Part shown: in pieces, positions 1 through 64,000 of the stretch
How the letters are laid out: every line of letters begins with the position of its first letter
Position numbering within the stretch: position 1 is the stretch's first letter
Source: Escherichia coli
GTDB taxonomy: Bacteria; Pseudomonadota; Gammaproteobacteria; Enterobacterales; Enterobacteriaceae
DNA length: 64,000 nucleotides
NCBI RefSeq assembly: GCF_002854065.1
Contig: NZ_CP024147.1
Direction: 5' to 3' (one strand)
Notes under the pieces: model-generated
Seen by the model: the letters and a program-made list of their open reading frames with translations, nothing else
Databases searched by the model: none
What the model was told of the DNA's origin: nothing
Made by a program: the position numbers and the translations under genes

Positions 1-515
1 GCCCCTTTAGCGGGTACCATGCCTGCTTTTTCAATTTCTTTGTCATTCGCAAAAAATTGATTAAAGGTAATATTAAAAACTGTCGGATTATCAACGCGGA
101 GCTGATTACCGTTACGCGTAAATCGCAGTTCATTTGGCGCGGTTTTTACATCACCCTTTAAACCTGCCGGGCGATAAAAAAGTTTGATTCGGGTGCGAAC
201 GGCAATCTGCAAAACATTTTTGTTTTCGCTGTCGTCACTTTTAGATGGAATGGCTTTCACATTAACCCAGTAGACCGATTCGCGATCCTGAGGCAGGCCG
301 GGCGTAATATTCACAATACGCAAAATATTGTTCTTTTCTGGATCAAGCTTGAATAGTGGGGGCGTAATAATAAACGGTGTTTTTTTGCTGCCCGCGGCAT
401 CATCCACCCAGGATTGGATAAGAAACTCTTCCGTCTTACTTTTATTCTGTACGGTCAGCGGGTGATGCTGCCAACTTACTGATTTAGTGTATGATGGTGT
501 TTTTGAGGTGCTCCA

Positions 516-791
516 GTGGCTTCTGTTTCTATCAGCTGTCCCTCCTGTTCAGCTACTGACGGGGTGGTGCGTAACGGCAAAAGCACCGCCGGACATCAGC
601 GCTATCTCTGCTCTCACTGCCGTAAAACATGGCAACTGCAGTTCACTTACACCGCTTCTCAACCCGGTACGCACCAGAAAATCATTGATATGGCCATGAA
701 TGGCGTTGGATGCCGGGCAACTGCCCGCATTATGGGCGTTGGCCTCAACACGATTTTACGTCACTTAAAAAACTCAGGCCGCAGTCGGTAA
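516..791 (+). CDS. insA: IS1 InsA (91 aa)
   Basis: ORF track. Canonical InsA sequence [30 protein letters not shown]. Confidence 0.95.
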
Positions 792-1213
792 CCTCGCGCA
801 TACAGCCGGGCAGTGACGTCATCGTCTGCGCGGAAATGGACGAACAGTGGGGCTATGTCGGGGCTAAATCGCGCCAGCGCTGGCTGTTTTACGCGTATGA
901 CAGTCTCCGGAAGACGGTTGTTGCGCACGTATTCGGTGAACGCACTATGGCGACGCTGGGGCGTCTTATGAGCCTGCTGTCACCCTTTGACGTGGTGATA
1001 TGGATGACGGATGGCTGGCCGCTGTATGAATCCCGCCTGAAGGGAAAGCTGCACGTAATCAGCAAGCGATATACGCAGCGAATTGAGCGGCATAACCTGA
1101 ATCTGAGGCAGCACCTGGCACGGCTGGGACGGAAGTCGCTGTCGTTCTCAAAATCGGTGGAGCTGCATGACAAAGTCATCGGGCATTATCTGAACATAAA
1201 ACACTATCAATAA
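710..1213 (+). CDS. insB: IS1 InsB / InsAB' transposase (frameshift at the A-run upstream)
   Basis: ORF track. Canonical InsB sequence. The A6C slippery run TTAAAAAACTC lies in the insA/insB overlap. Confidence 0.95.
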
Positions 1214-1380
1214 GTTGGAGTCATTACCCGGTCAGCGAGGCTTCTTTCTTACTGCCATCATAAATTACGCGAGTAGAGCTAAGTCCGACGCCACCCGCCA
1301 GAACTGACTGTGAAAGGAACAGAGAGAGAGCCAACGCAACAAATTTACTTTTCATCATTCGATCCATGAACTTTGACGAC

Positions 1381-1400
1381 TAATGGCGGCAATTACGCCG
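1381..1400 (-). other. Intercistronic stem-loop (GGCGGC-AATTA-GCCGCC) between the fimbrial major subunit and the chaperone
   Basis: Perfect 7-bp inverted repeat seen in sequence. This is the typical position for an mRNA-stabilising or attenuating hairpin in chaperone-usher operons. Confidence 0.4.
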
Positions 1401-1419
1401 CCATTTGTAAAACGGACGA

Positions 1420-1944
1420 TTACTCGTAAGACAGGTTGAAATCGACCTGCGCATTGCCGTAACCGGTCGTTACCGTTGCCAGAGTTGAAACGTAGTTGGC
1501 GGTAAAGTAGAGAACCGTCTGGCCTGTTTTCAGGTCAACACTTGCTTTACCACCGTTAAGAGCGACCAGGGTGTTGCTGTTATCATAAATACCGATACCA
1601 ACACCTTTGGCCGCACCTGCTTCAGTGCTAACAGAAATCAGATCAGATTTATCTGCATCACCAACACCAGTAAAGCTCACATTGGCTTTTTTCATCGTTG
1701 TGGTATCGCAATCTTCCAGTTTGATTTCGAAAGGTTTCGCCGGGGATTTGTCACCAACCGCAGCAAATACAGATTTTTGTACCTGACCCAACACAACTTC
1801 CTGGTTCTGAGAGTCAACGGACAGTACGCAAGGTGAATCCACGATCTCGCCTGTAAATTTAACCGTACCATCACCAGATTCTGCTGCAAATGCAGAGCCG
1901 GAGGTTAACGCCAGTGCAGTTAAGGCAAAAACGACCTTTTTCAT
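1420..1944 (-). CDS. lpfA: Fimbrial major subunit (long polar fimbriae LpfA-like)
   Basis: MKKVVFALTALALTSGSAFA signal peptide, the fimbrial subunit Cys pair and a C-terminal beta-strand motif. It sits between yhjX and the chaperone gene, as in the lpf locus. Confidence 0.8.
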   Translation of the reverse strand: MKKVVFALTALALTSGSAFAAESGDGTVKFTGEIVDSPCVLSVDSQNQEVVLGQVQKSVFAAVGDKSPAKPFEIKLEDCDTTTMKKANVSFTGVGDADKSDLISVSTEAGAAKGVGIGIYDNSNTLVALNGGKASVDLKTGQTVLYFTANYVSTLATVTTGYGNAQVDFNLSYE

Positions 1945-2237
1945 GAAAAACTCCATTTTATTAAATCACATTAATTAGCAAATAGTGATGCTTTAACATT
2001 GCATCAACTTTGAAGGCGGGATTATACAAATAAACAAGGAAAAGAAAATTAAGAGGATAAAATATCAATAAATTAAGAAAGTGTGAATTTTGATTTAAAT
2101 CACTAAGTTGCCTTTCGGGATAAAAAATCAGGAATGATTTTTAGGAAAAAACAAATACAAAATATCAATTAATCAATCCATATACATTCACTTTGTAAAT
2201 ATATAGAGTTTTGTAATCTCCTTATTATTTTAAACGA

Positions 2238-2270
2238 AAAAAAGGGGCTCTCTCGCCCCTTCGTTAATAA
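2238..2270 (-). terminator. Rho-independent terminator downstream of yhjX (AGGGGC-tctctc-GCCCCT plus a T-run on the minus strand)
   Basis: GC-rich hairpin followed by AAAAAAA on the plus strand, which is a T-run on the minus strand. It lies immediately 3' of the yhjX stop. Confidence 0.6.
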
Positions 2271-2284
2271 CCAACGCCATCTCA

Positions 2285-3487
2285 TTAAATATGCGCCTCA
2301 CGCAACACTTTCTGCTGCGGCTGGCGAATGGTGGTGGAAAGTGCCAGGGAAATAATCAGCAGAGCAAAGATGACGCAGAAAGTCACATAAAATCCACCGA
2401 ATAGCGAGGCGATAATCGAACCGCAAATGCTGCCGATACCAAAACCGAGGTAAATCACACCGTAGTTTTTCGCCAGATTATTGAGGCCGAAGAACTCACT
2501 AACCAGTGACGGGAAAACGGTAATGGTGCCGCCGAAGTTAAATGCTACACAAGCAATCGCGGCGAAGAATGTTAACGCGTTAAGCGGTGCAAACAGCAGA
2601 GCAGCCATGCCCACCAGTGACACTACCTGACCAATGGTGATGACGCGAATACGCGAGATTTTGTCAGACAGAATACCCAGCACCAGGCGCCCGCTAAGGT
2701 TGGCGATGGAAATAACAGTGACTGCATTGGCTGCAGAAACCACATCAAGGTGTGCCAGACTTTGGGCGATATCTTTCGCTACCCCAATCACGTACAGGCC
2801 GCTCATGCAGGCAGTCAGGAACATTACCGCTAACATCCAGTACTGCGGTTTACGCATCGACTCTGCCAGCGTGTAATCTTTCTCCACCACACCATTGCTG
2901 GTTTTCACTTCCTGTTTTGGTGCGTCTTTCATTAACGTTGCGCCGAAAACAATCATCACCAGCGCAATCGCTCCCCAAATCACAAAGGTTTTTTCCAGAC
3001 CGACCGTTTCCAGCAGCTGCGTGTCGATAAATTTGAAACCCAGGCTACCCAGACCATAAGAACCGATAGCGAACGCGGAGATCAGACCTTTACGCTCCGG
3101 GAACCATTTCACGCAGTTAGAGAGCGTCAGCAGGTAACCCGCGCCATCCGCCAGACCGACCAGCACACCGGCGCTTAACCACAGCATCATCAGGTTGTCA
3201 GAATGCGCTGTCAGGAAGAACCCTAATCCCAGCAAAATGCCGGAAGCGATGGTGACGCGTTTAACACCAAAACGTTCCTGCAATTTGCCCGCAACAGAAG
3301 ACGAAATTGCCAGCCCCAGACTTAACAAGCCGAAAGAGAAAGCGACCTGGCTTACCGGCGCATCCAGCTTGGCGGAAAGCGCGCCGTTAAACAGGCTCCA
3401 GGTATAAACCGACCCCAGCGCAAACTGGGTAATGATAGTACCGATGAGTGTCAGCCAGCGGGTACGCTGATAATTTGAAGGTGTCAT
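2285..3487 (-). CDS. yhjX: MFS transporter of the oxalate/formate antiporter family, YhjX
   Basis: ORF track. N-terminus MTPSNYQRTRWLTLIGT (the track ORF is extended 15 codons upstream). Synteny with yhjY/tag. Confidence 0.85.
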   Translation of the reverse strand: MTPSNYQRTRWLTLIGTIITQFALGSVYTWSLFNGALSAKLDAPVSQVAFSFGLLSLGLAISSSVAGKLQERFGVKRVTIASGILLGLGFFLTAHSDNLMMLWLSAGVLVGLADGAGYLLTLSNCVKWFPERKGLISAFAIGSYGLGSLGFKFIDTQLLETVGLEKTFVIWGAIALVMIVFGATLMKDAPKQEVKTSNGVVEKDYTLAESMRKPQYWMLAVMFLTACMSGLYVIGVAKDIAQSLAHLDVVSAANAVTVISIANLSGRLVLGILSDKISRIRVITIGQVVSLVGMAALLFAPLNALTFFAAIACVAFNFGGTITVFPSLVSEFFGLNNLAKNYGVIYLGFGIGSICGSIIASLFGGFYVTFCVIFALLIISLALSTTIRQPQQKVLREAHI

Positions 3488-3570
3488 GGCAGTATTCCTG
3501 CAGTAATAAAAAGGAAAAATCTCTGCCGACAACCATAACGAAGTGCACTTTATGCCTGGGGAAAAACGGC

Positions 3571-3601
3571 ATGAAATGCCATCAGAACGGAATGAAATGC
3601 C
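3571..3601 (-). promoter_or_regulatory. Tandem direct repeats GGCATTTCAT-N11-GGCATTTCAT (shown on the minus strand). This is the YpdB response-regulator binding site of the yhjX promoter.
   Basis: Two exact 10-bp repeats ATGAAATGCC at 3571..3580 and 3592..3601 with an 11-bp spacer. They match the published YpdB motif for yhjX and lie upstream of the yhjX start. Confidence 0.7.
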
Positions 3602-3715
3602 TTAGTTCAGGAATGAATGACGCGACAATTATTCACCAAATTTATTATTTGGTAAGTTAGCACCCACTATCGCCACAACTATTGTTATTCAATGGTTTCA
3701 ATTGTGATTGTTACG

Positions 3716-4420
3716 TTAAAATCTGGCACTAACCCCCATCGTATACAGATAATCGCTATTGTTAGTGGTATTTTCTGCCTGAGATAGCGCGGCATAGGCG
3801 GCAATATTTTGATTGAGCAACATATCAGCGCCTACGGTGACATCCAGCCAGTTGCCGTTCTGGTTTGTCGCCGTCATCCGGCTCAGGCCTGATTGCGCCT
3901 TCCAGATATTCTCGCCAAATTGCTGGTTATAGCTGATTTGCGCCCAGGGTCGGAGATCGCCAAGCCGGGAGTCAACACGCCAGCCTAAGGTACTCACGCT
4001 GGCATGCCATAACGGATCGGTCAGCGTGGTAGTACTGTCGCCAAACTCGTTATACATCGAGGTGGTTGTGCCATCGTAATGTAATGCCGCGACCGGGCCA
4101 GTTGTAACCTGTTCATATAAAGGAAAATTCCAGCCCATACTCATACTGCTGGTCACATCCACAGGGGTTTCTTCCGCCAGATTGACTTCCAGTCCCAGCG
4201 CCCTTTGGCTACTTTGAATACGTTGCGACAAAATATCGTTGTAATCAGGTTGATGATCACTATCCCAGGTGTAACGCTCTGTGGAATGCCCGGGTTGCGT
4301 ATCAACGATATATTCTTGTTGCCAGGCGTAAGCTGTGTTGAGAAAAAAGGCACTGATTACCACACTCGCCAGCAGGCTTAGCTGCCAGCGACCACCGCTT
4401 TTTTTTATGATCATTAACAC
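3716..4420 (-). CDS. yhjY: Outer-membrane protein YhjY (autotransporter beta-domain-like)
   Basis: ORF track, 234 aa, signal peptide, C-terminal aromatic residue. Synteny. Confidence 0.75.
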   Translation of the reverse strand: MLMIIKKSGGRWQLSLLASVVISAFFLNTAYAWQQEYIVDTQPGHSTERYTWDSDHQPDYNDILSQRIQSSQRALGLEVNLAEETPVDVTSSMSMGWNFPLYEQVTTGPVAALHYDGTTTSMYNEFGDSTTTLTDPLWHASVSTLGWRVDSRLGDLRPWAQISYNQQFGENIWKAQSGLSRMTATNQNGNWLDVTVGADMLLNQNIAAYAALSQAENTTNNSDYLYTMGVSARF

Positions 4421-4571
4421 GACTCCAGGGAAGAGCCGAATTCGGCAATATTATTGTCATTGTATGAAGGATATCGGGCATAGTAGCCCTGTATTAAATA
4501 TTGACTTTTTCACCGATGCGTCAAGAAAAGCGGCTGAAATTTTTACGATCGGGTACATAGCGAGGGAAAGT

Positions 4572-5135
4572 ATGGAACGTTGCGGCTGGGTGAGTCAGGA
4601 CCCGCTTTATATTGCCTACCATGATAATGAGTGGGGCGTGCCTGAAACTGACAGTAAAAAACTGTTCGAAATGATCTGCCTGGAAGGGCAGCAGGCTGGG
4701 TTATCGTGGATCACCGTCCTCAAAAAACGCGAAAACTATCGCGCCTGCTTTCATCAGTTCGATCCGGTGAAGGTTGCCGCAATGCAGGAAGAGGATATCG
4801 AAAGACTGGTACAGGACGCCGGGATTATCCGCCATCGCGGGAAAATTCAGGCAATTATTGGTAATGCGCGGGCGTACCTGCAAATGGAACAGAACGGCGA
4901 ACCGTTTGCCGACTTTGTCTGGTCGTTTGTAAATCATCAGCCACAGGTGACACAAGCCACAACGTTGAGCGAAATCCCCACATCTACGCCCGCCTCCGAC
5001 GCCCTATCTAAGGCACTGAAAAAACGTGGTTTTAAGTTTGTCGGTACCACAATCTGTTACTCCTTTATGCAGGCATGTGGGCTGGTGAATGATCATGTGG
5101 TTGGCTGCTGTTGCTATCCGGGAAATAAACCATGA
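4572..5135 (+). CDS. tag: 3-methyladenine DNA glycosylase I
   Basis: MERCGWVSQDPLYIAYHDNEWGVPE..., 187 aa. The track ORF is over-extended at the 5' end. Confidence 0.9.
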   Translation: MERCGWVSQDPLYIAYHDNEWGVPETDSKKLFEMICLEGQQAGLSWITVLKKRENYRACFHQFDPVKVAAMQEEDIERLVQDAGIIRHRGKIQAIIGNARAYLQMEQNGEPFADFVWSFVNHQPQVTQATTLSEIPTSTPASDALSKALKKRGFKFVGTTICYSFMQACGLVNDHVVGCCCYPGNKP

Positions 5136-5572
5136 TTAGGGAAGCGCAACGTTCAGAACTCCCCGCGATCCTCGAACTGTGGCTGGAAAGTACAACCTGG
5201 GGCCATCCCTTTATAAAAGCGAATTACTGGCGCGAGTGCATTCCGCTGGTGCGGGATGCCTATCTTGCCAACGCACAAAACTGGGTCTGGGAAGAAGACA
5301 GTAAGCTTCTCGGTTTTGTCAGCATTATGGAAGGCCGATTTCTGGCAGCGATGTTTGTCGCACCGAAGGCCGTCAGGCGCGGTATTGGTAAGGCGCTGAT
5401 GCAGTATGTGCAACAGCGCCATCCCCATCTGATGCTGGAGGTTTATCAAAAAAATCAACCGGCGATAGATTTTTACCAGGCGCAGGGTTTTCACATTGTC
5501 GATTGCGCATGGCAGGATGAAACCCAACTACCCACCTGGATTATGAGCTGGCCGGTGGTTCAAACGCTGTAA
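5132..5572 (+). CDS. yiaC: GNAT N-acetyltransferase YiaC
   Basis: 146 aa. Its start overlaps the tag stop by 4 nt. Synteny. Confidence 0.85.
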
Positions 5573-7874
5573 GTGTCAGTTCCGGACCGTTGTATTTTTC
5601 TAGCCATGCCAGCGCCGTATTACCCGCACAGCCATTCCCCAGCCGCGAGCTGGGGAGATCTTTGGTCAGCACGTTGACTGCGCCGTTTTTACAAATACCG
5701 TCAGCGGTTAAATCCAAATCCGGCCATGCCCCTTCGTGAATACAAATCACGCCAGGTTTAATTCCCTCGCTAATGACCGCTCCGGCAAGAATTTGCCCGC
5801 GTGCGTTCCACAGCCGAACAGTATCGCCATCTTGTATGCCGCGCGCCTGGGCATCGTCAGGATGAATGGTGACAGGCTCACGGTTTGCCACCGCGTACAA
5901 TTCGCGCAGAGAACTGTAATTCAGCTGGCTGTGCAGACGATGCGCCGGATGAGCAGAAAGTACCTGTAACTGTTCCGGTTCGGCATTGCCCTGCCATTCG
6001 TCCGGCACCAGCCACATTGGATGCCCCGGGCAATCCGGATAAGCGTAATCGGCAATACGCTGCGAGAAGATTTCAATCTTACTGCTGGCGGTTTTTAATG
6101 GATGCACCTGCGGATCCCGGCAAAAATCAGCGAAGCGAATAAACCGCTCGCTGTCCGGGTTTTCCGGCATCTCAATTAACTGATTGGCTTGCCAGAACTC
6201 AGCAAATGGCGGCAATTCAACCTGCTGGCTTGCCCCGCGCTGTCGGGCAACGTTATAAAACGTTTCCAGCCATTGCAGCTCACTTTTTCCTTCCGTAAAA
6301 CGTGCATAACCGCCCTTCTCCCAGCGTTCACTTAACTCGGCAAAAACATCAAAATCATTACGCGCTTCATAGCGTGGCGGCACCACTTGCTTCATCGGCA
6401 CCAGATGCTGATTACTATAATCACCGGTCATGGTGAGATCATTACGCTCAAAAGAGGTAGTCGCAGGCAGAACGATATCCGCGTGTTTCGCCGCCGCCGT
6501 CCAGAAGCATTCAGAGATCACCACCAGCTCCGGTTTTTGCCAGGCACGGATCAGGCGATTGGTATCCTGATGATGAGTAAAGTTGGCACCGCCCGCCCAC
6601 CAGATAAAACGAATATCCGGGAAATGTCGGTCCATACCGTTGTGTTGATATGCGCCACCGGGGTTTTCCAGTGCTTCAACAATGCGGGCGACAGGGATTT
6701 TATCTACCGCATCGCAGCCACCCGGCAAGCTGCCCTGCATGGAAGAGAGTACCGCAGCGCGCCGCGTGGGGTTACCACCATTGGCAAAATGGTAAGAAAG
6801 ACCAAAACCGCCGCCGGGTGTGCCGATTTGCCCCAACATTGCTGCCAGCGTGACGATCATCCAGTGTTTTTGCTCACCAAACTGTTGGCGCTGCATTCCC
6901 CAGCCAGCCATCAGCATGGTGGTATTTTGGTGGAAAATAGCCGCCAGCTCGCGGATTTTCGCTGCGCCAACACCACAAATCTCTGCTGCCCATTCGGCGG
7001 TTTTCGCTATTCCGTCACTCTCGCCCAGCAAATAAGAGGCGAAGACGGCATAACCTGTGGTGCAACGCGCCAGAAACGCTTCGTCGTGCCAACCATTTTC
7101 CACCAGCGTATGGGCGATCCCCAGCATCAGCGCAACATCAGTGCCCATGTGCGGTGCCACCCACTCCATTTTATCGCCAAAGAAATCGACGGTTTCCGAT
7201 CGCATTGGATCAATGCAGATCAGCTTTTTCCCGCTGTCACGCAGTGCAGAAAAGTAAGAAAGCCCCTGCTCATCGGATGCATTCCACGCAATTTTCAGCG
7301 TATTGAGTGGGTTAGCACTCCACAGCACCACGACATCGCTATGTTCCAGCACCAGCGGCCAACTGGTCTGCTGTTGATAAACTTCACTACCACCCACGAC
7401 ATACGGCATGATCGCCTGTGCCGCGCCGGTCGAATAATCCCCCAGATGCCCGGTATAACCGCCTGCCAGCGCCATATAGCGTTGTAATAATGTCGAGGCC
7501 TTATGCAGCACGCCGTTTGAACGCCAGCCGTAGGAACCAGCAAAAATCGATGCCGGACCATAAGCCTCACGAATGCGTTTATGTTGTTGGTGAATAAGAT
7601 CCAGCGCCTCATCCCAACTCACGCGAACAAATTCATCCTGCCCACGAATGCCTTGCGGGTTTTCCGGTGACGCGAGAAAGCCTTTGCGCACCATTGGAAA
7701 TCGTACCCGCGTATTGCTGTGAACCTGGTCGCGAACCGCGCTCTGCAAGGAGTTTTCCATTCCTGTGGCTAACGCGCCACGCGAGCTAAACACGGTTTCG
7801 CCGTCGGTTTCAACCAGCATGGGCCCCCAATGGGCGGCAGTCAGAACGGAATATCGTGAGGATGAGTTGGCCAA
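5541..7874 (-). CDS. bisC: Biotin sulfoxide reductase (molybdopterin)
   Basis: 777 aa. Molybdopterin oxidoreductase motifs. Synteny. Confidence 0.9.
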
Positions 7875-8026
7875 ACCGAAGACTCCTGAAAGGTTAGATG
7901 TATTGAGCAGTTAAATATTACTTACAAATTTCCGAGTATTCCCAGGAATAATCTTCATGTTCACGCGGCATAATCTCCCGCCACGGAACCCGTGGCAAAG
8001 AATAAAAAGGTTATTAAGGATTAACA

Positions 8027-8686
8027 ATGAAGAAACGTGTTTATCTTATTGCCGCCGTAGTGAGTGGCGCTCTGGCGGTATCTGGCTGCACAACTAACCC
8101 TTACACCGGCGAACGCGAAGCAGGTAAATCTGCTATCGGCGCAGGTCTGGGCTCTCTCGTGGGCGCGGGTATTGGTGCGCTCTCTTCTTCGAAGAAAGAT
8201 CGCGGTAAAGGCACGCTGATTGGCGCAGCAGCAGGCGCAGCTCTGGGCGGCGGCGTGGGTTATTACATGGATGTGCAGGAAGCGAAGCTGCGTGACAAAA
8301 TGCGCGGCACTGGTGTTAGTGTAACCCGCAGCGGGGATAACATTATCCTCAATATGCCGAACAATGTGACCTTCGACAGCAGCAGCGCGACCCTGAAACC
8401 TGCGGGCGCTAACACCCTGACCGGCGTGGCAATGGTGCTGAAAGAGTATCCGAAAACGGCGGTTAACGTGATTGGTTATACCGACAGCACGGGTGGTCAC
8501 GATCTGAACATGCGTCTCTCCCAGCAGCGTGCGGATTCCGTTGCCAGCGCGTTGATCACCCAGGGCGTGGACGCCAGCCGCATCCGTACTCAGGGCCTTG
8601 GCCCGGCTAACCCAATCGCCAGCAACAGCACCGCAGAAGGTAAGGCGCAAAACCGCCGTGTAGAAATTACCTTAAGCCCGCTGTAA
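8027..8686 (+). CDS. yiaD: OmpA-family lipoprotein YiaD
   Basis: 219 aa. Lipobox LAVSGC, Gly-rich region, C-terminal OmpA domain (NRRVEI). Confidence 0.9.
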   Translation: MKKRVYLIAAVVSGALAVSGCTTNPYTGEREAGKSAIGAGLGSLVGAGIGALSSSKKDRGKGTLIGAAAGAALGGGVGYYMDVQEAKLRDKMRGTGVSVTRSGDNIILNMPNNVTFDSSSATLKPAGANTLTGVAMVLKEYPKTAVNVIGYTDSTGGHDLNMRLSQQRADSVASALITQGVDASRIRTQGLGPANPIASNSTAEGKAQNRRVEITLSPL

Positions 8687-8698
8687 TCCCTTTCATGC

Positions 8699-8724
8699 CA
8701 GGTGATGCAGAAATCACCTGGCAT
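8699..8724 (+). terminator. Terminator hairpin after yiaD (GCCAGGTGAT...ATCACCTGGC)
   Basis: Perfect 10-bp inverted repeat directly after the yiaD stop. Confidence 0.55.
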
Positions 8725-8789
8725 TCTTCAGTTTTCCTTCATCATATTTCAGGCTAAGGTGATCGCCTTATCAGTGAATGGAGAGAAGC

Positions 8790-9764
8790 ATGAAGCCGTC
8801 CGTTATCCTCTACAAAGCCTTACCTGATGATTTACTGCAACGCCTGCAAGAGCATTTCACCGTTCACCAGGTGGCAAACCTCAGCCCACAAACCGTCGAT
8901 CAAAATGCAGCAATTTTTGCAGAAGCTGAAGGTTTACTGGGTTCAAACGAGAATGTAGATGCCGCATTGCTGGAAAAAATGCCGAAACTGCGTGCCACAT
9001 CAACGATCTCCGTCGGCTATGACAATTTTGATGTCGATGCGCTTACCGCCCGAAAAATTCTGCTGATGCACACGCCAACCGTATTAACAGAAACCGTCGC
9101 CGATACGCTGATGGCGCTGGTGTTGTCTACCGCTCGTCGGGTTGTGGAGGTAGCAGAACGGGTAAAAGCAGGCGAATGGACCGCGAGCATAGGCCCGGAC
9201 TGGTACGGCACTGACGTTCACCATAAAACACTGGGCATTGTCGGGATGGGACGGATCGGCATGGCGCTGGCACAACGTGCGCACTTTGGCTTCAACATGC
9301 CCATCCTCTATAACGCGCGCCGCCACCATAAAGAAGCAGAAGAACGCTTCAACGCCCGCTACTGCGATTTGGATACACTGTTACAAGAGTCAGATTTCGT
9401 TTGCCTGATCCTGCCGTTAACTGATGAGACGTATCATCTATTTGGCGCAGAACAATTCGCCAAAATGAAATCCTCCGCCATATTCATTAATGCCGGACGT
9501 GGCCCGGTGGTTGATGAAAATGCACTGATTGCTGCATTGCAGAAAGGCGAAATTCACGCCGCCGGGCTGGATGTCTTCGAACAAGAGCCACTTTCCGTAG
9601 ATTCGCCGTTGCTCTCAATGGCCAACGTCGTCGCAGTACCGCATATTGGATCTGCCACCCATGAGACGCGTTATGGCATGGCCGCCTGTGCCGTGGATAA
9701 TTTGATTGATGCGTTACAAGGAAAGGTTGAGAAGAACTGTGTGAATCCGCACGTCGCGGACTAA
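8790..9764 (+). CDS. ghrB: Glyoxylate/hydroxypyruvate reductase B (2-ketogluconate reductase)
   Basis: [14 protein letters not shown]..., D-isomer 2-hydroxyacid dehydrogenase motifs, 324 aa. Confidence 0.9.
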
Positions 9765-9776
9765 GCCGCGACTGCG

Positions 9777-9809
9777 TGGAGTAAAGCCCGATAATCGCTC
9801 GGGCTTTTA
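9777..9809. terminator. Bidirectional terminator between convergent ghrB and yiaF (AAAGCCCGATAATCGCTCGGGCTTTTAC)
   Basis: Hairpin with A/T runs on both sides. Confidence 0.6.
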
Positions 9810-9813
9810 CTCT

Positions 9814-10524
9814 TTATTGGGTTGCAGTAACTGCTGTAGTCCAGGCCTGATTAAACGCCTGATGTTGTGCCGGTAATGGCGCAATCAGTTTGTTATATTC
9901 ACTTGCCTGCTGTGAAGTCGGGAACTGGATGCCATTTGCTACAAAGCTCACCTGAGTACCTTGTTGGGCAATGTAGTCTCCAACCATCACCAGTTGTTGC
10001 GTGAAAGTTTGTGCCGCCGGAATCAACGGTTGCAATGCATCAGCTGGCGTCGTTACCACTTTGGTGAATGCCTGATCAAAGACCGGTTTCAGGTCATCAC
10101 TCTGTTTTAGCGCAGAGTGCGCAGCATCGGCCTGCAACTTCGCATTTTGCAGTTGTTGCGCCAGCACACCCAGCGAACCATTCATTTCACGCAGCGGACC
10201 GCTTTGCGTAACGTAATCCTGCGGTACGCGAATTGCGTTAACGCTGTCTACAACCGGGCGCAGACCGGAATCCATCGCCTGATTCACCTGCTGAGAATAA
10301 CCATACAGAATCGCGTAATCAGAGACAAAAGGACCAAACTGTTTTTTCTGATCGGCAGTCAGGGTTGGTAGACGTTCACCGCTACGCATCACTGTATTCT
10401 GCAGGAAGTCGATAAACGCTTTACGCTGATCGCCTTCTTTATCAAAACACCCACTCAGGCTAACTACCATTAATAACGCCGCAAGAGGCGCAAACCAGCG
10501 AGAGCAGGACTTTCCTGTCGCCAT
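9814..10524 (-). CDS. yiaF: Lipoprotein YiaF (DUF3053)
   Basis: MATGKSCSRWFAPLAALLMVVSLSGCF lipobox. The track ORF is extended 40 codons upstream. Confidence 0.8.
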   Translation of the reverse strand: MATGKSCSRWFAPLAALLMVVSLSGCFDKEGDQRKAFIDFLQNTVMRSGERLPTLTADQKKQFGPFVSDYAILYGYSQQVNQAMDSGLRPVVDSVNAIRVPQDYVTQSGPLREMNGSLGVLAQQLQNAKLQADAAHSALKQSDDLKPVFDQAFTKVVTTPADALQPLIPAAQTFTQQLVMVGDYIAQQGTQVSFVANGIQFPTSQQASEYNKLIAPLPAQHQAFNQAWTTAVTATQ

Positions 10525-10957
10525 TTTCTTACTCCTTTCACCCAAAAAAAGCGCACAACGACACACGCGTGTCTGACGTGACAAGGATAGTCCAGGACAG
10601 GCTTGCAGGATACCCTTTCTACGTAATCTTCCTGGTAAAATCATGGAGAAAATGAAACAAGGTTAATTTGTTGTTTCATTGTTAAAAAATGATATTGCCG
10701 TTGCCTTTTTTGTAGCCAGAGATTTACGCCTTCGCAGAAGGTTAGATTTTCGAAATCTTTACAAACCAGGAGTGGTAAGAGATATATCGGCATTTATCAG
10801 ATCGTTAGGTGGCTATAAGTCACGCTAAATGACTGGCTGAATCGAATCATAGCCAGAGCATGCCCTGACTTCACCCCGCTGTGTCTGCTTTTCCCGACTA
10901 TTCTTAATGAGCTTCGATGCAATTCACGATCCCGCAGTGTGATTTGAGGAGTTTTCA

Positions 10958-11248
10958 ATGGAATATAAAGATCCAATGCATGAGCTGTTGAGCAGCCTGG
11001 AACAGATTGTTTTTAAAGATGAAACGCAGAAAATTACCCTGACGCACAGAACAACGTCCTGTACCGAAATTGAGCAGTTACGAAAAGGGACAGGATTAAA
11101 AATCGATGATTTCGCCCGGGTTTTGGGCGTATCAGTCGCCATGGTAAAGGAATGGGAATCCAGACGCGTGAAGCCTTCAAGTGCCGAACTAAAATTGATG
11201 CGTTTGATTCAAGCCAACCCGGCATTAAGTAAGCAGTTGATGGAATAG
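10958..11248 (+). CDS. yiaG: XRE-family HTH transcriptional regulator YiaG
   Basis: 96 aa. HTH motif LRKGTGLKIDDFARVLGVSVAMVKEWE. Confidence 0.85.
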   Translation: MEYKDPMHELLSSLEQIVFKDETQKITLTHRTTSCTEIEQLRKGTGLKIDDFARVLGVSVAMVKEWESRRVKPSSAELKLMRLIQANPALSKQLME

Positions 11249-11310
11249 ACTTTTATCCACTTTATTGCTGTTTACGGTCCTGATGACAGGACCGTTTTCC
11301 AACCGATTAA

Positions 11311-11528
11311 TCATAAATATGAAAAATAATTGTTGCATCACCCGCCAATGCGTGGCTTAATGCACATCAACGGTTTGACGTACAGACCATTAAAGCAGTG
11401 TAGTAAGGCAAGTCCCTTCAAGAGTTATCGTTGATACCCCTCGTAGTGCACATTCCTTTAACGCTTCAAAATCTGTAAAGCACGCCATATCGCCGAAAGG
11501 CACACTTAATTATTAAAGGTAATACACT
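11311..11528 (+). promoter_or_regulatory. cspA promoter and long 5'UTR. AT-rich UP element, -35 TTGCAT (11333..11338), -10 CTTAAT (11356..11361), and the ~160-nt cold-box thermosensor leader.
   Basis: Hexamers with 17-bp spacing read from the sequence. Matches the well-known cspA promoter/UTR architecture. Confidence 0.7.
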
Positions 11529-11741
11529 ATGTCCGGTAAAATGACTGGTATCGTAAAATGGTTCAACGCTGACAAAGGCTTCGGCTTCATCACTCCTGAC
11601 GATGGCTCTAAAGACGTGTTCGTACACTTCTCTGCTATCCAGAACGATGGTTACAAATCTCTGGACGAAGGTCAGAAAGTGTCCTTCACCATCGAAAGCG
11701 GCGCTAAAGGCCCGGCAGCTGGTAACGTAACCAGCCTGTAA
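11529..11741 (+). CDS. cspA: Major cold-shock protein CspA
   Basis: [70 protein letters not shown] (70 aa). Confidence 0.97.
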
Positions 11742-11761
11742 TCTCTGCTTAAAAGCACAGA

Positions 11762-11797
11762 ATCTAAGATCCCTGCCATTTGGCGGGGATTTTTTTA
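11762..11797 (+). terminator. cspA rho-independent terminator (CCCTGCCATTTGGCGGGG plus T8)
   Basis: Hairpin followed by TTTTTTTATTT. Confidence 0.8.
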
Positions 11798-11928
11798 TTT
11801 GTTTTTCAGGAAATAAATAATCGATCGCGTAATAAAATCTAGTATTATTTTTGTGAAAAATAAATTTGGGTGCAATGAGAATGCGCAACGCCGTAAGAAA
11901 GGCGGGAATAACTTCCCGCCGAAGACTC

Positions 11929-12062
11929 TTACTCTTTCAAATTGCAGGCTAAAAATGCCGCCAGCTCATAACCCCCCTGTTTAATATGCAATTCACACAG
12001 TGAATCTCTTATCATCCAGGTGAAAAATAAAAGCGTGAAACAAATGGGTGCAGTACACTTTT
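11929..12062 (-). pseudogene. hokA: hokA-like host-killing toxin gene, apparently lacking an intact N-terminus / start codon
   Basis: Minus-strand translation gives ...CFTLLFFTWMIRDSLCELHIKQGGYELAAFLACNLKE* (stop at 11929..11931). This matches the Hok family C-terminus (LCE motif). No in-frame ATG precedes the TM segment; a TAA occurs 16 codons upstream of TWM. Confidence 0.55.
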
Positions 12063-12266
12063 TGATTTATAGTCAGGTGGGACTTTTCTCTGTCTGCCTT
12101 TCGGTGAATACCTGAGACAAACAGTCTCAAGCACCCGTGGCTATTCTAGCTTAATAAGTTTGTTTCTTCTCCTTGATATAATCCTAAAAAATCTCATAAA
12201 ATTAATATATGAGATAATCTTTATTCAGCAGAAGATTATTAAAGGTTGCTGTATTATTTAGCGATA

Positions 12267-12298
12267 AAAAAAGCCTGCCAGATGGCAGGCTTTTTAAT
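12267..12298 (-). terminator. glyQS operon terminator (AAAAAAGCCTGCCAGATGGCAGGCTTTTT)
   Basis: Perfect hairpin with flanking A/T runs, immediately 3' of the glyS stop. Confidence 0.75.
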
Positions 12299-12308
12299 AA
12301 CGGCGTTA

Positions 12309-14378
12309 TTACTGCAACAGCGAAATATCCGCAACGCGCAGGAACAGTTCGCGCAGTTTCTCCAGCATGGTCAGACGGTTGATACGCAATTCTTTGTCAT
12401 CAACCATGACCATCACTTTATCGAAGAAGGCATCGACCGGTTCACGCAGCTCTGCCAGTTCGACCAGCGCATCCTGGTAACGACCTTCCGCAAAGTACGG
12501 CTCCAGCTTGTCACGTAGCACCACAACCTGCATCGCCAGTTTAATTTCTTCCGGCTCTTTCAGAGTAGAGGCATTCACGCGATCGCTCAGCACTTCGTCA
12601 GATTTCGCCAGGATGTTAGATACACGTTTGTTCGCCGCCGCCAGTGCTGCAGCTGCTTCCAGGGTACGGAAGTGCGATACCGCTTTCATGCGGGCATCGA
12701 AATCAGCCGGACGAGTCGGACGACGCGCCAGTACCGCCTGGATGGTGTCAACGGTATAACCTTCGTCCTGATACCAGGCGCGGAAGCGACCGAGCATAAA
12801 GTCGATAACATCATCAACTACGTTGGCATTAGTCAGCTTATCGCCATACAGACGCACCGCTTCTTCGGTCAGCGTTTGCAGATCAAGGTTGAGGTTCTTC
12901 TCAACGATAATTCGCAGCACGCCAAGTGCGGCACGACGCAGCGCAAACGGGTCTTTGTCGCCTTTCGGATGCTGACCGATACCGAAGATACCCGCCAGAG
13001 TATCCATCTTATCAGCAATCGCCAGCGCACAAGCTACCGGGTTGGACGGCAGGTCATCACCGGCAAAGCGCGGCTGATACTGCTCATTCAGCGCGACGGC
13101 TACGTCTTCCGCTTCGCCATCGTGACGCGCGTAGTGCATCCCCATAACGCCTTGGGTGTCGGTGAACTCGAAGACCATGTTGGTCATCAGGTCACACTTA
13201 GACAGCAGGCCCGCACGGGTTGCGTGGTTAACGTCAGCGCCAATCTGTTCGGCGATCCAGCCAGCCAGCGCCTGGATGCGGTCAGTTTTGTCACGCAGCG
13301 TACCCAGCTGTTGCTGGAACAGCACGGTTTGCAGACGCGGCAGGTTATCTTCCAGACGTTTTTTACGGTCGGTGTTGAAGAAGAACTCGGCATCAGCCAG
13401 ACGTGGACGAACGACTTTCTCGTTACCAGAGATAATTTGCTGCGGATCTTTCGATTCGATGTTGGCAACGAAGATAAAGTTCGGCAGCAGTTTGCCGTCG
13501 TTCGCATACACCGGGAAGTACTTCTGGTCACCTTTCATGGTGTAAACCAGTGCTTCAGACGGCACCGCGAGGAATTTCTCTTCAAATTTCGCGGTTAGAA
13601 CGACCGGCCACTCCACCAGCGAAGCCACTTCTTCCAGCAGGCTTTCGCTTAAGTCAGCGTTACCGCCAATCTTACGCGCTGCTTCTTCGGCATCGGCTTT
13701 AATCTTCGCCTTACGTTCTTCGTAATCGGCGATGACTTTCCCACGCTCACGCAGAATTTCCGGATACTGATCGGCGTTATCGATGGTGAATTCCGGCTCG
13801 CCCATAAAGCGGTGGCCGCGAATCACGCGATCGGACTGAATGCCCAGAATGGTTGCAGGAATGACTTTGTCGCCCAGCAGCAGGGTCACGGTGTGCACCG
13901 GACGCACGAAGTGCACGTCGCTTGCACCCCAGCGCATCAGTTTCGGAATCGGCAGTTTCGCCAGCGAAGTCGCAACCATATTCGGCAGCAGTGCTTCAGT
14001 GCTTTCGCCCTTCACATGGGCGCGATACAGCAGCCATTCGCCTTTATCGGTAGTCAGACGCTCAGCCTGGTCAACGGTAATACCGCAACCACGCGCCCAA
14101 CCTTCTGCCGCTTTGCTCGGTTTGCCTTCAGCGTCGAACGCCTGGGCAATCGCCGGGCCGCGTTTTTCGATTTCACGATCCGGTTGCGCTTCCGCCAGGT
14201 TAGCTACTTTCAGCGCCAGACGACGCGGAGCAGCAAACCATTGAACGGTGCCGTGTGCGAGGCCAGCGTTATCCAGCTCCGCAGTAAAGTTCGCAGCAAA
14301 GGACTCTGCCAGGCTGCGCAGTGCTTTTGGTGGCAGCTCTTCAGTGCCGATTTCCACCAGAAAAGTTTTCTCAGACAT
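12309..14378 (-). CDS. glyS: Glycyl-tRNA synthetase beta subunit
   Basis: 689 aa, [20 protein letters not shown]. Confidence 0.97.
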
Positions 14379-14387
14379 AGCCGCCTC

Positions 14388-15299
14388 TTACTTATCTTTG
14401 TTGCACATCGGGAAGCCGAGGGCTTCACGGGAAGCGTAATATGCTTCTGCCACTGCTTTGGTCAGGGTGCGAATGCGCAGAATGTAGCGCTGACGCTCGG
14501 TGACGGAGATGGCTTTACGCGCATCCAGCAGGTTGAAGCTGTGGGCGGCTTTCAGAATACGCTCGTAAGCTGGCAGCGGCAGCGGATTTTCCAGCGCCAG
14601 CAGCTGCTGCGCTTCTTTCTCGTACTGCTCAAAGCAGGTGAACAGGAAGTCCACGTCCGCGTATTCGAAGTTGTAAGTGGACTGCTCCACTTCGTTCTGA
14701 TGGAACACGTCGCCGTAGGTGGTTTTACCCAGCGGGCCGTCGCTCCAGACCAGGTCGTAAACGCTGTCTACGCCCTGAATGTACATGGCCAGACGTTCCA
14801 GACCGTAGGTGATCTCGCCGGTAACCGGTTTACACTCCAGACCACCAACCTGCTGGAAGTAAGTGAACTGCGTCACTTCCATGCCGTTTAGCCACACTTC
14901 CCAGCCCAGTCCCCAGGCACCCAGCGTCGGGTTTTCCCAGTTATCTTCCACGAAACGGATATCGTGGATAGTCGGGTCCATGCCCAGCTCTTTCAGAGAA
15001 CCAAGGTACAGCTCCTGAATATTGTCCGGCGATGGCTTAATGACCACCTGGAACTGATAGTAGTGCTGTAAACGGTTGGGGTTTTCGCCGTAGCGACCAT
15101 CGGTCGGGCGACGAGAAGGCTGAACATAAGCAGCCGCCATCGGTTCTGGCCCCAGCGCGCGCAGACAGGTCATTGGGTGAGAGGTTCCCGCGCCGACTTC
15201 CATGTCCAATGGTTGAACAATGGTGCAGCCCTGGCGAGCCCAGTAATCCTGTAAGGTCAGGATCAAGCCCTGGAAGGTCCTGGTATCAAACTTTTGCAT
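14388..15299 (-). CDS. glyQ: Glycyl-tRNA synthetase alpha subunit
   Basis: 303 aa, [25 protein letters not shown]. Confidence 0.97.
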
Positions 15300-15393
15300 A
15301 TTATTTCGTGCTGGATACGTGTGGATTTAAAGGAAGGGATCAGTATACCCGCTGGATGGAAGATATACAGTATGAAACGGGAAAAAGCAGGGC

Positions 15394-15693
15394 TTAACGC
15401 ATGGAAAGATGCAAAAAATGGCCATCTGCGTCAAAAGAACAGACAAACTGCTCTTTACGGAAGGTATAACCGCGCATTTCATAGCTTCCCTGGAACTGTT
15501 CGAAGGCGGTGACGTCGATTTTTTGCTCGCCGGTGTTATAACGTTTTGCCGCCTGATCCTTGCATAACGCTTCCATATTCAACGAACGCAGAGGATCAAC
15601 CTTTACCCGTTGTGCTTTCTGCACGGGTGACGGTGTAGAACAACCCACTAGCACCATAAGCGCCATTGCCGGAAAGAAAGCGTTCATCATCAT
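15394..15693 (-). CDS. ysaB: Lipoprotein YsaB
   Basis: 99 aa, lipobox LVGCST. Confidence 0.8.
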   Translation of the reverse strand: MMMNAFFPAMALMVLVGCSTPSPVQKAQRVKVDPLRSLNMEALCKDQAAKRYNTGEQKIDVTAFEQFQGSYEMRGYTFRKEQFVCSFDADGHFLHLSMR

Positions 15694-15867
15694 TAAATTA
15701 CCGTCTGGTTTGCAGGTGAGTCTTATTATTTATATCGGTATAGTGGCTGATATCTTACGAATTTCCTTAAGCCTCTATAAGCTGTAGTGTTAAAACTCAG
15801 ATTATTCCAGTGCGCCAACTGAATGATTTATCGGTCAGACTTTTTTTAACCAGATACAGAGACACAG

Positions 15868-16863
15868 ATGCAGCCCAAAATTTACTGGATTGATAACCTG
15901 CGAGGGATAGCGTGTTTAATGGTGGTGATGATTCACACCACTACCTGGTATGTGACCAATGCTCATAGTGTTAGCCCCGTCACCTGGGATATCGCCAATG
16001 TTCTGAACTCTGCCTCTCGTGTCAGCGTGCCGCTATTTTTCATGATTTCCGGCTATCTCTTTTTTGGCGAACGCAGCGCCCAGCCGCGCCATTTCTTGCG
16101 TATCGGCTTATGTCTGTTTTTTTATAGCGCAATCGCGCTGCTCTACATTGCACTGTTTACCTCCATTAATGTGGAGTTAGCGCTGAAAAACCTGCTGCAA
16201 AAGCCAGTGTTTTACCACTTATGGTTTTTCTTCGCGATTGCGGTGATTTATCTGGTTTCACCGCTGATTCAGGTGAAGAACGTCGGCGGAAAAATGTTGC
16301 TGGTGCTAATGGTGGTGATTGGTATCATCGCTAACCCAAACACCGTGCCGCAGAAAATCGACGGTTTTGAATGGCTGCCAATTAACTTATATATCAATGG
16401 CGATACTTTTTACTACATTCTGTATGGCATGTTGGGCCGCGCTTTAGGGATGATGGACACACAGCATAAAGCACTGTCGTGGGTGAGCGCCGCACTGTTT
16501 GCGACGGGAGTTTTTATTATCTCTCGCGGGACATTATATGAATTGCAGTGGCGCGGAAATTTTGCCGATACCTGGTATCTTTACTGTGGGCCGATGGTTT
16601 TTATCTGCGCAATCGCGCTATTGACTCTGGTTAAAAACACGCTGGATACGCGTACCATTCGCGGACTTGGCTTAATCTCCCGCCATTCGTTGGGTATATA
16701 CGGATTCCACGCCTTGATTATCCATGCGCTGCGCACCCGGGGAATTGAGCTTAAAAATTGGCCAATACTGGATATTATTTGGATTTTTTGCGCGACGTTG
16801 GCAGCGAGTTTGTTACTTTCTATGCTGGTACAACGAATCGACAGAAACAGATTAGTGAGTTAA
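15868..16863 (+). CDS. wecH: O-acetyltransferase WecH (acyltransferase-3 family)
   Basis: 331 aa polytopic membrane protein. Synteny with the yiaA side. Confidence 0.85.
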
Positions 16864-16870
16864 GTAAAAG

Positions 16871-16900
16871 CCCGGTCACATTGGACTGACCGGGCTTACG
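16871..16900. terminator. Bidirectional terminator between wecH and yiaA (AAAAGCCCGGTCA...TGACCGGGCTT)
   Basis: 11-bp inverted repeat. Confidence 0.55.
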
Positions 16901-16904
16901 TGAG

Positions 16905-17330
16905 TTATTCGCTGTATTCTTCCTGGGTAACCTGTGTTTCTTTTGGTGGGTTTATTCCGGCATCACGAATATTTTTCTGCACCGCTACTGCACCAAACAA
17001 GCTTAAGAAGAAAGCCAGTCCATAAAAACCTTTTTCGCTGAGTAATAATGTCGCATTCCACAGACCTACCATCAGTAATGCAACAGAGATAATAAAGACA
17101 GTCAGGCAGGTCATATAATAAATGGAAGTGGTCGGTATGCCTTCATACTTGTCCCGAACAGTCTTTTGATAAGACGCCGCAGAAAACAGTCCTAATACCA
17201 GTACGGCAAAATAATATCCTTTTTCATTTAACTGCATCTCTGCATTCCATAGCCCTAACAGATAGGTAACGATACCACCAACGAGAGCTATCCATGACAC
17301 AATACTAAAGGCCGGTGAATAGGTTGATAT
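16905..17330 (-). pseudogene. yiaA: yiaA (inner membrane protein) interrupted after codon 6 by IS2. The 3' part is here; the first 6 codons are at 18664..18681.
   Basis: The minus-strand N-terminus MDNKIS (18681..18664) runs into the IS2 end. The rest, [17 protein letters not shown]..., resumes at 17330. The track ORF 16905..17465 is an in-frame read-through into the IS2 left end. Confidence 0.8.
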
Positions 17331-17421
17331 TAGACTGGCCCCCTGAATCTCCAGACAACCAATATCACTTAAATAAGTGATAGTCTTAATACTAGTTTTT
17401 AGACTAGTCATTGGAGAACAG

Positions 17422-17787
17422 ATGATTGATGTCTTAGGGCCGGAGAAACGCAGACGGCGTACCACACAGGAAAAGATCGCAATTGTTCAGCAGAGCTTTG
17501 AACCGGGGATGACGGTCTCCCTCGTTGCCCGGCAACATGGTGTAGCAGCCAGCCAGTTATTTCTCTGGCGTAAGCAATACCAGGAAGGAAGTCTTACTGC
17601 TGTCGCCGCCGGAGAACAGGTTGTTCCTGCCTCTGAACTTGCTGCCGCCATGAAGCAGATTAAAGAACTCCAGCGCCTGCTCGGCAAGAAAACGATGGAA
17701 AATGAACTCCTCAAAGAAGCCGTTGAATATGGACGGGCAAAAAAGTGGATAGCGCACGCGCCCTTATTGCCCGGGGATGGGGAGTAA
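17422..17787 (+). CDS. insC: IS2 OrfA (InsC) transposase HTH subunit
   Basis: [56 protein letters not shown]... Confidence 0.93.
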
Positions 17788-18650
17788 GCTTAGTCAGCCG
17801 TTGTCTCCGGGTGTCGCGTGCGCAGTTGCACGTCATTCTCAGACGAACCGATGACTGGATGGATGGCCGCCGCAGTCGTCACACTGATGATACGGATGTG
17901 CTTCTCCGTATACACCATGTTATCGGAGAGCTGCCCACGTATGGTTATCGTCGGGTATGGGCGCTGCTTCGCAGACAGGCAGAACTTGATGGTATGCCTG
18001 CGATCAATGCCAAACGTGTTTACCGGATCATGCGCCAGAATGCGCTGTTGCTTGAGCGAAAACCTGCTGTACCGCCATCGAAACGGGCACATACAGGCAG
18101 AGTGGCCGTGAAAGAAAGCAATCAGCGATGGTGCTCTGACGGGTTCGAGTTCTGCTGTGATAACGGAGAGAGACTGCGTGTCACGTTCGCGCTGGACTGC
18201 TGTGATCGTGAGGCACTGCACTGGGCGGTCACTACCGGCGGCTTCAACAGTGAAACAGTACAGGACGTCATGCTGGGAGCGGTGGAACGCCGCTTCGGCA
18301 ACGATCTTCCGTCGTCTCCAGTGGAGTGGCTGACGGATAATGGTTCATGCTACCGGGCTAATGAAACACGCCAGTTCGCCCGGATGTTGGGACTTGAACC
18401 GAAGAACACGGCGGTGCGGAGTCCGGAGAGTAACGGAATAGCAGAGAGCTTCGTGAAAACGATAAAGCGTGACTACATCAGTATCATGCCCAAACCAGAC
18501 GGGTTAACGGCAGCAAAGAACCTTGCAGAGGCGTTCGAGCATTATAACGAATGGCATCCGCATAGTGCGCTGGGTTATCGCTCGCCACGGGAATATCTGC
18601 GGCAGCGGGCTTGTAATGGGTTAAGTGATAACAGATGTCTGGAAATATAG
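17745..18650 (+). CDS. insD: IS2 OrfB (InsD) transposase catalytic subunit (DDE)
   Basis: 301 aa, overlapping the -1 frame with insC. rve integrase-core motifs. Confidence 0.93.
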
Positions 18651-18723
18651 GGGCAAATCCAGATATTTTGTTGTCCATCACAGTATTCCTTTCATTCCTG
18701 AATGTGTAAGAGCTTTATATTGC

Positions 18724-19065
18724 TCATACCGAGCGAAACAAACGCATTTGACCAAACAAGCAGACAAAAAAGGCGATGGGGTAGATCACCATTTCATAAG
18801 CATTGATAGGTGCATTTAAAACACCGATAAACAAGAGACCGATAGTGATTAACGCAACTAACTGGCAAATATGGGTAAAAAAATTATCCAGTTGCCCGCG
18901 TTTTTCTGCGCGAAGATATGCATAGTTGCCAAAAGTTGCTGTCATTAACACGCCAAGAAAATAGCCTTTTCCACTCAACAATGGGCATGAGATCCATAGC
19001 CCAACCAGATAAACCAGCGCCCCGACAACAAATAATAGTTTTGCCACAGTTTTTGAGGTTTTCAT
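18724..19065 (-). CDS. yiaB: Inner membrane protein YiaB (YiaA/YiaB family)
   Basis: MKTSKTVAKLLFVVGALVYLVGLW... 113 aa. The track ORF is extended 14 codons. Confidence 0.85.
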   Translation of the reverse strand: MKTSKTVAKLLFVVGALVYLVGLWISCPLLSGKGYFLGVLMTATFGNYAYLRAEKRGQLDNFFTHICQLVALITIGLLFIGVLNAPINAYEMVIYPIAFFVCLFGQMRLFRSV

Positions 19066-19233
19066 AACGATCTCCATATCTACCAGCGATACATTACGAG
19101 TAACCAACGAAAGACAAAACTGAAAAATGCCATTAACAAATGATTTTCAGAATAAATTCATACTAAATATTAATTAATTACTGAGATATATAGATGTGAA
19201 TTATCCCCCACCCGGTCAGGCAGGGGATAACGT

Positions 19234-20688
19234 TTACGCCATTAATGGCAGAAGTTGCTGATAGAGGCGACGGAACGTTTCTCGTCGTGGCTGATAAGCG
19301 GCATAACGCTGCGCATCTGGTAGATGCGACTGTTCTAACGGTAGCTGCGGCAACAACTCAATGAGCGATTTCTCTGGATTCGCCGCAATCTGCGCCAGCC
19401 TTGCTGCGCCCAGTGCTGGCCCCACATCCCCCCCCGTACGGTAATCGAGCTGCTGACCGCTGATATCCGCCAGCATCTGACGCCAGTACTCACTACGCGC
19501 CCCGCCACCAATCAACGTAACACTTTGCGGTTTAATGCCGCAGGCATGCACGACATCCATGCCATCTGCCAGCGCATAACCCACGCCTTCCAGCACTGCT
19601 CGCGCCAGTTCATTGGGGCCATGTTGATGAGTCAAACCAAAGAAAACCCCCTTCGCCTGGGGATTATTGTGTGGCGTACGCTCGCCGGAAAGATAAGGCA
19701 GAAACCAAACTGGCTCGGCACTTTCATCAGCCTGTTGAGCTGCAGCGATTAAAGCTGGGACATTGCTCAGGCCGGTTAATTTCGCGGCCCAATCCAGACA
19801 TGACGCTGCACTCAGCATTACAGACATTAAATGCCAACGCTGCGGTAGCGCATGGCAAAAGCTGTGTACGGCGCTTTCTGGCTTGCTTAAAAACCCTTCG
19901 CTGACAGCAAAATAGACCCCCGACGTCCCCAGCGATAACATTGCCTGATTAGCATCAACCATTCCCACACCAACCGCACCAGCTGCATTGTCGCCACCGC
20001 CTGCGATAACTGGCACCGCCGCCATACCCCACGCTTTCGCAATTTCAGGTAACAAAGCACCAGTAATTTCGCTGCCTTCGTATAATGCGGGCATCTGGTC
20101 ACGAGATAAGTCGCAAGCCTGCAGCATGACGTCACTCCAGTCACGCTTTGCGACATCCAGCCACATGGTGCCAGCTGCGTCAGACATATCGCTGGCAAAC
20201 TCCCCCGTCATACGCAGACGCAAGTAATCTTTCGGTAATAATACTTTGTCGATTTGACGGAATATCTCCGGCTCATGCCGCTGGATCCATAGCAATTTAG
20301 GCGCAGTAAATCCGGGCATCATCAGATTGCCGGTAATCACTCGTGATTGCGGAACTCTCGCTTCCAGCAAAGTGCACTCTTGCGCACAGCGCCCGTCGTT
20401 CCACAAAATGGCAGGGCGCAATACCCGTTGTTGAGCATCCAGTAAGGTTGCTCCATGCATCTGGCCGGCAATACCCAATGCTTTAACGTCCTGCAGAGAA
20501 TGCTGATCGCCCAGAGCTTTCATTGCGCGATCAGTTGCCTGCCACCACTGTTCCGGGTCTTGTTCCGACCAGAGTGGATGCGGGCGCGAAACGGTCAGCT
20601 TTTCCGTTTGCGAAGCAACCACCTCACCCTGCTCGTTAAGCAAAATAACTTTTACGCCCGAGGTGCCAAGATCTATCCCGATATACAT
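19234..20688 (-). CDS. xylB: Xylulokinase
   Basis: 484 aa FGGY kinase, MYIGIDLGTSGVKVILL. Confidence 0.97.
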   Translation of the reverse strand: MYIGIDLGTSGVKVILLNEQGEVVASQTEKLTVSRPHPLWSEQDPEQWWQATDRAMKALGDQHSLQDVKALGIAGQMHGATLLDAQQRVLRPAILWNDGRCAQECTLLEARVPQSRVITGNLMMPGFTAPKLLWIQRHEPEIFRQIDKVLLPKDYLRLRMTGEFASDMSDAAGTMWLDVAKRDWSDVMLQACDLSRDQMPALYEGSEITGALLPEIAKAWGMAAVPVIAGGGDNAAGAVGVGMVDANQAMLSLGTSGVYFAVSEGFLSKPESAVHSFCHALPQRWHLMSVMLSAASCLDWAAKLTGLSNVPALIAAAQQADESAEPVWFLPYLSGERTPHNNPQAKGVFFGLTHQHGPNELARAVLEGVGYALADGMDVVHACGIKPQSVTLIGGGARSEYWRQMLADISGQQLDYRTGGDVGPALGAARLAQIAANPEKSLIELLPQLPLEQSHLPDAQRYAAYQPRRETFRRLYQQLLPLMA

Positions 20689-20759
20689 ATCGATCGTTCC
20701 TTAAAAAAATGCCCGGTATCGCTACCGATAACCGGGCCAACGGACTGCACAGTTAGCCG

Positions 20760-22082
20760 TTATTTGTCGAACAGATAATGATTTACCAGATTTTCCAGTT
20801 GCTCCTGGCGACCACTCTGATGCACCGGAGACAAATTATGTTCCTGAGCATATTTGGCTAAATCTGCCAGTGACATTTGGCCTTTCAGGATTTGCTGGCC
20901 TAATTCGCTATTCCAGCCGGAATAACGCTGCGCGATGCGTTTATCCAGCTCGCCATCTTCAATCATGCGCGCTGCAATTTTCAGCGCCAGTGCCATCGTA
21001 TCCATCGCGCCGATATGACCGTAAAACAGATCATATTTATCAGTACTTTGACGACGTACTTTGGCATCGAAGTTCAGACCGCCGGTGGTGAAACCGCCTG
21101 CTTTGAGAATTTCATACATTACCAGCGCATTCTCTTCCACACTGTTCGGGAACTGATCGGTGTCCCAGCCCAGTTGAGCATCGCCACGGTTCGCGTCGAC
21201 AGAACCAAACAGGCCAAGCGCAATGGCGGTGGCAATTTCATGATGGAAAGAGTGACCTGCCAGCGTCGCGTGGTTAGCTTCAATGTTCAGTTTAATCTCT
21301 TTTTCCAGACCAAACTGTTTCAGGAAGCCATAGACTGTCGCAGCATCGTAATCATATTGATGTTTAGTCGGTTCTTGCGGTTTCGGTTCGATAAGCAACG
21401 TGCCCTGGAAGCCGATTTTATGTTTATGCTCAACCACCATTTGCATAAAGCGGCCCAGTTGTTCACGCTCCTGACGCAAATCGGTATTTAACAGCGTTTC
21501 GTAACCTTCACGACCGCCCCACAGGACATAGTTTTCACCACCCAATTTATGGGTTGCTTCCATCGCTGTAACAACTTGCGTTGCCGCCCAGCTGAAGACT
21601 TCTGGATCTGGGTTCGTCGCCGCACCCGCGCCATAGCGAGGGTTTGTAAAGCAGTTAGCGGTTCCCCACAGCAGCTTCACGCCGCTCTCTTCTTGCTTGC
21701 CTGCCAGGACATCAACCATTTGCGCAAAATTATTGATGTACTCTTTTAACGACGCGCCCTCAGGGGAAACATCCACATCGTGGAAGCAATAAAATGGCAC
21801 ATGTAACTTGTGGAAAAACTCAAATGCGACATCTGCTTTACGCTTCGCCAACGCCAGTGCCTCACCAGGCTGCTGCCACGGACGATTAAACGCCCCCACA
21901 CCAAACATATCCGCCCCGTTCCAGCAGAAGGTGTGCCAGTAGCAGGCGGCAAATCGCAAGTGCTCTTCCATACGCTTGCCCAACACCAGTTCGTCGGGAT
22001 TGTAGTGACGGAATGCTAACGGGTTTGAGGATTTTGAGCCTTCATAACGAACGCGATCGAGCTGGTCAAAATAGGCTTGCAT
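20760..22082 (-). CDS. xylA: Xylose isomerase
   Basis: [33 protein letters not shown]..., 440 aa. Confidence 0.97.
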
Positions 22083-22447
22083 ATTGAACTCCATAATCAG
22101 GTAATGCCGCGGGTGATGGATGATGTCGTAATATTGGGCACTCCCTTTCAGTTGCTCAATTATGTTATTTCACACTGCTATTGAGATAATTCACAAGTGT
22201 GCGCTCGCTCGCAAAATAAAATGGAATGATGAAACTGGGTAATTCCTCGAAGATAAAAATGCAATAAGTACAATTGCGCAACAAAAGTAAGATCTCGGTC
22301 ATAAATCAAGAAATAAACCAAAAATCGTAATCGAAAGATAAAAATCTGTAATTGTTTTCCCCTGTTTAGTTGCTAAAAATTGGTTACGTTTATCGCGGTG
22401 ATTGTTACTTATTAAAGCTGTCCTCTAACTACAGAAGGCCCTACACC
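22083..22447. promoter_or_regulatory. Divergent xylAB / xylFGH promoter region (XylR and CRP control)
   Basis: Intergenic 365 bp between divergent xylA and xylF. Established regulatory architecture in E. coli. Individual operator coordinates were not resolved by eye. Confidence 0.6.
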
Positions 22448-23440
22448 ATGAAAATAAAGAACATTCTACTCACCCTTTGCACCTCACTCCTGCTTACCAA
22501 CGTTGCTGCACACGCCAAAGAAGTCAAAATAGGTATGGCGATTGATGATCTCCGTCTTGAACGCTGGCAAAAAGATCGAGATATCTTTGTGAAAAAGGCA
22601 GAATCTCTCGGCGCGAAAGTATTTGTACAGTCTGCAAATGGCAATGAAGAAACACAAATGTCGCAGATTGAAAACATGATAAACCGGGGTGTCGATGTTC
22701 TTGTCATTATTCCGTATAACGGTCAGGTATTAAGTAACGTTGTAAAAGAAGCCAAACAAGAAGGCATTAAAGTATTAGCTTACGACCGTATGATTAACGA
22801 TGCGGATATCGATTTTTATATTTCTTTCGATAACGAAAAAGTCGGTGAACTGCAGGCAAAAGCCCTGGTCGATATTGTTCCACAAGGTAATTACTTCCTG
22901 ATGGGCGGCTCGCCGGTAGATAACAACGCCAAGCTGTTCCGCGCCGGACAAATGAAAGTGTTAAAACCTTACGTTGATTCCGGAAAAATTAAAGTCGTTG
23001 GTGACCAATGGGTTGATGGCTGGTTACCGGAAAACGCATTGAAAATTATGGAAAACGCGCTAACCGCCAATAATAACAAAATTGATGCTGTAGTTGCCTC
23101 AAACGATGCCACCGCAGGTGGGGCAATTCAGGCATTAAGCGCGCAAGGTTTATCAGGGAAAGTAGCAATTTCTGGCCAGGATGCGGATCTCACAGGTATT
23201 AAACGTATTGCTGCCGGTACGCAAACTATGACGGTATATAAACCTATTACATTGCTGGCAAATACTGCCGCAGAAATTGCCGTTGAATTGGGCAATGGTC
23301 AGGAGCCAAAAGCAGATACCTCACTGAATAATGGCCTGAAAGATGTCCCCTCCCGCCTCCTGACACCGATCGATGTGAATAAAAACAACATCAAAGATAC
23401 GGTAATTAAAGACGGATTCCACAAAGAGAGCGAGCTGTAA
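22448..23440 (+). CDS. xylF: D-xylose ABC transporter periplasmic binding protein
   Basis: MKIKNILLTLCTSLLLTNVAAHA signal peptide, 330 aa. The track ORF is extended at the 5' end. Confidence 0.95.
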   Translation: MKIKNILLTLCTSLLLTNVAAHAKEVKIGMAIDDLRLERWQKDRDIFVKKAESLGAKVFVQSANGNEETQMSQIENMINRGVDVLVIIPYNGQVLSNVVKEAKQEGIKVLAYDRMINDADIDFYISFDNEKVGELQAKALVDIVPQGNYFLMGGSPVDNNAKLFRAGQMKVLKPYVDSGKIKVVGDQWVDGWLPENALKIMENALTANNNKIDAVVASNDATAGGAIQALSAQGLSGKVAISGQDADLTGIKRIAAGTQTMTVYKPITLLANTAAEIAVELGNGQEPKADTSLNNGLKDVPSRLLTPIDVNKNNIKDTVIKDGFHKESEL

Positions 23441-23517
23441 GCGTTACGCCCCAGCGCGGAGCGGGGGCGTGATTTCTCTCCATGCCGCGTGAATGAATTG
23501 GCTTAGGTGGAGTCGTT

Positions 23518-25059
23518 ATGCCTTATCTACTTGAAATGAAGAACATTACCAAAACCTTCGGCAGTGTGAAGGCGATTGATAACGTCAGCTTGCGGTTGAA
23601 TGCTGGCGAAATCGTCTCACTCTGTGGGGAAAATGGGTCTGGTAAATCAACTCTGATGAAAGTGCTGTGTGGTATTTATCCCCATGGCTCCTACGAAGGC
23701 GAAATTATTTTTGCGGGAGAAGAGATTCAGGCGAGTCACATCCGCGATACCGAACGCAAAGGTATCGCCATCATTCACCAGGAATTGGCCCTGGTGAAAG
23801 AATTGACCGTGCTGGAAAATATCTTCCTGGGTAACGAAATAACCCACAATGGCATTATGGATTATGACCTGATGACGCTACGCTGTCAGAAGCTGCTCGC
23901 ACAGGTCAGTTTATCCATTTCACCTGATACCCGCGTTGGCGATTTAGGGCTTGGGCAACAACAACTGGTTGAAATTGCCAAGGCACTTAATAAACAGGTG
24001 CGCTTGTTAATTCTCGATGAACCGACAGCCTCATTAACTGAGCAGGAAACGTCGGTTTTACTGGATATTATTCGCGATCTACAACAGCACGGTATCGCCT
24101 GTATTTATATTTCGCACAAACTCAACGAAGTCAAAGCGATTTCCGATACGATTTGCGTTATTCGCGACGGACAGCACATTGGTACGCGTGATGCTGCCGG
24201 AATGAGTGAAGACGATATTATCACCATGATGGTCGGGCGAGAGTTAACCGCGCTTTACCCTAATGAACCACATACCACCGGAGATGAAATATTACGTATT
24301 GAACATCTGACGGCATGGCATCCGGTTAATCGTCATATTAAACGAGTTAATGATGTCTCGTTTTCCCTGAAACGTGGCGAAATACTGGGTATTGCCGGAC
24401 TCGTTGGTGCCGGACGTACCGAGACCATTCAGTGCCTGTTTGGTGTGTGGCCCGGACAATGGGAAGGAAAAATTTATATTGATGGCAAACAGGTAGATAT
24501 TCGTAACTGTCAGCAAGCCATCGCCCAGGGGATTGCGATGGTCCCCGAAGACAGAAAGCGCGACGGCATCGTTCCGGTAATGGCGGTTGGTAAAAATATT
24601 ACCCTCGCCGCACTCAATAAATTTACCGGTGGCATTAGCCAGCTTGATGACGCGGCAGAGCAAAAATGTATTCTGGAATCAATCCAGCAACTCAAAGTTA
24701 AAACGTCGTCCCCCGACCTTGCTATTGGACGTTTGAGCGGCGGCAATCAGCAAAAAGCGATCCTCGCTCGCTGTCTGTTACTTAACCCGCGCATTCTCAT
24801 TCTTGATGAACCCACCAGGGGTATCGATATTGGCGCGAAATACGAGATCTACAAATTAATTAACCAACTCGTCCAGCAGGGTATTGCCGTTATTGTCATC
24901 TCTTCCGAATTACCTGAAGTGCTCGGCCTTAGCGATCGTGTACTGGTGATGCATGAAGGGAAACTAAAAGCCAACCTGATAAATCATAACCTGACTCAGG
25001 AGCAGGTGATGGAAGCCGCATTGAGGAGCGAACATCATGTCGAAAAGCAATCCGTCTGA
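23518..25059 (+). CDS. xylG: D-xylose ABC transporter ATP-binding protein (tandem ABC domains)
   Basis: 513 aa. Two Walker A motifs ([18 protein letters not shown]). Confidence 0.95.
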
Positions 25060-26218
25060 AGTGAAATTGGCCGTACCGACATCCGGTGGCTTCTCCGGGC
25101 TGAAATCACTGAATTTGCAGGTCTTCGTGATGATTGCAGCTATCATCGCAATCATGCTGTTCTTTACCTGGACCACCGATGGTGCCTACTTAAGCGCCCG
25201 TAACATCTCCAACCTGTTACGCCAGACCGCGATTACCGGCATCCTCGCGGTAGGAATGGTGTTCGTCATAATTTCTGCTGAAATCGACCTTTCCGTCGGC
25301 TCAATGATGGGGCTGTTAGGTGGCGTCGCGGCGATTTGTGACGTCTGGCTAGGCTGGCCTTTACCACTTACCATCATTGTGACGCTGGTTCTGGGACTGC
25401 TTCTCGGTGCCTGGAACGGATGGTGGGTCGCGTACCGCAAAGTCCCTTCATTTATTGTCACTCTCGCGGGCATGTTGGCATTTCGCGGCATACTCATTGG
25501 CATCACCAACGGCACAACTGTATCCCCCACCAGCGCCGCGATGTCACAAATTGGGCAAAGCTATCTCCCCGCCAGCACCGGCTTCATCATTGGCGCGCTT
25601 GGCTTAATGGCTTTTGTTGGCTGGCAATGGCGCGGAAGAATGCGCCGTCAGGCTTTGGGTTTGCAGTCTCCGGCCTCTACCGCAGTAGTCGGTCGCCAGG
25701 CTTTAACCGCTATCATCGTATTAGGCGCAATCTGGCTGTTGAATGATTACCGTGGCGTTCCCACTCCTGTTCTGCTGCTGACGTTGCTGTTACTCGGCGG
25801 AATGTTTATGGCAACGCGGACAGCATTTGGACGACGCATTTATGCCATCGGCGGCAATCTGGAAGCAGCACGTCTCTCCGGGATTAACGTTGAACGCACC
25901 AAACTTGCCGTGTTCGCTATTAACGGATTAATGGTAGCCATCGCCGGATTAATCCTCAGTTCTCGACTTGGCGCTGGTTCACCTTCTGCGGGGAATATCG
26001 CCGAGCTGGACGCAATTGCAGCATGCGTGATTGGCGGCACCAGTCTGGCAGGCGGCGTCGGGAGCGTGGCTGGAACGGTAATGGGGGCATTCATCATGGC
26101 TTCACTGGATAACGGTATGAGTATGATGGATGTACCGACCTTCTGGCAGTATATCGTTAAAGGTGCGATTCTGTTGCTGGCAGTATGGATGGACTCCGCA
26201 ACCAAACGCCGTTCTTGA
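25037..26218 (+). CDS. xylH: D-xylose ABC transporter permease
   Basis: 393 aa polytopic. Start overlaps the xylG end. Confidence 0.95.
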
Positions 26219-26295
26219 TTTTGATAAAAATTTTCTCAAAGCCGGTAACGTATTACCGGTTTTGAGTTTTTGCATGATTCAGCAGGAAAAGAACC

Positions 26296-27474
26296 ATGTT
26301 TACTAAACGTCACCGCATCACGTTACTGTTCAATGCCAATAAAGCCTATGACCGGCAGGTAGTAGAAGGCGTAGGGGAATATTTACAGGCGTCACAATCG
26401 GAATGGGATATTTTCATTGAAGAAGATTTCCGCGCCCGCATTGATAAAATCAAGGACTGGTTAGGAGATGGCGTCATTGCCGACTTCGACGACAAACAGA
26501 TCGAGCAAGCGCTGGCTGATGTCGACGTCCCCATTGTTGGGGTTGGCGGCTCGTATCACCTTGCAGAAAGTTACCCACCCGTTCATTACATTGCCACCGA
26601 TAACTATGCGCTGGTTGAAAGCGCATTTTTGCATTTAAAAGAGAAAGGCATTAACCGCTTTGCTTTTTATGGTCTTCCGGAATCAAGCGGCAAACGTTGG
26701 GCCACTGAACGCGAATATGCATTTCGTCAGCTTGTCGCCGAAGAAAAGTATCGCGGAGTGGTTTATCAGGGGTTAGAAACCGCACCAGAGAACTGGCAAC
26801 ACGCGCAAAATCGGCTGGCAGACTGGCTACAAACGCTGCCACCGCAAACCGGGATTATTGCCGTTACTGACGCCCGGGCGCGGCATATTCTGCAAGTATG
26901 TGAACATCTACACATTCCCGTACCGGAAAAATTATGCGTGATTGGCATCGATAACGAAGAACTGACCCGCTATCTGTCGCGTGTCGCCCTTTCTTCGGTC
27001 GCTCAGGGCGCGCGGCAAATGGGCTATCAGGCGGCAAAACTGTTGCATCGATTATTAGATAAAGAAGAAATGCCGCTACAGCGGATTTTGGTCCCTCCAG
27101 TTCGCGTCATTGAACGGCGCTCAACAGATTACCGTTCGCTGACCGATCCCGCCGTTATTCAGGCCATGCATTACATTCGTAATCACGCCTGTAAAGGGAT
27201 TAAAGTGGATCAGGTACTCGATGCGGTCGGGATCTCGCGCTCCAATCTTGAGAAGCGTTTTAAAGAAGAGGTGGGTGAAACCATCCATGCCATGATTCAT
27301 GCCGAGAAGCTGGAGAAAGCGCGCAGTCTGCTGATTTCAACCACCTTGTCGATCAATGAGATATCGCAAATGTGCGGTTATCCATCGCTGCAATATTTCT
27401 ACTCTGTTTTTAAAAAAGCATATGACACGACGCCAAAAGAGTATCGCGATGTAAATAGCGAGGTCATGTTGTAG
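26296..27474 (+). CDS. xylR: Xylose operon activator XylR (periplasmic-binding-like domain plus AraC HTH)
   Basis: 392 aa. C-terminal AraC-type HTH. Confidence 0.95.
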   Translation: MFTKRHRITLLFNANKAYDRQVVEGVGEYLQASQSEWDIFIEEDFRARIDKIKDWLGDGVIADFDDKQIEQALADVDVPIVGVGGSYHLAESYPPVHYIATDNYALVESAFLHLKEKGINRFAFYGLPESSGKRWATEREYAFRQLVAEEKYRGVVYQGLETAPENWQHAQNRLADWLQTLPPQTGIIAVTDARARHILQVCEHLHIPVPEKLCVIGIDNEELTRYLSRVALSSVAQGARQMGYQAAKLLHRLLDKEEMPLQRILVPPVRVIERRSTDYRSLTDPAVIQAMHYIRNHACKGIKVDQVLDAVGISRSNLEKRFKEEVGETIHAMIHAEKLEKARSLLISTTLSINEISQMCGYPSLQYFYSVFKKAYDTTPKEYRDVNSEVML

Positions 27475-27490
27475 CGATGATGAGAATTGT

Positions 27491-27578
27491 CGGCGTCGCA
27501 TCAGGTAACTCAGCACAACCACCTGATGCGATCAAAAGCCTTATCCGACCGACAATTCGGATAAGGCTCGAGGAAATA
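27491..27578. repeat. REP/BIME element between convergent xylR and bax
   Basis: Imperfect palindromes CGGCGTCGCATCAGG...CCTGATGCGATC and GCCTTATCCGACC...GGATAAGGC, typical REP units. Confidence 0.7.
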
Positions 27579-27581
27579 CAA

Positions 27582-28406
27582 TTACATATGCGCCGCGATT
27601 AACCGTTGGTTATCCTGGTACATTGCGAACAGGTAGTTGTTATAACTCTTCCCTTTGGTCGAGTAGCCCTTCAGCTTGTGAATCATCGCTGTGGCAGTCA
27701 CTTCCTGATCCGCTTTACGCAGCTGTGCACGCGATTTACGGAACGAAGAGTAAGCCGGATGCGTATTGAGGTTAGTGACATAGGCGCTCACCGATTCTTT
27801 GACAGAACTAAACTGTGAGTACCCTTTCACTTTACCTGGCGCATTGGTACAACGTCCTTTCATGCATTTCATGCCGAACAGGTTGTTGTTGTTGCGCGCC
27901 AACTTCGACGTTCCCCAACCGCTTTCTGCTGCAGCCATCGTCGCCACCATACTGGTGGGGATAATGTCTACGCGTTCAAGCAAGGTATTCCACGGGATTT
28001 TTCGCGTATTACCAGACCACTTCACCTTGTAGCGTTTGGCGATGTCTTTCAGACGCGCACGCTCAGCAGGTGACCATTGGCCCTGATACTGTTTTGAAAT
28101 CAGCCAGTTACGTTCTGCAGTAATGGCTGCATTTTGGCTGGTAATGTAAGGCATTACGGTCCGGAGAAACGCCTTTTTCCTTGGTGTTCCGGAAGGGTAT
28201 TTTCGCAAATCAGGAAGTGAACTACTCTTTGCACTATTGCGAGAATACTCTTGTTTACTGCTTACCTGTTTATTACTAGCTTTAGTTAAGTGGGACTTTT
28301 GACTCGCTGTTGTTGTGTGCGTCTTCGCTAACACCTCACTCGAAAACACCAGAGTGAGTAACATAAGAATCATCGCCCCATATCGTCGTATGGGAGTCAA
28401 AATCAT
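27582..28406 (-). CDS. bax: Bax protein (putative glucosaminidase-domain protein)
   Basis: 274 aa. Synteny between xylR and malS. Confidence 0.85.
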   Translation of the reverse strand: MILTPIRRYGAMILMLLTLVFSSEVLAKTHTTTASQKSHLTKASNKQVSSKQEYSRNSAKSSSLPDLRKYPSGTPRKKAFLRTVMPYITSQNAAITAERNWLISKQYQGQWSPAERARLKDIAKRYKVKWSGNTRKIPWNTLLERVDIIPTSMVATMAAAESGWGTSKLARNNNNLFGMKCMKGRCTNAPGKVKGYSQFSSVKESVSAYVTNLNTHPAYSSFRKSRAQLRKADQEVTATAMIHKLKGYSTKGKSYNNYLFAMYQDNQRLIAAHM

Positions 28407-28725
28407 CAGGTCTCCTGGTCGGATTTAATCATTCCAACACCTTATATTTTTCACAAATTTGAGAGTTGAATCTCAAATCATATCAAAAATAGCTGTCAAG
28501 AGCACCCCAAGGAATAGTCCAAATCTGAAACTATGTCACGTGTTAACGATTCAGATTGGCGCTAAATCGCAGAAAATGTGGGGTTTATCGCAAAATTCAG
28601 CCGTTTTTTGCGCGAGATCGCTCACCCTTGCTTCTCATCCTGTGGACTTACCGCTCAGGGATGAGTTTTGTTTGGCTTATCGCTGGCAAACTGTCTGAAA
28701 TCGCAGCAATAAGGACTCATCCGCC
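28407..28725. promoter_or_regulatory. bax/malS divergent promoter region. The malS promoter has MalT-box-like GGATGAGAAG (rc at ~28621..28640).
   Basis: Position upstream of malS. The MalT box resemblance is approximate. Confidence 0.35.
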
Positions 28726-30756
28726 ATGAAACTCGCCGCCTGTTTTCTGACACTCCTTCCTGGCTTCGCCGTTGCCGCCAGCTGGACTTCTCCGGGGTTC
28801 CCTGCCTTTAGTGAACAGGGAACGGGAACATTTGTCAGCCACGCGCAGTTGCCCAAAGGTACGCGTCCACTAACGCTAAATTTTGACCAACAGTGCTGGC
28901 AGCCTGCGGATGCGATAAAACTCAATCAGATGCTTTCCCTGCAACCTTGTAGCAACACGCCGCCTCAATGGCGATTGTTCAGGGACGGCGAATATACGCT
29001 GCAAATAGACACCCGCTCCGGTACGCCAACATTGATGATTTCCATCCAGAACGCCGCCGAACCGGTAGCAAGCCAGGTCCGTGTATGCCCGAAATGGGAT
29101 GGATTACCGCTCACGCTGGATGTCAGCGCCACTTTTCCGGAAGGAGCCGCCGTACGGGATTATTACAGCCAGCAAATTGCGATAGTGAAGAACGGTCAAA
29201 TAACGTTACAACCCGCTGCCACCAGCAACGGTTTACTCCTGCTGGAACGGGCAGAAACTGACACATCCGCCCCTTTCGACTGGCATAACGCCACGGTTTA
29301 CTTTGTGCTGACAGATCGTTTCGAAAACGGCGATCCCAGTAATGACCAGAGTTACGGACGTCATAAAGACGGTATGGCGGAAATTGGCACTTTTCACGGC
29401 GGCGATTTACGCGGCCTGACCAACAAACTGGATTATCTCCAGCAGCTGGGCGTCAATGCTTTGTGGATAAGCGCCCCATTTGAGCAAATTCACGGCTGGG
29501 TCGGCGGCGGTACAAAAGGTGATTTCCCGCATTATGCCTACCACGGTTATTACACACAGGACTGGACGAATCTTGATGCCAATATGGGCAGCGAAGCCGA
29601 TCTACGGACGCTGGTTGATAGCGCGCATCAGCGCGGTATTCGTATTCTCTTTGATGTCGTGATGAACCACACTGGCTATGCCACGCTGGCGGATATGCAG
29701 GAGTATCAGTTTGGCGCGTTATATCTTTCTGGTGACGAGCTGAAAAAAACGCTGGGTGAACGCTGGAGTGACTGGAAACCTGCCGCCGGGCAAACCTGGC
29801 ATAGCTTTAACGATTACATTAATTTCAGCGACAAAACAGGCTGGGATAAATGGTGGGGAAAAAACTGGATCAGAACGGATATCGGCGATTACGACAATCC
29901 TGGATTTGACGATCTCACTATGTCGCTGGCCTTTTTGCCGGATATCAAAACCGAATCAACGACCGCTTCTGGTCTGCCGGTGTTCTATAAAAACAAAACG
30001 GATACCCACGCTAAAGTCATCGACGGCTTTACCCCTCGCGATTACTTAACCCACTGGTTAAGTCAGTGGGTCCGCGACTATGGGATTGATGGTTTTCGGG
30101 TCGATACCGCCAAACATGTTGAGTTGCCCGCCTGGCAGCAACTGAAAACCGAAGCCAGCGCCGCGCTTCGCGAATGGAAAAAAGCTAACCCCGACAAAGC
30201 ATTAGATGACAAACCTTTCTGGATGACCGGTGAAGCCTGGGGCCACGGCGTGATGCAAAGTGACTACTATCGCCACGGCTTCGATGCGATGATCAATTTC
30301 GATTATCAGGAGCAGGCGGCGAAAGCAGTCGATTGTCTGGCGCAGATGGATACGACCTGGCAGCAAATGGCGGAGAAATTGCAGGGTTTCAACGTGTTGA
30401 GCTACCTCTCGTCGCATGATACCCGCCTGTTCCGTGAAGGGGGCGACAAAGCAGCAGAGTTATTACTATTAGCGCCAGGCGCGGTACAAATCTTTTATGG
30501 TGATGAATCCTCGCGTCCGTTCGGTCCTACAGGTTCTGATCCGCTGCAAGGTACACGTTCGGATATGAACTGGCAGGATGTTAGCGGTAAATCTGCCACC
30601 AGCGTCGCGCACTGGCAGAAAATCAGCCAGTTCCGCGCCCGTCATCCCGCAATTGGCGCGGGCAAACAAACGACACTTTCGCTGAAGCAGGGCTACGGCT
30701 TTGTTCGTGAGCATGGCGACGATAAAGTGCTGGTCATCTGGGCTGGGCAACAGTGA
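28726..30756 (+). CDS. malS: Periplasmic alpha-amylase
   Basis: 676 aa, signal peptide, GH13 motifs (GFRVDTAKH, FDVVMNH). Confidence 0.95.
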   Translation: MKLAACFLTLLPGFAVAASWTSPGFPAFSEQGTGTFVSHAQLPKGTRPLTLNFDQQCWQPADAIKLNQMLSLQPCSNTPPQWRLFRDGEYTLQIDTRSGTPTLMISIQNAAEPVASQVRVCPKWDGLPLTLDVSATFPEGAAVRDYYSQQIAIVKNGQITLQPAATSNGLLLLERAETDTSAPFDWHNATVYFVLTDRFENGDPSNDQSYGRHKDGMAEIGTFHGGDLRGLTNKLDYLQQLGVNALWISAPFEQIHGWVGGGTKGDFPHYAYHGYYTQDWTNLDANMGSEADLRTLVDSAHQRGIRILFDVVMNHTGYATLADMQEYQFGALYLSGDELKKTLGERWSDWKPAAGQTWHSFNDYINFSDKTGWDKWWGKNWIRTDIGDYDNPGFDDLTMSLAFLPDIKTESTTASGLPVFYKNKTDTHAKVIDGFTPRDYLTHWLSQWVRDYGIDGFRVDTAKHVELPAWQQLKTEASAALREWKKANPDKALDDKPFWMTGEAWGHGVMQSDYYRHGFDAMINFDYQEQAAKAVDCLAQMDTTWQQMAEKLQGFNVLSYLSSHDTRLFREGGDKAAELLLLAPGAVQIFYGDESSRPFGPTGSDPLQGTRSDMNWQDVSGKSATSVAHWQKISQFRARHPAIGAGKQTTLSLKQGYGFVREHGDDKVLVIWAGQQ

Positions 30757-30771
30757 CTTTTCCGGCTTCCC

Positions 30772-30800
30772 GTTCGTCAGTACCTCGGGAAGCCGCCAAC
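30772..30800 (+). terminator. Hairpin after malS (CTTCCCG...CGGGAAG)
   Basis: 7-bp inverted repeat 3' of the malS stop. No strong T-run. Confidence 0.35.
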
Positions 30801-30933
30801 CAGGATAAAATGTCAGCCCTAATCAGCGTTGCAGGATAAAGCACCACTCACTCTTCAACAGACCGATTTGCACCCCAGCAAATGTAGCGTTATTGTTACC
30901 TTCCTTGCTACAGAGTTCGACAGATATCCCGCT

Positions 30934-32187
30934 ATGACATTCTCCCTTTTTGGTGACAAATTTACCCGCCACTCCGGCATTACGCTGCTGATGGAAGATC
31001 TGAACGACGGTTTACGCACGCCTGGCGCGATTATGCTCGGCGGCGGTAATCCGGCGCAGATCCCGGAAATGCAGGACTACTTCCAGACGCTACTGACCGA
31101 CATGCTGGAAAGTGGCAAAGCGACTGATGCACTGTGCAATTACGACGGTCCACAGGGGAAAACGGAGCTACTCACACTGCTTGCCGGAATGCTGCACGAG
31201 AAGTTGGGTTGGGATATCGAACCACAGAATATTGCACTAACAAACGGCAGCCAGAGCGCGTTTTTCTACTTATTTAATCTATTTGCCGGACGCCGTGCCG
31301 ATGGTCGGGTCAAAAAAGTGCTGTTCCCGCTGGCACCGGAATACATTGGCTACGCTGACGCCGGACTGGAAGAAGATCTGTTTGTCTCTGCGCGTCCGAA
31401 TATTGAACTGCTGCCTGAAGGCCAGTTTAAATACCACGTCGATTTTGAGCATCTGCATATTGGCGAAGAAACCGGGATGATTTGCGTCTCCCGGCCGACG
31501 AATCCAACAGGCAATGTGATTACTGACGAAGAGTTGCTGAAGCTTGACGCGCTGGCGAATCAACACGGCATTCCGCTGGTGATTGATAACGCTTATGGCG
31601 TCCCGTTCCCGGGTATCATCTTCAGTGAAGCGCGCCCGCTATGGAATCCGAATATCGTGCTGTGCATGAGTCTTTCCAAGCTGGGTCTACCTGGCTCCCG
31701 CTGCGGCATTATCATCGCCAATGAAAAAATCATCACCGCCATCACCAATATGAACGGCATTATCAGCCTGGCACCTGGCGGTATTGGTCCGGCGATGATG
31801 TGTGAAATGATTAAGCGTAACGATCTGCTGCGCCTGTCTGAAACAGTCATCAAACCGTTTTACTACCAGCGTGTTCAGGAAACTATCGCCATCATTCGCC
31901 GCTATTTACCGGAAGATCGCTGCCTGATTCATAAACCGGAAGGAGCCATTTTCCTCTGGCTATGGTTTAAGGATTTGCCCATTACGACCGAGCAGCTCTA
32001 TCAGCGCCTGAAAGCACGCGGCGTGCTGATGGTGCCGGGGCACAACTTCTTCCCAGGGCTGGATAAACCGTGGCCGCATACGCATCAATGTATGCGCATG
32101 AACTACGTACCAGAGCCGGAGAAAATTGAGGCGGGGGTGAAGATTCTGGCGGAAGAGATAGAAAGAGCCTGGGCTGAAAGTCACTAA
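30934..32187 (+). CDS. avtA: Valine-pyruvate aminotransferase
   Basis: MTFSLFGDKFTRHSGITLLMEDL..., 417 aa. The track ORF begins at an upstream in-frame TTG. Confidence 0.93.
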   Translation: MTFSLFGDKFTRHSGITLLMEDLNDGLRTPGAIMLGGGNPAQIPEMQDYFQTLLTDMLESGKATDALCNYDGPQGKTELLTLLAGMLHEKLGWDIEPQNIALTNGSQSAFFYLFNLFAGRRADGRVKKVLFPLAPEYIGYADAGLEEDLFVSARPNIELLPEGQFKYHVDFEHLHIGEETGMICVSRPTNPTGNVITDEELLKLDALANQHGIPLVIDNAYGVPFPGIIFSEARPLWNPNIVLCMSLSKLGLPGSRCGIIIANEKIITAITNMNGIISLAPGGIGPAMMCEMIKRNDLLRLSETVIKPFYYQRVQETIAIIRRYLPEDRCLIHKPEGAIFLWLWFKDLPITTEQLYQRLKARGVLMVPGHNFFPGLDKPWPHTHQCMRMNYVPEPEKIEAGVKILAEEIERAWAESH

Positions 32188-32190
32188 AAA

Positions 32191-32290
32191 TTGCCTGATG
32201 CGCTACGCTTATCAGGCCTACATGAGTTCTGCAATATATTGAATTTGGAAGAATTTGTAGGCCGGATAAGGCGTTTACGCCGCATCTGGC
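32191..32290. repeat. REP/BIME pair (TTGCCTGATGCGCTACGCTTATCAGGCCTAC ... GTAGGCCGGATAAGGCGTTTACGCCGCATCTGGC)
   Basis: The same REP family recurs at 53821..53940 and 63140..63240. Confidence 0.8.
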
Positions 32291-32337
32291 ATAAACAAAG
32301 CGCACTATTCCGGCGTTTAGAAACGCTGGAAAACGTT

Positions 32338-32817
32338 TCAAACAGGCTGCTGCCGTAGCCGATGCCGCTGCACTTTCTCGACATCCATGCACTGCAACGC
32401 CTTTGTCGGGCAGGCTTCAACACAGGCCGGTCCCGTCGCCCGATGCCAGCACAGATCGCACTTAATCGCCCTCGCCTTTTTGCGCGAAGAAACGACCTCC
32501 ATCGCACCAAACGGGCAAGCCAGCATACAGCTTTTACAGCCAATGCAACGTGTTTGTTCAACGAAAATATGCCCATGTTCGCGGCTTATCGCGTCAACAG
32601 GGCAGACATTCGCGCACGGTGCATCTTCACACTGATGACAGGCTACTGCCGTGGTCCAGCTGTGGTCTTTAATGACACGAATACGGGAAATAAACTCGTC
32701 TGGTGACAACGCAGCGCAATCCTGATTCTCCTGATGCGACACTGCGCAAGCCACTTCACAGGTACGGCAACCGATACATTTCGTCGCATCCGCAATAATA
32801 AACCGGTTCATGATCAC
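32338..32817 (-). CDS. ysaA: 4Fe-4S ferredoxin-type protein YsaA (HycB/HydN-like)
   Basis: Multiple CxxCxxCxxxCP motifs, ~157 aa. Confidence 0.88.
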   Translation of the reverse strand: MIMNRFIIADATKCIGCRTCEVACAVSHQENQDCAALSPDEFISRIRVIKDHSWTTAVACHQCEDAPCANVCPVDAISREHGHIFVEQTRCIGCKSCMLACPFGAMEVVSSRKKARAIKCDLCWHRATGPACVEACPTKALQCMDVEKVQRHRLRQQPV

Positions 32818-32912
32818 TCCTTTGCACTAAAACAGCAGAGTGCCAGAGAGCGCGTCCCTACTGCTTTGATCCAACGAAGGAAATGTTAAAGTTTTGGCAC
32901 TTGTCCAAAGCG

Positions 32913-33054
32913 TTATGTGATCGCGCCCAGGTCATCCCTGACAGTAAATCCCAGTTCATTAGAAATAGCCTGCGCGGTTTCACGCAGTGGTTTCAGGAGA
33001 TTTTTCTCCCCCACCTGTTTCAGACGTGATGTCGAAAGCGAAATCGACACGGCA
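32913..33054 (-). pseudogene. yiaJ: 3'-terminal remnant (~46 codons) of an IclR-family regulator gene (yiaJ-like), truncated by the inserted AraC–GPH–GH127 cassette
   Basis: Minus-strand translation gives ...VSISLSTSRLKQVGEKNLLKPLRETAQAISNELGFTVRDDLGAIT* (stop at 32913..32915). It resembles the C-terminal effector domain end of IclR proteins. In K-12, yiaJ occupies this position. Confidence 0.5.
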
Positions 33055-33855
33055 CTACGAATTGATATGTTCCTTGCTGTAACGCCGCTTCCACGCTGCT
33101 GGCGTTAAACCGGTGTGTTTGCGAAAAATCTGCCGGAAATAGCCAACGTCATTAAACCCGCACAACGCCGCCACTTCCGTGAGCGATCGCGCTTCGCTAA
33201 TTAACAGCTTTTCGGCTTCGCGCACCCGCTGGCGATGGATTGCTTCTGTTAACGTCAGATGAAACACCCGCCGGTAGACGCGCCCAAGATAATCGGCATT
33301 GCAGTACAGCTCGCGGGCCAGAAGCGCCGTAGAAAGCGGGCGATGATATTGCGTGCGGATCAGTTTCTGCGCTTTCCAGGCAAGGGTGGTGCCTGCGCCA
33401 TCGGCCTGTTCATCAAGACGCGCGTCACGGGTGAGCTGCTGCAAAATGAGCAGCACAATAAACTCCAGCGCCGGAGTGCGTTGATGCTTTTCCTGTTCGC
33501 TTAAGAACTGGCGAAACAGGGCCACCAGCGCCTGCGGATCGACAACCTTCGTTTGTTGCGGCACGCTAAGATGAGTAAGCCAGCGAGGGTCGTTGTCCGG
33601 CGCTTTAACCTCAAAATGCAGCCAGTAAAATTTGAGATCGGCGGGAAAATCCTCCACCCCAACATGTTGTCGGTTCGGCCAGAGTAATAAACTCTCTCCC
33701 GCATCGACCAGAAATATCCGTTCTTCTTCCTGAATCGTTAATCGACCTTTTTCGACAAAGATAATTTCCCATGACTCCAGCCGCCTTGCAGGATGCCTCC
33801 CTACGCCACGGGAAATAAATAATCCACCATTTTGCACTTTAATCGGTAACGTCAT
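33055..33855 (-). CDS. AraC/XylS-family transcriptional regulator (N-terminal cupin sugar-binding domain plus C-terminal HTH)
   Basis: C-terminal AraC HTH signature (...LTEVAALCGFNDVGYFRQIFRKHTGLTPAAWKR). Divergent from the downstream transporter gene. Not part of the K-12 backbone. Confidence 0.8.
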   Translation of the reverse strand: MTLPIKVQNGGLFISRGVGRHPARRLESWEIIFVEKGRLTIQEEERIFLVDAGESLLLWPNRQHVGVEDFPADLKFYWLHFEVKAPDNDPRWLTHLSVPQQTKVVDPQALVALFRQFLSEQEKHQRTPALEFIVLLILQQLTRDARLDEQADGAGTTLAWKAQKLIRTQYHRPLSTALLARELYCNADYLGRVYRRVFHLTLTEAIHRQRVREAEKLLISEARSLTEVAALCGFNDVGYFRQIFRKHTGLTPAAWKRRYSKEHINS

Positions 33856-33918
33856 GGATAATTCGAGCATTGATATGTAATTTCCCGCTTATTCATTAAT
33901 GATTAAACACATTACCTT

Positions 33919-33933
33919 TTGATTATTAATCAA
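33919..33933. promoter_or_regulatory. 15-bp perfect palindrome TTGATTATTAATCAA in the divergent AraC-regulator / transporter promoter region. Candidate operator.
   Basis: Read directly from the sequence, in a 225-bp AT-rich intergenic region with additional ATTAAT repeats. Confidence 0.35.
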
Positions 33934-34095
33934 AAACATTAATTTCACCTGATCTATTTCACACTTTTAAATTCAGGTCGGAATCGTCACCTTTTTTTAC
34001 TCTTTTCTCGCCTTGTTGATATTCCCGTTCACGGCAGAATTAATCAGGTCATTTCAATAAAACTAAAAATTGCTCCCTATTCACGAGGAATATCT

Positions 34096-35496
34096 ATGAC
34101 CTCTACACCGATTACTACCGCTGATATCGCTAAAGGTAAAATTGACGATGCGTTATCTGTACGGGAAAAAATAGGCTACGGCCTGGGTGACGCAGGCGGC
34201 ACCGTAATAACTTGCCTGATCATGAATTTTCTCACCTTTTTCTACACCGACGTTTTTGGATTAACTCCGGCGCTGGTTGGCACGCTGTTTATTGCACTGC
34301 GCGTGTTTGATGCCATCTCCGACCCGGTGATGGGCGTCATTGCCGACCGGACGCAAAGTCGCTGGGGGCGCTTTCGTCCGTGGCAGCTATGGATTGCCAT
34401 TCCCATCGGCATTATCGGCATCCTGACGTTCACCGTGCCAGATGCCAGCATGGGAGTAAAAATCGCCTGGGCGTTCGGTACTTACCTGCTCCTTTCAGTC
34501 GGTTATACCGCCATCAACGTACCGTACTGCGCGCTGATCAACACCATGACCACCCGCCACAATGAAGTGATCTCCTGCCAGTCCTGGCGATTCGTTCTCT
34601 GTGGCGTAGCGGGATTTCTGGTTTCGGTAGGCTTACCGTGGATGGTAGATCTCTTCGGTCAGGGTAATGCCGCGCGCGGCTATCAATTGGGCGTCGGCGT
34701 GCTGTGCGCCATTGCCGTGGTGATGTTCCTGTGCTGTTTTTTCTGGGTTCGTGAACGGGTGCCACTCTCCACAATGGGGAAATTTACCCTGCGCGAACAT
34801 CTTGCCGGGCTGCGGAACAACGACCAACTGCTGCTGATGCTGGTCATGTCTTTCCTGCTGATTAACGTCTTTAACATTCGCGGCGGTGGGTATATGTACT
34901 TCATTACCTACGTCTTACAAGGCAGTACGGGCTACACGTCGCTGTTCTTCACCATGGTCACCTTCGCCTCCATTATCGGCTCGGTGATTGTCAGCCCGTT
35001 AACGCGGCGTTTCGATACCGTCAAAATTTACTACTACACCAACCTGCTCCTCGCTGCGCTGGCAGTGTTGATGTGGTTCCTGCCCTCCGGCCCGGCTTAT
35101 CAAACGCTGTGGCTGGCGGTGATCCTCGGTAATGGCGTAATTCTTGGCTTCACATTGCCACTGCACTTCTCATTGATGGCCTTTGCCGATGACTACGGCG
35201 AGTGGAAAACCCGCGTACGTTCTTCCGGCATGAACTTCGCCTTCAATCTGTTTTTCATCAAGCTGGCCTGGGCCTCCAGCGCCGGGATCATCAGCCTGCT
35301 GTTTATTTTTGTCGCCTACCAGCCTGGCGTGGAAAACCAGACCGCCAGTTCGCTTGGCGGGATCGCGGCGATGGAAACATTACTGCCTGCGCTATTCCAC
35401 CTGCTGCTGGCAGGGGCGATCCGCTTTTGCAAACTCAATCATCCTATGATGTCACGCATAGCTACCGACCTGCGTCAGCGTCATGTACAGCCTTAA
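34096..35496 (+). CDS. GPH-family (MelB/XylP/YicJ-like) glycoside-pentoside-hexuronide:cation symporter
   Basis: 466 aa, 12-TM profile, GPH signature (GYGLGDAG...[25 protein letters not shown]). Confidence 0.85.
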
Positions 35497-35506
35497 GGAG
35501 CACAAG

Positions 35507-37477
35507 ATGAACATTTCGGAAGTCGATCTGCATAAACTGACGGTCAGCGATCCGTTCCTCGGTCAGTACCAACAACTGGTCCGCGACGTGGTGATTCCTT
35601 ATCAGTGGGATGCTTTGAACGATCGTATCCCAGAAGCGGAACCCAGCCATGCGATTGAAAACTTTCGCATTGCCGCCGGACTTCAGGAGGGTGAATTTTA
35701 CGGGATGGTGTTTCAGGACAGCGACGTCGCCAAATGGCTGGAAGCAGTAGCCTGGTCGCTGTGCCAGAAGCCGGACGCCGAACTGGAAAAAACCGCCGAC
35801 GAGGTGATTGAACTGGTCGCCTCCGCCCAGTGCGAAGACGGCTATCTCAATACTTACTTTACGGTAAAAGCACCCGAAGAACGCTGGAGCAATCTGGCGG
35901 AGTGTCATGAACTTTACTGCGCAGGTCATCTGATTGAAGCCGGAGTCGCCTTCTTCCAGGCCACGGGAAAACGGCGCTTGCTGGGGGTCGTTTGCCGCCT
36001 GGCCGATCATATCGACAGCGTATTTGGTCCAGATGAAAGTAAGTTACACGGTTATCCTGGTCACCCGGAAATTGAACTGGCACTAATGCGCCTGTATGAA
36101 GTGACTGAAGAGCCGCGCTACCTGGCGCTGACGAACTATTTTGTCGAACAGCGTGGTGCGCAACCGCACTATTACGACCAGGAATATGAAAAGCGCGGGC
36201 AGACATCGCACTGGCACACCTACGGCCCGGCATGGATGGTGAAAGACAAAGCCTACAGCCAGGCACATTTGCCCCTTGCGCAACAGCAAACCGCCATCGG
36301 TCACGCGGTACGTTTTGTCTATCTGATGACCGGCGTCGCGCATCTCGCGCGTTTAAGTCACGATGACAGCAAGCGTCAGGACTGCCTGCGGCTGTGGAAC
36401 AATATGGCCCAGCGTCAGTTATATATTACCGGCGGCATTGGCTCGCAAAGCAGCGGCGAAGCGTTCACTAGCGATTACGATCTGCCGAATGACACGGTAT
36501 ACGCTGAAAGTTGCGCCTCCATCGGCCTGATGATGTTTGCCCGACGAATGCTGGAAATGGAAGGCGACAGTCAATATGCCGATGTGATGGAGCGCGCACT
36601 GTACAACACCGTGCTCGGCGGCATGGCGCTGGATGGCAAACATTTCTTCTATGTGAATCCGCTGGAAGTACATCCAAAATCGCTGAAATTCAACCATATC
36701 TACGATCACGTTAAACCGATCCGCCAGCGTTGGTTTGGCTGCGCTTGTTGTCCGCCAAATATCGCCCGCGTGCTGACCTCGATTGGTCATTATCTCTACA
36801 CGCCGCGTGAAGATGCGTTGTATATCAACATATACGCAGGAAACAGCATGGAAGTGCCGGTAGAAAATGGCACGCTGCGCCTGCGGGTTAGCGGGAACTA
36901 TCCGTGGCAGGAGCAGGTGACGATTGCGGTTGAATCGCCCCAGCCGGTACGTCATACGCTGGCTTTACGTCTGCCGGACTGGTGCACACAGCCGCAGATC
37001 ATATTGAATGGGGAAGAGGTCGAGCAGGATATTCGTAAAGGGTATTTGCACATTACCCGCGAATGGCAGGAGGGCGATACGCTGAATCTGACTTTGCCGA
37101 TGCCGGTACGCCGCGTTTACGGTAACCCGCTGGTGCGTCACGTCGCCGGAAAAGTGGCGATTCAGCGCGGCCCGCTGGTGTATTGCCTGGAACAGGCCGA
37201 CAACGGCGAGTCACTGCATAATCTGTGGCTGCCCACCGATGCGCCATTTACGACATTTGAAGGCAAGGGATTGTTTAGCCATAAGATCTTAATCCAGGCA
37301 CCGGGTTACCGGTATGAACAGAGCAATCCAGAGCAGCAACCGCTGTGGCATTACGACAGCGCGCCAGCCAAACGCCAGACGCAAACTCTGACCTTTATCC
37401 CATGGTTTAGCTGGGCCAACCGGGGTGAAGGCGAAATGCGGATCTGGGTGAATGAGGAAAAGCATTGCCATCCGTAG
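35507..37477 (+). CDS. Glycoside hydrolase family 127 (DUF1680; HypBA1-like beta-L-arabinofuranosidase)
   Basis: 656 aa. Conserved GH127 regions (NTYFTVKAPEERWSNLAECHELYCAGHLIEA; WFGCACCPPNIARVL, a Cys-rich Zn/catalytic motif). SD AAGGAG lies 7 nt upstream. The start is 10 nt after the transporter stop, suggesting an operon. Confidence 0.8.
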   Translation: MNISEVDLHKLTVSDPFLGQYQQLVRDVVIPYQWDALNDRIPEAEPSHAIENFRIAAGLQEGEFYGMVFQDSDVAKWLEAVAWSLCQKPDAELEKTADEVIELVASAQCEDGYLNTYFTVKAPEERWSNLAECHELYCAGHLIEAGVAFFQATGKRRLLGVVCRLADHIDSVFGPDESKLHGYPGHPEIELALMRLYEVTEEPRYLALTNYFVEQRGAQPHYYDQEYEKRGQTSHWHTYGPAWMVKDKAYSQAHLPLAQQQTAIGHAVRFVYLMTGVAHLARLSHDDSKRQDCLRLWNNMAQRQLYITGGIGSQSSGEAFTSDYDLPNDTVYAESCASIGLMMFARRMLEMEGDSQYADVMERALYNTVLGGMALDGKHFFYVNPLEVHPKSLKFNHIYDHVKPIRQRWFGCACCPPNIARVLTSIGHYLYTPREDALYINIYAGNSMEVPVENGTLRLRVSGNYPWQEQVTIAVESPQPVRHTLALRLPDWCTQPQIILNGEEVEQDIRKGYLHITREWQEGDTLNLTLPMPVRRVYGNPLVRHVAGKVAIQRGPLVYCLEQADNGESLHNLWLPTDAPFTTFEGKGLFSHKILIQAPGYRYEQSNPEQQPLWHYDSAPAKRQTQTLTFIPWFSWANRGEGEMRIWVNEEKHCHP

Positions 37478-37487
37478 GTTGGATAAG

Positions 37488-37590
37488 GCACTCGCGCCGC
37501 ATCCAACGTAAGGAGCACATTGCCTGATGCGACGCTTAACACGTCTTATCAGGCATACAAGTCGGTGCGAGAGCGTAGGCCAGCCGCACC
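37488..37590. repeat. REP/BIME elements between GH127 and yiaT
   Basis: GGATAAGGCACTCGCGCCGCATCC and GCCTGATGCGACGCTTAACACGTCTTATCAGGC palindromic units. Confidence 0.7.
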
Positions 37591-37606
37591 GACATCCACC
37601 GGTGAA

Positions 37607-38347
37607 TTAAAAACGCCAGCTCACGCCGGTGACAAAGGTAAAACTCTCATTACGATCAATCATCGGGCTGTCGGTAATCTCTTCCGGCAGCTCGCTGTAT
37701 CCGGCGCTCGCCATCAATACGACGTGCTCTCCTATCGGGTATTTTGCCGTCAGGCTGACATAGGGCACCCAGGCATCCTGCGCGGAATAACTTGCCAGAC
37801 CGCTACGACGGGACTCACTCTCTGAAATGCCATAGTAATAGTCACTGAAATTCTCGTCATAATAGAGAACGCCCAGCGCAGGTGTCAGCGACAGACGACC
37901 TATCTGCATTTTGTGGAATACCGATAGCTCCCCCACCCAGCCGTTGCTGTTATCCAGAACGTCCGCAGCTGCAGAGGCTTTCACGGTTCCCCAACGCTCG
38001 TGGTGATACCAGGCAACCCCCGCCATAGCCGTACTATCACGCTTATCAAGCTGTTGCATGGCATAATCGTCATTATCGGCAGGGTCAAATTCCAGCGGCA
38101 TCCAGGATGCGGTCAGGCTAAGTTCATTTTTTTCACTTTGCGACAGAATAAAACCTAACGTGGTCTGACGAACATAAAAAGAATCACCTTCATAACTAAT
38201 CAGGGGAATTGCCTTTGTATTTTCATTATAACCGCGATAAGGCGATTCATTATAAGCCGCACCAGCACCAATGGATAATTCAGAAGCAGTTGCGCTTGCC
38301 ATAAAAGGCAACGCAAATAACGCCACAATATTGCGGTTAATTAACAT
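37607..38347 (-). CDS. yiaT: Outer-membrane protein YiaT (MipA/OmpV family)
   Basis: 246 aa, signal peptide, C-terminal ...SWRF. Confidence 0.88.
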   Translation of the reverse strand: MLINRNIVALFALPFMASATASELSIGAGAAYNESPYRGYNENTKAIPLISYEGDSFYVRQTTLGFILSQSEKNELSLTASWMPLEFDPADNDDYAMQQLDKRDSTAMAGVAWYHHERWGTVKASAAADVLDNSNGWVGELSVFHKMQIGRLSLTPALGVLYYDENFSDYYYGISESESRRSGLASYSAQDAWVPYVSLTAKYPIGEHVVLMASAGYSELPEEITDSPMIDRNESFTFVTGVSWRF

Positions 38348-38470
38348 GTCCGGTATTCCATTTTAAAATAAGATAAAAAAGAGTCGGCATAGTAATGCTT
38401 ACAATTTCTCCGGTGCAAGATTCATATTTATATAGTAATATATAAAATTATATATAATTGGGCTGTTGCG

Positions 38471-39445
38471 ATGACAAAATTACAACTTAAGTACCGGGAG
38501 TTAAAAATTATCTCGGTAATCGCTGCCAGTGAAAATATCAGCCATGCTGCGACTGTACTTGGCATCGCACAGGCCAACGTCAGCAAATACCTTGCTGATT
38601 TTGAATCAAAAGTGGGTTTAAAAGTCTTTGACCGAACCACCCGGCAGCTGATGCTCACACCTTTTGGTACCGCGCTGTTACCGTACATCAACGACATGCT
38701 GGACAGAAACGAGCAGCTTAATAATTTTATTGCAGATTATAAGCATGAGAAACGTGGTCGGGTCACCATCTACGCCCCAACCGGCATAATTACCTATTTA
38801 TCCAAACATGTAATCGATAAAATTAAAGATATCGGTGATATAACCTTATCGCTAAAAACCTGCAATCTTGAGCGTAATGCCTTTTATGAAGGCGTCGAAT
38901 TTCCTGATGATTGTGATGTTTTAATCAGCTACGCTCCACCAAAAGATGAATCGCTGGTTGCCAGTTTTATTACACAATATGCCGTAACCGCTTATGCCAG
39001 CCAGCGCTATCTTGAGAAACATCCTATTAGCCGTCCTGACGAACTCGAACATCACTCCTGTATTTTGATCGACTCGATGATGATCGACGACGCGAATATC
39101 TGGCGCTTCAACGTCGCCGGGAGTAAAGAGGTGCGGGATTATCGCGTGAAGGGAAATTACGTTTGCGACAACACGCAATCTGCGCTGGAGCTGGCACGAA
39201 ATCACCTGGGGATTGTGTTTGCGCCAGACAAAAGTGTGCAGAGAGATCTGCAAGACGGCACGCTGGTGCCCTGCTTTCAGCACCCGTATGAATGGTGGCT
39301 GGATCTGGTGGCTATCTTCCGTAAACGGGAATACCAGCCCTGGCGGGTCCAGTATGTGCTGGATGAAATGCTGCGTGAAATTCGCCACCAGCTTGCTCAG
39401 TCGCAGCAACTGCGGCCTGAACAAGCGGCGGAAAGCGAAGATTAA
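38471..39445 (+). CDS. yiaU: LysR-family transcriptional regulator YiaU
   Basis: 324 aa. N-terminal HTH. Confidence 0.9.
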
Positions 39446-40578
39446 TGATCGAGATAAAGGTAATGCACCCAGCTGGTCATGCGTAATAACACTTTGCGCA
39501 TCACCGAGACATGGCTGAAATGATCAGAGTAGACCGCCACCTGGGCGTAAATACCGTCTGGTAAAGCGCTCAAATCAGTGTGCTCATTCAGTTCAATGGT
39601 CGCGATAACGCCATCTGAACCCGGCGCTGTGTTTAACGTCTGTAAGGTGCCGGTCGACTGATAAGCTCCGCCGGGAACGGCTGGACTAATGGCTGCCAGC
39701 TTACCGCTGAATACCTTACCTGGCAGAGCATTAAACACCACTTCCGCATCGTCGCCAGGGGCCAGTCGCAGCAAGGAGTTCTGACGGAACTGCGCCACAA
39801 TTTGTCGTTTCTGATCGGGTATAAACACCATCACCGGACGTAGCGGCAGCGACGCGGCATAGGTACCCGGACGAATCAGTACCTGGGTCACATAACCATC
39901 GCTCGGCGCACGCACTATCGTCTGCTCAAGGTTATATTTTGCTTCCGCGAGCTGCGCTTTCAGGCTGGCGATTTGAGAATGTTCACCCAACACCAGGCTA
40001 TCCAGCTGGCTCTGGATCTGTTTTTGTTCCGCCGCCGATGACTTCACGGAGGCTTCCTGCGCCAGATAATTTTGCCGCGCCACATCGATATCGCGTTCTG
40101 AAAACGGGTTTACTTTCGCCTGGCTGCCGCGTGCGTAACGCTGATACTCTTTAGCGAATTTATCCCGCGTGGCCTTTGCCTGCTGAGTATTCGCCGCCAT
40201 CTCATCTAACTCTGCGCCCAACGCCCGCTGTTTATGTTCTGCGGTAACGATATCCGCCATCAGCCGATCCACCTGCGCCTGATAACGCGTCGGGTCCAGT
40301 CGAAATAGCACCTCACCTTTTTTAATTAGCGTATTTTTCTTGTCCGTCACTTCGATCACCACGCCTGTCACCTGCGGGACAACAGGAATAGAAATAACCG
40401 CTTTTTGCGCTTTAAAGGTATACGGATGGTTATAGTTCATTAACAGAATTAAACCGCTGACAATAAATATTCCACCCAGGGCCGCGGTGGGAATGGTCCA
40501 TTTATTTACAGGAATTTTGAAGATCTTAAACATTGCCCATGCGAAAGCCACATAGGTCAAAATAATCAGTAAATCCAT
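39442..40578 (-). CDS. yiaV: HlyD-family membrane-fusion protein YiaV
   Basis: 378 aa, single N-terminal TM, coiled-coil region. Confidence 0.9.
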
Positions 40579-40583
40579 AAGTA

Positions 40584-40907
40584 TTACTCGGCAGAAGAGG
40601 ATTTGATGTCAGCGAGCTGTTTCTCCAGCCCAGCAATACGCTGTTGTAGTTGCACAACGGAGGAGTCATGGTTTTGCATTCCCCATCCCCGCTCCGGGCG
40701 GTAAAGCGTGGCCCAAATCCACAAAAATGGCCAGATAACATGCAGCGTAAAAAGACTCACCCAACCAGCAACATGAATGGCGTCGGCATGAGGATGATTA
40801 CGTTTTTTAGCAATCAGGTAGGGAATATCATGTAAAATAATAATCCCATAGAATATCACCAGAAATACAAAAATAAGCACTCCCAGTGCAAAATAGTCCA
40901 GGAACAT
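40584..40907 (-). CDS. yiaW: DUF3302 small inner-membrane protein YiaW
   Basis: 107 aa, [45 protein letters not shown]... Confidence 0.88.
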
Positions 40908-41336
40908 ATTTCCCTCAGAGAATATAAAAAAGAACAATTAACACATATTATGAAATGCCATGATGCAGTGCAATTTCCTTATTTATATAACGACATATTA
41001 TTTTTTATATACTTTCTGAAGTGTGCTGCGTGGCTTTTCAACAGGTCGAGGTTTATCATATTGAAATAATGGAACTATTGGCCAAATTTATGATTAAAAA
41101 CCGTAAAACATCCACAATGCAGATTAAGCGTATTAAACCTTCAATAATCTACCGTTTATTGCTGATTGTCCTCGGAATACCAATGGTGATTTACGGTCTG
41201 GTTTGCCCGCTCACCATCGAAACGCGAGATTAAACTCCTGGCAAAACACACCCCAGAAACGCACTTTTGTTGGCGTAGTCTGGGTTATTGCACACGTAGG
41301 TTTAAAACGTAAATTGTAACAACGTGCGCTTTGTTT

Positions 41337-41430
41337 ATGCCGGATGCGGCGTGTACGCCTTATCCGGCCTACGGTCAGGTCCCCGTAGGCATGATAAGAC
41401 GCGTAAGCGTCGCATCAGGCAATTAATACC
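41337..41430. repeat. REP/BIME pair downstream of aldB
   Basis: GCCGGATGCGGCGTGTACGCCTTATCCGGCCTAC and ...GACGCGTAAGCGTCGCATCAGGC. Confidence 0.8.
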
Positions 41431-41451
41431 CGATGCGACCAGCTTCTTACA

Positions 41452-42990
41452 TCAGAACAGCCCCAACGGTTTATCTGAGTAGCTCACCAGCAGGCACTTG
41501 GTTTGCTGGTAATGCTCCAGCATCATCTTGTGGGTTTCGCGTCCAATGCCTGATTGTTTGTAGCCGCCAAACGCCGCATGTGCCGGGTAAGCGTGATAAC
41601 AGTTGGTCCACACGCGCCCGGCCTGAATGCCGCGCCCCATCTTATAGGCCAGATTACCGTTGCGGCTCCAGACGCCTGCGCCCAGGCCATATTGCGTATC
41701 GTTCGCCAGCTCCAGCGCTTCTTCCATCGTTTTGAAGGTGGTCACCGCCAGCACCGGGCCAAAAATCTCTTCCTGGAACACCCGCATATTGTTCTGACCA
41801 AACAGAATCGTCGGTTCAAGGTAGTAGCCGTCTTTCAGTTCGCCTTCCAGCAGCTTGCGCCGCCCGCCGGTGAGCACGTCTGCGCCCTCTTTTTTACCGA
41901 TATCAATGTAGTTGAGGATGGTTTCCAGTTGCCCGTGAGAAACCTGCGCACCCATTTGCGTCACGCTGTCGAGTGGGTTACCGCTGCGAATGCTTTCGAC
42001 ACGGCGGATGGCGCGTTCCATAAAGCGTTCGTAGATTGACTCCTGCACTAAGGCACGACTCGGACAGGTGCAAACTTCGCCCTGGTTAAAGGCAAACAGT
42101 GCAAAGCCTTCCAGCGCTTTATCGAAAAAGGCATCTTCTTCATCCATCACATCAGCAAAGAAGATATTTGGCGACTTACCGCCCAACTCCAGCGTCACCG
42201 GAATAATGTTTTGCGTTGCGTATTGCATAATTTGTTGGCCCACTTCCGTTGAGCCGGTAAACGCCACTTTGGCGATGCGTTTCGAGGTCGCCAGATATTC
42301 GCCAATTTCCCCACCTGCGCCATTGACCACGTTCACCACGCCCGGCGGCAGTAAATCACCGACAATTTCCATTAGCAGCAGTACAGAAAGCGGGGTAAGA
42401 CGTGCGGGTTTCAGCACCACACAGTTGCCCGCCGCCAGCGCGGGAGCCATTTTCCAGCTCGCCATCAGCAGCGGGAAGTTCCACGGGATAATCTGCCCCA
42501 CCACGCCTAACGGTTCATGGAAATGATAGGCCACGGTTTCGCTATCAACTTCACTGATCCCACCTTCCTGCGCCCGAATACACGAGGCGAAATAGCGGAA
42601 ATGGTCAATCGCCAGCGGTACATCCGCAGCACTGGTTTCGCGAATGGGTTTGCCGTTATCCCAGGTTTCAGCTGTCGCTAACAGCTCGAGGTTTTGTTCC
42701 ATTCGATCGGCAATCTTAAACAGAATCGCCGCGCGATCCTGCACCGAGGTGTGCGCCCATTTATCTTTCACTTTGTGCGCAGCATCCAGCGCCAGATCGA
42801 TGTCTCGTTTGCCCGAAGACGCCACTTCGCACAGCAGCTGCCCGGTCACCGGCGTCAGGTTCTGGTAATACTCACCATCGGCAGGGGCTACCCATTCGCC
42901 GCCAATAAAGTTGTCATAGCGGTTTTTTAACTTGAGGGGGAAACCATACTCGCCGGGCTTAATCTGTGCTGAAGGGGGATTATTGGTCAT
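41452..42990 (-). CDS. aldB: Aldehyde dehydrogenase B (NADP-dependent)
   Basis: [36 protein letters not shown]..., 512 aa. The track ORF is extended 46 codons at the 5' end. Confidence 0.93.
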
Positions 42991-43154
42991 GATCGTCTCC
43001 TTGCGGTGTGAGGTATAACAAGGGTAGACGTGACTGGCGAAATCTTCGCCAGTCGGTAACAGCTTTACGACAGCTATCACGAATTTACGGGCAAGGATTA
43101 CAGAGATAGTTGAAAAAGCGGCTGACAATTTGCCAGCCGTTGTTGGAATGATGA

Positions 43155-44167
43155 TTACATTGCGGCGCGATAAATCGCCACAATTTCTTCGTGAGTTGCC
43201 TGGATCGGGTTAGTAAAGCCACAGGCATCTTTCAGGGCATTAGTCGCCAGAACCGCGAAATCTTCTTCTTTCACGTTCAGGTCGCGTAGGCCTGCCGGGA
43301 TATCCACTTTCTTCGCCAGTTCACGGATGGCGTTAATGCAGGCTTCAGCACCTTCCGCGTCGTTTTTACCTGTCACGTTCACGCCCATTGCAGCGGCACA
43401 GTCACGCAGACGTGCAGCGGCGACTTTGCTGTTGAATACCTGAACATGCGGCAGCAGAACGGCGTTACATACACCGTGTGGCAGGTTGTAGAAACCGCCC
43501 AGCTGGTGCGCCATCGCATGAACATAACCCAGAGAAGCATTATTGAACGCCATACCGGCGAGGAACTGGGCATAAGCCATTGCTTCACGCGCTTTCGCAT
43601 TACTGCCATCTTCAACGGCTAACGGCAGGTTTTCGGCAATCATGGTCACGGCTTTCAGTGCACAAGCGTCAGTGATCGGCGTGGCGGCAATAGAAACATA
43701 CGCTTCGATAGCGTGCGTTAAGGCATCCATACCCGTTGCGGCGGTCAGTGACTTCGGCATACCAATCATCAGAGAGGAGTCATTGACAGAAAGCAGCGGA
43801 GTGACATGTTTATCAACAATCGCCATTTTGATATGACGCGCTTCGTCAGTGATGATGCAGAAACGGGTCATTTCAGAGGCCGTACCCGCCGTGGTATTGA
43901 TGGCGATCATCGGCAGCTGCGGTTTTGCAGAGCGGTCAACGCCTTCGTAATCGCGAATATCGCCGCCATTGGCTGCCACCAGCGCAATACCTTTTGCGCA
44001 GTCGTGCGGAGAACCACCGCCTAAGGAAATCACGCTATCGCAATTATTTTCTTTAAGTAATTTCAAACCTGCAGCGACGTTTTCCGTGGTGGGGTTAGGT
44101 TGGGTGCCATCATAAATAATGCTAAAAATATTGCGTTCTTCCAGTGCTTTTTGCACATCGCCCGCCA
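43155..44167 (-). pseudogene. yiaY: Fe-containing alcohol dehydrogenase YiaY, 5'-truncated by IS1 (promoter and first ~47 codons missing)
   Basis: The frame continues ...[15 protein letters not shown] straight into the IS1 terminus at 44168. No yiaY 5' sequence lies on the other side of the IS. Confidence 0.8.
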
Positions 44168-44182
44168 GGTAATGACTCCAAC

Positions 44183-44686
44183 TTATTGATAGTGTTTTAT
44201 GTTCAGATAATGCCCGATGACTTTGTCATGCAGCTCCACCGATTTTGAGAACGACAGCGACTTCCGTCCCAGCCGTGCCAGGTGCTGCCTCAGATTCAGG
44301 TTATGCCGCTCAATTCGCTGCGTATATCGCTTGCTGATTACGTGCAGCTTTCCCTTCAGGCGGGATTCATACAGCGGCCAGCCATCCGTCATCCATATCA
44401 CCACGTCAAAGGGTGACAGCAGGCTCATAAGACGCCCCAGCGTCGCCATAGTGCGTTCACCGAATACGTGCGCAACAACCGTCTTCCGGAGACTGTCATA
44501 CGCGTAAAACAGCCAGCGCTGGCGCGATTTAGCCCCGACATAGCCCCACTGTTCGTCCATTTCCGCGCAGACGATGACGTCACTGCCCGGCTGTATGCGC
44601 GAGGTTACCGACTGCGGCCTGAGTTTTTTAAGTGACGTAAAATCGTGTTGAGGCCAACGCCCATAATGCGGGCAGTTGCCCGGCAT
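44183..44686 (-). CDS. insB: IS1 InsB
   Basis: Protein identical to copy A. Confidence 0.95.
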
Positions 44687-44880
44687 CCAACGCCATTCAT
44701 GGCCATATCAATGATTTTCTGGTGCGTACCGGGTTGAGAAGCGGTGTAAGTGAACTGCAGTTGCCATGTTTTACGGCAGTGAGAGCAGAGATAGCGCTGA
44801 TGTCCGGCGGTGCTTTTGCCGTTACGCACCACCCCGTCAGTAGCTGAACAGGAGGGACAGCTGATAGAAACAGAAGCCAC
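44605..44880 (-). CDS. insA: IS1 InsA
   Basis: Protein identical to copy A. Confidence 0.95.
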
Positions 44881-44962
44881 TGGAGCACCTCAAAAACACC
44901 ATCATACACTAAATCAGTAAGTTGGCAGCATCACCTATTATTGTTTAGCAAAATTAATCTAA

Positions 44963-45002
44963 TAAAAAGCACATTGTATTCATTAAACAATGTGCTTTTT
45001 TT
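44963..45002. terminator. Bidirectional rho-independent terminator (AAAAAGCACATTGT-attcatta-AACAATGTGCTTTTTTT) in the 85-bp segment between the two IS1 copies. Presumptive native selB terminator.
   Basis: Perfect 10-bp stem with A/T runs on both sides. Confidence 0.75.
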
Positions 45003-45035
45003 AAAATCATAAGAATTTTGGGTAATGACTCCAAC

Positions 45036-45539
45036 TTATTGATAGTGTTTTATGTTCAGATAATGCCCGATGACTTTGTCATGCAGCTCCACCGATTTTG
45101 AGAACGACAGCGACTTCCGTCCCAGCCGTGCCAGGTGCTGCCTCAGATTCAGGTTATGCCGCTCAATTCGCTGCGTATATCGCTTGCTGATTACGTGCAG
45201 CTTTCCCTTCAGGCGGGATTCATACAGCGGCCAGCCATCCGTCATCCATATCACCACGTCAAAGGGTGACAGCAGGCTCATAAGACGCCCCAGCGTCGCC
45301 ATAGTGCGTTCACCGAATACGTGCGCAACAACCGTCTTCCGGAGCCTGTCATACGCGTAAAACAGCCAGCGCTGGCGCGATTTAGCCCCGACGTATCCCC
45401 ACTGTTCGTCCATTTCCGCGCAGACGATGACGTCACTGCCCGGCTGTATGCGCGAGGTTACCGACTGCGGCCTGAGTTTTTTAAATGGCGGAAAATCGTG
45501 TTGAGGCCAACGCCCATAATGCGGGCGGTTGCCCGGCAT
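45036..45539 (-). CDS. insB: IS1 InsB (variant: C5R, T17P, S18P, L19F, S65R)
   Basis: ORF track comparison with 44183..44686. Confidence 0.93.
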
Positions 45540-45733
45540 CCAACGCCATTCATGGCCATATCAATGATTTTCTGGTGCGTACCGGGTTGAGAAGCGGTGT
45601 AAGTGAACTGCAGTTGCCATGTTTTACGGCAGTGAGAGCAGAGATAGCGCTGATGTCCGGCAGTGCTTTTGCCGTTACGCACCACCCCATCAGTAGCTGA
45701 ACAGGAGGGACAGCTGATAGAAACAGAAGCCAC
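45458..45733 (-). CDS. insA: IS1 InsA (variant: L81F)
   Basis: ORF track. Confidence 0.93.
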
Positions 45734-45831
45734 TGGAGCACCTCAAAAACACCATCATACACTAAATCAGTAAGTTGGCAGCATCACCGAATTTTGTATT
45801 AATTTATTTTAAAACTTAATTAATCATTTCC

Positions 45832-47676
45832 TTATTTTTCCGGAAATAATAATGCGTCGCGCAATAAATGATCATTTCCACGACGACGCGTAAAGCCAAT
45901 GCGGTCAAAATATTCCAGGATTTGAATCGCCAGTTTTCGCCCAACCCCTAAGCGATCGCGGAAATCCGCCGCGCAGGTTGAACCACATTCCTGATCGAGA
46001 TCGCGGATCATATTGGCAAACTCGACAATCCGATCGTTACGGTAATAACGATCTTTGACGATCGCGGTAATTATCCCCTGTTGGGCCGCCTGGCGTAGCG
46101 TCAGACGCATTGCCTGCTCGTCGGTTCCCGTCTCTTTTGCCAGGTCACGCACCCACCACGGTTCGTCACCAAACAGCGGCTCTGCTTTTTGCCAGATGGC
46201 CTGCTGCTCTTCGCTGAAGCCCGCTTTGTGATCCGGCAGATGCAGCCAACCGTGATGACTGAGGATGTCGCCGCTTTCGCGCATCTTTTCAATCAGCAAC
46301 AGTACCAGCGCTTCATCTTCCATTGGCAACGCCATACGTCGCAGACGTTCGCGCCCAGGACCAGGTTCATCGCGATGTTGCTCATGATAAGTCGCTAATG
46401 TGTCGAGAATTTTCCGCTGCCAGCGGGCGGCAACTGGCGCATTCAACAAGCTATAACCAGCCTGAATATAGCCCGGCTGTTGCAGTAGTTCGCGCATCCC
46501 TTCGCCGTTGAGCTGGCGTGCCCAGGCGAAATCCGCAAGGTTAACCGCTCCGCGTTCCAGATGAACAGATAACGCATCGGCATCGCTCTGCGCCCGTGCA
46601 AGAGACGCCAGCCATTGCAGATATTCCGGCTTACGTTTACCGCGACGCGGCGGGTTAAGCATCACCACACGTGCCCCCGCCAGCGTATTGCGGGCCGAGA
46701 TATCGCGCAACACTAAGCGATCGTTATCCGCCAGCCACAGCGGCGTGTCGAACACCAGCTCGGCAAGGTTATCTTCCAGCAGCGAAACGCGTCCCGTAAC
46801 GTGGCTGGCGGCGTGGTGAATATGCAGCGGCTGCCACTGGGTCAGCGGCGTATGGGTTTGAAGCTCGACAATCACCCGCGTGAACGGCTCTGGCGGCACA
46901 TCGGCAAGCAGCCAGTCGCCACGGTTAATCTGCTCTTTTTCCGCATCCCCCGCGATGTTAAGCGCGATACGCTGGCCGGCATGAGCGGTTTCTGTTGGCT
47001 GGTTTTGTGCATGCAGCGCACGTACACGCATCGGTTTATTTACACCAGTCAGCCATAGTGAATCGCCTACCGTCACTTCCCCGCTTAACGCCGTACCGGT
47101 GACGACCAGCCCGGCACCTTTTACGGTAAATGCGCGGTCGATCGCGAGGCGGAAACTATGTTGGCTGGCGTGTTCACGTTCTGGTAACTGAAGCAGATGC
47201 TCGCGCAGGGCATCAATTCCCCGACCCTCGGTTGCTGCGGTGATAAACAGTTTTGCCTCAGCAAAACCGTATTCCCGCAGCACCTCCTTTACCTGGCGTT
47301 CAACCTCATTAACACGCGCTTCGTCCACGCGATCGGCTTTGGTCAGCGCCACTGTCAGCATCGGGTTACCGGTCAGCTGCAAAATCGCCAGATGCTCACG
47401 GGTCTGTGCCATCACACCGTCATCGCACGCCACCACCAACAGCGCGTGATCGATACCACCAACGCCCGCCAGCATGTTGGAAAGAAACTTTTCATGACCG
47501 GGTACGTCGATAAAACCAGGCACGCGACCATCCGGCTGCGGCCAGTAGGCATAGCCGAGATCGATGGTCATGCCGCGCTTTTTTTCTTCCGGCAGACGAT
47601 CGGCATTTACGCCAGTAATCGCCTGCAATAAGGTTGTTTTGCCGTGGTCAACGTGTCCGGCAGTCGCAATAATCAT
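45832..47676 (-). CDS. selB: Selenocysteine-specific elongation factor
   Basis: 614 aa, G domain [11 protein letters not shown]. Confidence 0.96.
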
Positions 47677-49064
47677 TTCAACAACATCTCCAAAAACCGT
47701 TGCTCATCTTCAAGGCAGCGTAAATCCAGCCACAATCGTCCGTCATAAATACGACCAATCACCGGCACTGGCAATTCACGCCAGCGGGCGGCTAATGACT
47801 CAAGGTGGCTACCGCGTCCATCATGGGGTGTAAACGTTAATGCCGCGCTCGGCAGGCGATCAACCGGCAGCGAACCACTGCCAATCTGCGAAAGACATGG
47901 CATAACCTGTACCGCAAACTCCGCGCCGTAATGTGCGGCAAGGGGAGCCTGTAAACGTTGTGCCTGGATTTGAATGACCTCTGCGCTGCGGGTAAGCAGG
48001 CGCAGGGTCGGTAATTTTTCACTCAGAGCTTCAGGGTGTAAATAAAGACGCAACGTGGCTTCCAACGCCGCGAGGGTCATTTTATCCGCGCGTAATGCAC
48101 GCTTCAGCGGGTGGCTTTGCAGGCGGGCGATCATCTCTTTTTTACCAACAATAATTCCTGCCTGCGGCCCGCCTAACAACTTGTCGCCGGAGAAGCTCAC
48201 CAGACTGACGCCCGCCGCAATCAACTCCTGCGGCATTGGCTCTTTCGGCAAACCGTACTGGCTAAGATCGACCAGCGAGCCACTGCCTAAATCAGTCACT
48301 ACGGGAACATCCAGCTCTTTGCCGAGCGCCACCAGTTCAGCTTCGTCTATCGCTTTGGTGAACCCCTGAATGCTGTAGTTACTGGTATGTACTTTCATCA
48401 ACAGTGCGGTATTTTCATTCACCGCCTGACGATAATCATTCGCGTGCGTGCGGTTGGTGGTCCCTACTTCGTGTAGGGTGCAGCCTGCCTGACGCATAAC
48501 ATCGGGAATACGAAACGCGCCGCCAATCTCCACCAGTTCGCCGCGAGATACCACTACCTCTTTCCCGCTGGCAATGGCCGCCAACATCAATAACACCGCC
48601 GCCGCATTGTTATTAACGATACAGGCATCTTCCGCCCCCGTAATACGGCACAGCAACTGCGCCAGCGCACGATCGCGATGTCCGCGTCCGGCGTCGTCCA
48701 GATCGTACTCGAGGGTCACTGGCGAACGCATAGCCTGCGCAACGGCTTCCACCGCGGCTTCCGCCTGTAAAGCTCGCCCAAGGTTGGTATGCAGCACGGT
48801 TCCCGTCAGGTTGATCACCGGACGCAGCGCACTCTGCGCCTCTTTCGTCAACCGGGCATCGACTTCTTGCGCCCAGTTTTCACACCACGCAGGCAGCGTC
48901 TGGCTGCCACGAATCACTTCTCGCGCTTCGTCGAGCATCTGACGCAACAATTCCACCACGCGGGTGTGACCATAAGTATCACGCAAAGAAAGGAAGGAGC
49001 TATCGCGCAATAAGCGATCAATAGCCGGAAGTTGACTATAGAGGGAACGCGTTTCGGTTGTCAT
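47673..49064 (-). CDS. selA: L-seryl-tRNA(Sec) selenium transferase
   Basis: 463 aa, [21 protein letters not shown]. Confidence 0.96.
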
Positions 49065-49161
49065 AGGAAACCTGGCTGATCAAGGCCCTCTCACACGGAG
49101 AAGAGCGTTTAACATAACCACGGATTGTAACGTGAGATGGGTCAGGAGGACATATCGCGCA

Positions 49162-49770
49162 TCAAGCCTTTGGCGGTTCGGTGCGAGCAAAACTTTCGCG
49201 GCTAAACAGGTTTTCGACCAGTTTGACTAAGTGTGGGCGGTCGACACACCAACCTGGCGCAACGCGGCGGAAATTGAGATATCCGACGGCACAGGCAATA
49301 GCGATAGTCGCCAGATTGACCGTATCGGTTTTGAGTGTGCCATCGACCAGATATCCTTCCAGCACATCCAGACTGCGGTTGATTTTCTCCCGCTGGCGTA
49401 ACAATTCATCTTCAGACTGCTGCGCCGCTGGACGCGCCTGTTCACGCACCGATACCAGCCCGGCATCCATAATGCCATCCGCCAGTGCCTCAATTTTGCG
49501 CACCCGCAACGACTCCAGCGGATCGCGCGGCAACATCGCCGGAGCGACATTCATTAATTCAATATATTCAGCGATGATCGGCGAATCAAACCAGCATTCG
49601 CCCTCTTCGGTCACCAGCACCGGCACTTTTCCTAACGGGTTAAATTGCGCCACGCCGTTGTCCGCGTTATAGGGCAGTTCATTAATAAATTCGAAAGTTA
49701 TGCCCTTTTCTAACAACAGAATAGAAAGTTTGCGTACAAACGGGCTGGTGTAGCTACCGACGAGTTTCAT
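49162..49770 (-). CDS. yibF: Glutathione S-transferase-like protein YibF
   Basis: 202 aa. GST N- and C-terminal domains. Confidence 0.9.
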
Positions 49771-49840
49771 GCCGAGTCCTTTGTGCGAGGAAAAATATCA
49801 GTATGGCTCAGGCTCACGCAAAACACAGGTGATATAAGTC

Positions 49841-50977
49841 TCAATGATCCAAATAAAGATAATGCATCCAGCTGGTCATTCTTAGCAGCACTTTTCGCAT
49901 CACCGAAACATGGCTGAAATGGTCGGAGTAAACTGCCACCTGGGCGTAAATGCCGTCGGGTAAGGCATCGATATCATCGTTAGGGTCCAGTTCAATGGTT
50001 CCCAGCACACCGTCCGTGCCGGGCACGACCGTTAATGATTGCAATACCCCCTGCGCCTGATAAGAACCGCCTGGCACGACAGGTAAAATACTGGTCAGTT
50101 TGCCGTGGAACACCTGCCCAGGTAGCGCGTTAAACACCACTTCCGCATCATCGCCAGGTTTCAGACGTAACAGCGAGTTTTGCCGAAATTGGGCGACAAT
50201 TTGCCGTTTTTGCTCGGGGATGAAAACCATCACCGGACGCAACGGCAAGGCAGCTGCGTATGTGCCTGGGCGGATCAGTACCTGAGTGACGTAGCCATTG
50301 CTTGGTGCGCGAATGACGGTCTGTTCAAGGTTATATTTTGCTTCTGTAAGTTGCGCTCTTAAGCTCACAATCTGCGATTGCTCGCCGTTGACCATACTGT
50401 CGAGCTGACTCTGGATCTGCGCCTGCTCCGCCACCGAGCCTTTCACTAACGCATCCTGCGCGAGGAAATTTTGCCGCGCATCGTCGATGTCACGTTCCGA
50501 GAACGGATTCACCGCCGCCTGGCTGCCTTTCAGATAACGTTGATAATTTTTAAACAGACGGTCGCGCTCCGCTGAAACCTGGGTGGTGTTGGCCTGCGCT
50601 TCAGTGAGCTGCGCGCGCAGCGTCTTTATATTATGCGTCGCCGTCATCAGGTCAGCCTGAAGTCTGTCAACTCGCGCCTGGTAACGAACCGGGTCGAGCT
50701 TAAAAAGCACCTCGCCCTTTTGAATAAGCTGATTATTCTTGTCAGTGACTTCAGTAACAATTCCCGTCACCTGTGGCGTGATGGGGATCGCTATCACTGC
50801 CTTTTGCGCGGTAAAAGTGTAAGGGTGGTTGTAGTTCATCAACAAAATCAAACCACTCACCAGAAACACGCCTCCCAGCGCCGCCGTCGCCAGCGTCCAC
50901 TGATTCACCGGAATGCGGAAGATTTTAAAGACCGCCCACGCCAACGCCACGTAAGTTAAAACAATCAATAGATCCAT
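49841..50977 (-). CDS. yibH: HlyD-family membrane-fusion protein YibH (paralog of YiaV)
   Basis: 378 aa, ~70% identical to the 39442..40578 product. Confidence 0.9.
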
Positions 50978-50979
50978 AA

Positions 50980-51342
50980 TTAGATCTCCGGGAACGTGGA
51001 ATAGTCAGTCTTTTTCTCGGCGGCGAGTTGGTGCTCCAGCCGGGAAATTCGGTCAGAAAGTGCGGCGATTTCCGGGTCAGTCGCTTTCTCCTGCGACGCA
51101 ACATGTGACTGCATACCCCAGCCACGCTCCGGTTGATAGAGCGTCGCCCAGATCCACAGAAACGGCCAGATAACATGCAGAGTAAACAGGCTCACCCAGC
51201 CCGCCGTATGAATAGCGTCGGCATGGGGATGGTTGCGCTTTTTGGCAATCAGATAAGGGATGTCATGTATCGCGATGATTCCATAAAAAATCACCAGAAA
51301 GACGAAGATCAGCACTCCCAACGCGAAATAGTTTAGAAACAT
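50980..51342 (-). CDS. yibI: DUF3302 small membrane protein YibI (paralog of YiaW)
   Basis: 120 aa. Confidence 0.88.
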
Positions 51343-51459
51343 ATTTGCCTCGGATTCACGTTTATCAGTGTTGTTTTTTGGCTGGCAGCCAGAAGGGAGT
51401 CAGGCTGATATTTTGACAATAATCCGGGTTCGCGATTCTCGCCATAACACCAAAGAATA

Positions 51460-51760
51460 ATTTTTAGAGGTGATGAGTTGCTTAGTTACATAACGATTGT
51501 ATGACGAAGGCATAACATGCTGTAGATCACATCAGGTGAACGCCGTAAGAAAATATCTTGTGATTCAGATCACAAAGATTCAACAAACCATCAAAACAAA
51601 AATGTGACATTAGTCACATTTAAATGCCATTTTTAGCGAAAATCGCCGCCTTGTTGCTTTTTTACACAAGCGTTTTGTGATGAACATCACGTCAATTACC
51701 TCTCTACCCCCTATATTTATGTGATTGATATCACACAAAAGGCCGTCGACTGGACAGTTA
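51460..51760 (+). promoter_or_regulatory. mtlADR promoter/operator region with four CRP-consensus-like palindromes (TGTGA-N6-TCACA) at 51559..51574, 51603..51618, 51676..51691 and 51720..51735
   Basis: Palindromes read from the sequence. Established: the mtl promoter has multiple CRP sites and MtlR/operator control. Confidence 0.7.
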
Positions 51761-51878
51761 ACCGATTCAGTGCCAGATTTCGCAGTATCTACAAGGTCCG
51801 GCTACCTCTGCCGCCACATTAACAAAAAACCTCGGGCTTCCAGCCTGCGCGACAGCAAACATAAGAAGGGGTGTTTTT

Positions 51879-53792
51879 ATGTCATCCGATATTAAGATCA
51901 AAGTGCAAAGCTTTGGTCGTTTCCTCAGCAACATGGTGATGCCAAATATCGGCGCGTTTATCGCGTGGGGTATCATCACCGCGTTATTTATTCCAACAGG
52001 GTGGTTACCGAACGAGACGCTGGCGAAGCTGGTCGGGCCGATGATCACTTATCTCCTGCCGCTGCTGATCGGTTATACCGGTGGTAAGCTGGTAGGCGGC
52101 GAACGTGGCGGCGTAGTCGGTGCCATCACCACCATGGGCGTTATCGTCGGCGCAGACATGCCGATGTTCCTCGGTTCTATGATTGCAGGTCCGCTGGGCG
52201 GCTGGTGCATTAAGCACTTCGACCGCTGGGTAGACGGTAAGATCAAATCCGGTTTTGAGATGCTGGTGAATAACTTCTCCGCAGGCATCATCGGGATGAT
52301 CCTCGCCATTCTGGCATTTCTCGGCATTGGCCCGATTGTTGAAGCCCTGTCCAAAATGCTGGCTGCGGGCGTTAACTTCATGGTTGTCCATGACATGCTG
52401 CCGCTGGCGTCTATCTTTGTTGAACCGGCGAAAATCCTGTTCCTCAACAACGCCATTAACCACGGTATCTTCTCGCCGCTGGGTATTCAGCAGTCCCATG
52501 AACTGGGTAAATCCATATTCTTCCTGATTGAAGCTAACCCAGGTCCGGGTATGGGCGTGCTGCTGGCGTACATGTTCTTTGGTCGTGGTAGCGCTAAACA
52601 GTCTGCGGGCGGTGCGGCAATTATCCACTTCCTGGGTGGTATCCACGAAATTTACTTCCCGTATGTGTTGATGAATCCGCGTCTGATCCTGGCCGTTATC
52701 CTCGGCGGTATGACTGGCGTGTTCACGCTGACTATCCTGGGCGGTGGTCTGGTTTCTCCGGCATCTCCGGGTTCTATCCTTGCTGTACTGGCGATGACAC
52801 CAAAAGGTGCTTATTTCGCTAACATCGCGGGTGTGTGTGCGGCGATGGCTGTCTCCTTTGTTGTCTCTGCTATTTTGCTGAAAACCAGCAAAGTGAAAGA
52901 AGAAGATGATATTGAAGCAGCAACTCGTCGTATGCAGGACATGAAAGCTGAGTCTAAAGGTGCATCTCCGCTGTCTGCGGGCGATGTGACTAACGACCTG
53001 AGCCACGTACGTAAAATCATCGTTGCCTGTGACGCCGGTATGGGTTCAAGTGCGATGGGCGCAGGCGTGCTGCGTAAGAAAATTCAGGATGCAGGTCTGT
53101 CGCAGATTTCGGTCACTAACAGTGCGATCAACAACCTGCCGCCAGATGTGGACCTCGTCATCACTCACCGTGACCTGACCGAACGCGCTATGCGCCAGGT
53201 TCCGCAGGCACAGCATATTTCGCTGACCAACTTCCTCGACAGCGGCCTGTACACCAGCCTGACCGAACGTCTGGTTGCTGCCCAGCGCCATACTGAAAAC
53301 GAAGTGAAAGTGAAAGACAGTCTGAAAGACAGCTTTGACGATTCCAGTGCTAACCTGTTCAAACTGGGCGCGGAGAACATCTTCCTCGGTCGCAAAGCGG
53401 CCACCAAAGAAGAAGCGATTCGTTTTGCTGGCGAGCAGCTGGTGAAAGGCGGTTACGTTGAGCCGGAATACGTTCAGGCGATGCTGGATCGTGAAAAACT
53501 GACCCCGACTTATCTGGGTGAGTCTATCGCGGTGCCACACGGTACGGTTGAAGCGAAAGATCGCGTACTGAAAACGGGCGTGGTGTTCTGCCAGTACCCG
53601 GAAGGCGTGCGCTTCGGTGAAGAAGAAGATGACATTGCCCGTCTGGTGATTGGTATTGCTGCCCGTAACAACGAGCACATTCAGGTTATCACCAGCCTGA
53701 CCAATGCACTGGATGATGAGTCCGTCATCGAGCGTCTGGCACACACCACCAGCGTGGATGAAGTGCTGGAACTGCTGGCAGGTCATAAGTAA
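51879..53792 (+). CDS. mtlA: Mannitol-specific PTS EIICBA
   Basis: 637 aa. Confidence 0.97.
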
Positions 53793-53794
53793 TC

Positions 53795-53995
<201 letters not shown>

Positions 53996-54021
53996 TAAAA
54001 ACATTGATGAAGGTTAATACT

Positions 54022-55170
54022 ATGAAAGCATTACATTTTGGCGCAGGTAATATCGGTCGTGGCTTTATCGGTAAACTGCTGGCAGACGCGGGTATACAAC
54101 TGACGTTTGCCGATGTCAATCAGGTGGTACTTGATGCCCTGAATGCCCGTCATAGCTATCAGGTTCATGTGGTAGGTGAAACCGAGCAGGTAGATACCGT
54201 TTCCGGCGTCAATGCTGTCAGCAGCATTGGTGATGATGTCGTTGATCTCATTGCTCAGGTTGATTTAGTCACTACCGCCGTTGGCCCGGTAGTGCTGGAA
54301 CGTATTGCTCCGGCTATCGCCAAAGGGCTGGTGAAACGTAAAGAACAAGGTAATGAATCTCCGCTGAACATCATCGCTTGTGAAAACATGGTCCGCGGCA
54401 CCACGCAACTGAAAGGCCATGTGATGAACGCCCTGCCGGAAGACGCCAAAGCGTGGGTAGAAGAACACGTTGGCTTTGTCGATTCCGCCGTTGACCGCAT
54501 CGTACCGCCTTCGGCTTCGGCAACTAACGATCCGCTGGAAGTGACGGTAGAAACCTTCAGCGAATGGATTGTCGATAAAACTCAGTTCAAAGGCGCACTG
54601 CCGAACATCCCAGGCATGGAGTTAACCGACAACCTGATGGCATTTGTCGAACGTAAACTCTTCACCCTGAACACGGGTCATGCTATAACCGCGTACCTCG
54701 GAAAACTGGCCGGTCATCAGACCATTCGTGACGCTATTCTCGACGAGAAAATCCGCGCGGTGGTAAAAGGTGCGATGGAAGAAAGTGGCGCGGTACTGAT
54801 CAAGCGTTACGGCTTTGACGCTGACAAGCATGCGGCGTACATCCAGAAAATCCTCGGTCGTTTTGAGAACCCGTATCTGAAAGATGATGTAGAGCGCGTA
54901 GGCCGTCAGCCGCTGCGTAAACTGAGCGCAGGCGACCGTCTGATCAAGCCACTGCTCGGTACGCTGGAATACGGCCTCCCGTACAAAAATCTGATTCAGG
55001 GAATTGCCGCTGCAATGCACTTCCGCAGTGAAGATGATCCACAGGCTCAGGAACTGGCAGCACTGATCGCCGACAAAGGTCCGCAGGCGTCGCTGGCACA
55101 GATTTCCGGGCTTGATGCCAACAGCGAGGTTGTATCTGAGGCGGTAACCGCTTATAAAGCAATGCAATAA
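54022..55170 (+). CDS. mtlD: Mannitol-1-phosphate 5-dehydrogenase
   Basis: [17 protein letters not shown]..., 382 aa. The track ORF 53704..55170 is over-extended through the REP region. Confidence 0.96.
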
Positions 55171-55757
55171 TGGTGGACCAGGCGCAGGACACCCTGCGCC
55201 CGAATAACAGATTGTCAGATATGCAGGCAACAATGGAACAAACCCAGGCCTTTGAAAACCGTGTGCTTGAGCGTCTGAATGCTGGCAAAACCGTGCGAAG
55301 CTTTCTGATCACCGCCGTCGAGCTCCTGACCGAGGCGGTAAATCTTCTGGTGCTTCAGGTATTCCGCAAAGACGATTACGCGGTGAAATATGCTGTAGAA
55401 CCGTTACTCGACGGCGATGGTCCGCTGGGCGATCTTTCTGTGCGTTTAAAACTCATTTACGGGTTGGGCGTCATTAACCGCCTGGAATACGAAGATGCGG
55501 AGCTGCTGATGGCATTGCGTGAAGAACTAAATCACGACGGCAACGAGTACGCCTTTACCGACGACGAGATCCTTGGACCCTTTGGTGAACTGCACTGCGT
55601 GGCGGCGTTACCACCGCCGCCACAGTTTGAACCAGCAGACTCCAGTTTGTATGCAATGCAAATTCAGCGCTATCAACAGGCTGTGCGATCAACAATGGTC
55701 CTTTCACTGACAGAGCTGATTTCCAAAATCAGCTTAAAAAAAGCCTTTCAAAAGTAA
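55170..55757 (+). CDS. mtlR: Mannitol operon repressor
   Basis: 195 aa. Confidence 0.93.
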   Translation: MVDQAQDTLRPNNRLSDMQATMEQTQAFENRVLERLNAGKTVRSFLITAVELLTEAVNLLVLQVFRKDDYAVKYAVEPLLDGDGPLGDLSVRLKLIYGLGVINRLEYEDAELLMALREELNHDGNEYAFTDDEILGPFGELHCVAALPPPPQFEPADSSLYAMQIQRYQQAVRSTMVLSLTELISKISLKKAFQK

Positions 55758-55768
55758 GCAACGTCTGC

Positions 55769-55978
55769 TTACTGCCCCTCTACCTGCTTCGGCCGATAAA
55801 GCCGACGATAATACTCCAGACGTTGTAGATATAACGGCACGCTTTCATCGGGTATTCCGGACGGAATCGCGTTACGGGGAGGAAGTTTTTTCAGATACTC
55901 CCGGAACGCCTGACTTGATGCCATGAAATCTACGGCTTTATCGATAAGAAGCGGAACGTTTTCACCTAATTTGCCCAT
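55769..55978 (-). CDS. yibT: Small protein YibT
   Basis: 69 aa, [42 protein letters not shown]... Confidence 0.8.
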
Positions 55979-56262
55979 GATGATATCTCCGTATTACCCC
56001 GCGCCGGGAATGCGCGGCCGCCAATTTTAGTTTAGGTTCCCGGTAAAGATGACATTAAGGAAAACGTGCTGAATCCTCAATAATCATCCGCTTCTGTTTA
56101 TTATCTTTTTTCTATAGATTTCTTAATTAATCAATAAATTGCGTAGTTTTTAAGCATATTAATGATTACGTTGCAGAACTATTGCAATGTCATCAGTTGT
56201 GAACAAAGCACCTGGTCGCGCATACTAGGGGCTATAAATTTATCTTTATCAGAAGCCATCAC

Positions 56263-56625
56263 ATGAAAGAAGTCGAAAAAAACGAAATCAAACGTCTCAG
56301 CGATCGTCTGGACGCCATCCGCCACCAGCAGGCCGATCTGTCGCTGGTTGAAGCCGCAGACAAATATGCCGAGCTGGAAAAAGAGAAAGCCACGCTGGAA
56401 GCAGAAATTGCCCGCCTGCGTGAAGTTCACAGCCAGAAACTGAGTAAAGAAGCACAGAAGCTGATGAAGATGCCGTTTCAGCGCGCAATTACCAAAAAAG
56501 AGCAGGCTGATATGGGCAAGCTGAAGAAAAGTGTTCGCGGACTGGTGGTTGTTCACCCAATGACCGCGCTGGGCCGCGAAATGGGCCTGGAAGAGATGAC
56601 CGGCTTCTCAAAGACCGCGTTTTAA
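56263..56625 (+). CDS. yibL: Ribosome-associated protein YibL (DUF2810)
   Basis: 120 aa. Confidence 0.88.

Positions 56626-64000: not shown

Follow-up and report, generated by a model that had tools for sequence, protein, structure and literature searches.

The stretch of DNA analysed, hereafter the window, comprises 64,000 nucleotides of an Escherichia coli genome (contig NZ_CP024147.1, assembly GCF_002854065.1). Between a remnant of yiaJ (yiaJ') and yiaT the window encodes only three genes, for an AraC-family regulator, a glycoside-pentoside-hexuronide (GPH):cation symporter and a GH127 glycoside hydrolase (Table 1). The open reading frames, of 271, 466 and 656 aa, were found exactly where the original prediction, made from the letters of the sequence, had placed them, and the regulator gene is divergent from that of the transporter as proposed. 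A second in-frame ATG is present at 35483, 8 codons upstream of the GH127 start, and RefSeq takes the start giving 656 aa. The module is a self-contained, three-gene catabolic unit with the yia–sgb cluster (or ysaA) on one side and yiaT on the other, and no extra genes were conserved beside it in the other genera examined.

Table 1. Features of the yiaJ'–yiaT interval (positions in the window)
Feature	Position	Strand	Evidence or detail
yiaJ 3' remnant (IclR-family repressor gene), 141 nt	~32913..33053	-	left stump of deletion
Deletion junction, 11 nt	33043..33053		overlapping BLAST segments
AraC/XylS-family transcription regulator, 271 aa	33055..33870	-	Pfam HTH_18, HTH_AraC, AraC_binding
Divergent control region, 225 bp, GC ~39-43%	33871..34095		alignment of intergenic regions, 80 loci
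Conserved TGATTATTAA	33920-33929		footprint across ~80 species
CRP-like site GATC-N4-TCACAnTTT	33951-33968		footprint across ~80 species
39-bp conserved block, proposed activator site	33974-34012		~-73 to -35
TTGTTG, proposed -35	34013-34018		footprint across ~80 species
CAGAAT, proposed -10	34035-34040		footprint across ~80 species
SD GAGGAA of transporter gene	34085-34090		footprint across ~80 species
GPH:cation symporter, 466 aa, YagG/YicJ-like branch	34096..35496	+	MFS_2, TIGR00792
Intercistronic junction	35495..35506	+	SD AAGGAG overlapping transporter stop, 6 nt before GH127 ATG
GH127 glycoside hydrolase, 656 aa	35507..37477	+	three GH127 Pfam domains, PDB matches
Two REP elements between convergent GH127 and yiaT genes	37481..37558	+	cores 37481-37504, 37522-37558

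Family assignments of the three proteins

Pfam searches returned the proposed family for each protein. The regulator was placed in the AraC/XylS family by HTH_18 (residues 184-263, 69.9 bits, E 2.3e-19), HTH_AraC (E 2.2e-10) and AraC_binding (residues 26-132, 39.2 bits, E 7.2e-10). A cupin-type domain for ligand binding at the N-terminus precedes a C-terminal double HTH, and the protein is presumed to be a sugar-responsive activator of the operon.

The transporter matched MFS_2 over residues 27-448 (245.6 bits, E 9.8e-73) and a hydropathy scan gave many overlapping hydrophobic windows along the protein. Its score with the TIGR00792 'gph' model, 331.5 bits against a cut-off of 231.35, assigns it to the GPH family (TC 2.A.2), in agreement with the original prediction. 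The best-scoring subfamily models were YagG (353.8 bits, cut-off 610) and PRK11462 (YicJ; 322.9, cut-off 836), well above MelB (205.9, cut-off 456) and the glucuronide transporter UidB (190.5, cut-off 528). As all four scores fall below their cut-offs, the protein is not an orthologue of YagG, YicJ, MelB or UidB and constitutes a separate paralogue. MelB structures matched it at E 2e-37, and D72 and D76 align with MelB Asp55 and Asp59, the two acidic residues of helix II at the cation site. The position of MelB Asn58 is occupied by Ser75, and the coupling ion is for this reason probably H+. The transporter has not kept Asp19, Asp124 and Trp128, which bind sugar in MelB, so the transported sugar is unreadable from MelB; the symporter is presumed to import the glycoside substrate.

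GH127 enzymes are built from a catalytic (alpha/alpha)6 domain, a middle domain and a C-terminal beta domain. This architecture was recovered in full in the hydrolase (PF07944, PF20736 and PF20737), with the catalytic, middle and C-terminal models scoring 374.3, 84.2 and 89 bits respectively (gathering cut-offs 24.9, 24.2 and 23.7). The Cys-rich motif that had been pointed out, WFGCACCPPN, occupies residues 409-418, and on alignment with HypBA1 the complete catalytic set is present: HypBA1 Glu322, Glu338, Cys340, Cys417 and Cys418 correspond to E318, E334, C336, C414 and C415. These catalytic and zinc residues are invariant in 81/81 orthologues. In HypBA1, Cys417 is the nucleophile and Glu322 the acid/base, and zinc is held by Glu338, Cys340, Cys417 and Cys418 (PMC8106489). 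The hydrolase is accordingly predicted to be a retaining cysteine beta-L-arabinofuranosidase (EC 3.2.1.185), with C414 as putative nucleophile, E318 as putative acid/base and E334, C336, C414 and C415 as putative Zn ligands. No signal peptide was detected, the N-terminus being without a hydrophobic segment, and the enzyme is therefore cytoplasmic.

The closest PDB match of the hydrolase was Ara127N (AraN) of Geobacillus stearothermophilus T6 (4QJY; also 4QK0), with 782 bits, E 5e-234 and 54% identity over 644 aligned columns, running end to end (hydrolase residues 11-650). HypBA1 (3WKW) followed with 507 bits (E 1e-150), and the scores of 6EX6 (386 bits) and BT1003 (5MQO, 319 bits) were lower. 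The only NCBIfam model to match was NF049879, aceric acid hydrolase (BT1003-type), with its best stretch at residues 252-649; the score of 454.7 bits lies well under the cut-off of 950, and the hydrolase is thus not an equivalog of that enzyme. The GH127 family also holds other specificities, of which aceric acid hydrolase BT1003 is an example.

The transporter stop codon TAA (35494-35496) is followed by GGAGCACAAG and then by the GH127 ATG at 35507. The gap is 10 nt, as had been noted, and the good SD described there is AAGGAG, which overlaps the stop codon and lies 6 nt before the ATG. This arrangement indicates that the two genes are carried on one transcript with coupled translation, and the proposed co-transcription is considered likely. 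The distance from the end of the GPH gene to the start of the GH127 gene is 10-37 nt in all related loci.

Conservation of the module and history of the locus

Full-length orthologues of the module genes were found in 80/80 related species examined, and the triad is conserved, with synteny retained, in >20 enterobacterial genera. It is kept in 79 of the 80 species loci, including genera in which the neighbouring genes are unrelated, and the regulator gene adjoins that of the transporter in the same number (79/80); in Pantoea stewartii the transporter gene is split. Pairwise dN/dS was 0.02-0.13 over all three genes (0.04-0.13 for the regulator) and 0.02-0.08 within Escherichia. Together with the full-length orthologues, these low ratios identify real genes and not chance open reading frames, and the triad is under strong purifying selection. 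Each of the 81 hydrolase sequences checked was full-length and uninterrupted, and amino acid identity across genera was 80-88%, or 80-96% with the Escherichia sp. locus. The GC content of the cassette, ~54-55%, is like that of its flanks. The module is ancestral in the Enterobacteriaceae.

The divergent control region was footprinted in a multiple alignment of intergenic regions from 80 loci (~80 species), and the promoter boxes listed in Table 1 are kept across genera. The layout resembles that of araC–araBAD, where AraC I1-I2 lie at ~-73 to -35 and the CRP site at -93.5: the AraC-family gene is divergent, the 39-bp block abuts the proposed -35 hexamer, and a half-perfect CRP-like site lies near -91.5 of the transporter promoter. 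The proposed -35 and -10 are separated by 16 nt of variable sequence. Unlike araC–araBAD, the regulator is not an AraC orthologue (NF007860 score 61.1 bits, cut-off 208), and we infer the functions of the boxes, including the assignment of the hexamers, from conservation. A consensus scan of 33871..34095 gave no strong sigma-70 promoter, which is expected if, as proposed, the promoter is activator-dependent.

A survey of the locus covered 5,426 complete E. coli genomes. In 1,893 of them the cassette adjoins the yiaJ–sgbE cluster, in the order ysaA-yiaJ-yiaKLMNO-lyxK-sgbHUE-[AraC-GPH-GH127]-yiaT, and the same tandem order was seen in many Citrobacter, Klebsiella, Enterobacter, Kluyvera and Lelliottia genomes. 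The arrangement of the window, with the cassette and without the cluster, was found in 426 genomes, the K-12-like state in 2,461 and a larger deletion in 481. The cassette is missing from ~57% of the genomes, and given this frequency of loss it is dispensable in many niches. The original prediction held that the cassette had replaced the yiaJ–sgbE cluster and proposed a survey of the one against the other; the two modules are neighbours and are not mutually exclusive.

The window state is a single, microhomology-associated deletion of 8,987 bp that begins within yiaJ and ends shortly beyond sgbE, as measured against a locus carrying both modules (L002). By BLAST, window positions 32300-33053 correspond to L002 4271-5024 and positions 33043-38400 to L002 14001-19358, and the joint contains no foreign DNA. 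The overlap of the two segments is imperfect, ATCGaCaCGGC on the yiaJ side and ATCGcCcCGGC on the side of the sgbE/AraC intergenic region, with exact CGGC at the joint. The deleted genes are yiaJ'-yiaKLMNO-lyxK-sgbHUE, and the remaining piece of yiaJ gave a 99% alignment to the 3' end of the intact gene in L002 and a further genome (L003). In identical or near-identical genomes (L001 and L006) RefSeq annotates a partial IclR-family pseudogene at this position.

The proposed boundaries, an IclR-gene remnant on the left and REP elements on the right, are thus both present. Searched with REP patterns, the window yielded 1 and 4 matches (0 expected from shuffled sequence), and one REP copy matches the REP upstream of aldB. 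The right-hand REP elements are also found in genomes carrying both modules and are therefore uninformative on replacement.

K-12 independently deleted the cassette and kept the yiaJ–sgbE cluster. The MG1655 pseudogenes ysaC (b4648) and ysaD (b4649) are remnants of the cassette that is intact in the window strain, ysaC being what is left of the regulator gene, its final 102-116 nt, and ysaD a stretch of 190 nt from the 3' part of the GH127 gene, and these stumps sit to the right of sgbE. In K-12 two segments are gone, one of 4,021 bp (window 33159-37179) and one of 210 bp (37370-37579), and the sequence of the GH127 stump has diverged to 89.5% identity. The cassette is an ancestral neighbour of the yiaJ–sgbE cluster, and the window strain has merely lost that cluster.

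Predicted pathway and comparison with known systems

The module is an intact, strain-variable E. coli operon encoding a regulator, a sugar symporter and a cytoplasmic GH127 enzyme, and its function is probably the import and splitting of plant beta-L-arabinofuranosides. Import of a small beta-L-arabinofuranoside followed by cytoplasmic cleavage to L-arabinose is a prediction well supported by homology. The original prediction knew of no such pathway characterised in E. coli, and none was found in the literature searched, nor were experiments on the enzyme, transporter or regulator of the E. coli module, so the assignments of substrate and regulation rest on homology. The module is an ordinary accessory sugar operon, routinely annotated yet uncharacterised.

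In the proposed pathway, hydroxyproline-rich glycoproteins, arabinans or arabinogalactan proteins of plants would be degraded by other microbes and a small beta-L-arabinofuranoside would reach the periplasm, the top candidate being Araf-beta1,2-Ara (beta-Ara2) or a short oligosaccharide capped with beta-L-Araf. Uptake by the GPH symporter, probably coupled to H+, would be followed by release of L-arabinose in the cytoplasm, where C414 of the GH127 enzyme would attack C1 with E318 as acid/base and Zn2+ would be held by E334, C336, C414 and C415. The L-arabinose would then enter the core araBAD pathway. The AraC-family protein may sense the sugar through its cupin domain and turn on the transporter–hydrolase promoter from the conserved site directly next to the -35, and CRP would bind farther upstream, in a promoter layout as in araBAD. 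Taken as a whole, this explanation, of an ancestral beta-L-arabinofuranoside import and cleavage module in a strain that has lost yiaJ'–sgbE, is considered likely.

Two known systems offer the closest parallels. Ara127N, the closest solved relative of the hydrolase, has the same domain order and the CACCPPN motif and, like it, no added N-terminal extension. According to Lansky et al. 2014, Ara127N is reportedly encoded at the end of a unit of 11 genes in a ~38-kb arabinan-utilisation region, whereas the E. coli enzyme has as its only partners a GPH symporter and a dedicated AraC-type regulator. The HypBA1 system of Bifidobacterium longum JCM 1217 consists of the GH127 HypBA1, the GH121 HypBA2, the GH43 HypAA and a beta-Ara2 ABC importer. 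HypBA1 also works inside the cell, on beta-Ara2 that has been taken up (PMC7263609, PMC8106489). The two systems would have in common the import of a small beta-L-arabinofuranoside and its cleavage by a cytoplasmic GH127 cysteine glycosidase, and the enzymes share all catalytic and zinc residues. They differ in that the E. coli locus is without the extracellular GH121 or GH43, employs a single-component GPH symporter in place of an ABC transporter with binding protein, and has an AraC-type regulator. A B. longum-type beta-arabinooligosaccharide cluster was ruled out, as genes for a GH121 beta-L-arabinobiosidase and an ABC importer are absent. As the locus is without a GH121-type extracellular enzyme, E. 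coli would depend on substrate released by others, scavenging sugars already set free.

E. coli carries several pairs of a GPH symporter and a cytoplasmic glycosidase, namely yicJ-yicI, yagG-yagH, melB-melA, uidB-uidA and yihO-yihQ. The module has the same two-gene design; those pairs use GH31, GH43, GH4 or GH2 enzymes, while the module uses GH127, and its transporter is a distinct paralogue, presumably for a different sugar.

Alternative explanations

The window cassette fills the interval occupied in K-12 by yiaJ–sgbE and has a yiaJ stump at its left boundary, as would be seen if a horizontally acquired cassette had been swapped in at the ysaA–yiaT site in one event. This is extremely improbable given the tandem arrangement in 1,893 genomes, the ysaC and ysaD stumps to the right of sgbE in K-12, the one clean 8,987-bp deletion separating the window from the state with both modules, the same syntenic position in many genera at 80-88% hydrolase identity, and a GC content similar to that of the flanks. 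The losses can also be taken to mean that the cassette survives in E. coli as a cryptic or decaying relic heading for loss, which is either silent or finds no useful substrate in the gut. There have been at least two independent losses (K-12-type and E2348/69-type deletions), absence from ~57% of complete genomes, a split transporter gene in P. stewartii, and a promoter region in which the scan found no strong consensus. Against this stand the three intact open reading frames in the window, the 81/81 full-length hydrolases, the dN/dS of 0.02-0.08 within Escherichia and the promoter boxes conserved across genera. Moreover, a gene of the cassette co-segregates with the AIEC invasiveness phenotype in one study (PMC11879602), and decay is judged very unlikely.

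A functional operon of the same architecture may act on another natural substrate, such as an aceric-acid-type branched sugar glycoside, a 3,6-anhydro-galactoside or a plant secondary-metabolite furanoside. GH127 is polyspecific, its aglycone or +1 specificity is unreadable from sequence, and the sole NCBIfam match of the hydrolase is to aceric acid hydrolase; a carrageenan study that uses 'GH127' 32 times is said to refer by it to 3,6-anhydro-D-galactosidase activity. That match, however, reaches 454.7 bits against a cut-off of 950, and the PDB ranking favours two beta-L-arabinofuranosidases (782 and 507 bits) over BT1003 (319), so that a different substrate is considered unlikely. Cleavage of a beta-L-arabinofuranoside is further favoured by HypBA1 His142, His194, His270 and Tyr386, which presumably line the -1 subsite and are kept in the hydrolase as H134, H186, H266 and Y382.

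Reciprocal loss of neighbouring sugar modules

The ysaA–yiaT locus was surveyed in 5,426 complete E. coli genomes using junction-spanning probes, and four arrangements accounted for 5,261 of them. The yiaJ–sgbE cluster and the cassette lay in tandem in 1,893 genomes (state A, for example L002, a genome with both modules), while the arrangement of the window, ysaA–yiaJ'–cassette, was found in 426, O157:H7 among them (state B). A K-12-like organization, with yiaJ–sgbE, short stumps and yiaT, was detected in 2,461 genomes (state C), and in 481, including E. coli O127:H6 E2348/69, sgbE directly abutted aldB and the cassette was absent together with yiaT, yiaU, yiaV and yiaW (state D). The whole cassette was present in 2,311 genomes (∼43% of complete E. 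coli) and was absent from K-12, E2348/69-type B2 strains and many others.

The original prediction held that the cassette had replaced the yiaJ–sgbE cluster. This was contradicted by the 1,893 genomes harbouring both, as the two modules are not alternatives, and by nucleotide comparison, in which the window corresponded to state A less 8,987 bp. The flanks of this deletion share an imperfectly matching 11-nt overlap (ATCGaCaCGGC versus ATCGcCcCGGC), and comparison of the junction with state A revealed no foreign DNA at the joint. K-12 in turn retains two stumps, the terminal 116 nt of the regulator gene and a 190-nt piece from the 3' region of GH127, which coincide with the MG1655 pseudogenes ysaC (b4648) and ysaD (b4649). 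The tandem arrangement, the single deletion in the window and the K-12 stumps together firmly establish that the cluster and the cassette were ancestral neighbours which have been lost reciprocally. The REP elements, previously taken as a sign of replacement, occur in state A just as they do here and are uninformative on this point. Horizontal acquisition of the cassette was also rejected, owing to its flank-like GC content and its syntenic position across genera; no mobile-element genes supporting acquisition of the cassette were found. The locus therefore represents a clean case of reciprocal loss from a tandem ancestor, and is a caution that one module here and another in K-12 need not mean replacement. 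The sgbE–aldB junction, a fourth allele in 481 genomes, makes the ysaA–aldB interval a hotspot of independent deletions.

Several further features of these deletions were observed. Escherichia sp. E1V33 (L007:4313-4549), which belongs to another species or clade of the genus, has the same yiaJ stump and deletion junction as window 32818-33054 at only 92% identity, so this allele is either old (a trans-species polymorphism) or has been moved by recombination. The K-12 ysaD stump (L003:14117-14306, from the K-12-type locus) is only 89.5% identical to window 37180-37369, compared with 97-100% among intact E. coli alleles and 99% in the flanks, reflecting either long neutral drift or origin in a divergent allele. 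At the joint of a second K-12 deletion (window 37370-37579) lies the 6-nt microhomology CCAGCC. Where both modules are present, sgbE and the regulator gene converge on a common GC-rich hairpin, GCCGGGGC-TTCATC-GCCCCGGC (L002:13989-14010, compared with window 33043-33053), which is probably a bidirectional terminator. The left arm of this hairpin was lost in the window deletion, so transcription of the regulator gene may continue across the yiaJ stump in the direction of ysaA, a gene of the same strand.

Genes and products of the cassette

The predicted genes, intergenic Shine-Dalgarno sequence, yiaJ stump and REP flanks were all confirmed in the window, and the three open reading frames of the cassette are intact. 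The transporter TAA (35494-35496) is joined directly to the hydrolase ATG by GGAGCACAAG, so that the AAGGAG Shine-Dalgarno sequence of the hydrolase overlaps the transporter stop codon. The RefSeq labels ('AraC family transcriptional regulator', 'MFS transporter' and 'glycoside hydrolase family 127 protein') are already correct, and the identities of the genes are firmly established. The cassette is an intact, functional-looking accessory sugar operon, made up throughout of members of well-known families, and constitutes no new kind of system.

Features of the cassette, its flanks and its control region (window coordinates)
Feature	Position	Strand	Remarks
ysaA	32338-32817
yiaJ (IclR-type gene), 141-nt stump	~32913-33053		follows ysaA in coordinate order
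AraC-type regulator, 271 aa	33055-33870	minus	HTH_18/HTH_AraC and AraC-type ligand-binding domain
Conserved box TGATTATTAA	33920-33929
GATC-N4-TCACAnTTT box	33951-33968
39-bp conserved block	33974-34012		runs into TTGTTG
TTGTTG	34013-34018		invariant
CAGAAT	34035-34040		conserved
GPH symporter, 466 aa	34096-35496	plus	MFS_2 over full length
GH127 hydrolase, 656 aa	35507-37477	plus	3/3 GH127 domains
Two REP elements	37481-37504 and 37522-37558		precede convergent yiaT

The hydrolase matched all three GH127 Pfam domains. Its top match among solved structures was 4QJY (782 bits, E 5e-234, 54% identity over 644 columns), the GH127 beta-L-arabinofuranosidase of Geobacillus stearothermophilus, followed by B. 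longum HypBA1 (507 bits); Bacteroides-type GH127 structures scored lower (6EX6, 386 bits; 5MQO, 319 bits). His142, His194, His270 and Tyr386 of HypBA1, which presumably line the -1 subsite, have conserved equivalents in H134, H186, H266 and Y382. HypBA1 is a retaining 'cysteine glycosidase' with Cys417 as nucleophile, Glu322 as acid/base and Zn2+ bound by (Cys)3-Glu (PMC8106489). All of these catalytic and zinc residues were found on alignment, corresponding to C414, E318, E334, C336 and C415 of the hydrolase, and were invariant in the window protein and 80 orthologues of other species. The sole NCBIfam match was 'aceric acid hydrolase', which at 454.7 bits against a cut-off of 950 does not mark the protein as an equivalog of that enzyme. 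No hydrophobic segment was found at the N-terminus, therefore the hydrolase is predicted to be cytoplasmic; HypBA1 is likewise intracellular (PMC7263609).

The transporter was placed in the GPH:cation symporters, as predicted, by TIGR00792 (331.5 bits, cut-off 231.35); the closest subfamily models, YagG (353.8 bits) and PRK11462 (322.9 bits), were both under their own cut-offs. The transporter aligned with MelB from end to end (E 2e-37), with Asp55 and Asp59 of MelB, the helix-II acidic pair, retained as D72 and D76, and Ser at the position of Asn58. Asp19, Asp124 and Trp128, sugar contacts in MelB, are replaced by Thr, Asn and Cys. These substitutions and retained residues suggest that the protein is a symporter driven by a cation, probably H+, and carries a sugar other than melibiose. 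The regulator was confirmed as a member of the AraC/XylS family by its domains, and was ruled out as an AraC orthologue by a score of 61 bits against the cut-off of 208 for that model.

An Rfam search detected no RNA elements inside the cassette. Elsewhere in the window it identified a full-length cspA thermoregulator 5'-UTR (11369-11796, plus strand; RF01766, 501 bits) and a match to the sRNA ES036 (CssrF) at 32214-32256 on the minus strand (39.7 bits, gathering score 37.6). The latter sits in the avtA–ysaA intergenic region beside a REP element (32264-32287), and may be REP-derived rather than a distinct sRNA.

Conservation and the control region

The scan covered a single genome of each species, and the 80 best loci were retained, spanning Citrobacter, Klebsiella, Raoultella, Enterobacter, Kluyvera, Lelliottia, Leclercia, Phytobacter, Kosakonia, Scandinavium, Buttiauxella, Cedecea, Pantoea, Mixta and others. 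GH127 orthologues in these best 80 loci were 80-96% identical in amino acids to the window protein, and the order regulator(-)/GPH(+)/GH127(+) was maintained in 79, the remaining one being a truncated contig. A separate protein homologue search returned, among the best 120 matches listed, only close enterobacterial orthologues of at least 83% identity. Many genera carry the module at the E. coli position (sgbE–triad–yiaT–yiaU or avtA–ysaA–triad–yiaT–yiaU), and unrelated genes flank it in Pantoea, Mixta and some others; the triad therefore acts as a unit in its own right. Extra glycosidase or ara genes did not recur beside the triad in other genera, so the neighbours provide no hint of the substrate. 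Pairwise dN/dS for the three genes was 0.02-0.13, both within Escherichia and between genera, demonstrating purifying selection and no decay. In Pantoea stewartii ATCC 8199, a plant pathogen, the GPH orthologue (L044:5590-6990) is split into open reading frames of 203 and 257 aa and is probably pseudogenised; its GH127 and regulator partners appear intact.

Phylogenetic footprinting of the 225-bp intergenic region across the 80 loci revealed sharply conserved boxes amid otherwise divergent sequence. The right half of the GATC-N4-TCACAnTTT box is a perfect match to the CRP consensus half-site TCACATTT. TTGTTG and CAGAAT, separated by a non-conserved spacer of 16 nt, were interpreted as a putative weak -35 and -10, which would set the transcription start at ~34047, the predicted activator site (the 39-bp block) at approximately -73 to -35 and the CRP-like site at approximately -91.5. 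This predicted layout, an activator block at -35 with a CRP-like site upstream, is the same as that of the araBAD promoter. No sigma-70 promoter was found in 33871-34095 by a simple consensus scan, which fits an activator-dependent promoter. On the opposite strand, AATAAT within the TGATTATTAA box would imply a start for the regulator gene, with the CRP-like site ~42 bp upstream.

The half of the control region nearer the regulator gene also contains, at 33892-33941, a 23-nt direct repeat with a spacing of 27 (33892-33914, TTCATTAATGATTAAACACATTA; 33919-33941, TTGATTATTAATCAAAAACATTA), which includes the perfect palindrome TTTTGATTA-T-TAATCAAAA. The repeat was considered as a pair of AraC half-sites and not assigned this role, as conservation across genera is limited to a portion of the second copy, the TGATTATTAA core. 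This core may be either the -10 of the regulator gene or an operator.

Predicted function

The cassette probably provides regulated uptake of beta-L-arabinofuranosides and their cytoplasmic cleavage to L-arabinose. The symporter would import a small beta-L-arabinofuranoside, GH127 would hydrolyse it to L-arabinose in the cytoplasm, and the product would enter the L-arabinose pathway encoded by araBAD; the AraC-type protein and CRP would activate the operon in the presence of substrate and the absence of glucose. We infer the substrate, the coupling ion and this regulatory logic, and the functional idea of the first reading stands as a reasonable prediction. In B. longum, an extracellular GH121 frees beta-1,2-linked arabinobiose from extensin Hyp-linked arabinooligosaccharides, and HypBA1 cleaves it intracellularly (PMC7263609). 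By this precedent, the foremost candidate for the substrate is beta-1,2-linked arabinobiose. No GH121 gene is present at the E. coli locus, so E. coli would depend on sugars freed by other organisms.

More tentatively, and with the balance tilted slightly against it, the ∼43% of E. coli strains with the cassette, along with most genera of Enterobacteriaceae, might scavenge beta-L-arabinofuranosyl di- or short oligosaccharides through a proton-coupled GPH symporter, constituting a strain-variable gut cross-feeding niche. The scavenged sugars may include beta-Ara2 that Bifidobacterium GH121 frees from extensins in the diet, or arabinan fragments capped with beta-Araf. If the functional prediction holds, E. 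coli gains a defined plant-glycan scavenging trait, carried by strains such as O157:H7 and lacking in K-12 and E2348/69-type B2 strains, and the K-12 pseudogenes ysaC and ysaD are assigned a function. To our knowledge, this symporter class has no prior link to beta-L-arabinofuranosides, and it would join the known routes for their uptake.

Such uptake in B. longum is by an ABC transporter (PMC7263609, PMC8106489). In the literature searched, no functional work on this operon from enterobacteria was found. A pangenome study of IBD isolates found that an accessory GH127 gene, which it reads by analogy with HypBA1, co-segregates with epithelial-cell invasiveness (PMC11879602; commentary, PMC11954838), and this is probably the cassette gene. 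The scavenging proposal would give the reported association of GH127 with AIEC invasiveness a testable nutritional account, and the cross-feeding niche could be part of the reason for the co-segregation among IBD isolates.

Follow-up and report, generated by a model that had tools for sequence, protein, structure and literature searches.

The ydhIJK and ytcA-mdtNOP clusters each comprise a small membrane protein, an adaptor and a FUSC/ArAE pump. In aaeX-aaeA-aaeB, likewise, a small two-helix membrane protein is encoded immediately 5' of an adaptor of the EmrA/MdtN/AaeA branch, and the pump gene comes third. The pairs yiaW-yiaV and yibI-yibH of Escherichia coli share the first two elements of this order, but both E. 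coli loci, like all other loci examined, lack the pump gene. YiaV shows detectable homology to AaeA (21% identity, E = 1e-14), although the AaeA hairpin is much shorter. The top PDB sequence match of YiaV is EmrA of the E. coli EmrAB-TolC system (8zal/8zar, E = 8e-12), which is also the top Foldseek match of its model (E = 8e-20, TM-score about 0.6). The two share a membrane anchor at the N terminus, lipoyl and beta-barrel domains and a long alpha-hairpin, and neither has a membrane-proximal domain. However, the two proteins are only about 20% identical, and YiaV reaches 112 bits against the EmrA/EmrK subfamily model, for which the cut-off is 391 bits. Moreover, YiaV is predicted to have two N-terminal transmembrane (TM) helices where EmrA has one, and it carries a further conserved helix at the C terminus; its gene has no MFS pump gene beside it and is always paired with a DUF3302 gene.

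In the window analyzed here, a 64-kb stretch of an E. coli genome, both pairs lie on the minus strand. The first consists of yiaV (39442..40578; 378 aa), predicted to encode an EmrA-like periplasmic adaptor that has two TM helices at the N terminus and a conserved helix at the C terminus, and yiaW (40584..40907; 107 aa from its ATG), predicted to encode a DUF3302 two-helix inner-membrane protein; in the mechanical ORF list yiaW is longer, with a TTG start at 40937. The second consists of their paralogs yibH (49841..50977; 378 aa) and yibI (50980..51342; 120 aa). YiaV and YibH both match the Pfam families CusB_dom_1, HlyD_D23 and HlyD_3 and are 76.7% identical without gaps; YiaW and YibI, 74% identical, match DUF3302 at 147 and 140 bits (cut-off 32). 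The two copies align end to end at the DNA level (blastn, 69.2% over 1505 columns, E = 0; global alignment, 1031/1502 = 68.6% identical), with homology running from 12 nt 5' of the ATG of the small gene to the stop codon of the large one, that is, over the operon and its ribosome-binding site only. E. coli is known to carry this conserved two-gene operon twice, as yiaWV and yibIH; neither the genes nor their paralogy are new. Pfam and the alignment agree with an earlier note on this DNA, which had recognized paralogous HlyD-family and DUF3302 pairs on the minus strand. Of the 70-75% DNA identity over more than 1 kb given there, the length holds (1.5 kb), while the figure comes out just under the range, at 69%, and above the 60% that the note had set as a floor. 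The intergenic spacings, put at 3 and 5 nt in the note, read instead as 5 nt for yiaW/yiaV (TAA-TACTT-ATG) and 2 nt for yibI/yibH (TAA-TT-ATG). The distance of 9.2 kb is right when taken from the yiaV start to the yibH stop (9.26 kb) but not as a gap, the DNA between the pairs (40908..49840) being 8,933 nt. As an overall explanation, we consider it probable that this is one operon in two old copies, an ancestral yibIH and an accessory yiaWV, which are recombinationally inert toward each other.

The AlphaFold2 model of YiaV (pLDDT 83) places TM helices at residues 2-20 and 28-53, a hairpin at 97-152/161-218, a beta-barrel and a helix at 352-376, and that of YiaW (pLDDT 87) consists of a TM hairpin (helices 2-35 and 41-68) and a tail helix (80-106). 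The motifs of the C-terminal helix and of the second TM helix are near-invariant down to 30% identity. In other adaptors, an RLS motif at the hairpin tip is the contact with TolC; in YiaV and YibH this motif is degenerate, with R147 and S160 kept, L replaced by G and the spacing increased by two residues. The DUF3302 gene was found directly upstream of the adaptor gene, overlapping it or within about 60 nt, in all eight distant loci (L084-L091), and the same pairing recurs in non-syntenic loci of Enterobacterales, so that the two genes form an obligate unit at all loci examined, which range from Enterobacterales to Planctomycetota. No conserved transporter gene was found beside the pair in about 15 independent genomic contexts from two or more phyla, and the neighbors of the distant pairs are otherwise unrelated, with L091 alone having an ABC/MacB_PCD gene nearby.

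Since a transporter gene does not accompany the pair in any of the lineages examined, we tentatively take the pair itself, and not an accessory of a neighboring pump, as the functional unit, a model that we put forward as possible but doubtful. The operon itself, as we read it, encodes a small DUF3302 inner-membrane helical-hairpin protein that is translationally coupled to an EmrA-like adaptor (membrane fusion protein, MFP). In the functional model, the adaptor, anchored in the membrane by its two N-terminal TM helices, would form a periplasmic assembly of the EmrA type, built from lipoyl, beta-barrel and long alpha-hairpin domains, the hairpin tip of which probably contacts an outer-membrane channel such as TolC; the degenerate RLS motif counts against the model. 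The DUF3302 protein would be the dedicated membrane partner of the adaptor, possibly touching its TM helices and conserved C-terminal helix. An alternative hypothesis, also rather unlikely in our estimation, is that YiaV and YibH are ordinary adaptors for a distant inner-membrane pump (MFS, ABC or FUSC/ArAE) and that DUF3302 is an accessory subunit resembling AaeX or AcrZ. The EmrA-type fold is consistent with this alternative, as are the nearest curated families (MdtN, EmrA/EmrK and AaeA, each a partner of pumps), the aaeXAB order of small membrane protein, adaptor and pump, and the location of the ABC/MacB_PCD genes just downstream of the pair at the one distant locus. However, the lack of a conserved adjacent transporter across these contexts argues against it, the two N-terminal TM helices and the near-invariant C-terminal helix are foreign to EmrA, AcrA and MacA, and hhalign detects no relationship between DUF3302 and AaeX/DUF1656 (probability 0.4%). 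The compactness of the pair fits equally well with service to a pump encoded elsewhere.

No mechanism for yiaWV or yibIH was found in the literature searched, in line with the earlier note, which had called the function and partner pump of the pairs unknown, and TCDB lists YiaV as an uncharacterized MFP (PMC10971958). Phenotypes in published work are slight and mixed, which also weighs against the model: in strain UTI89, a yibI mutant had a competitive index of 0.33 in urine (PMC5404293), yiaW::aph was without phenotype in macrophages (PMC5495878), and yibH serves as a neutral integration site (PMC5852967).

The two copies differ in their distribution. The yibHI genes are present in 5406 of 5426 complete E. 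coli genomes (99.6%), in none of them on a plasmid. Their gene order, mtlA-yibI-yibH-yibF-selA-selB(-aldB), recurs in Citrobacter, Enterobacter, Lelliottia, Leclercia, Raoultella, Trabulsiella, Pseudescherichia and Atlantibacter, and in Kluyvera too, where, however, mtlA was not detected in the flank. Of the two copies, yibI-yibH is the ancestral one and holds a fixed place between mtlA and yibF-selAB across Enterobacteriaceae. The yiaVW genes, likewise never on a plasmid, are present in 3800 of the 5426 genomes and missing from about 30%, in which the entire yiaTUVW block is gone and a REP scar is present. The order aldB-yiaW-yiaV-yiaU-yiaT was found only in Escherichia, the C. amalonaticus group and Citrobacter spp. 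NCU1 and Awk 4, the short contig of the last stopping before yiaT.

In the window, this block is bounded by two REP/BIME clusters that form inverted repeats with each other (37472..37558 on the left and 41335..41423 on the right). The breakpoint of the indel relative to a genome without yiaTUVW falls at the left cluster, which scores 58.7 bits against the REP-derived Rfam family naRNA4 (gathering score 59.5). Besides yiaV and yiaW, the block holds yiaT (37607..38347, minus strand), encoding a MipA/OmpV-family outer-membrane protein (Pfam MipA, 4.9e-52; RefSeq annotation of identical DNA), and yiaU (LpsR; 38471..39445, plus strand), encoding a LysR-type regulator (Pfam HTH_1 and LysR_substrate). 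The 3' ends of yiaU and yiaV converge and overlap by 4 nt, and this pair has been listed among convergent excludons (PMC12288877); YiaU represses yiaT (PMC9068703). The yiaW-yiaV operon is a second, long-diverged copy that lies directly after aldB in a 3.85-kb REP-bounded accessory cassette.

A 43-nt operator-like element occurs twice in the cassette as a direct repeat on the minus strand. One copy (38414..38456) lies 67-109 nt upstream of the yiaT ATG and, at the same time, 15-57 nt upstream of the ATG of the divergent yiaU; the other (40969..41011) lies 62-104 nt upstream of the yiaW ATG. A pattern search returned exactly these two matches in the 64 kb versus none in 100 shuffles, and the element is kept in Escherichia, C. 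amalonaticus and Citrobacter sp. NCU1 while its flanks vary. It is absent upstream of yibI, and yiaWV and yibIH are thus predicted, from these upstream regions, to be separately regulated.

Two explanations for the origin of the second copy have to be weighed. One, which we regard as falling just short of an even chance, is a local tandem duplication extending from 5' of yibI to past aldB, in which the second copy was lost except for yibI'-yibH' (now yiaW-yiaV), followed by quick divergence. Such an event predicts the exact order and orientation observed, yibI-yibH-yibF-selA-selB-yiaY-aldB and then yiaW-yiaV, and the confinement of homology to the operon and its ribosome-binding site is consistent with it. 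In addition, YiaV is on average 77% identical to YibH of Enterobacteriaceae versus 74% to the proteins of Serratia, Rahnella, Erwinia and other non-syntenic loci, and after divergence the two copies evolved equally slowly (dN of 0.037 vs 0.038 between E. coli and genomes of the C. amalonaticus group). However, the dN between the paralogs (0.18) exceeds that between E. coli and Serratia orthologs (0.125), and a duplication therefore needs a 2-3-fold early acceleration. The G + C content of yiaW, yiaU and yiaT (0.46-0.49 vs 0.52-0.56 in their neighbors) also speaks against it, as does the location of the copy in a REP-bounded cassette beside yiaT and yiaU, neither of which has an equivalent at the yibIH locus.

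The lower G + C content, the REP-bounded indel and the accessory spread (70% of E. coli and a few Citrobacter species) point instead to horizontal acquisition, in which a ready-made yiaT-yiaU-yiaV-yiaW entered an ancestor of Escherichia and Citrobacter, so that yiaWV would be a xenolog of yibIH and lie near it by coincidence; we give this a serious but lesser chance. The common operator-like element, which joins yiaT and yiaW as one unit, fits such an entry. So do the neighbor-joining trees, in which the YiaV clade (100% bootstrap support) falls outside the main YibH clade and, in 86% of bootstraps, groups with the Atlantibacter sequence, which has a long branch; this grouping may reflect either long-branch attraction or a real signal. 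However, no donor was found, and the identity of YiaV to the Atlantibacter protein (75%) does not exceed that to other YibH proteins (76-79%). The G + C content of yiaV (0.51) is close to that of yibH (0.525), and the site, in the same orientation at the end of the yibI...aldB block, is the one that a tandem duplication predicts.

Whatever their origin, the copies are far apart: identity at third codon positions is 0.44 and dS is saturated. The dN/dS ratios among orthologs are 0.01-0.05 for yiaV and for yibH, from which both copies appear to be under strong purifying selection. In three genomes, orthologs are closer (nucleotide identity 0.77-0.81) than paralogs within one genome (0.70-0.71), and gene conversion or concerted evolution is therefore not indicated.

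The earlier note had further viewed the pairs, as direct repeats around aldB-yiaY-IS1-selAB-yibF, as a potential substrate for deletion or amplification; if RecA-dependent events of this kind took place, the interval would be an unstable hotspot. They do have the same orientation, are alignable over 1.5 kb and lie 8.9 kb apart, and the interval is plastic (IS1 insertions, presence or absence of rhs); like the recombination-active dispersed repeats of E. coli (IS1, rhs, rrn and REP), they are direct and a few kb apart on one chromosome arm. However, active repeats share more than 95% identity across hundreds of bases, while the longest perfectly identical runs between yiaWV and yibIH are 20, 20, 17 and 17 bp. 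All of these are shorter than the ~23-27 bp reportedly set by Shen and Huang in 1986 as the minimal efficient processing segment of E. coli for recombination by RecBCD/RecA, and a divergence of 31% is far above the tolerance of mismatch repair. Within the interval, selA is full length in 5425 of the 5426 complete genomes and occupies 5426 places in all, which leaves at most one loss and one extra copy; yibF, as well as the yibF-yibH stretch, is likewise matched in 5425. No yiaVW allele below 95% identity was seen in these genomes, which argues against large converted tracts, the partial matches inspected were IS-mediated truncations, and no rearrangement ending in the yiaWV or yibIH copies was seen among the 5426 genomes. 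The observed plasticity stems from IS1, rhs and REP elements instead of from these repeats. Thus, a repeat-driven hotspot is very improbable; judging from identity and run length, yiaWV and yibIH would behave as unrelated DNA for homologous recombination, and since 69% identity is too low to drive deletions or amplifications, the arrangement is an ordinary one.

The interval itself begins with aldB (41452..42990) and continues with yiaY (43155..44167), two IS1 copies, selB-selA (45832..49064) and yibF (49162..49770), which encodes a glutathione S-transferase, all on the minus strand. The remodeling by IS1 that the earlier note reported is present, but with two copies in place of one, the first of them adjoining a truncation of yiaY. 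In the alignment to E. coli 55989, the match breaks off at 44167, and 208 bp of the reference are skipped before it picks up again; as this 208-bp deletion, joined to IS1 copy 1 (44168..44935; identical to the IS1 at 461..1228), removed the promoter and the first 139 nt of yiaY, the gene is a 5'-truncated pseudogene. IS1 copy 2 (45021..45788) is a variant that arrived by simple insertion with an 8-bp target duplication. The two copies have the same orientation and differ at about 10 of 768 positions (98.7-98.8% identity), and trapped between them is an 85-bp native remnant of the yiaY-selB intergenic region (44936..45020). Both insertions are absent from the otherwise identical E. coli strain 100416. 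In most E. coli an rhs element lies between yibF and yibH; it is missing in 1521 of the 5426 genomes and in this window, where only 70 bp separate yibF from the yibH stop. Both this absence and the IS1 insertions are independent strain-level events unrelated to the repeats, and the 9-kb spacing of the pairs depends on the strain.

The window carries a segment of the E. coli/Shigella chromosome in the order yiaT-yiaU-yiaV-yiaW-aldB-yiaY'-IS1-IS1-selB-selA-yibF-yibH-yibI-mtlA, and the two adaptor gene pairs within it are clearly paralogous, far beyond what would be expected by chance. All four genes lie on the minus strand; yiaV (39442..40578) and yibH (49841..50977) each encode a 378-aa protein matching HlyD/CusB adaptor models, and their small partners, yiaW (40584..40907, 107 aa) and yibI (50980..51342, 120 aa), encode DUF3302 proteins. 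The yiaWV and yibIH operons could be aligned end to end, from 12 nt 5' of the small gene to the stop codon of the large gene, with a local identity of 69.2% (1505 columns) and a global identity of 68.6% (1031/1502), and the protein identities are 76.7% for YiaV/YibH and 74% for YiaW/YibI. The earlier note was therefore right in its core observation of paralogous HlyD-family and DUF3302 pairs, but several of its figures need adjusting. The alignment gives 69% identity at the DNA level rather than 70-75%, the intergenic spacers measure 5 nt and 2 nt rather than 3 and 5 nt, two copies of IS1, not one, are present between the pairs, and the intervening DNA amounts to 8,933 nt rather than 9.2 kb. 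Existing annotation already covers the four genes, the families they belong to and, in every E. coli genome, their paralogy, so that they constitute a known feature.

The direct-repeat arrangement of the pairs had also been proposed as a substrate for deletion or amplification. RecA/RecBCD recombination in E. coli reportedly requires about 23-27 identical bases (the minimal efficient processing segment), and its frequency is said to drop exponentially with growing divergence. The longest perfectly identical runs between yiaWV and yibIH are 20, 20, 17 and 17 bp and the two operons are 31% diverged, whereas a recombinogenic repeat would combine at least ~23-27 identical bp with low divergence. 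Synonymous sites are saturated between the paralogues, with a third-position identity of 0.44, an incomputable dS and a dN of 0.18. In each of three genomes (E. coli and two of Citrobacter), the nucleotide identity between orthologues (0.77-0.81) exceeds that between the paralogues of one genome (0.70-0.71), and we conclude that there has been no gene conversion between the copies. At the population level, selA was found at full length in 5425 of the 5426 complete E. coli genomes (5426 places overall), and the yibF-yibH stretch was matched in 5425/5426; the predicted deletion is possible in at most one of these genomes, and the predicted duplication in at most one. Among the complete genomes, no yiaVW allele and two yibHI alleles fell below 95% identity, and those partial matches that were inspected represented truncations by IS1 and IS5. 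Taken together, neither the population counts for selA, yibF and yiaVW nor the three-genome comparison of paralogues revealed deletions, duplications or conversion tracts ending in the repeats. The proposal is thus unsupported: the yiaWV/yibIH repeats are too diverged to destabilize the region and have little importance for genome structure.

The real rearrangement substrates of this region are the IS1 copies, the rhs element and the REP clusters, and the IS1 copies are far better suited to deletion or inversion than the two gene pairs. With E. coli 55989 as the reference, a simple insertion accounts for IS1 copy 2 (45021..45788), which has an 8-bp target duplication, and copy 1 (44168..44935) adjoins a 208-bp deletion that removed the yiaY promoter together with the first 139 nt of the gene. 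The two copies are direct repeats, 98.7-98.8% identical and separated by 85 bp, and a third IS1 with the same sequence as copy 1 lies inverted at 461..1228, 43 kb away, bringing the number to three in 64 kb. The closest complete E. coli genome, that of strain 100416, shows 100% identity over yiaT-aldB, selA and the queried yibF-yibH stretch. As this near-identical strain is devoid of both interval copies and retains an intact yiaY, the IS1 events are recent and strain-specific. The spacer between yibF and yibH (49771-49840) is only 70 bp long and rhs-less, a junction found in 1521 of the 5426 complete genomes, most E. coli strains having an rhs element at this position. No terminator-like site was found in this 70-bp spacer, and co-transcription of yibIH with yibF is possible in rhs-less strains.

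The two pairs differ markedly in their distribution. In a cross-species survey using one genome per species, which returned 80 loci, the order mtlA-yibI-yibH-yibF-selA-selB(-aldB) was kept in Citrobacter, Enterobacter, Lelliottia, Leclercia, Raoultella, Trabulsiella, Pseudescherichia and Atlantibacter, and also in Kluyvera, with mtlA undetected in the flank. Among the surveyed loci, the order aldB-yiaW-yiaV-yiaU-yiaT was confined to Escherichia, the C. amalonaticus group and Citrobacter sp. NCU1, and a short contig of Citrobacter sp. Awk 4 shows as much of this order as it covers. Within E. coli, yibHI is present in 5406 and yiaVW in 3800 of the 5426 complete genomes, and the genomes without yiaVW (approximately 30%) are missing the entire yiaT-yiaU-yiaV-yiaW block. 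This cassette is a 3.85-kb presence/absence polymorphism, corresponding to window positions 37535..41384, with a REP cluster at each border (37472..37558 and 41335..41423); the two clusters are mutual inverted repeats with near-threshold matches to the REP-derived naRNA4 family. The empty site contains a merged REP cluster, or scar, between the GH127 gene and aldB. The REP-bounded accessory nature of yiaTUVW is, in a small way, a new observation. Orthologue dN/dS values of 0.01-0.05 indicate strong purifying selection on both copies. Next to yiaT, at 33043..37534, the window keeps a block encoding an AraC regulator, an MFS transporter and a GH127 glycoside hydrolase; 55989 is down to an AraC remnant of this block, genomes without yiaTUVW retain it, and the window holds both blocks (the 'full' arrangement).

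The second copy may have arisen by local duplication or by transfer. The observed position and orientation of yiaWV are exactly those expected if the yibI...aldB segment had been duplicated in tandem and loss had followed. However, the G + C content is lower in the cassette (0.46-0.49 for yiaW, yiaU and yiaT), and the YiaV clade branches outside the main YibH clade; in 86% of neighbor-joining bootstraps it joins the Atlantibacter sequence, which has a long branch, and this grouping may be an artefact. The affinity between Atlantibacter and YiaV reflects either long-branch attraction or a hint at the source of yiaWV. Rooting of the YiaV/YibH tree with a planctomycete sequence was attempted and proved unreliable at 30% identity. 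The Atlantibacter adaptor, which is encoded at the syntenic mtlA-yibF locus (L060-L062, L064 and L070), was observed to be unusually diverged, sharing 75% identity with YiaV and likewise with YibH; the DUF3302 protein paired with it is nearer to YiaW than to YibI.

A 43-nt AT-rich element is shared by the two outer genes of the cassette. It lies at 38414..38456 on the yiaT strand, 67-109 nt 5' of the ATG of yiaT, and again at 40969..41011 on the yiaW strand, 62-104 nt 5' of the ATG of yiaW, and follows the pattern TATATA-N7-ATAT-N4-TTATATAAATA-N6-TTGCA, which has these two matches only in the 64 kb and none in 100 shuffles. In Escherichia, C. amalonaticus and Citrobacter sp. NCU1, both sites retain the element between drifting flanks, and it was not found in the 536-bp mtlA-yibI spacer. 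YiaU (LpsR) has been reported as the repressor of yiaT (PMC9068703). The element is probably a shared operator for YiaU in front of yiaT and yiaWV, which would place yiaWV in the YiaU regulon, and we infer that the regulation of yiaWV and yibIH has diverged. No report of the element was found in the literature searched, and an operator-like element common to yiaT and yiaW is a modest novelty. In addition, yiaU and yiaV are convergent, with a 4-nt overlap (39442-39445) spanning both stop codons, and were listed as a convergent excludon in an RNA-seq survey (PMC12288877); this listing suggests antisense interference between the regulator and the adaptor genes. An Rfam scan of 37000-52500 revealed no riboswitch or sRNA 5' of yiaW or yibI, its only matches being the REP-derived naRNA4-like ones at the cassette borders, and promoter and terminator consensus scans gave nothing informative.

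Concerning the adaptors, matches to CusB_dom_1 (57 bits, cut-off 26.5), HlyD_D23 (45 bits, cut-off 30) and HlyD_3 (26.5 bits for YiaV and 33 bits for YibH, cut-off 22.2) place them in the HlyD family by Pfam. The AF2 model of YiaV (pLDDT 83) comprises two hydrophobic N-terminal helices (2-20 and 28-53), a lipoyl domain, a helical hairpin (97-152/161-218), a beta-barrel and a C-terminal helix (352-376), and YiaV is accordingly predicted to have the lipoyl/hairpin/beta-barrel adaptor fold with an inner-membrane anchor. The top Foldseek matches were the EmrA chains of EmrAB-TolC (E = 8e-20, TM-score ~0.6), followed by MacA and AcrA, with MexA also among them. Because YiaV scores far below the NCBIfam equivalog cut-offs for EmrA/EmrK (TIGR00998; 112 vs 391 bits), MdtN (113 vs 376) and AaeA (62 vs 400), YiaV/YibH form a separate subfamily; in TCDB, YiaV is the uncharacterised MFP 8.A.1.1.4 (PMC10971958). 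An alignment reaching down to 27-34% identity shows near-invariance at the beginning of TM2, in the stretch that precedes the lipoyl domain and in the C-terminal helix, where R361 and M367 are invariant. The TolC-type docking motif at the hairpin tip, R-x3-L-x6-S, occurs in the consensus of distant family members and is degenerate in YiaV and YibH, which keep the R and S, with L replaced by G and the spacing extended by two residues.

The partner proteins are unambiguous members of DUF3302 (PF11742; YiaW 147 bits, YibI 140 bits, cut-off 32). Across 93 sequences, P29, A33, R36, H38, A43, P60, W65 and A66 are invariant and A41 nearly so. The AF2 model of YiaW (pLDDT 87) shows a two-helix hairpin (2-35 and 41-68) with a conserved turn, P29...A33..R36-x-H38-P39, and a C-terminal coiled tail, which differs more between YiaW and YibI than any other part and is missing in the aligned distant homologues. 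The possibility that DUF3302 is a diverged AaeX/DUF1656 was rejected, as no similarity was detected (hhalign probability 0.4%, E = 0.14, with AaeX as a single sequence rather than a profile). PADLOC defence-system models yielded weak coiled-coil noise only.

The association of the two genes extends well beyond E. coli. Eight distant loci were examined, half of them traced from the small protein and half from the adaptor; they derive from Planctomycetota, a Pseudomonadota MAG, a Hyphomicrobiales MAG and metagenomes. In every case (8/8), the DUF3302 gene is located directly upstream of the adaptor gene, overlapping it or at most ~60 nt apart. The same pairing was found at non-syntenic loci in Serratia, Rahnella, Erwinia, Edaphovirga and 'Enterobacter sp. 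kpr-6', and Buttiauxella is consistent with it by protein matches only. The DUF3302 family comprises 1638 clusters at 50% identity, and among the best 150 of the 1638 representatives, all stand-alone proteins of 75-229 aa, no fusion to an adaptor of the Rosetta-stone type was found. No transporter gene adjoins the adaptor at either pair in the window, and none is conserved in ~15 other contexts. No partner pump emerged from the variable neighbourhoods of seven non-syntenic Enterobacterales and the eight distant loci; at the latter, the flanking genes are unrelated, including those for sulfatases, regulators and metabolism, with ABC/MacB_PCD genes downstream at one locus only. This pump-less obligate pairing across phyla is new on a small scale. 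A gene pair kept so tightly, and with no transporter linked to it, provides a lead on uncharacterised E. coli genes, as does the operator-like element that yiaWV has in common with yiaT.

The literature searched contained no mechanism or function for yiaWV or yibIH. It does record that yibH is used as a neutral integration site (PMC5852967), that yiaW::IS1 emerged during evolution in macrophages, that the yiaW insertion alone left a phagosome-maturation assay unaffected (PMC5495878), that yibI is induced in urine, and that yiaW knockout raises the efficiency of Ca2+-mediated transformation. We tentatively propose that the DUF3302 protein and the adaptor would form one inner-membrane complex, with the DUF3302 hairpin packing on the TM and C-terminal helices of the adaptor, and that the adaptor would build an EmrA-like periplasmic assembly reaching an outer-membrane channel, making a neighbouring pump unnecessary; as a whole, this mechanism is possible rather than probable. 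The main rival, to which we also give limited credence, is that the pair works for a pump encoded elsewhere, as AaeX-AaeA does for AaeB. Returning to the pump-independent complex, a broader and rather improbable extension is that DUF3302 and a YiaV-type adaptor would constitute a self-contained envelope-spanning conduit without a conventional pump, an unrecognised class of adaptor system ranging from Enterobacterales to Planctomycetota, of which E. coli would possess two versions under different control, one of them regulated jointly with the outer-membrane protein YiaT via a common YiaU operator. The YiaU regulon, the interaction within the pair and TolC dependence offer testable handles on these four uncharacterised E. 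coli genes.

Elsewhere in the window, internal direct repeats that are hundreds of bases long and 79-91% identical were observed at 59341-60524; by extrapolated coordinates, they fall within a 5.3-kb gene annotated in strain 100416 as a YadA-like trimeric autotransporter adhesin.

Follow-up and report, generated by a model that had tools for sequence, protein, structure and literature searches.

Two directly repeated IS1 copies of different types beside a truncated yiaY at the selB–yiaY locus of Escherichia coli

The selB–yiaY interval of the E. coli chromosome analysed here carries two IS1 copies in the same orientation, separated by a spacer of 85 bp, and raises the question of how this pair and the adjoining loss of the 5′ end of yiaY came about. 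The window, a stretch of 64,000 nucleotides that comprises the locus, contains four IS elements, is contiguous without a break and is collinear with K-12. A first-pass annotation of this DNA had described the two direct repeats, taken the selB-proximal one (copy C) for a simple insertion 43 bp past selB, placed a bidirectional terminator in the retained 85 bp, and noted that the yiaY-proximal one (copy B) lacks a target duplication, that yiaY has lost its promoter and 5′ codons and that this 5′ sequence does not lie on the far side of B. Each of these observations was borne out, the positions of B (44168..44935, minus strand) and C (45021..45788, minus strand) to the base, with the terminator as a prediction. 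The arrangement is genuine but represents ordinary IS1 behaviour at a repeatedly targeted spot, by a mechanism that is already known.

Both copies are IS1 family insertion sequences. Each is 768 bp long and is bounded by imperfect terminal inverted repeats of roughly 23 bp that match at 18 of 23 positions (GGTGATGCTGCCAACTTACTGAT / GGTAATGACTCCAACTTATTGAT). An intact InsA of 91 residues and an InsB reading frame of 167 residues are present in either copy, together with an A6C frameshift site at element position 307 and an open InsAB′ fusion frame of 232 residues. The Pfam domains Zn_ribbon_InsA, HTH_Tnp_IS1 and DDE_Tnp_IS1 are recognized in B as well as in C, with E-values of 1e-21 to 1e-78 and above the curated cut-offs. 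Target duplications amount to 8 bp at C, 9 bp at a third copy in the window, A, and none at B, where the adjoining deletion accounts for the absence.

B and C differ from each other by nine substitutions, all of them within element positions 325-669 (98.8% identity). Copy B agrees with K-12 IS1A at 767 of 768 positions; the one difference, at element position 507 (as read on the plus strand), is a synonymous change in insA ahead of the frameshift site, so that InsA is identical to that of K-12 IS1A and InsAB′ should be as well. With IS1A and IS1E of K-12 ('type I', the consensus IS1), copies A and B share length and near-identity, whereas B is set apart from them by its single nucleotide, its location and the lack of a target duplication. 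Copy C matches K-12 IS1B at 766 of 768 positions and differs from IS1A by 9 nt, carrying the IS1B base at eight of the nine positions that distinguish IS1B from IS1A; it is thus like IS1B and IS1C ('type II') except for two nucleotides. Since B is of the IS1A type and C of the IS1B type, the two copies arrived separately. The difference in type is a point absent from the first-pass annotation.

Copy A (461..1228, plus strand) is a simple insertion with a 9-bp duplication, CGGTCAGCG, and interrupts a fimbrial-chaperone-like reading frame. It lies 43 kb from B in the opposite orientation, is identical to it over 768 of 768 positions and could be the source of B or its sibling. The transposase type encoded by B is the active one in K-12, IS1 transposes replicatively within the chromosome, and type II has been reported to be almost unable to transpose in K-12 (PMC12428005). 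IS1B-like copies are nonetheless found at several sites of the selB–yiaY locus in wild strains. The InsB variant of copy B is widespread, occurring in 6,362 blocks of the genome collection.

The nine differences also bear on whether the pair might be an assembly artefact, produced by duplication of one IS1 or by mis-joining of a repeat. Repeats of 768 bp that lie 85 bp apart are unresolvable by short reads alone, and neither the 5,426 complete E. coli genomes nor the species-representative genomes or JGI metagenome contigs yielded a match to the B–C arrangement. Yet the differences between the copies follow two known natural IS1 types, the target duplication of copy C is clean, the four junctions all fall at sites known or expected for IS1, and the window runs unbroken through its four IS elements, which together make such an error very improbable.

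Copy C was inserted between the stop codon of selB and the selB terminator. Its 8-bp target duplication, GAATTTTG, is present on both sides (45013..45020, corresponding to positions 3975-3982 of the K-12 locus L001, and 45789..45796), and the selB stop codon (45832) follows 43 bp away. The selB gene itself (45832..47676, minus strand) is intact and encodes 614 residues, and the exact protein is present in many E. coli assemblies. On the other side of C, the 85-bp spacer (44936..45020; L001 3898-3982) is the native yiaY–selB intergenic sequence, with 100% identity to the related loci L003-L010. It harbours a predicted bidirectional hairpin (44964..45000) with a perfect stem of 14 bp (44964-44977 / 44987-45000) and a 9-nt loop, bordered by an A-run and a T-run, so that in RNA the stem is followed by UUUUUAUU or UUUUUUU. 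Predicted folding energies are -20.1 kcal/mol (z -4.2) on the selB strand and -16.6 kcal/mol (z -3.5) on the other. By its stable stem-loop followed by a U-run the hairpin classes as a putative rho-independent terminator; a simple terminator scan missed it because the loop exceeds the 8-nt limit of that scan. A search for RNA families (Rfam, E-value up to 1) returned none at 42000-47000. From its position, the hairpin is the predicted native selB terminator, now displaced from selB by 776 bp. The selB or selAB transcript would hence have to run through copy C, in the same sense as insA-insB′, to reach its terminator. The separation of selB from its terminator had likewise gone unmentioned in the first-pass annotation.

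Two direct IS1 copies that bracket a short segment recall the layout of Tn9 (IS1-cat-IS1), and B, the 85 bp and C might have moved in together as a composite transposon of this kind. In contrast to Tn9, however, the spacer is native and in place, in register with the flank beyond C via the duplication of C; the two IS1 copies are independent and of different types, and the outer ends of the unit share no duplication (CGCCCGCCA versus GAATTTTG). The alignment to intact relatives refutes the Tn9-type reading, to which we assign next to no weight.

The counterpart of the spacer is the yiaY side of copy B. Alignment to K-12 (L001), as the first-pass annotation had proposed, and to the intact relatives L003-L009 (flanks 99.9-100%) defines the deleted interval as 208 bp, which B replaces: 69 bp upstream of yiaY and 139 nt of coding sequence (46 codons plus 1 nt). 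The promoter region, the ribosome-binding site, the start codon and the first 46 codons of yiaY are therefore missing, and the 208 bp are absent from the whole 64-kb window, chance 11-mers apart. What is left of the gene (43155..44167, minus strand; aligned to L001 2677-3689) comprises two nucleotides of codon 47, codons 48-383 and the stop codon. The description of B as abutting yiaY in-frame at codon ~48 is accurate as to position, in that B joins yiaY within codon 47, leaving 48 as the first whole codon, but 'in-frame' is inconsequential, because IS1 contains no start codon in the yiaY frame and the insB frame differs. The longest open reading frame in the remnant spans 333 residues from a GTG at 44156, and the Pfam Fe-ADH profile aligns to positions 44-167 of 168 only, compared with 1-167 in an intact relative. 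An exact-protein look-up of the 333-residue remnant gave no record. yiaY is thus an IS1-truncated pseudogene, and its annotation should say so.

The flanks of copy B read CGCCCGCCA on the yiaY side and TATTATTGT on the spacer side and hence form no duplication. CGCCCGCCA (44159..44167; L001 3681-3689) is a 9-bp recurrent IS1 target within yiaY that adjoins the IRR end of B, and TATTATTGT, the first 9 bp of the 85-bp spacer, marks the other endpoint of the deletion. At the junctions themselves, yiaY ends in …CATCGCCCGCCA and IS1 begins with GGTAATGACTCC…, and IS1 is followed by TATTATTGTTTAGC at the spacer. An inversion between A and B, considered as a cause of the missing duplication, is excluded by the perfect 9-bp duplication of A and by collinearity with K-12.

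Judged by its endpoints, the deletion is IS1-mediated. It starts exactly at the terminal base of an intact IS1, lacks a target duplication, and has as its IS-distal endpoint CGCCCGCCA, which serves as an IS1 target in strains LR-71-1 and cM8a. IS1-mediated adjacent (replicative) deletions were reportedly described by Turlan and Chandler in 1995, and the classical gal deletions by IS1 are said to go back to Reif and Saedler in 1975. With such classical deletions the present one shares the start at an IS1 terminus, the intact IS1, the absence of a duplication and a far end that is an IS1 target, whereas here the event is reconstructed from its end product, without a precursor having been found. 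Adjacent deletions in general run from the terminus of an element to a target site, IS1 and Tn9 being among the examples (PMC9330008).

We propose that the locus was shaped by three separate IS1 events, the last of which was probably an adjacent deletion arising from intramolecular replicative transposition. In what order these events took place, which way the deletion ran and that its cause was transposition and not recombination are what we infer from the sequence. An IS1B-type copy, C, would first have inserted 43 bp past the selB stop codon with an 8-bp duplication, placing 768 bp between selB and its terminator. An IS1A-type copy, B, would then have inserted nearby in the same orientation, either at CGCCCGCCA in codons 44-47 of yiaY or at the AT-rich intergenic TATTATTGT. 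Finally, B may have used one of its ends to attack a further target in the same molecule, at a distance of 217 bp; this would have eliminated the DNA in between along with one IS1 copy and connected the remaining IS1 to the new target, leaving no duplication. The outcome would be the yiaY pseudogene, which has no promoter, start codon or ribosome-binding site and whose Fe-ADH nucleotide-binding domain is short of its first 46 codons.

The first-pass annotation had called the structure the signature of an IS1-mediated adjacent deletion. The structure does fit one, but recombination between two IS1 copies yields exactly the same. In that case two same-orientation IS1A-type copies, with duplications of CGCCCGCCA and TATTATTGT, would have recombined in a RecA-dependent manner, one copy and the intervening DNA would have been lost, and B would be the hybrid survivor. 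IS–IS recombination is a recognized cause of missing target duplications (PMC11708052), and the final sequence is identical to that from the transpositional route. Moreover, the region is rich in IS1, strain E3 carries a pair of IS1 copies within yiaY, and the B–C pair itself shows that the lineage accumulates neighbouring copies of the same orientation. Recombination nevertheless requires one more rare insertion than the route from a single IS1, and an IS1 end at L001 3898, the spacer endpoint, is found in 0 of 5,426 complete E. coli genomes. B also displays no mosaic of IS1 types, though two identical parents would leave none. Taken together, these points make recombination between two IS1A-type copies possible but rather doubtful. 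A recombinant of B with C, by comparison, is ruled out, as B has the IS1A-type base at all nine diagnostic positions and is identical to A.

Searches for intermediates of the proposed transpositional route covered 5,426 complete E. coli genomes, species-representative genomes and JGI metagenome contigs, and revealed no precursor in which IS1 had simply inserted at one or the other endpoint. The exact yiaY–IS1 and IS1–spacer junctions had no match in the species-representative genomes and JGI metagenome contigs, and junction-spanning megablast of the 5,426 complete genomes gave neither an identical junction nor a one-copy recombinant. Among the relatives retrieved, the closest carry the locus intact. 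A look-up of the exact SelB protein yielded many near-identical E. coli loci with intact yiaY, as well as one, L010, in which a different IS1 event, in inverted orientation, had taken place; the B–C structure was present in none of these loci.

Both insertion sites are used by IS1 in other strains, in which IS1 ends lie within one base of the yiaY junction of B and of the site of C. In LR-71-1 and cM8a, IS1 is directly followed by CGCCCGCCATACC, the other half of the CGCCCGCCA target, and strain I3 has a simple IS1 insertion with a duplication at L001 3680-3688, one base off CGCCCGCCA. Each of the three strains has its own IS1 sequence, and flanks that diverge from the window by ~3%. The AT-rich intergenic stretch with the TATTATTGT endpoint contains about ten other IS1 sites, none at exactly that base. 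Overall, 30 of the 5,426 genomes are hit, at 20 distinct positions within ~510 bp; junction queries over these genomes pick up one IS1 orientation only, and an orientation bias is therefore not claimed. IS1-bounded deletions also start from the yiaY and intergenic target sites: in LR-71-1 and cM8a they run leftward as far as yiaN and yiaM, and in TOK-001 and 2015C-3121 as far as yiaN and yiaJ. Recurrent use of both sites is another point that the first-pass annotation lacks.

On balance, we lean slightly towards regarding CGCCCGCCA, in codons 44-47 at the 5′ end of yiaY, and (A)GAAWTTTG, in the 3′ untranslated region of selB, as IS1 hot spots defined to within one base, which IS1 elements of different types have struck independently in unrelated lineages of E. 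coli and which repeatedly seed deletions in both directions. They cannot give the direction of the present deletion, because both of its endpoints are transposase-chosen targets either way. If the hot-spot reading is correct, it would imply a local DNA determinant, for instance bent or H-NS/IHF-bound AT-rich DNA beside a GC-rich 9-mer, and possibly also selection for loss of yiaY, and the locus could be used as a natural test of the rules by which IS1 chooses its targets. In practice the locus matters chiefly for annotation; its broader significance is limited, though it does provide a useful natural data set on IS1 target choice.

An occasional collapse of the 853-bp direct repeat unit to a single hybrid IS1 is to be expected and could serve as a lineage marker; the repeat is also a pitfall for short-read assembly. 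The first-pass annotation had considered two such close repeats unusual to find maintained. This does not hold: two same-orientation IS1 ends within ~600 bp occur in 78 records from 75 of the 5,426 complete E. coli genomes, and the 25 records listed of these 78 are all plasmids. In the two plasmid records examined, the IS1 pair, which lies beside a UvrD-like helicase gene and, in pEC147566-1, iutA, resembles B and C in orientation and in its spacing of 79-83 bp. Its spacer is unrelated, however, and its copies are 95% identical with one frameshifted, whereas B and C are 98.8% identical and both intact.

Both IS1 elements, copy B at 44168-44935 and copy C at 45021-45788, are complete (768 bp); 85 bp separate them, and their insA and insB are read from the minus strand, as are yiaY and selB. 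By every structural test both are IS1. In each, the terminal inverted repeats agree at 18 of 23 positions, InsA is 91 aa long, the A6C frameshift site falls at element position 307 and the InsAB' frame stays open for 232 aa; Pfam recognises Zn_ribbon_InsA, HTH_Tnp_IS1 and DDE_Tnp_IS1 domains in both. The directly repeated pair recorded in the first-pass annotation is thus confirmed in all observed details.

Alignment to K-12 MG1655 (L001, NC_000913.3 3754000-3762000), the check that the annotation had proposed, shows that the window and K-12 are collinear across the yiaY-selB region and defines the deleted interval. Window 42900-44167 corresponds to L001 2422-3689, 44936-45020 to 3898-3982, and 45789 onward to 3975 onward. 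Since L001 3975-3982 is present on both sides of copy C as the 8-bp duplication GAATTTTG, copy C is a simple insertion; as described, it follows the selB stop codon at a distance of 43 bp. Copy B replaces L001 3690-3897, and its flanks CGCCCGCCA and TATTATTGT display no duplication. Of the 208 bp lost, 69 bp lie upstream of yiaY and 139 nt are the start of its coding sequence (46 codons and one further base). The same interval was obtained with seven intact relatives (L003-L009), which were located via the exact SelB protein and whose flanks are 99.9-100% identical to the window. The missing 208 bp are absent throughout the 64-kb window; yiaY 5' sequence beside an IS elsewhere would have spoken against the deletion, and its absence here favours the earlier reading. 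The yiaY remnant has no promoter, ribosome-binding site or ATG, covers only positions 44-167 of the Pfam Fe-ADH profile, and is probably a dead gene.

Copies B and C differ by 9 substitutions, all within element positions 325-669. Copy B is identical (768/768) to copy A, an IS1 of opposite orientation at 461-1228 with a perfect 9-bp target duplication CGGTCAGCG (452-460 and 1229-1237), and both are one base away from K-12 IS1A. The InsA of copy B is unchanged compared with K-12 IS1A and, as the base change lies upstream of the frameshift site, its InsAB' should also equal the K-12 form. Copy C is two bases from K-12 IS1B/IS1C and nine from IS1A. As B and C belong to different IS1 types, they arrived independently and neither was copied from the other. 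Copy B is not a B/C recombinant, since it has the IS1A-type base at 9 of 9 diagnostic positions, and gene conversion has not homogenised the pair. An assembly artefact is unlikely, given that the copies correspond to two different IS1 types known from nature and all junctions are biologically sensible. In K-12, nearly all IS1 transposition has been attributed to the IS1A/IS1E type, and the IS1B type is reported to be almost inactive (PMC12428005). IS1B-type elements occupy at least six different sites in the locus studied here (wild-strain loci L013, L015, L016, L019 and L010, plus copy C); evidently the type does transpose in nature, perhaps relying on transposase from other copies. Copy A interrupts a minus-strand ORF for a PapD-like fimbrial chaperone, and window 1-2290 has no counterpart in the compared K-12 interval (NC_000913.3 3705000-3795000).

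The deletion beside copy B begins directly at the terminal base of an intact IS1, lacks a duplication and ends at target sites used by IS1. Transpositional deletion and recombination between IS copies are the usual reasons for a missing duplication (PMC11708052). In the first case, intramolecular replicative transposition of a single IS1 would generate an adjacent deletion and yield the structure of copy B. Adjacent deletions extend from an element terminus to a target site, with IS1/Tn9 among the listed makers (PMC9330008, a review), and replicative IS1 transposition within the chromosome has been demonstrated (PMC12428005). Alternatively, two same-orientation IS1A-type copies, one inserted at each endpoint, could have undergone homologous recombination. 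This would yield the same final sequence, and the lineage clearly tolerates neighbouring IS1 copies, but one more rare insertion is needed. For that reason we moderately favour adjacent deletion by one IS1 and regard recombination between two copies as possible but distinctly less probable. Hence the IS1-bounded deletion of the first-pass annotation stands, whereas its assignment to adjacent deletion was too specific. In the long-term evolution experiment, IS150-linked deletions passed through a prior simple insertion (PMC11708052). The hot-spot data do not tell which way the deletion ran: they are symmetrical, because both endpoints are transposase-chosen in either case. Among the 5,426 complete E. 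coli genomes compared, only the window has an IS1 end abutting L001 3898, and no precursor or one-copy derivative was found in these genomes, in species-representative genomes or in JGI metagenome contigs. Insertion of a whole Tn9-like composite is ruled out, as the 85 bp belong to this site and continue in register into the flank, and the two outer flanks are not alike; likewise, the own duplication of copy A and the intact synteny rule out an inversion between copies A and B.

The arrangement is textbook IS1 biology at a recurrent IS1 target. Junction-spanning queries, which detect one IS1 orientation only, located an IS1 IRL end within ~510 bp of the selB end in 30 of the 5,426 genomes, at 20 distinct positions deduced from match spans and checked by direct mapping in nine fetched loci. 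If ~58,000 chromosomal IS1 ends were spread uniformly over 5-Mb genomes, roughly 3 genomes would be expected to have one within a 514-bp interval in a single orientation. The enrichment is thus about ten-fold, though related genomes are not independent. Both window sites are hit again elsewhere within one base. At the yiaY junction of copy B (…CGCCCGCCA followed by IS1; target L001 3681-3689), strain I3 carries a simple insertion of a divergent IS1 with duplication 3680-3688 and an intact other side. In LR-71-1 and cM8a, IS1 is directly followed by CGCCCGCCATACC, and the other side is deleted to yiaN (IS1B-like element) and to yiaM (element identical to IS1A), respectively. The selB flanks of these two strains are ~3% different from the window and their IS1 copies differ at 14 positions; as the strains are closely related, the tally is at least three independent events, all within one base. 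Their near-identical flanks, set against different IS1 copies and deletion endpoints, suggest either independent hits at one base or gene conversion that replaced the IS1 sequence. At the site of copy C, EC931 has a simple insertion of an IS1A-like element (duplication 3974-3982), and TOK-001 shares this right junction with an IS1B-like element and a deletion to yiaN; the flanks of the two are only 98.4% identical. Similarly, 2012EL-2448 harbours a simple insertion at 3948-3956, and 2015C-3121 combines the same right junction with a deletion reaching yiaJ. Simple insertions and deletions recurring from the same junctions imply that IS1 insertion followed by IS1-bounded deletion is a repeated history here. 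The only mildly new point is that both target sites recur almost base-precisely across lineages. IS1-bounded deletions of 8-12 kb occur in four complete genomes (L027, LR-71-1; L028, cM8a; L016, TOK-001; L017, 2015C-3121). Each runs from an IS1 site of the yiaY-selB interval and takes out aldB together with the genes up to yiaN, yiaM or yiaJ. Strain E3 (L015) has two IS1B-type copies within yiaY (1376-2143 and 2624-3391), ~480 bp apart in opposite orientations, each with its own 9-bp duplication.

The 85-bp spacer is native intergenic DNA. As predicted by the first-pass annotation, it contains a putative bidirectional terminator: a perfect 14-bp stem (44964-44977 / 44987-45000), with an A-run on one side and a T-run on the other, resembles an intrinsic terminator in either direction and is calculated to fold stably on the selB strand (-20.1 kcal/mol, z-score -4.2) and on the other strand (-16.6 kcal/mol, z-score -3.5). 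A simple terminator scan missed this hairpin, which has a 9-nt loop (scan maximum 8), and an Rfam search of the region gave no family match. Because copy C separates the selB stop codon from the hairpin, the selAB transcript must cross copy C, in sense to insA-insB', before terminating; the hairpin would shield copy B from this read-through. In K-12, read-through from upstream is reported to raise IS1 transposition (PMC12428005). A draft contig that shares the SelB allele (L011 7846-7920) breaks off within the loop of the selB terminator hairpin, which could reflect a further IS insertion or an assembly break.

Copies B and C share identical runs of 324, 134 and 99 bp, and low-rate RecA-dependent collapse to one hybrid copy is therefore expected. 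For such a pair, direct-repeat deletion in E. coli is expected at roughly 1e-5 to 1e-4 per generation, and neutral collapse at this rate would not quickly remove it. Same-orientation IS1 pairs with both ends within ~600 bp were found in 75 of the 5,426 genomes (78 records). There is thus no support for calling the maintenance of such a pair unusual. Each of the 25 records listed is a plasmid. The pairs on the two examined have gaps of 79-83 bp and lie beside a UvrD-like helicase gene (L023 814-2417) or this gene and iutA (L024 814-2421); the other 23 match them near-identically. Unlike the window pair, the plasmid copies are 95% identical with one frameshifted, and their spacer is unrelated.

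With three IS1 and one IS2 in 64 kb, the window points to an IS-rich E. coli or Shigella-like background. The IS2-like element, a 1,330-bp insertion relative to K-12 within yiaA (~17332-18661), has ORFs of 136 aa and 301 aa for IS2-like proteins, and its ends (TAGACTGGCCCC… / …GGGCAAATCCA) also resemble those of IS2. At 33054-37179, a 4.1-kb cluster coding for an AraC-type regulator, an MFS transporter and a GH127-like glycosidase takes the place of ~9 kb of K-12 sequence (from within plaR/yiaJ via yiaK to sgbE); in L010 the same cluster adjoins a rearranged IS1. The K-12 rhsA-yibU block is missing at 49807-49840, and a 6.5-kb insert between yibL and lldP (56627-63177) contains a 227-aa lipoprotein-like ORF and a 1,737-aa repeat-rich, trimeric-autotransporter-like protein (57898-63111).
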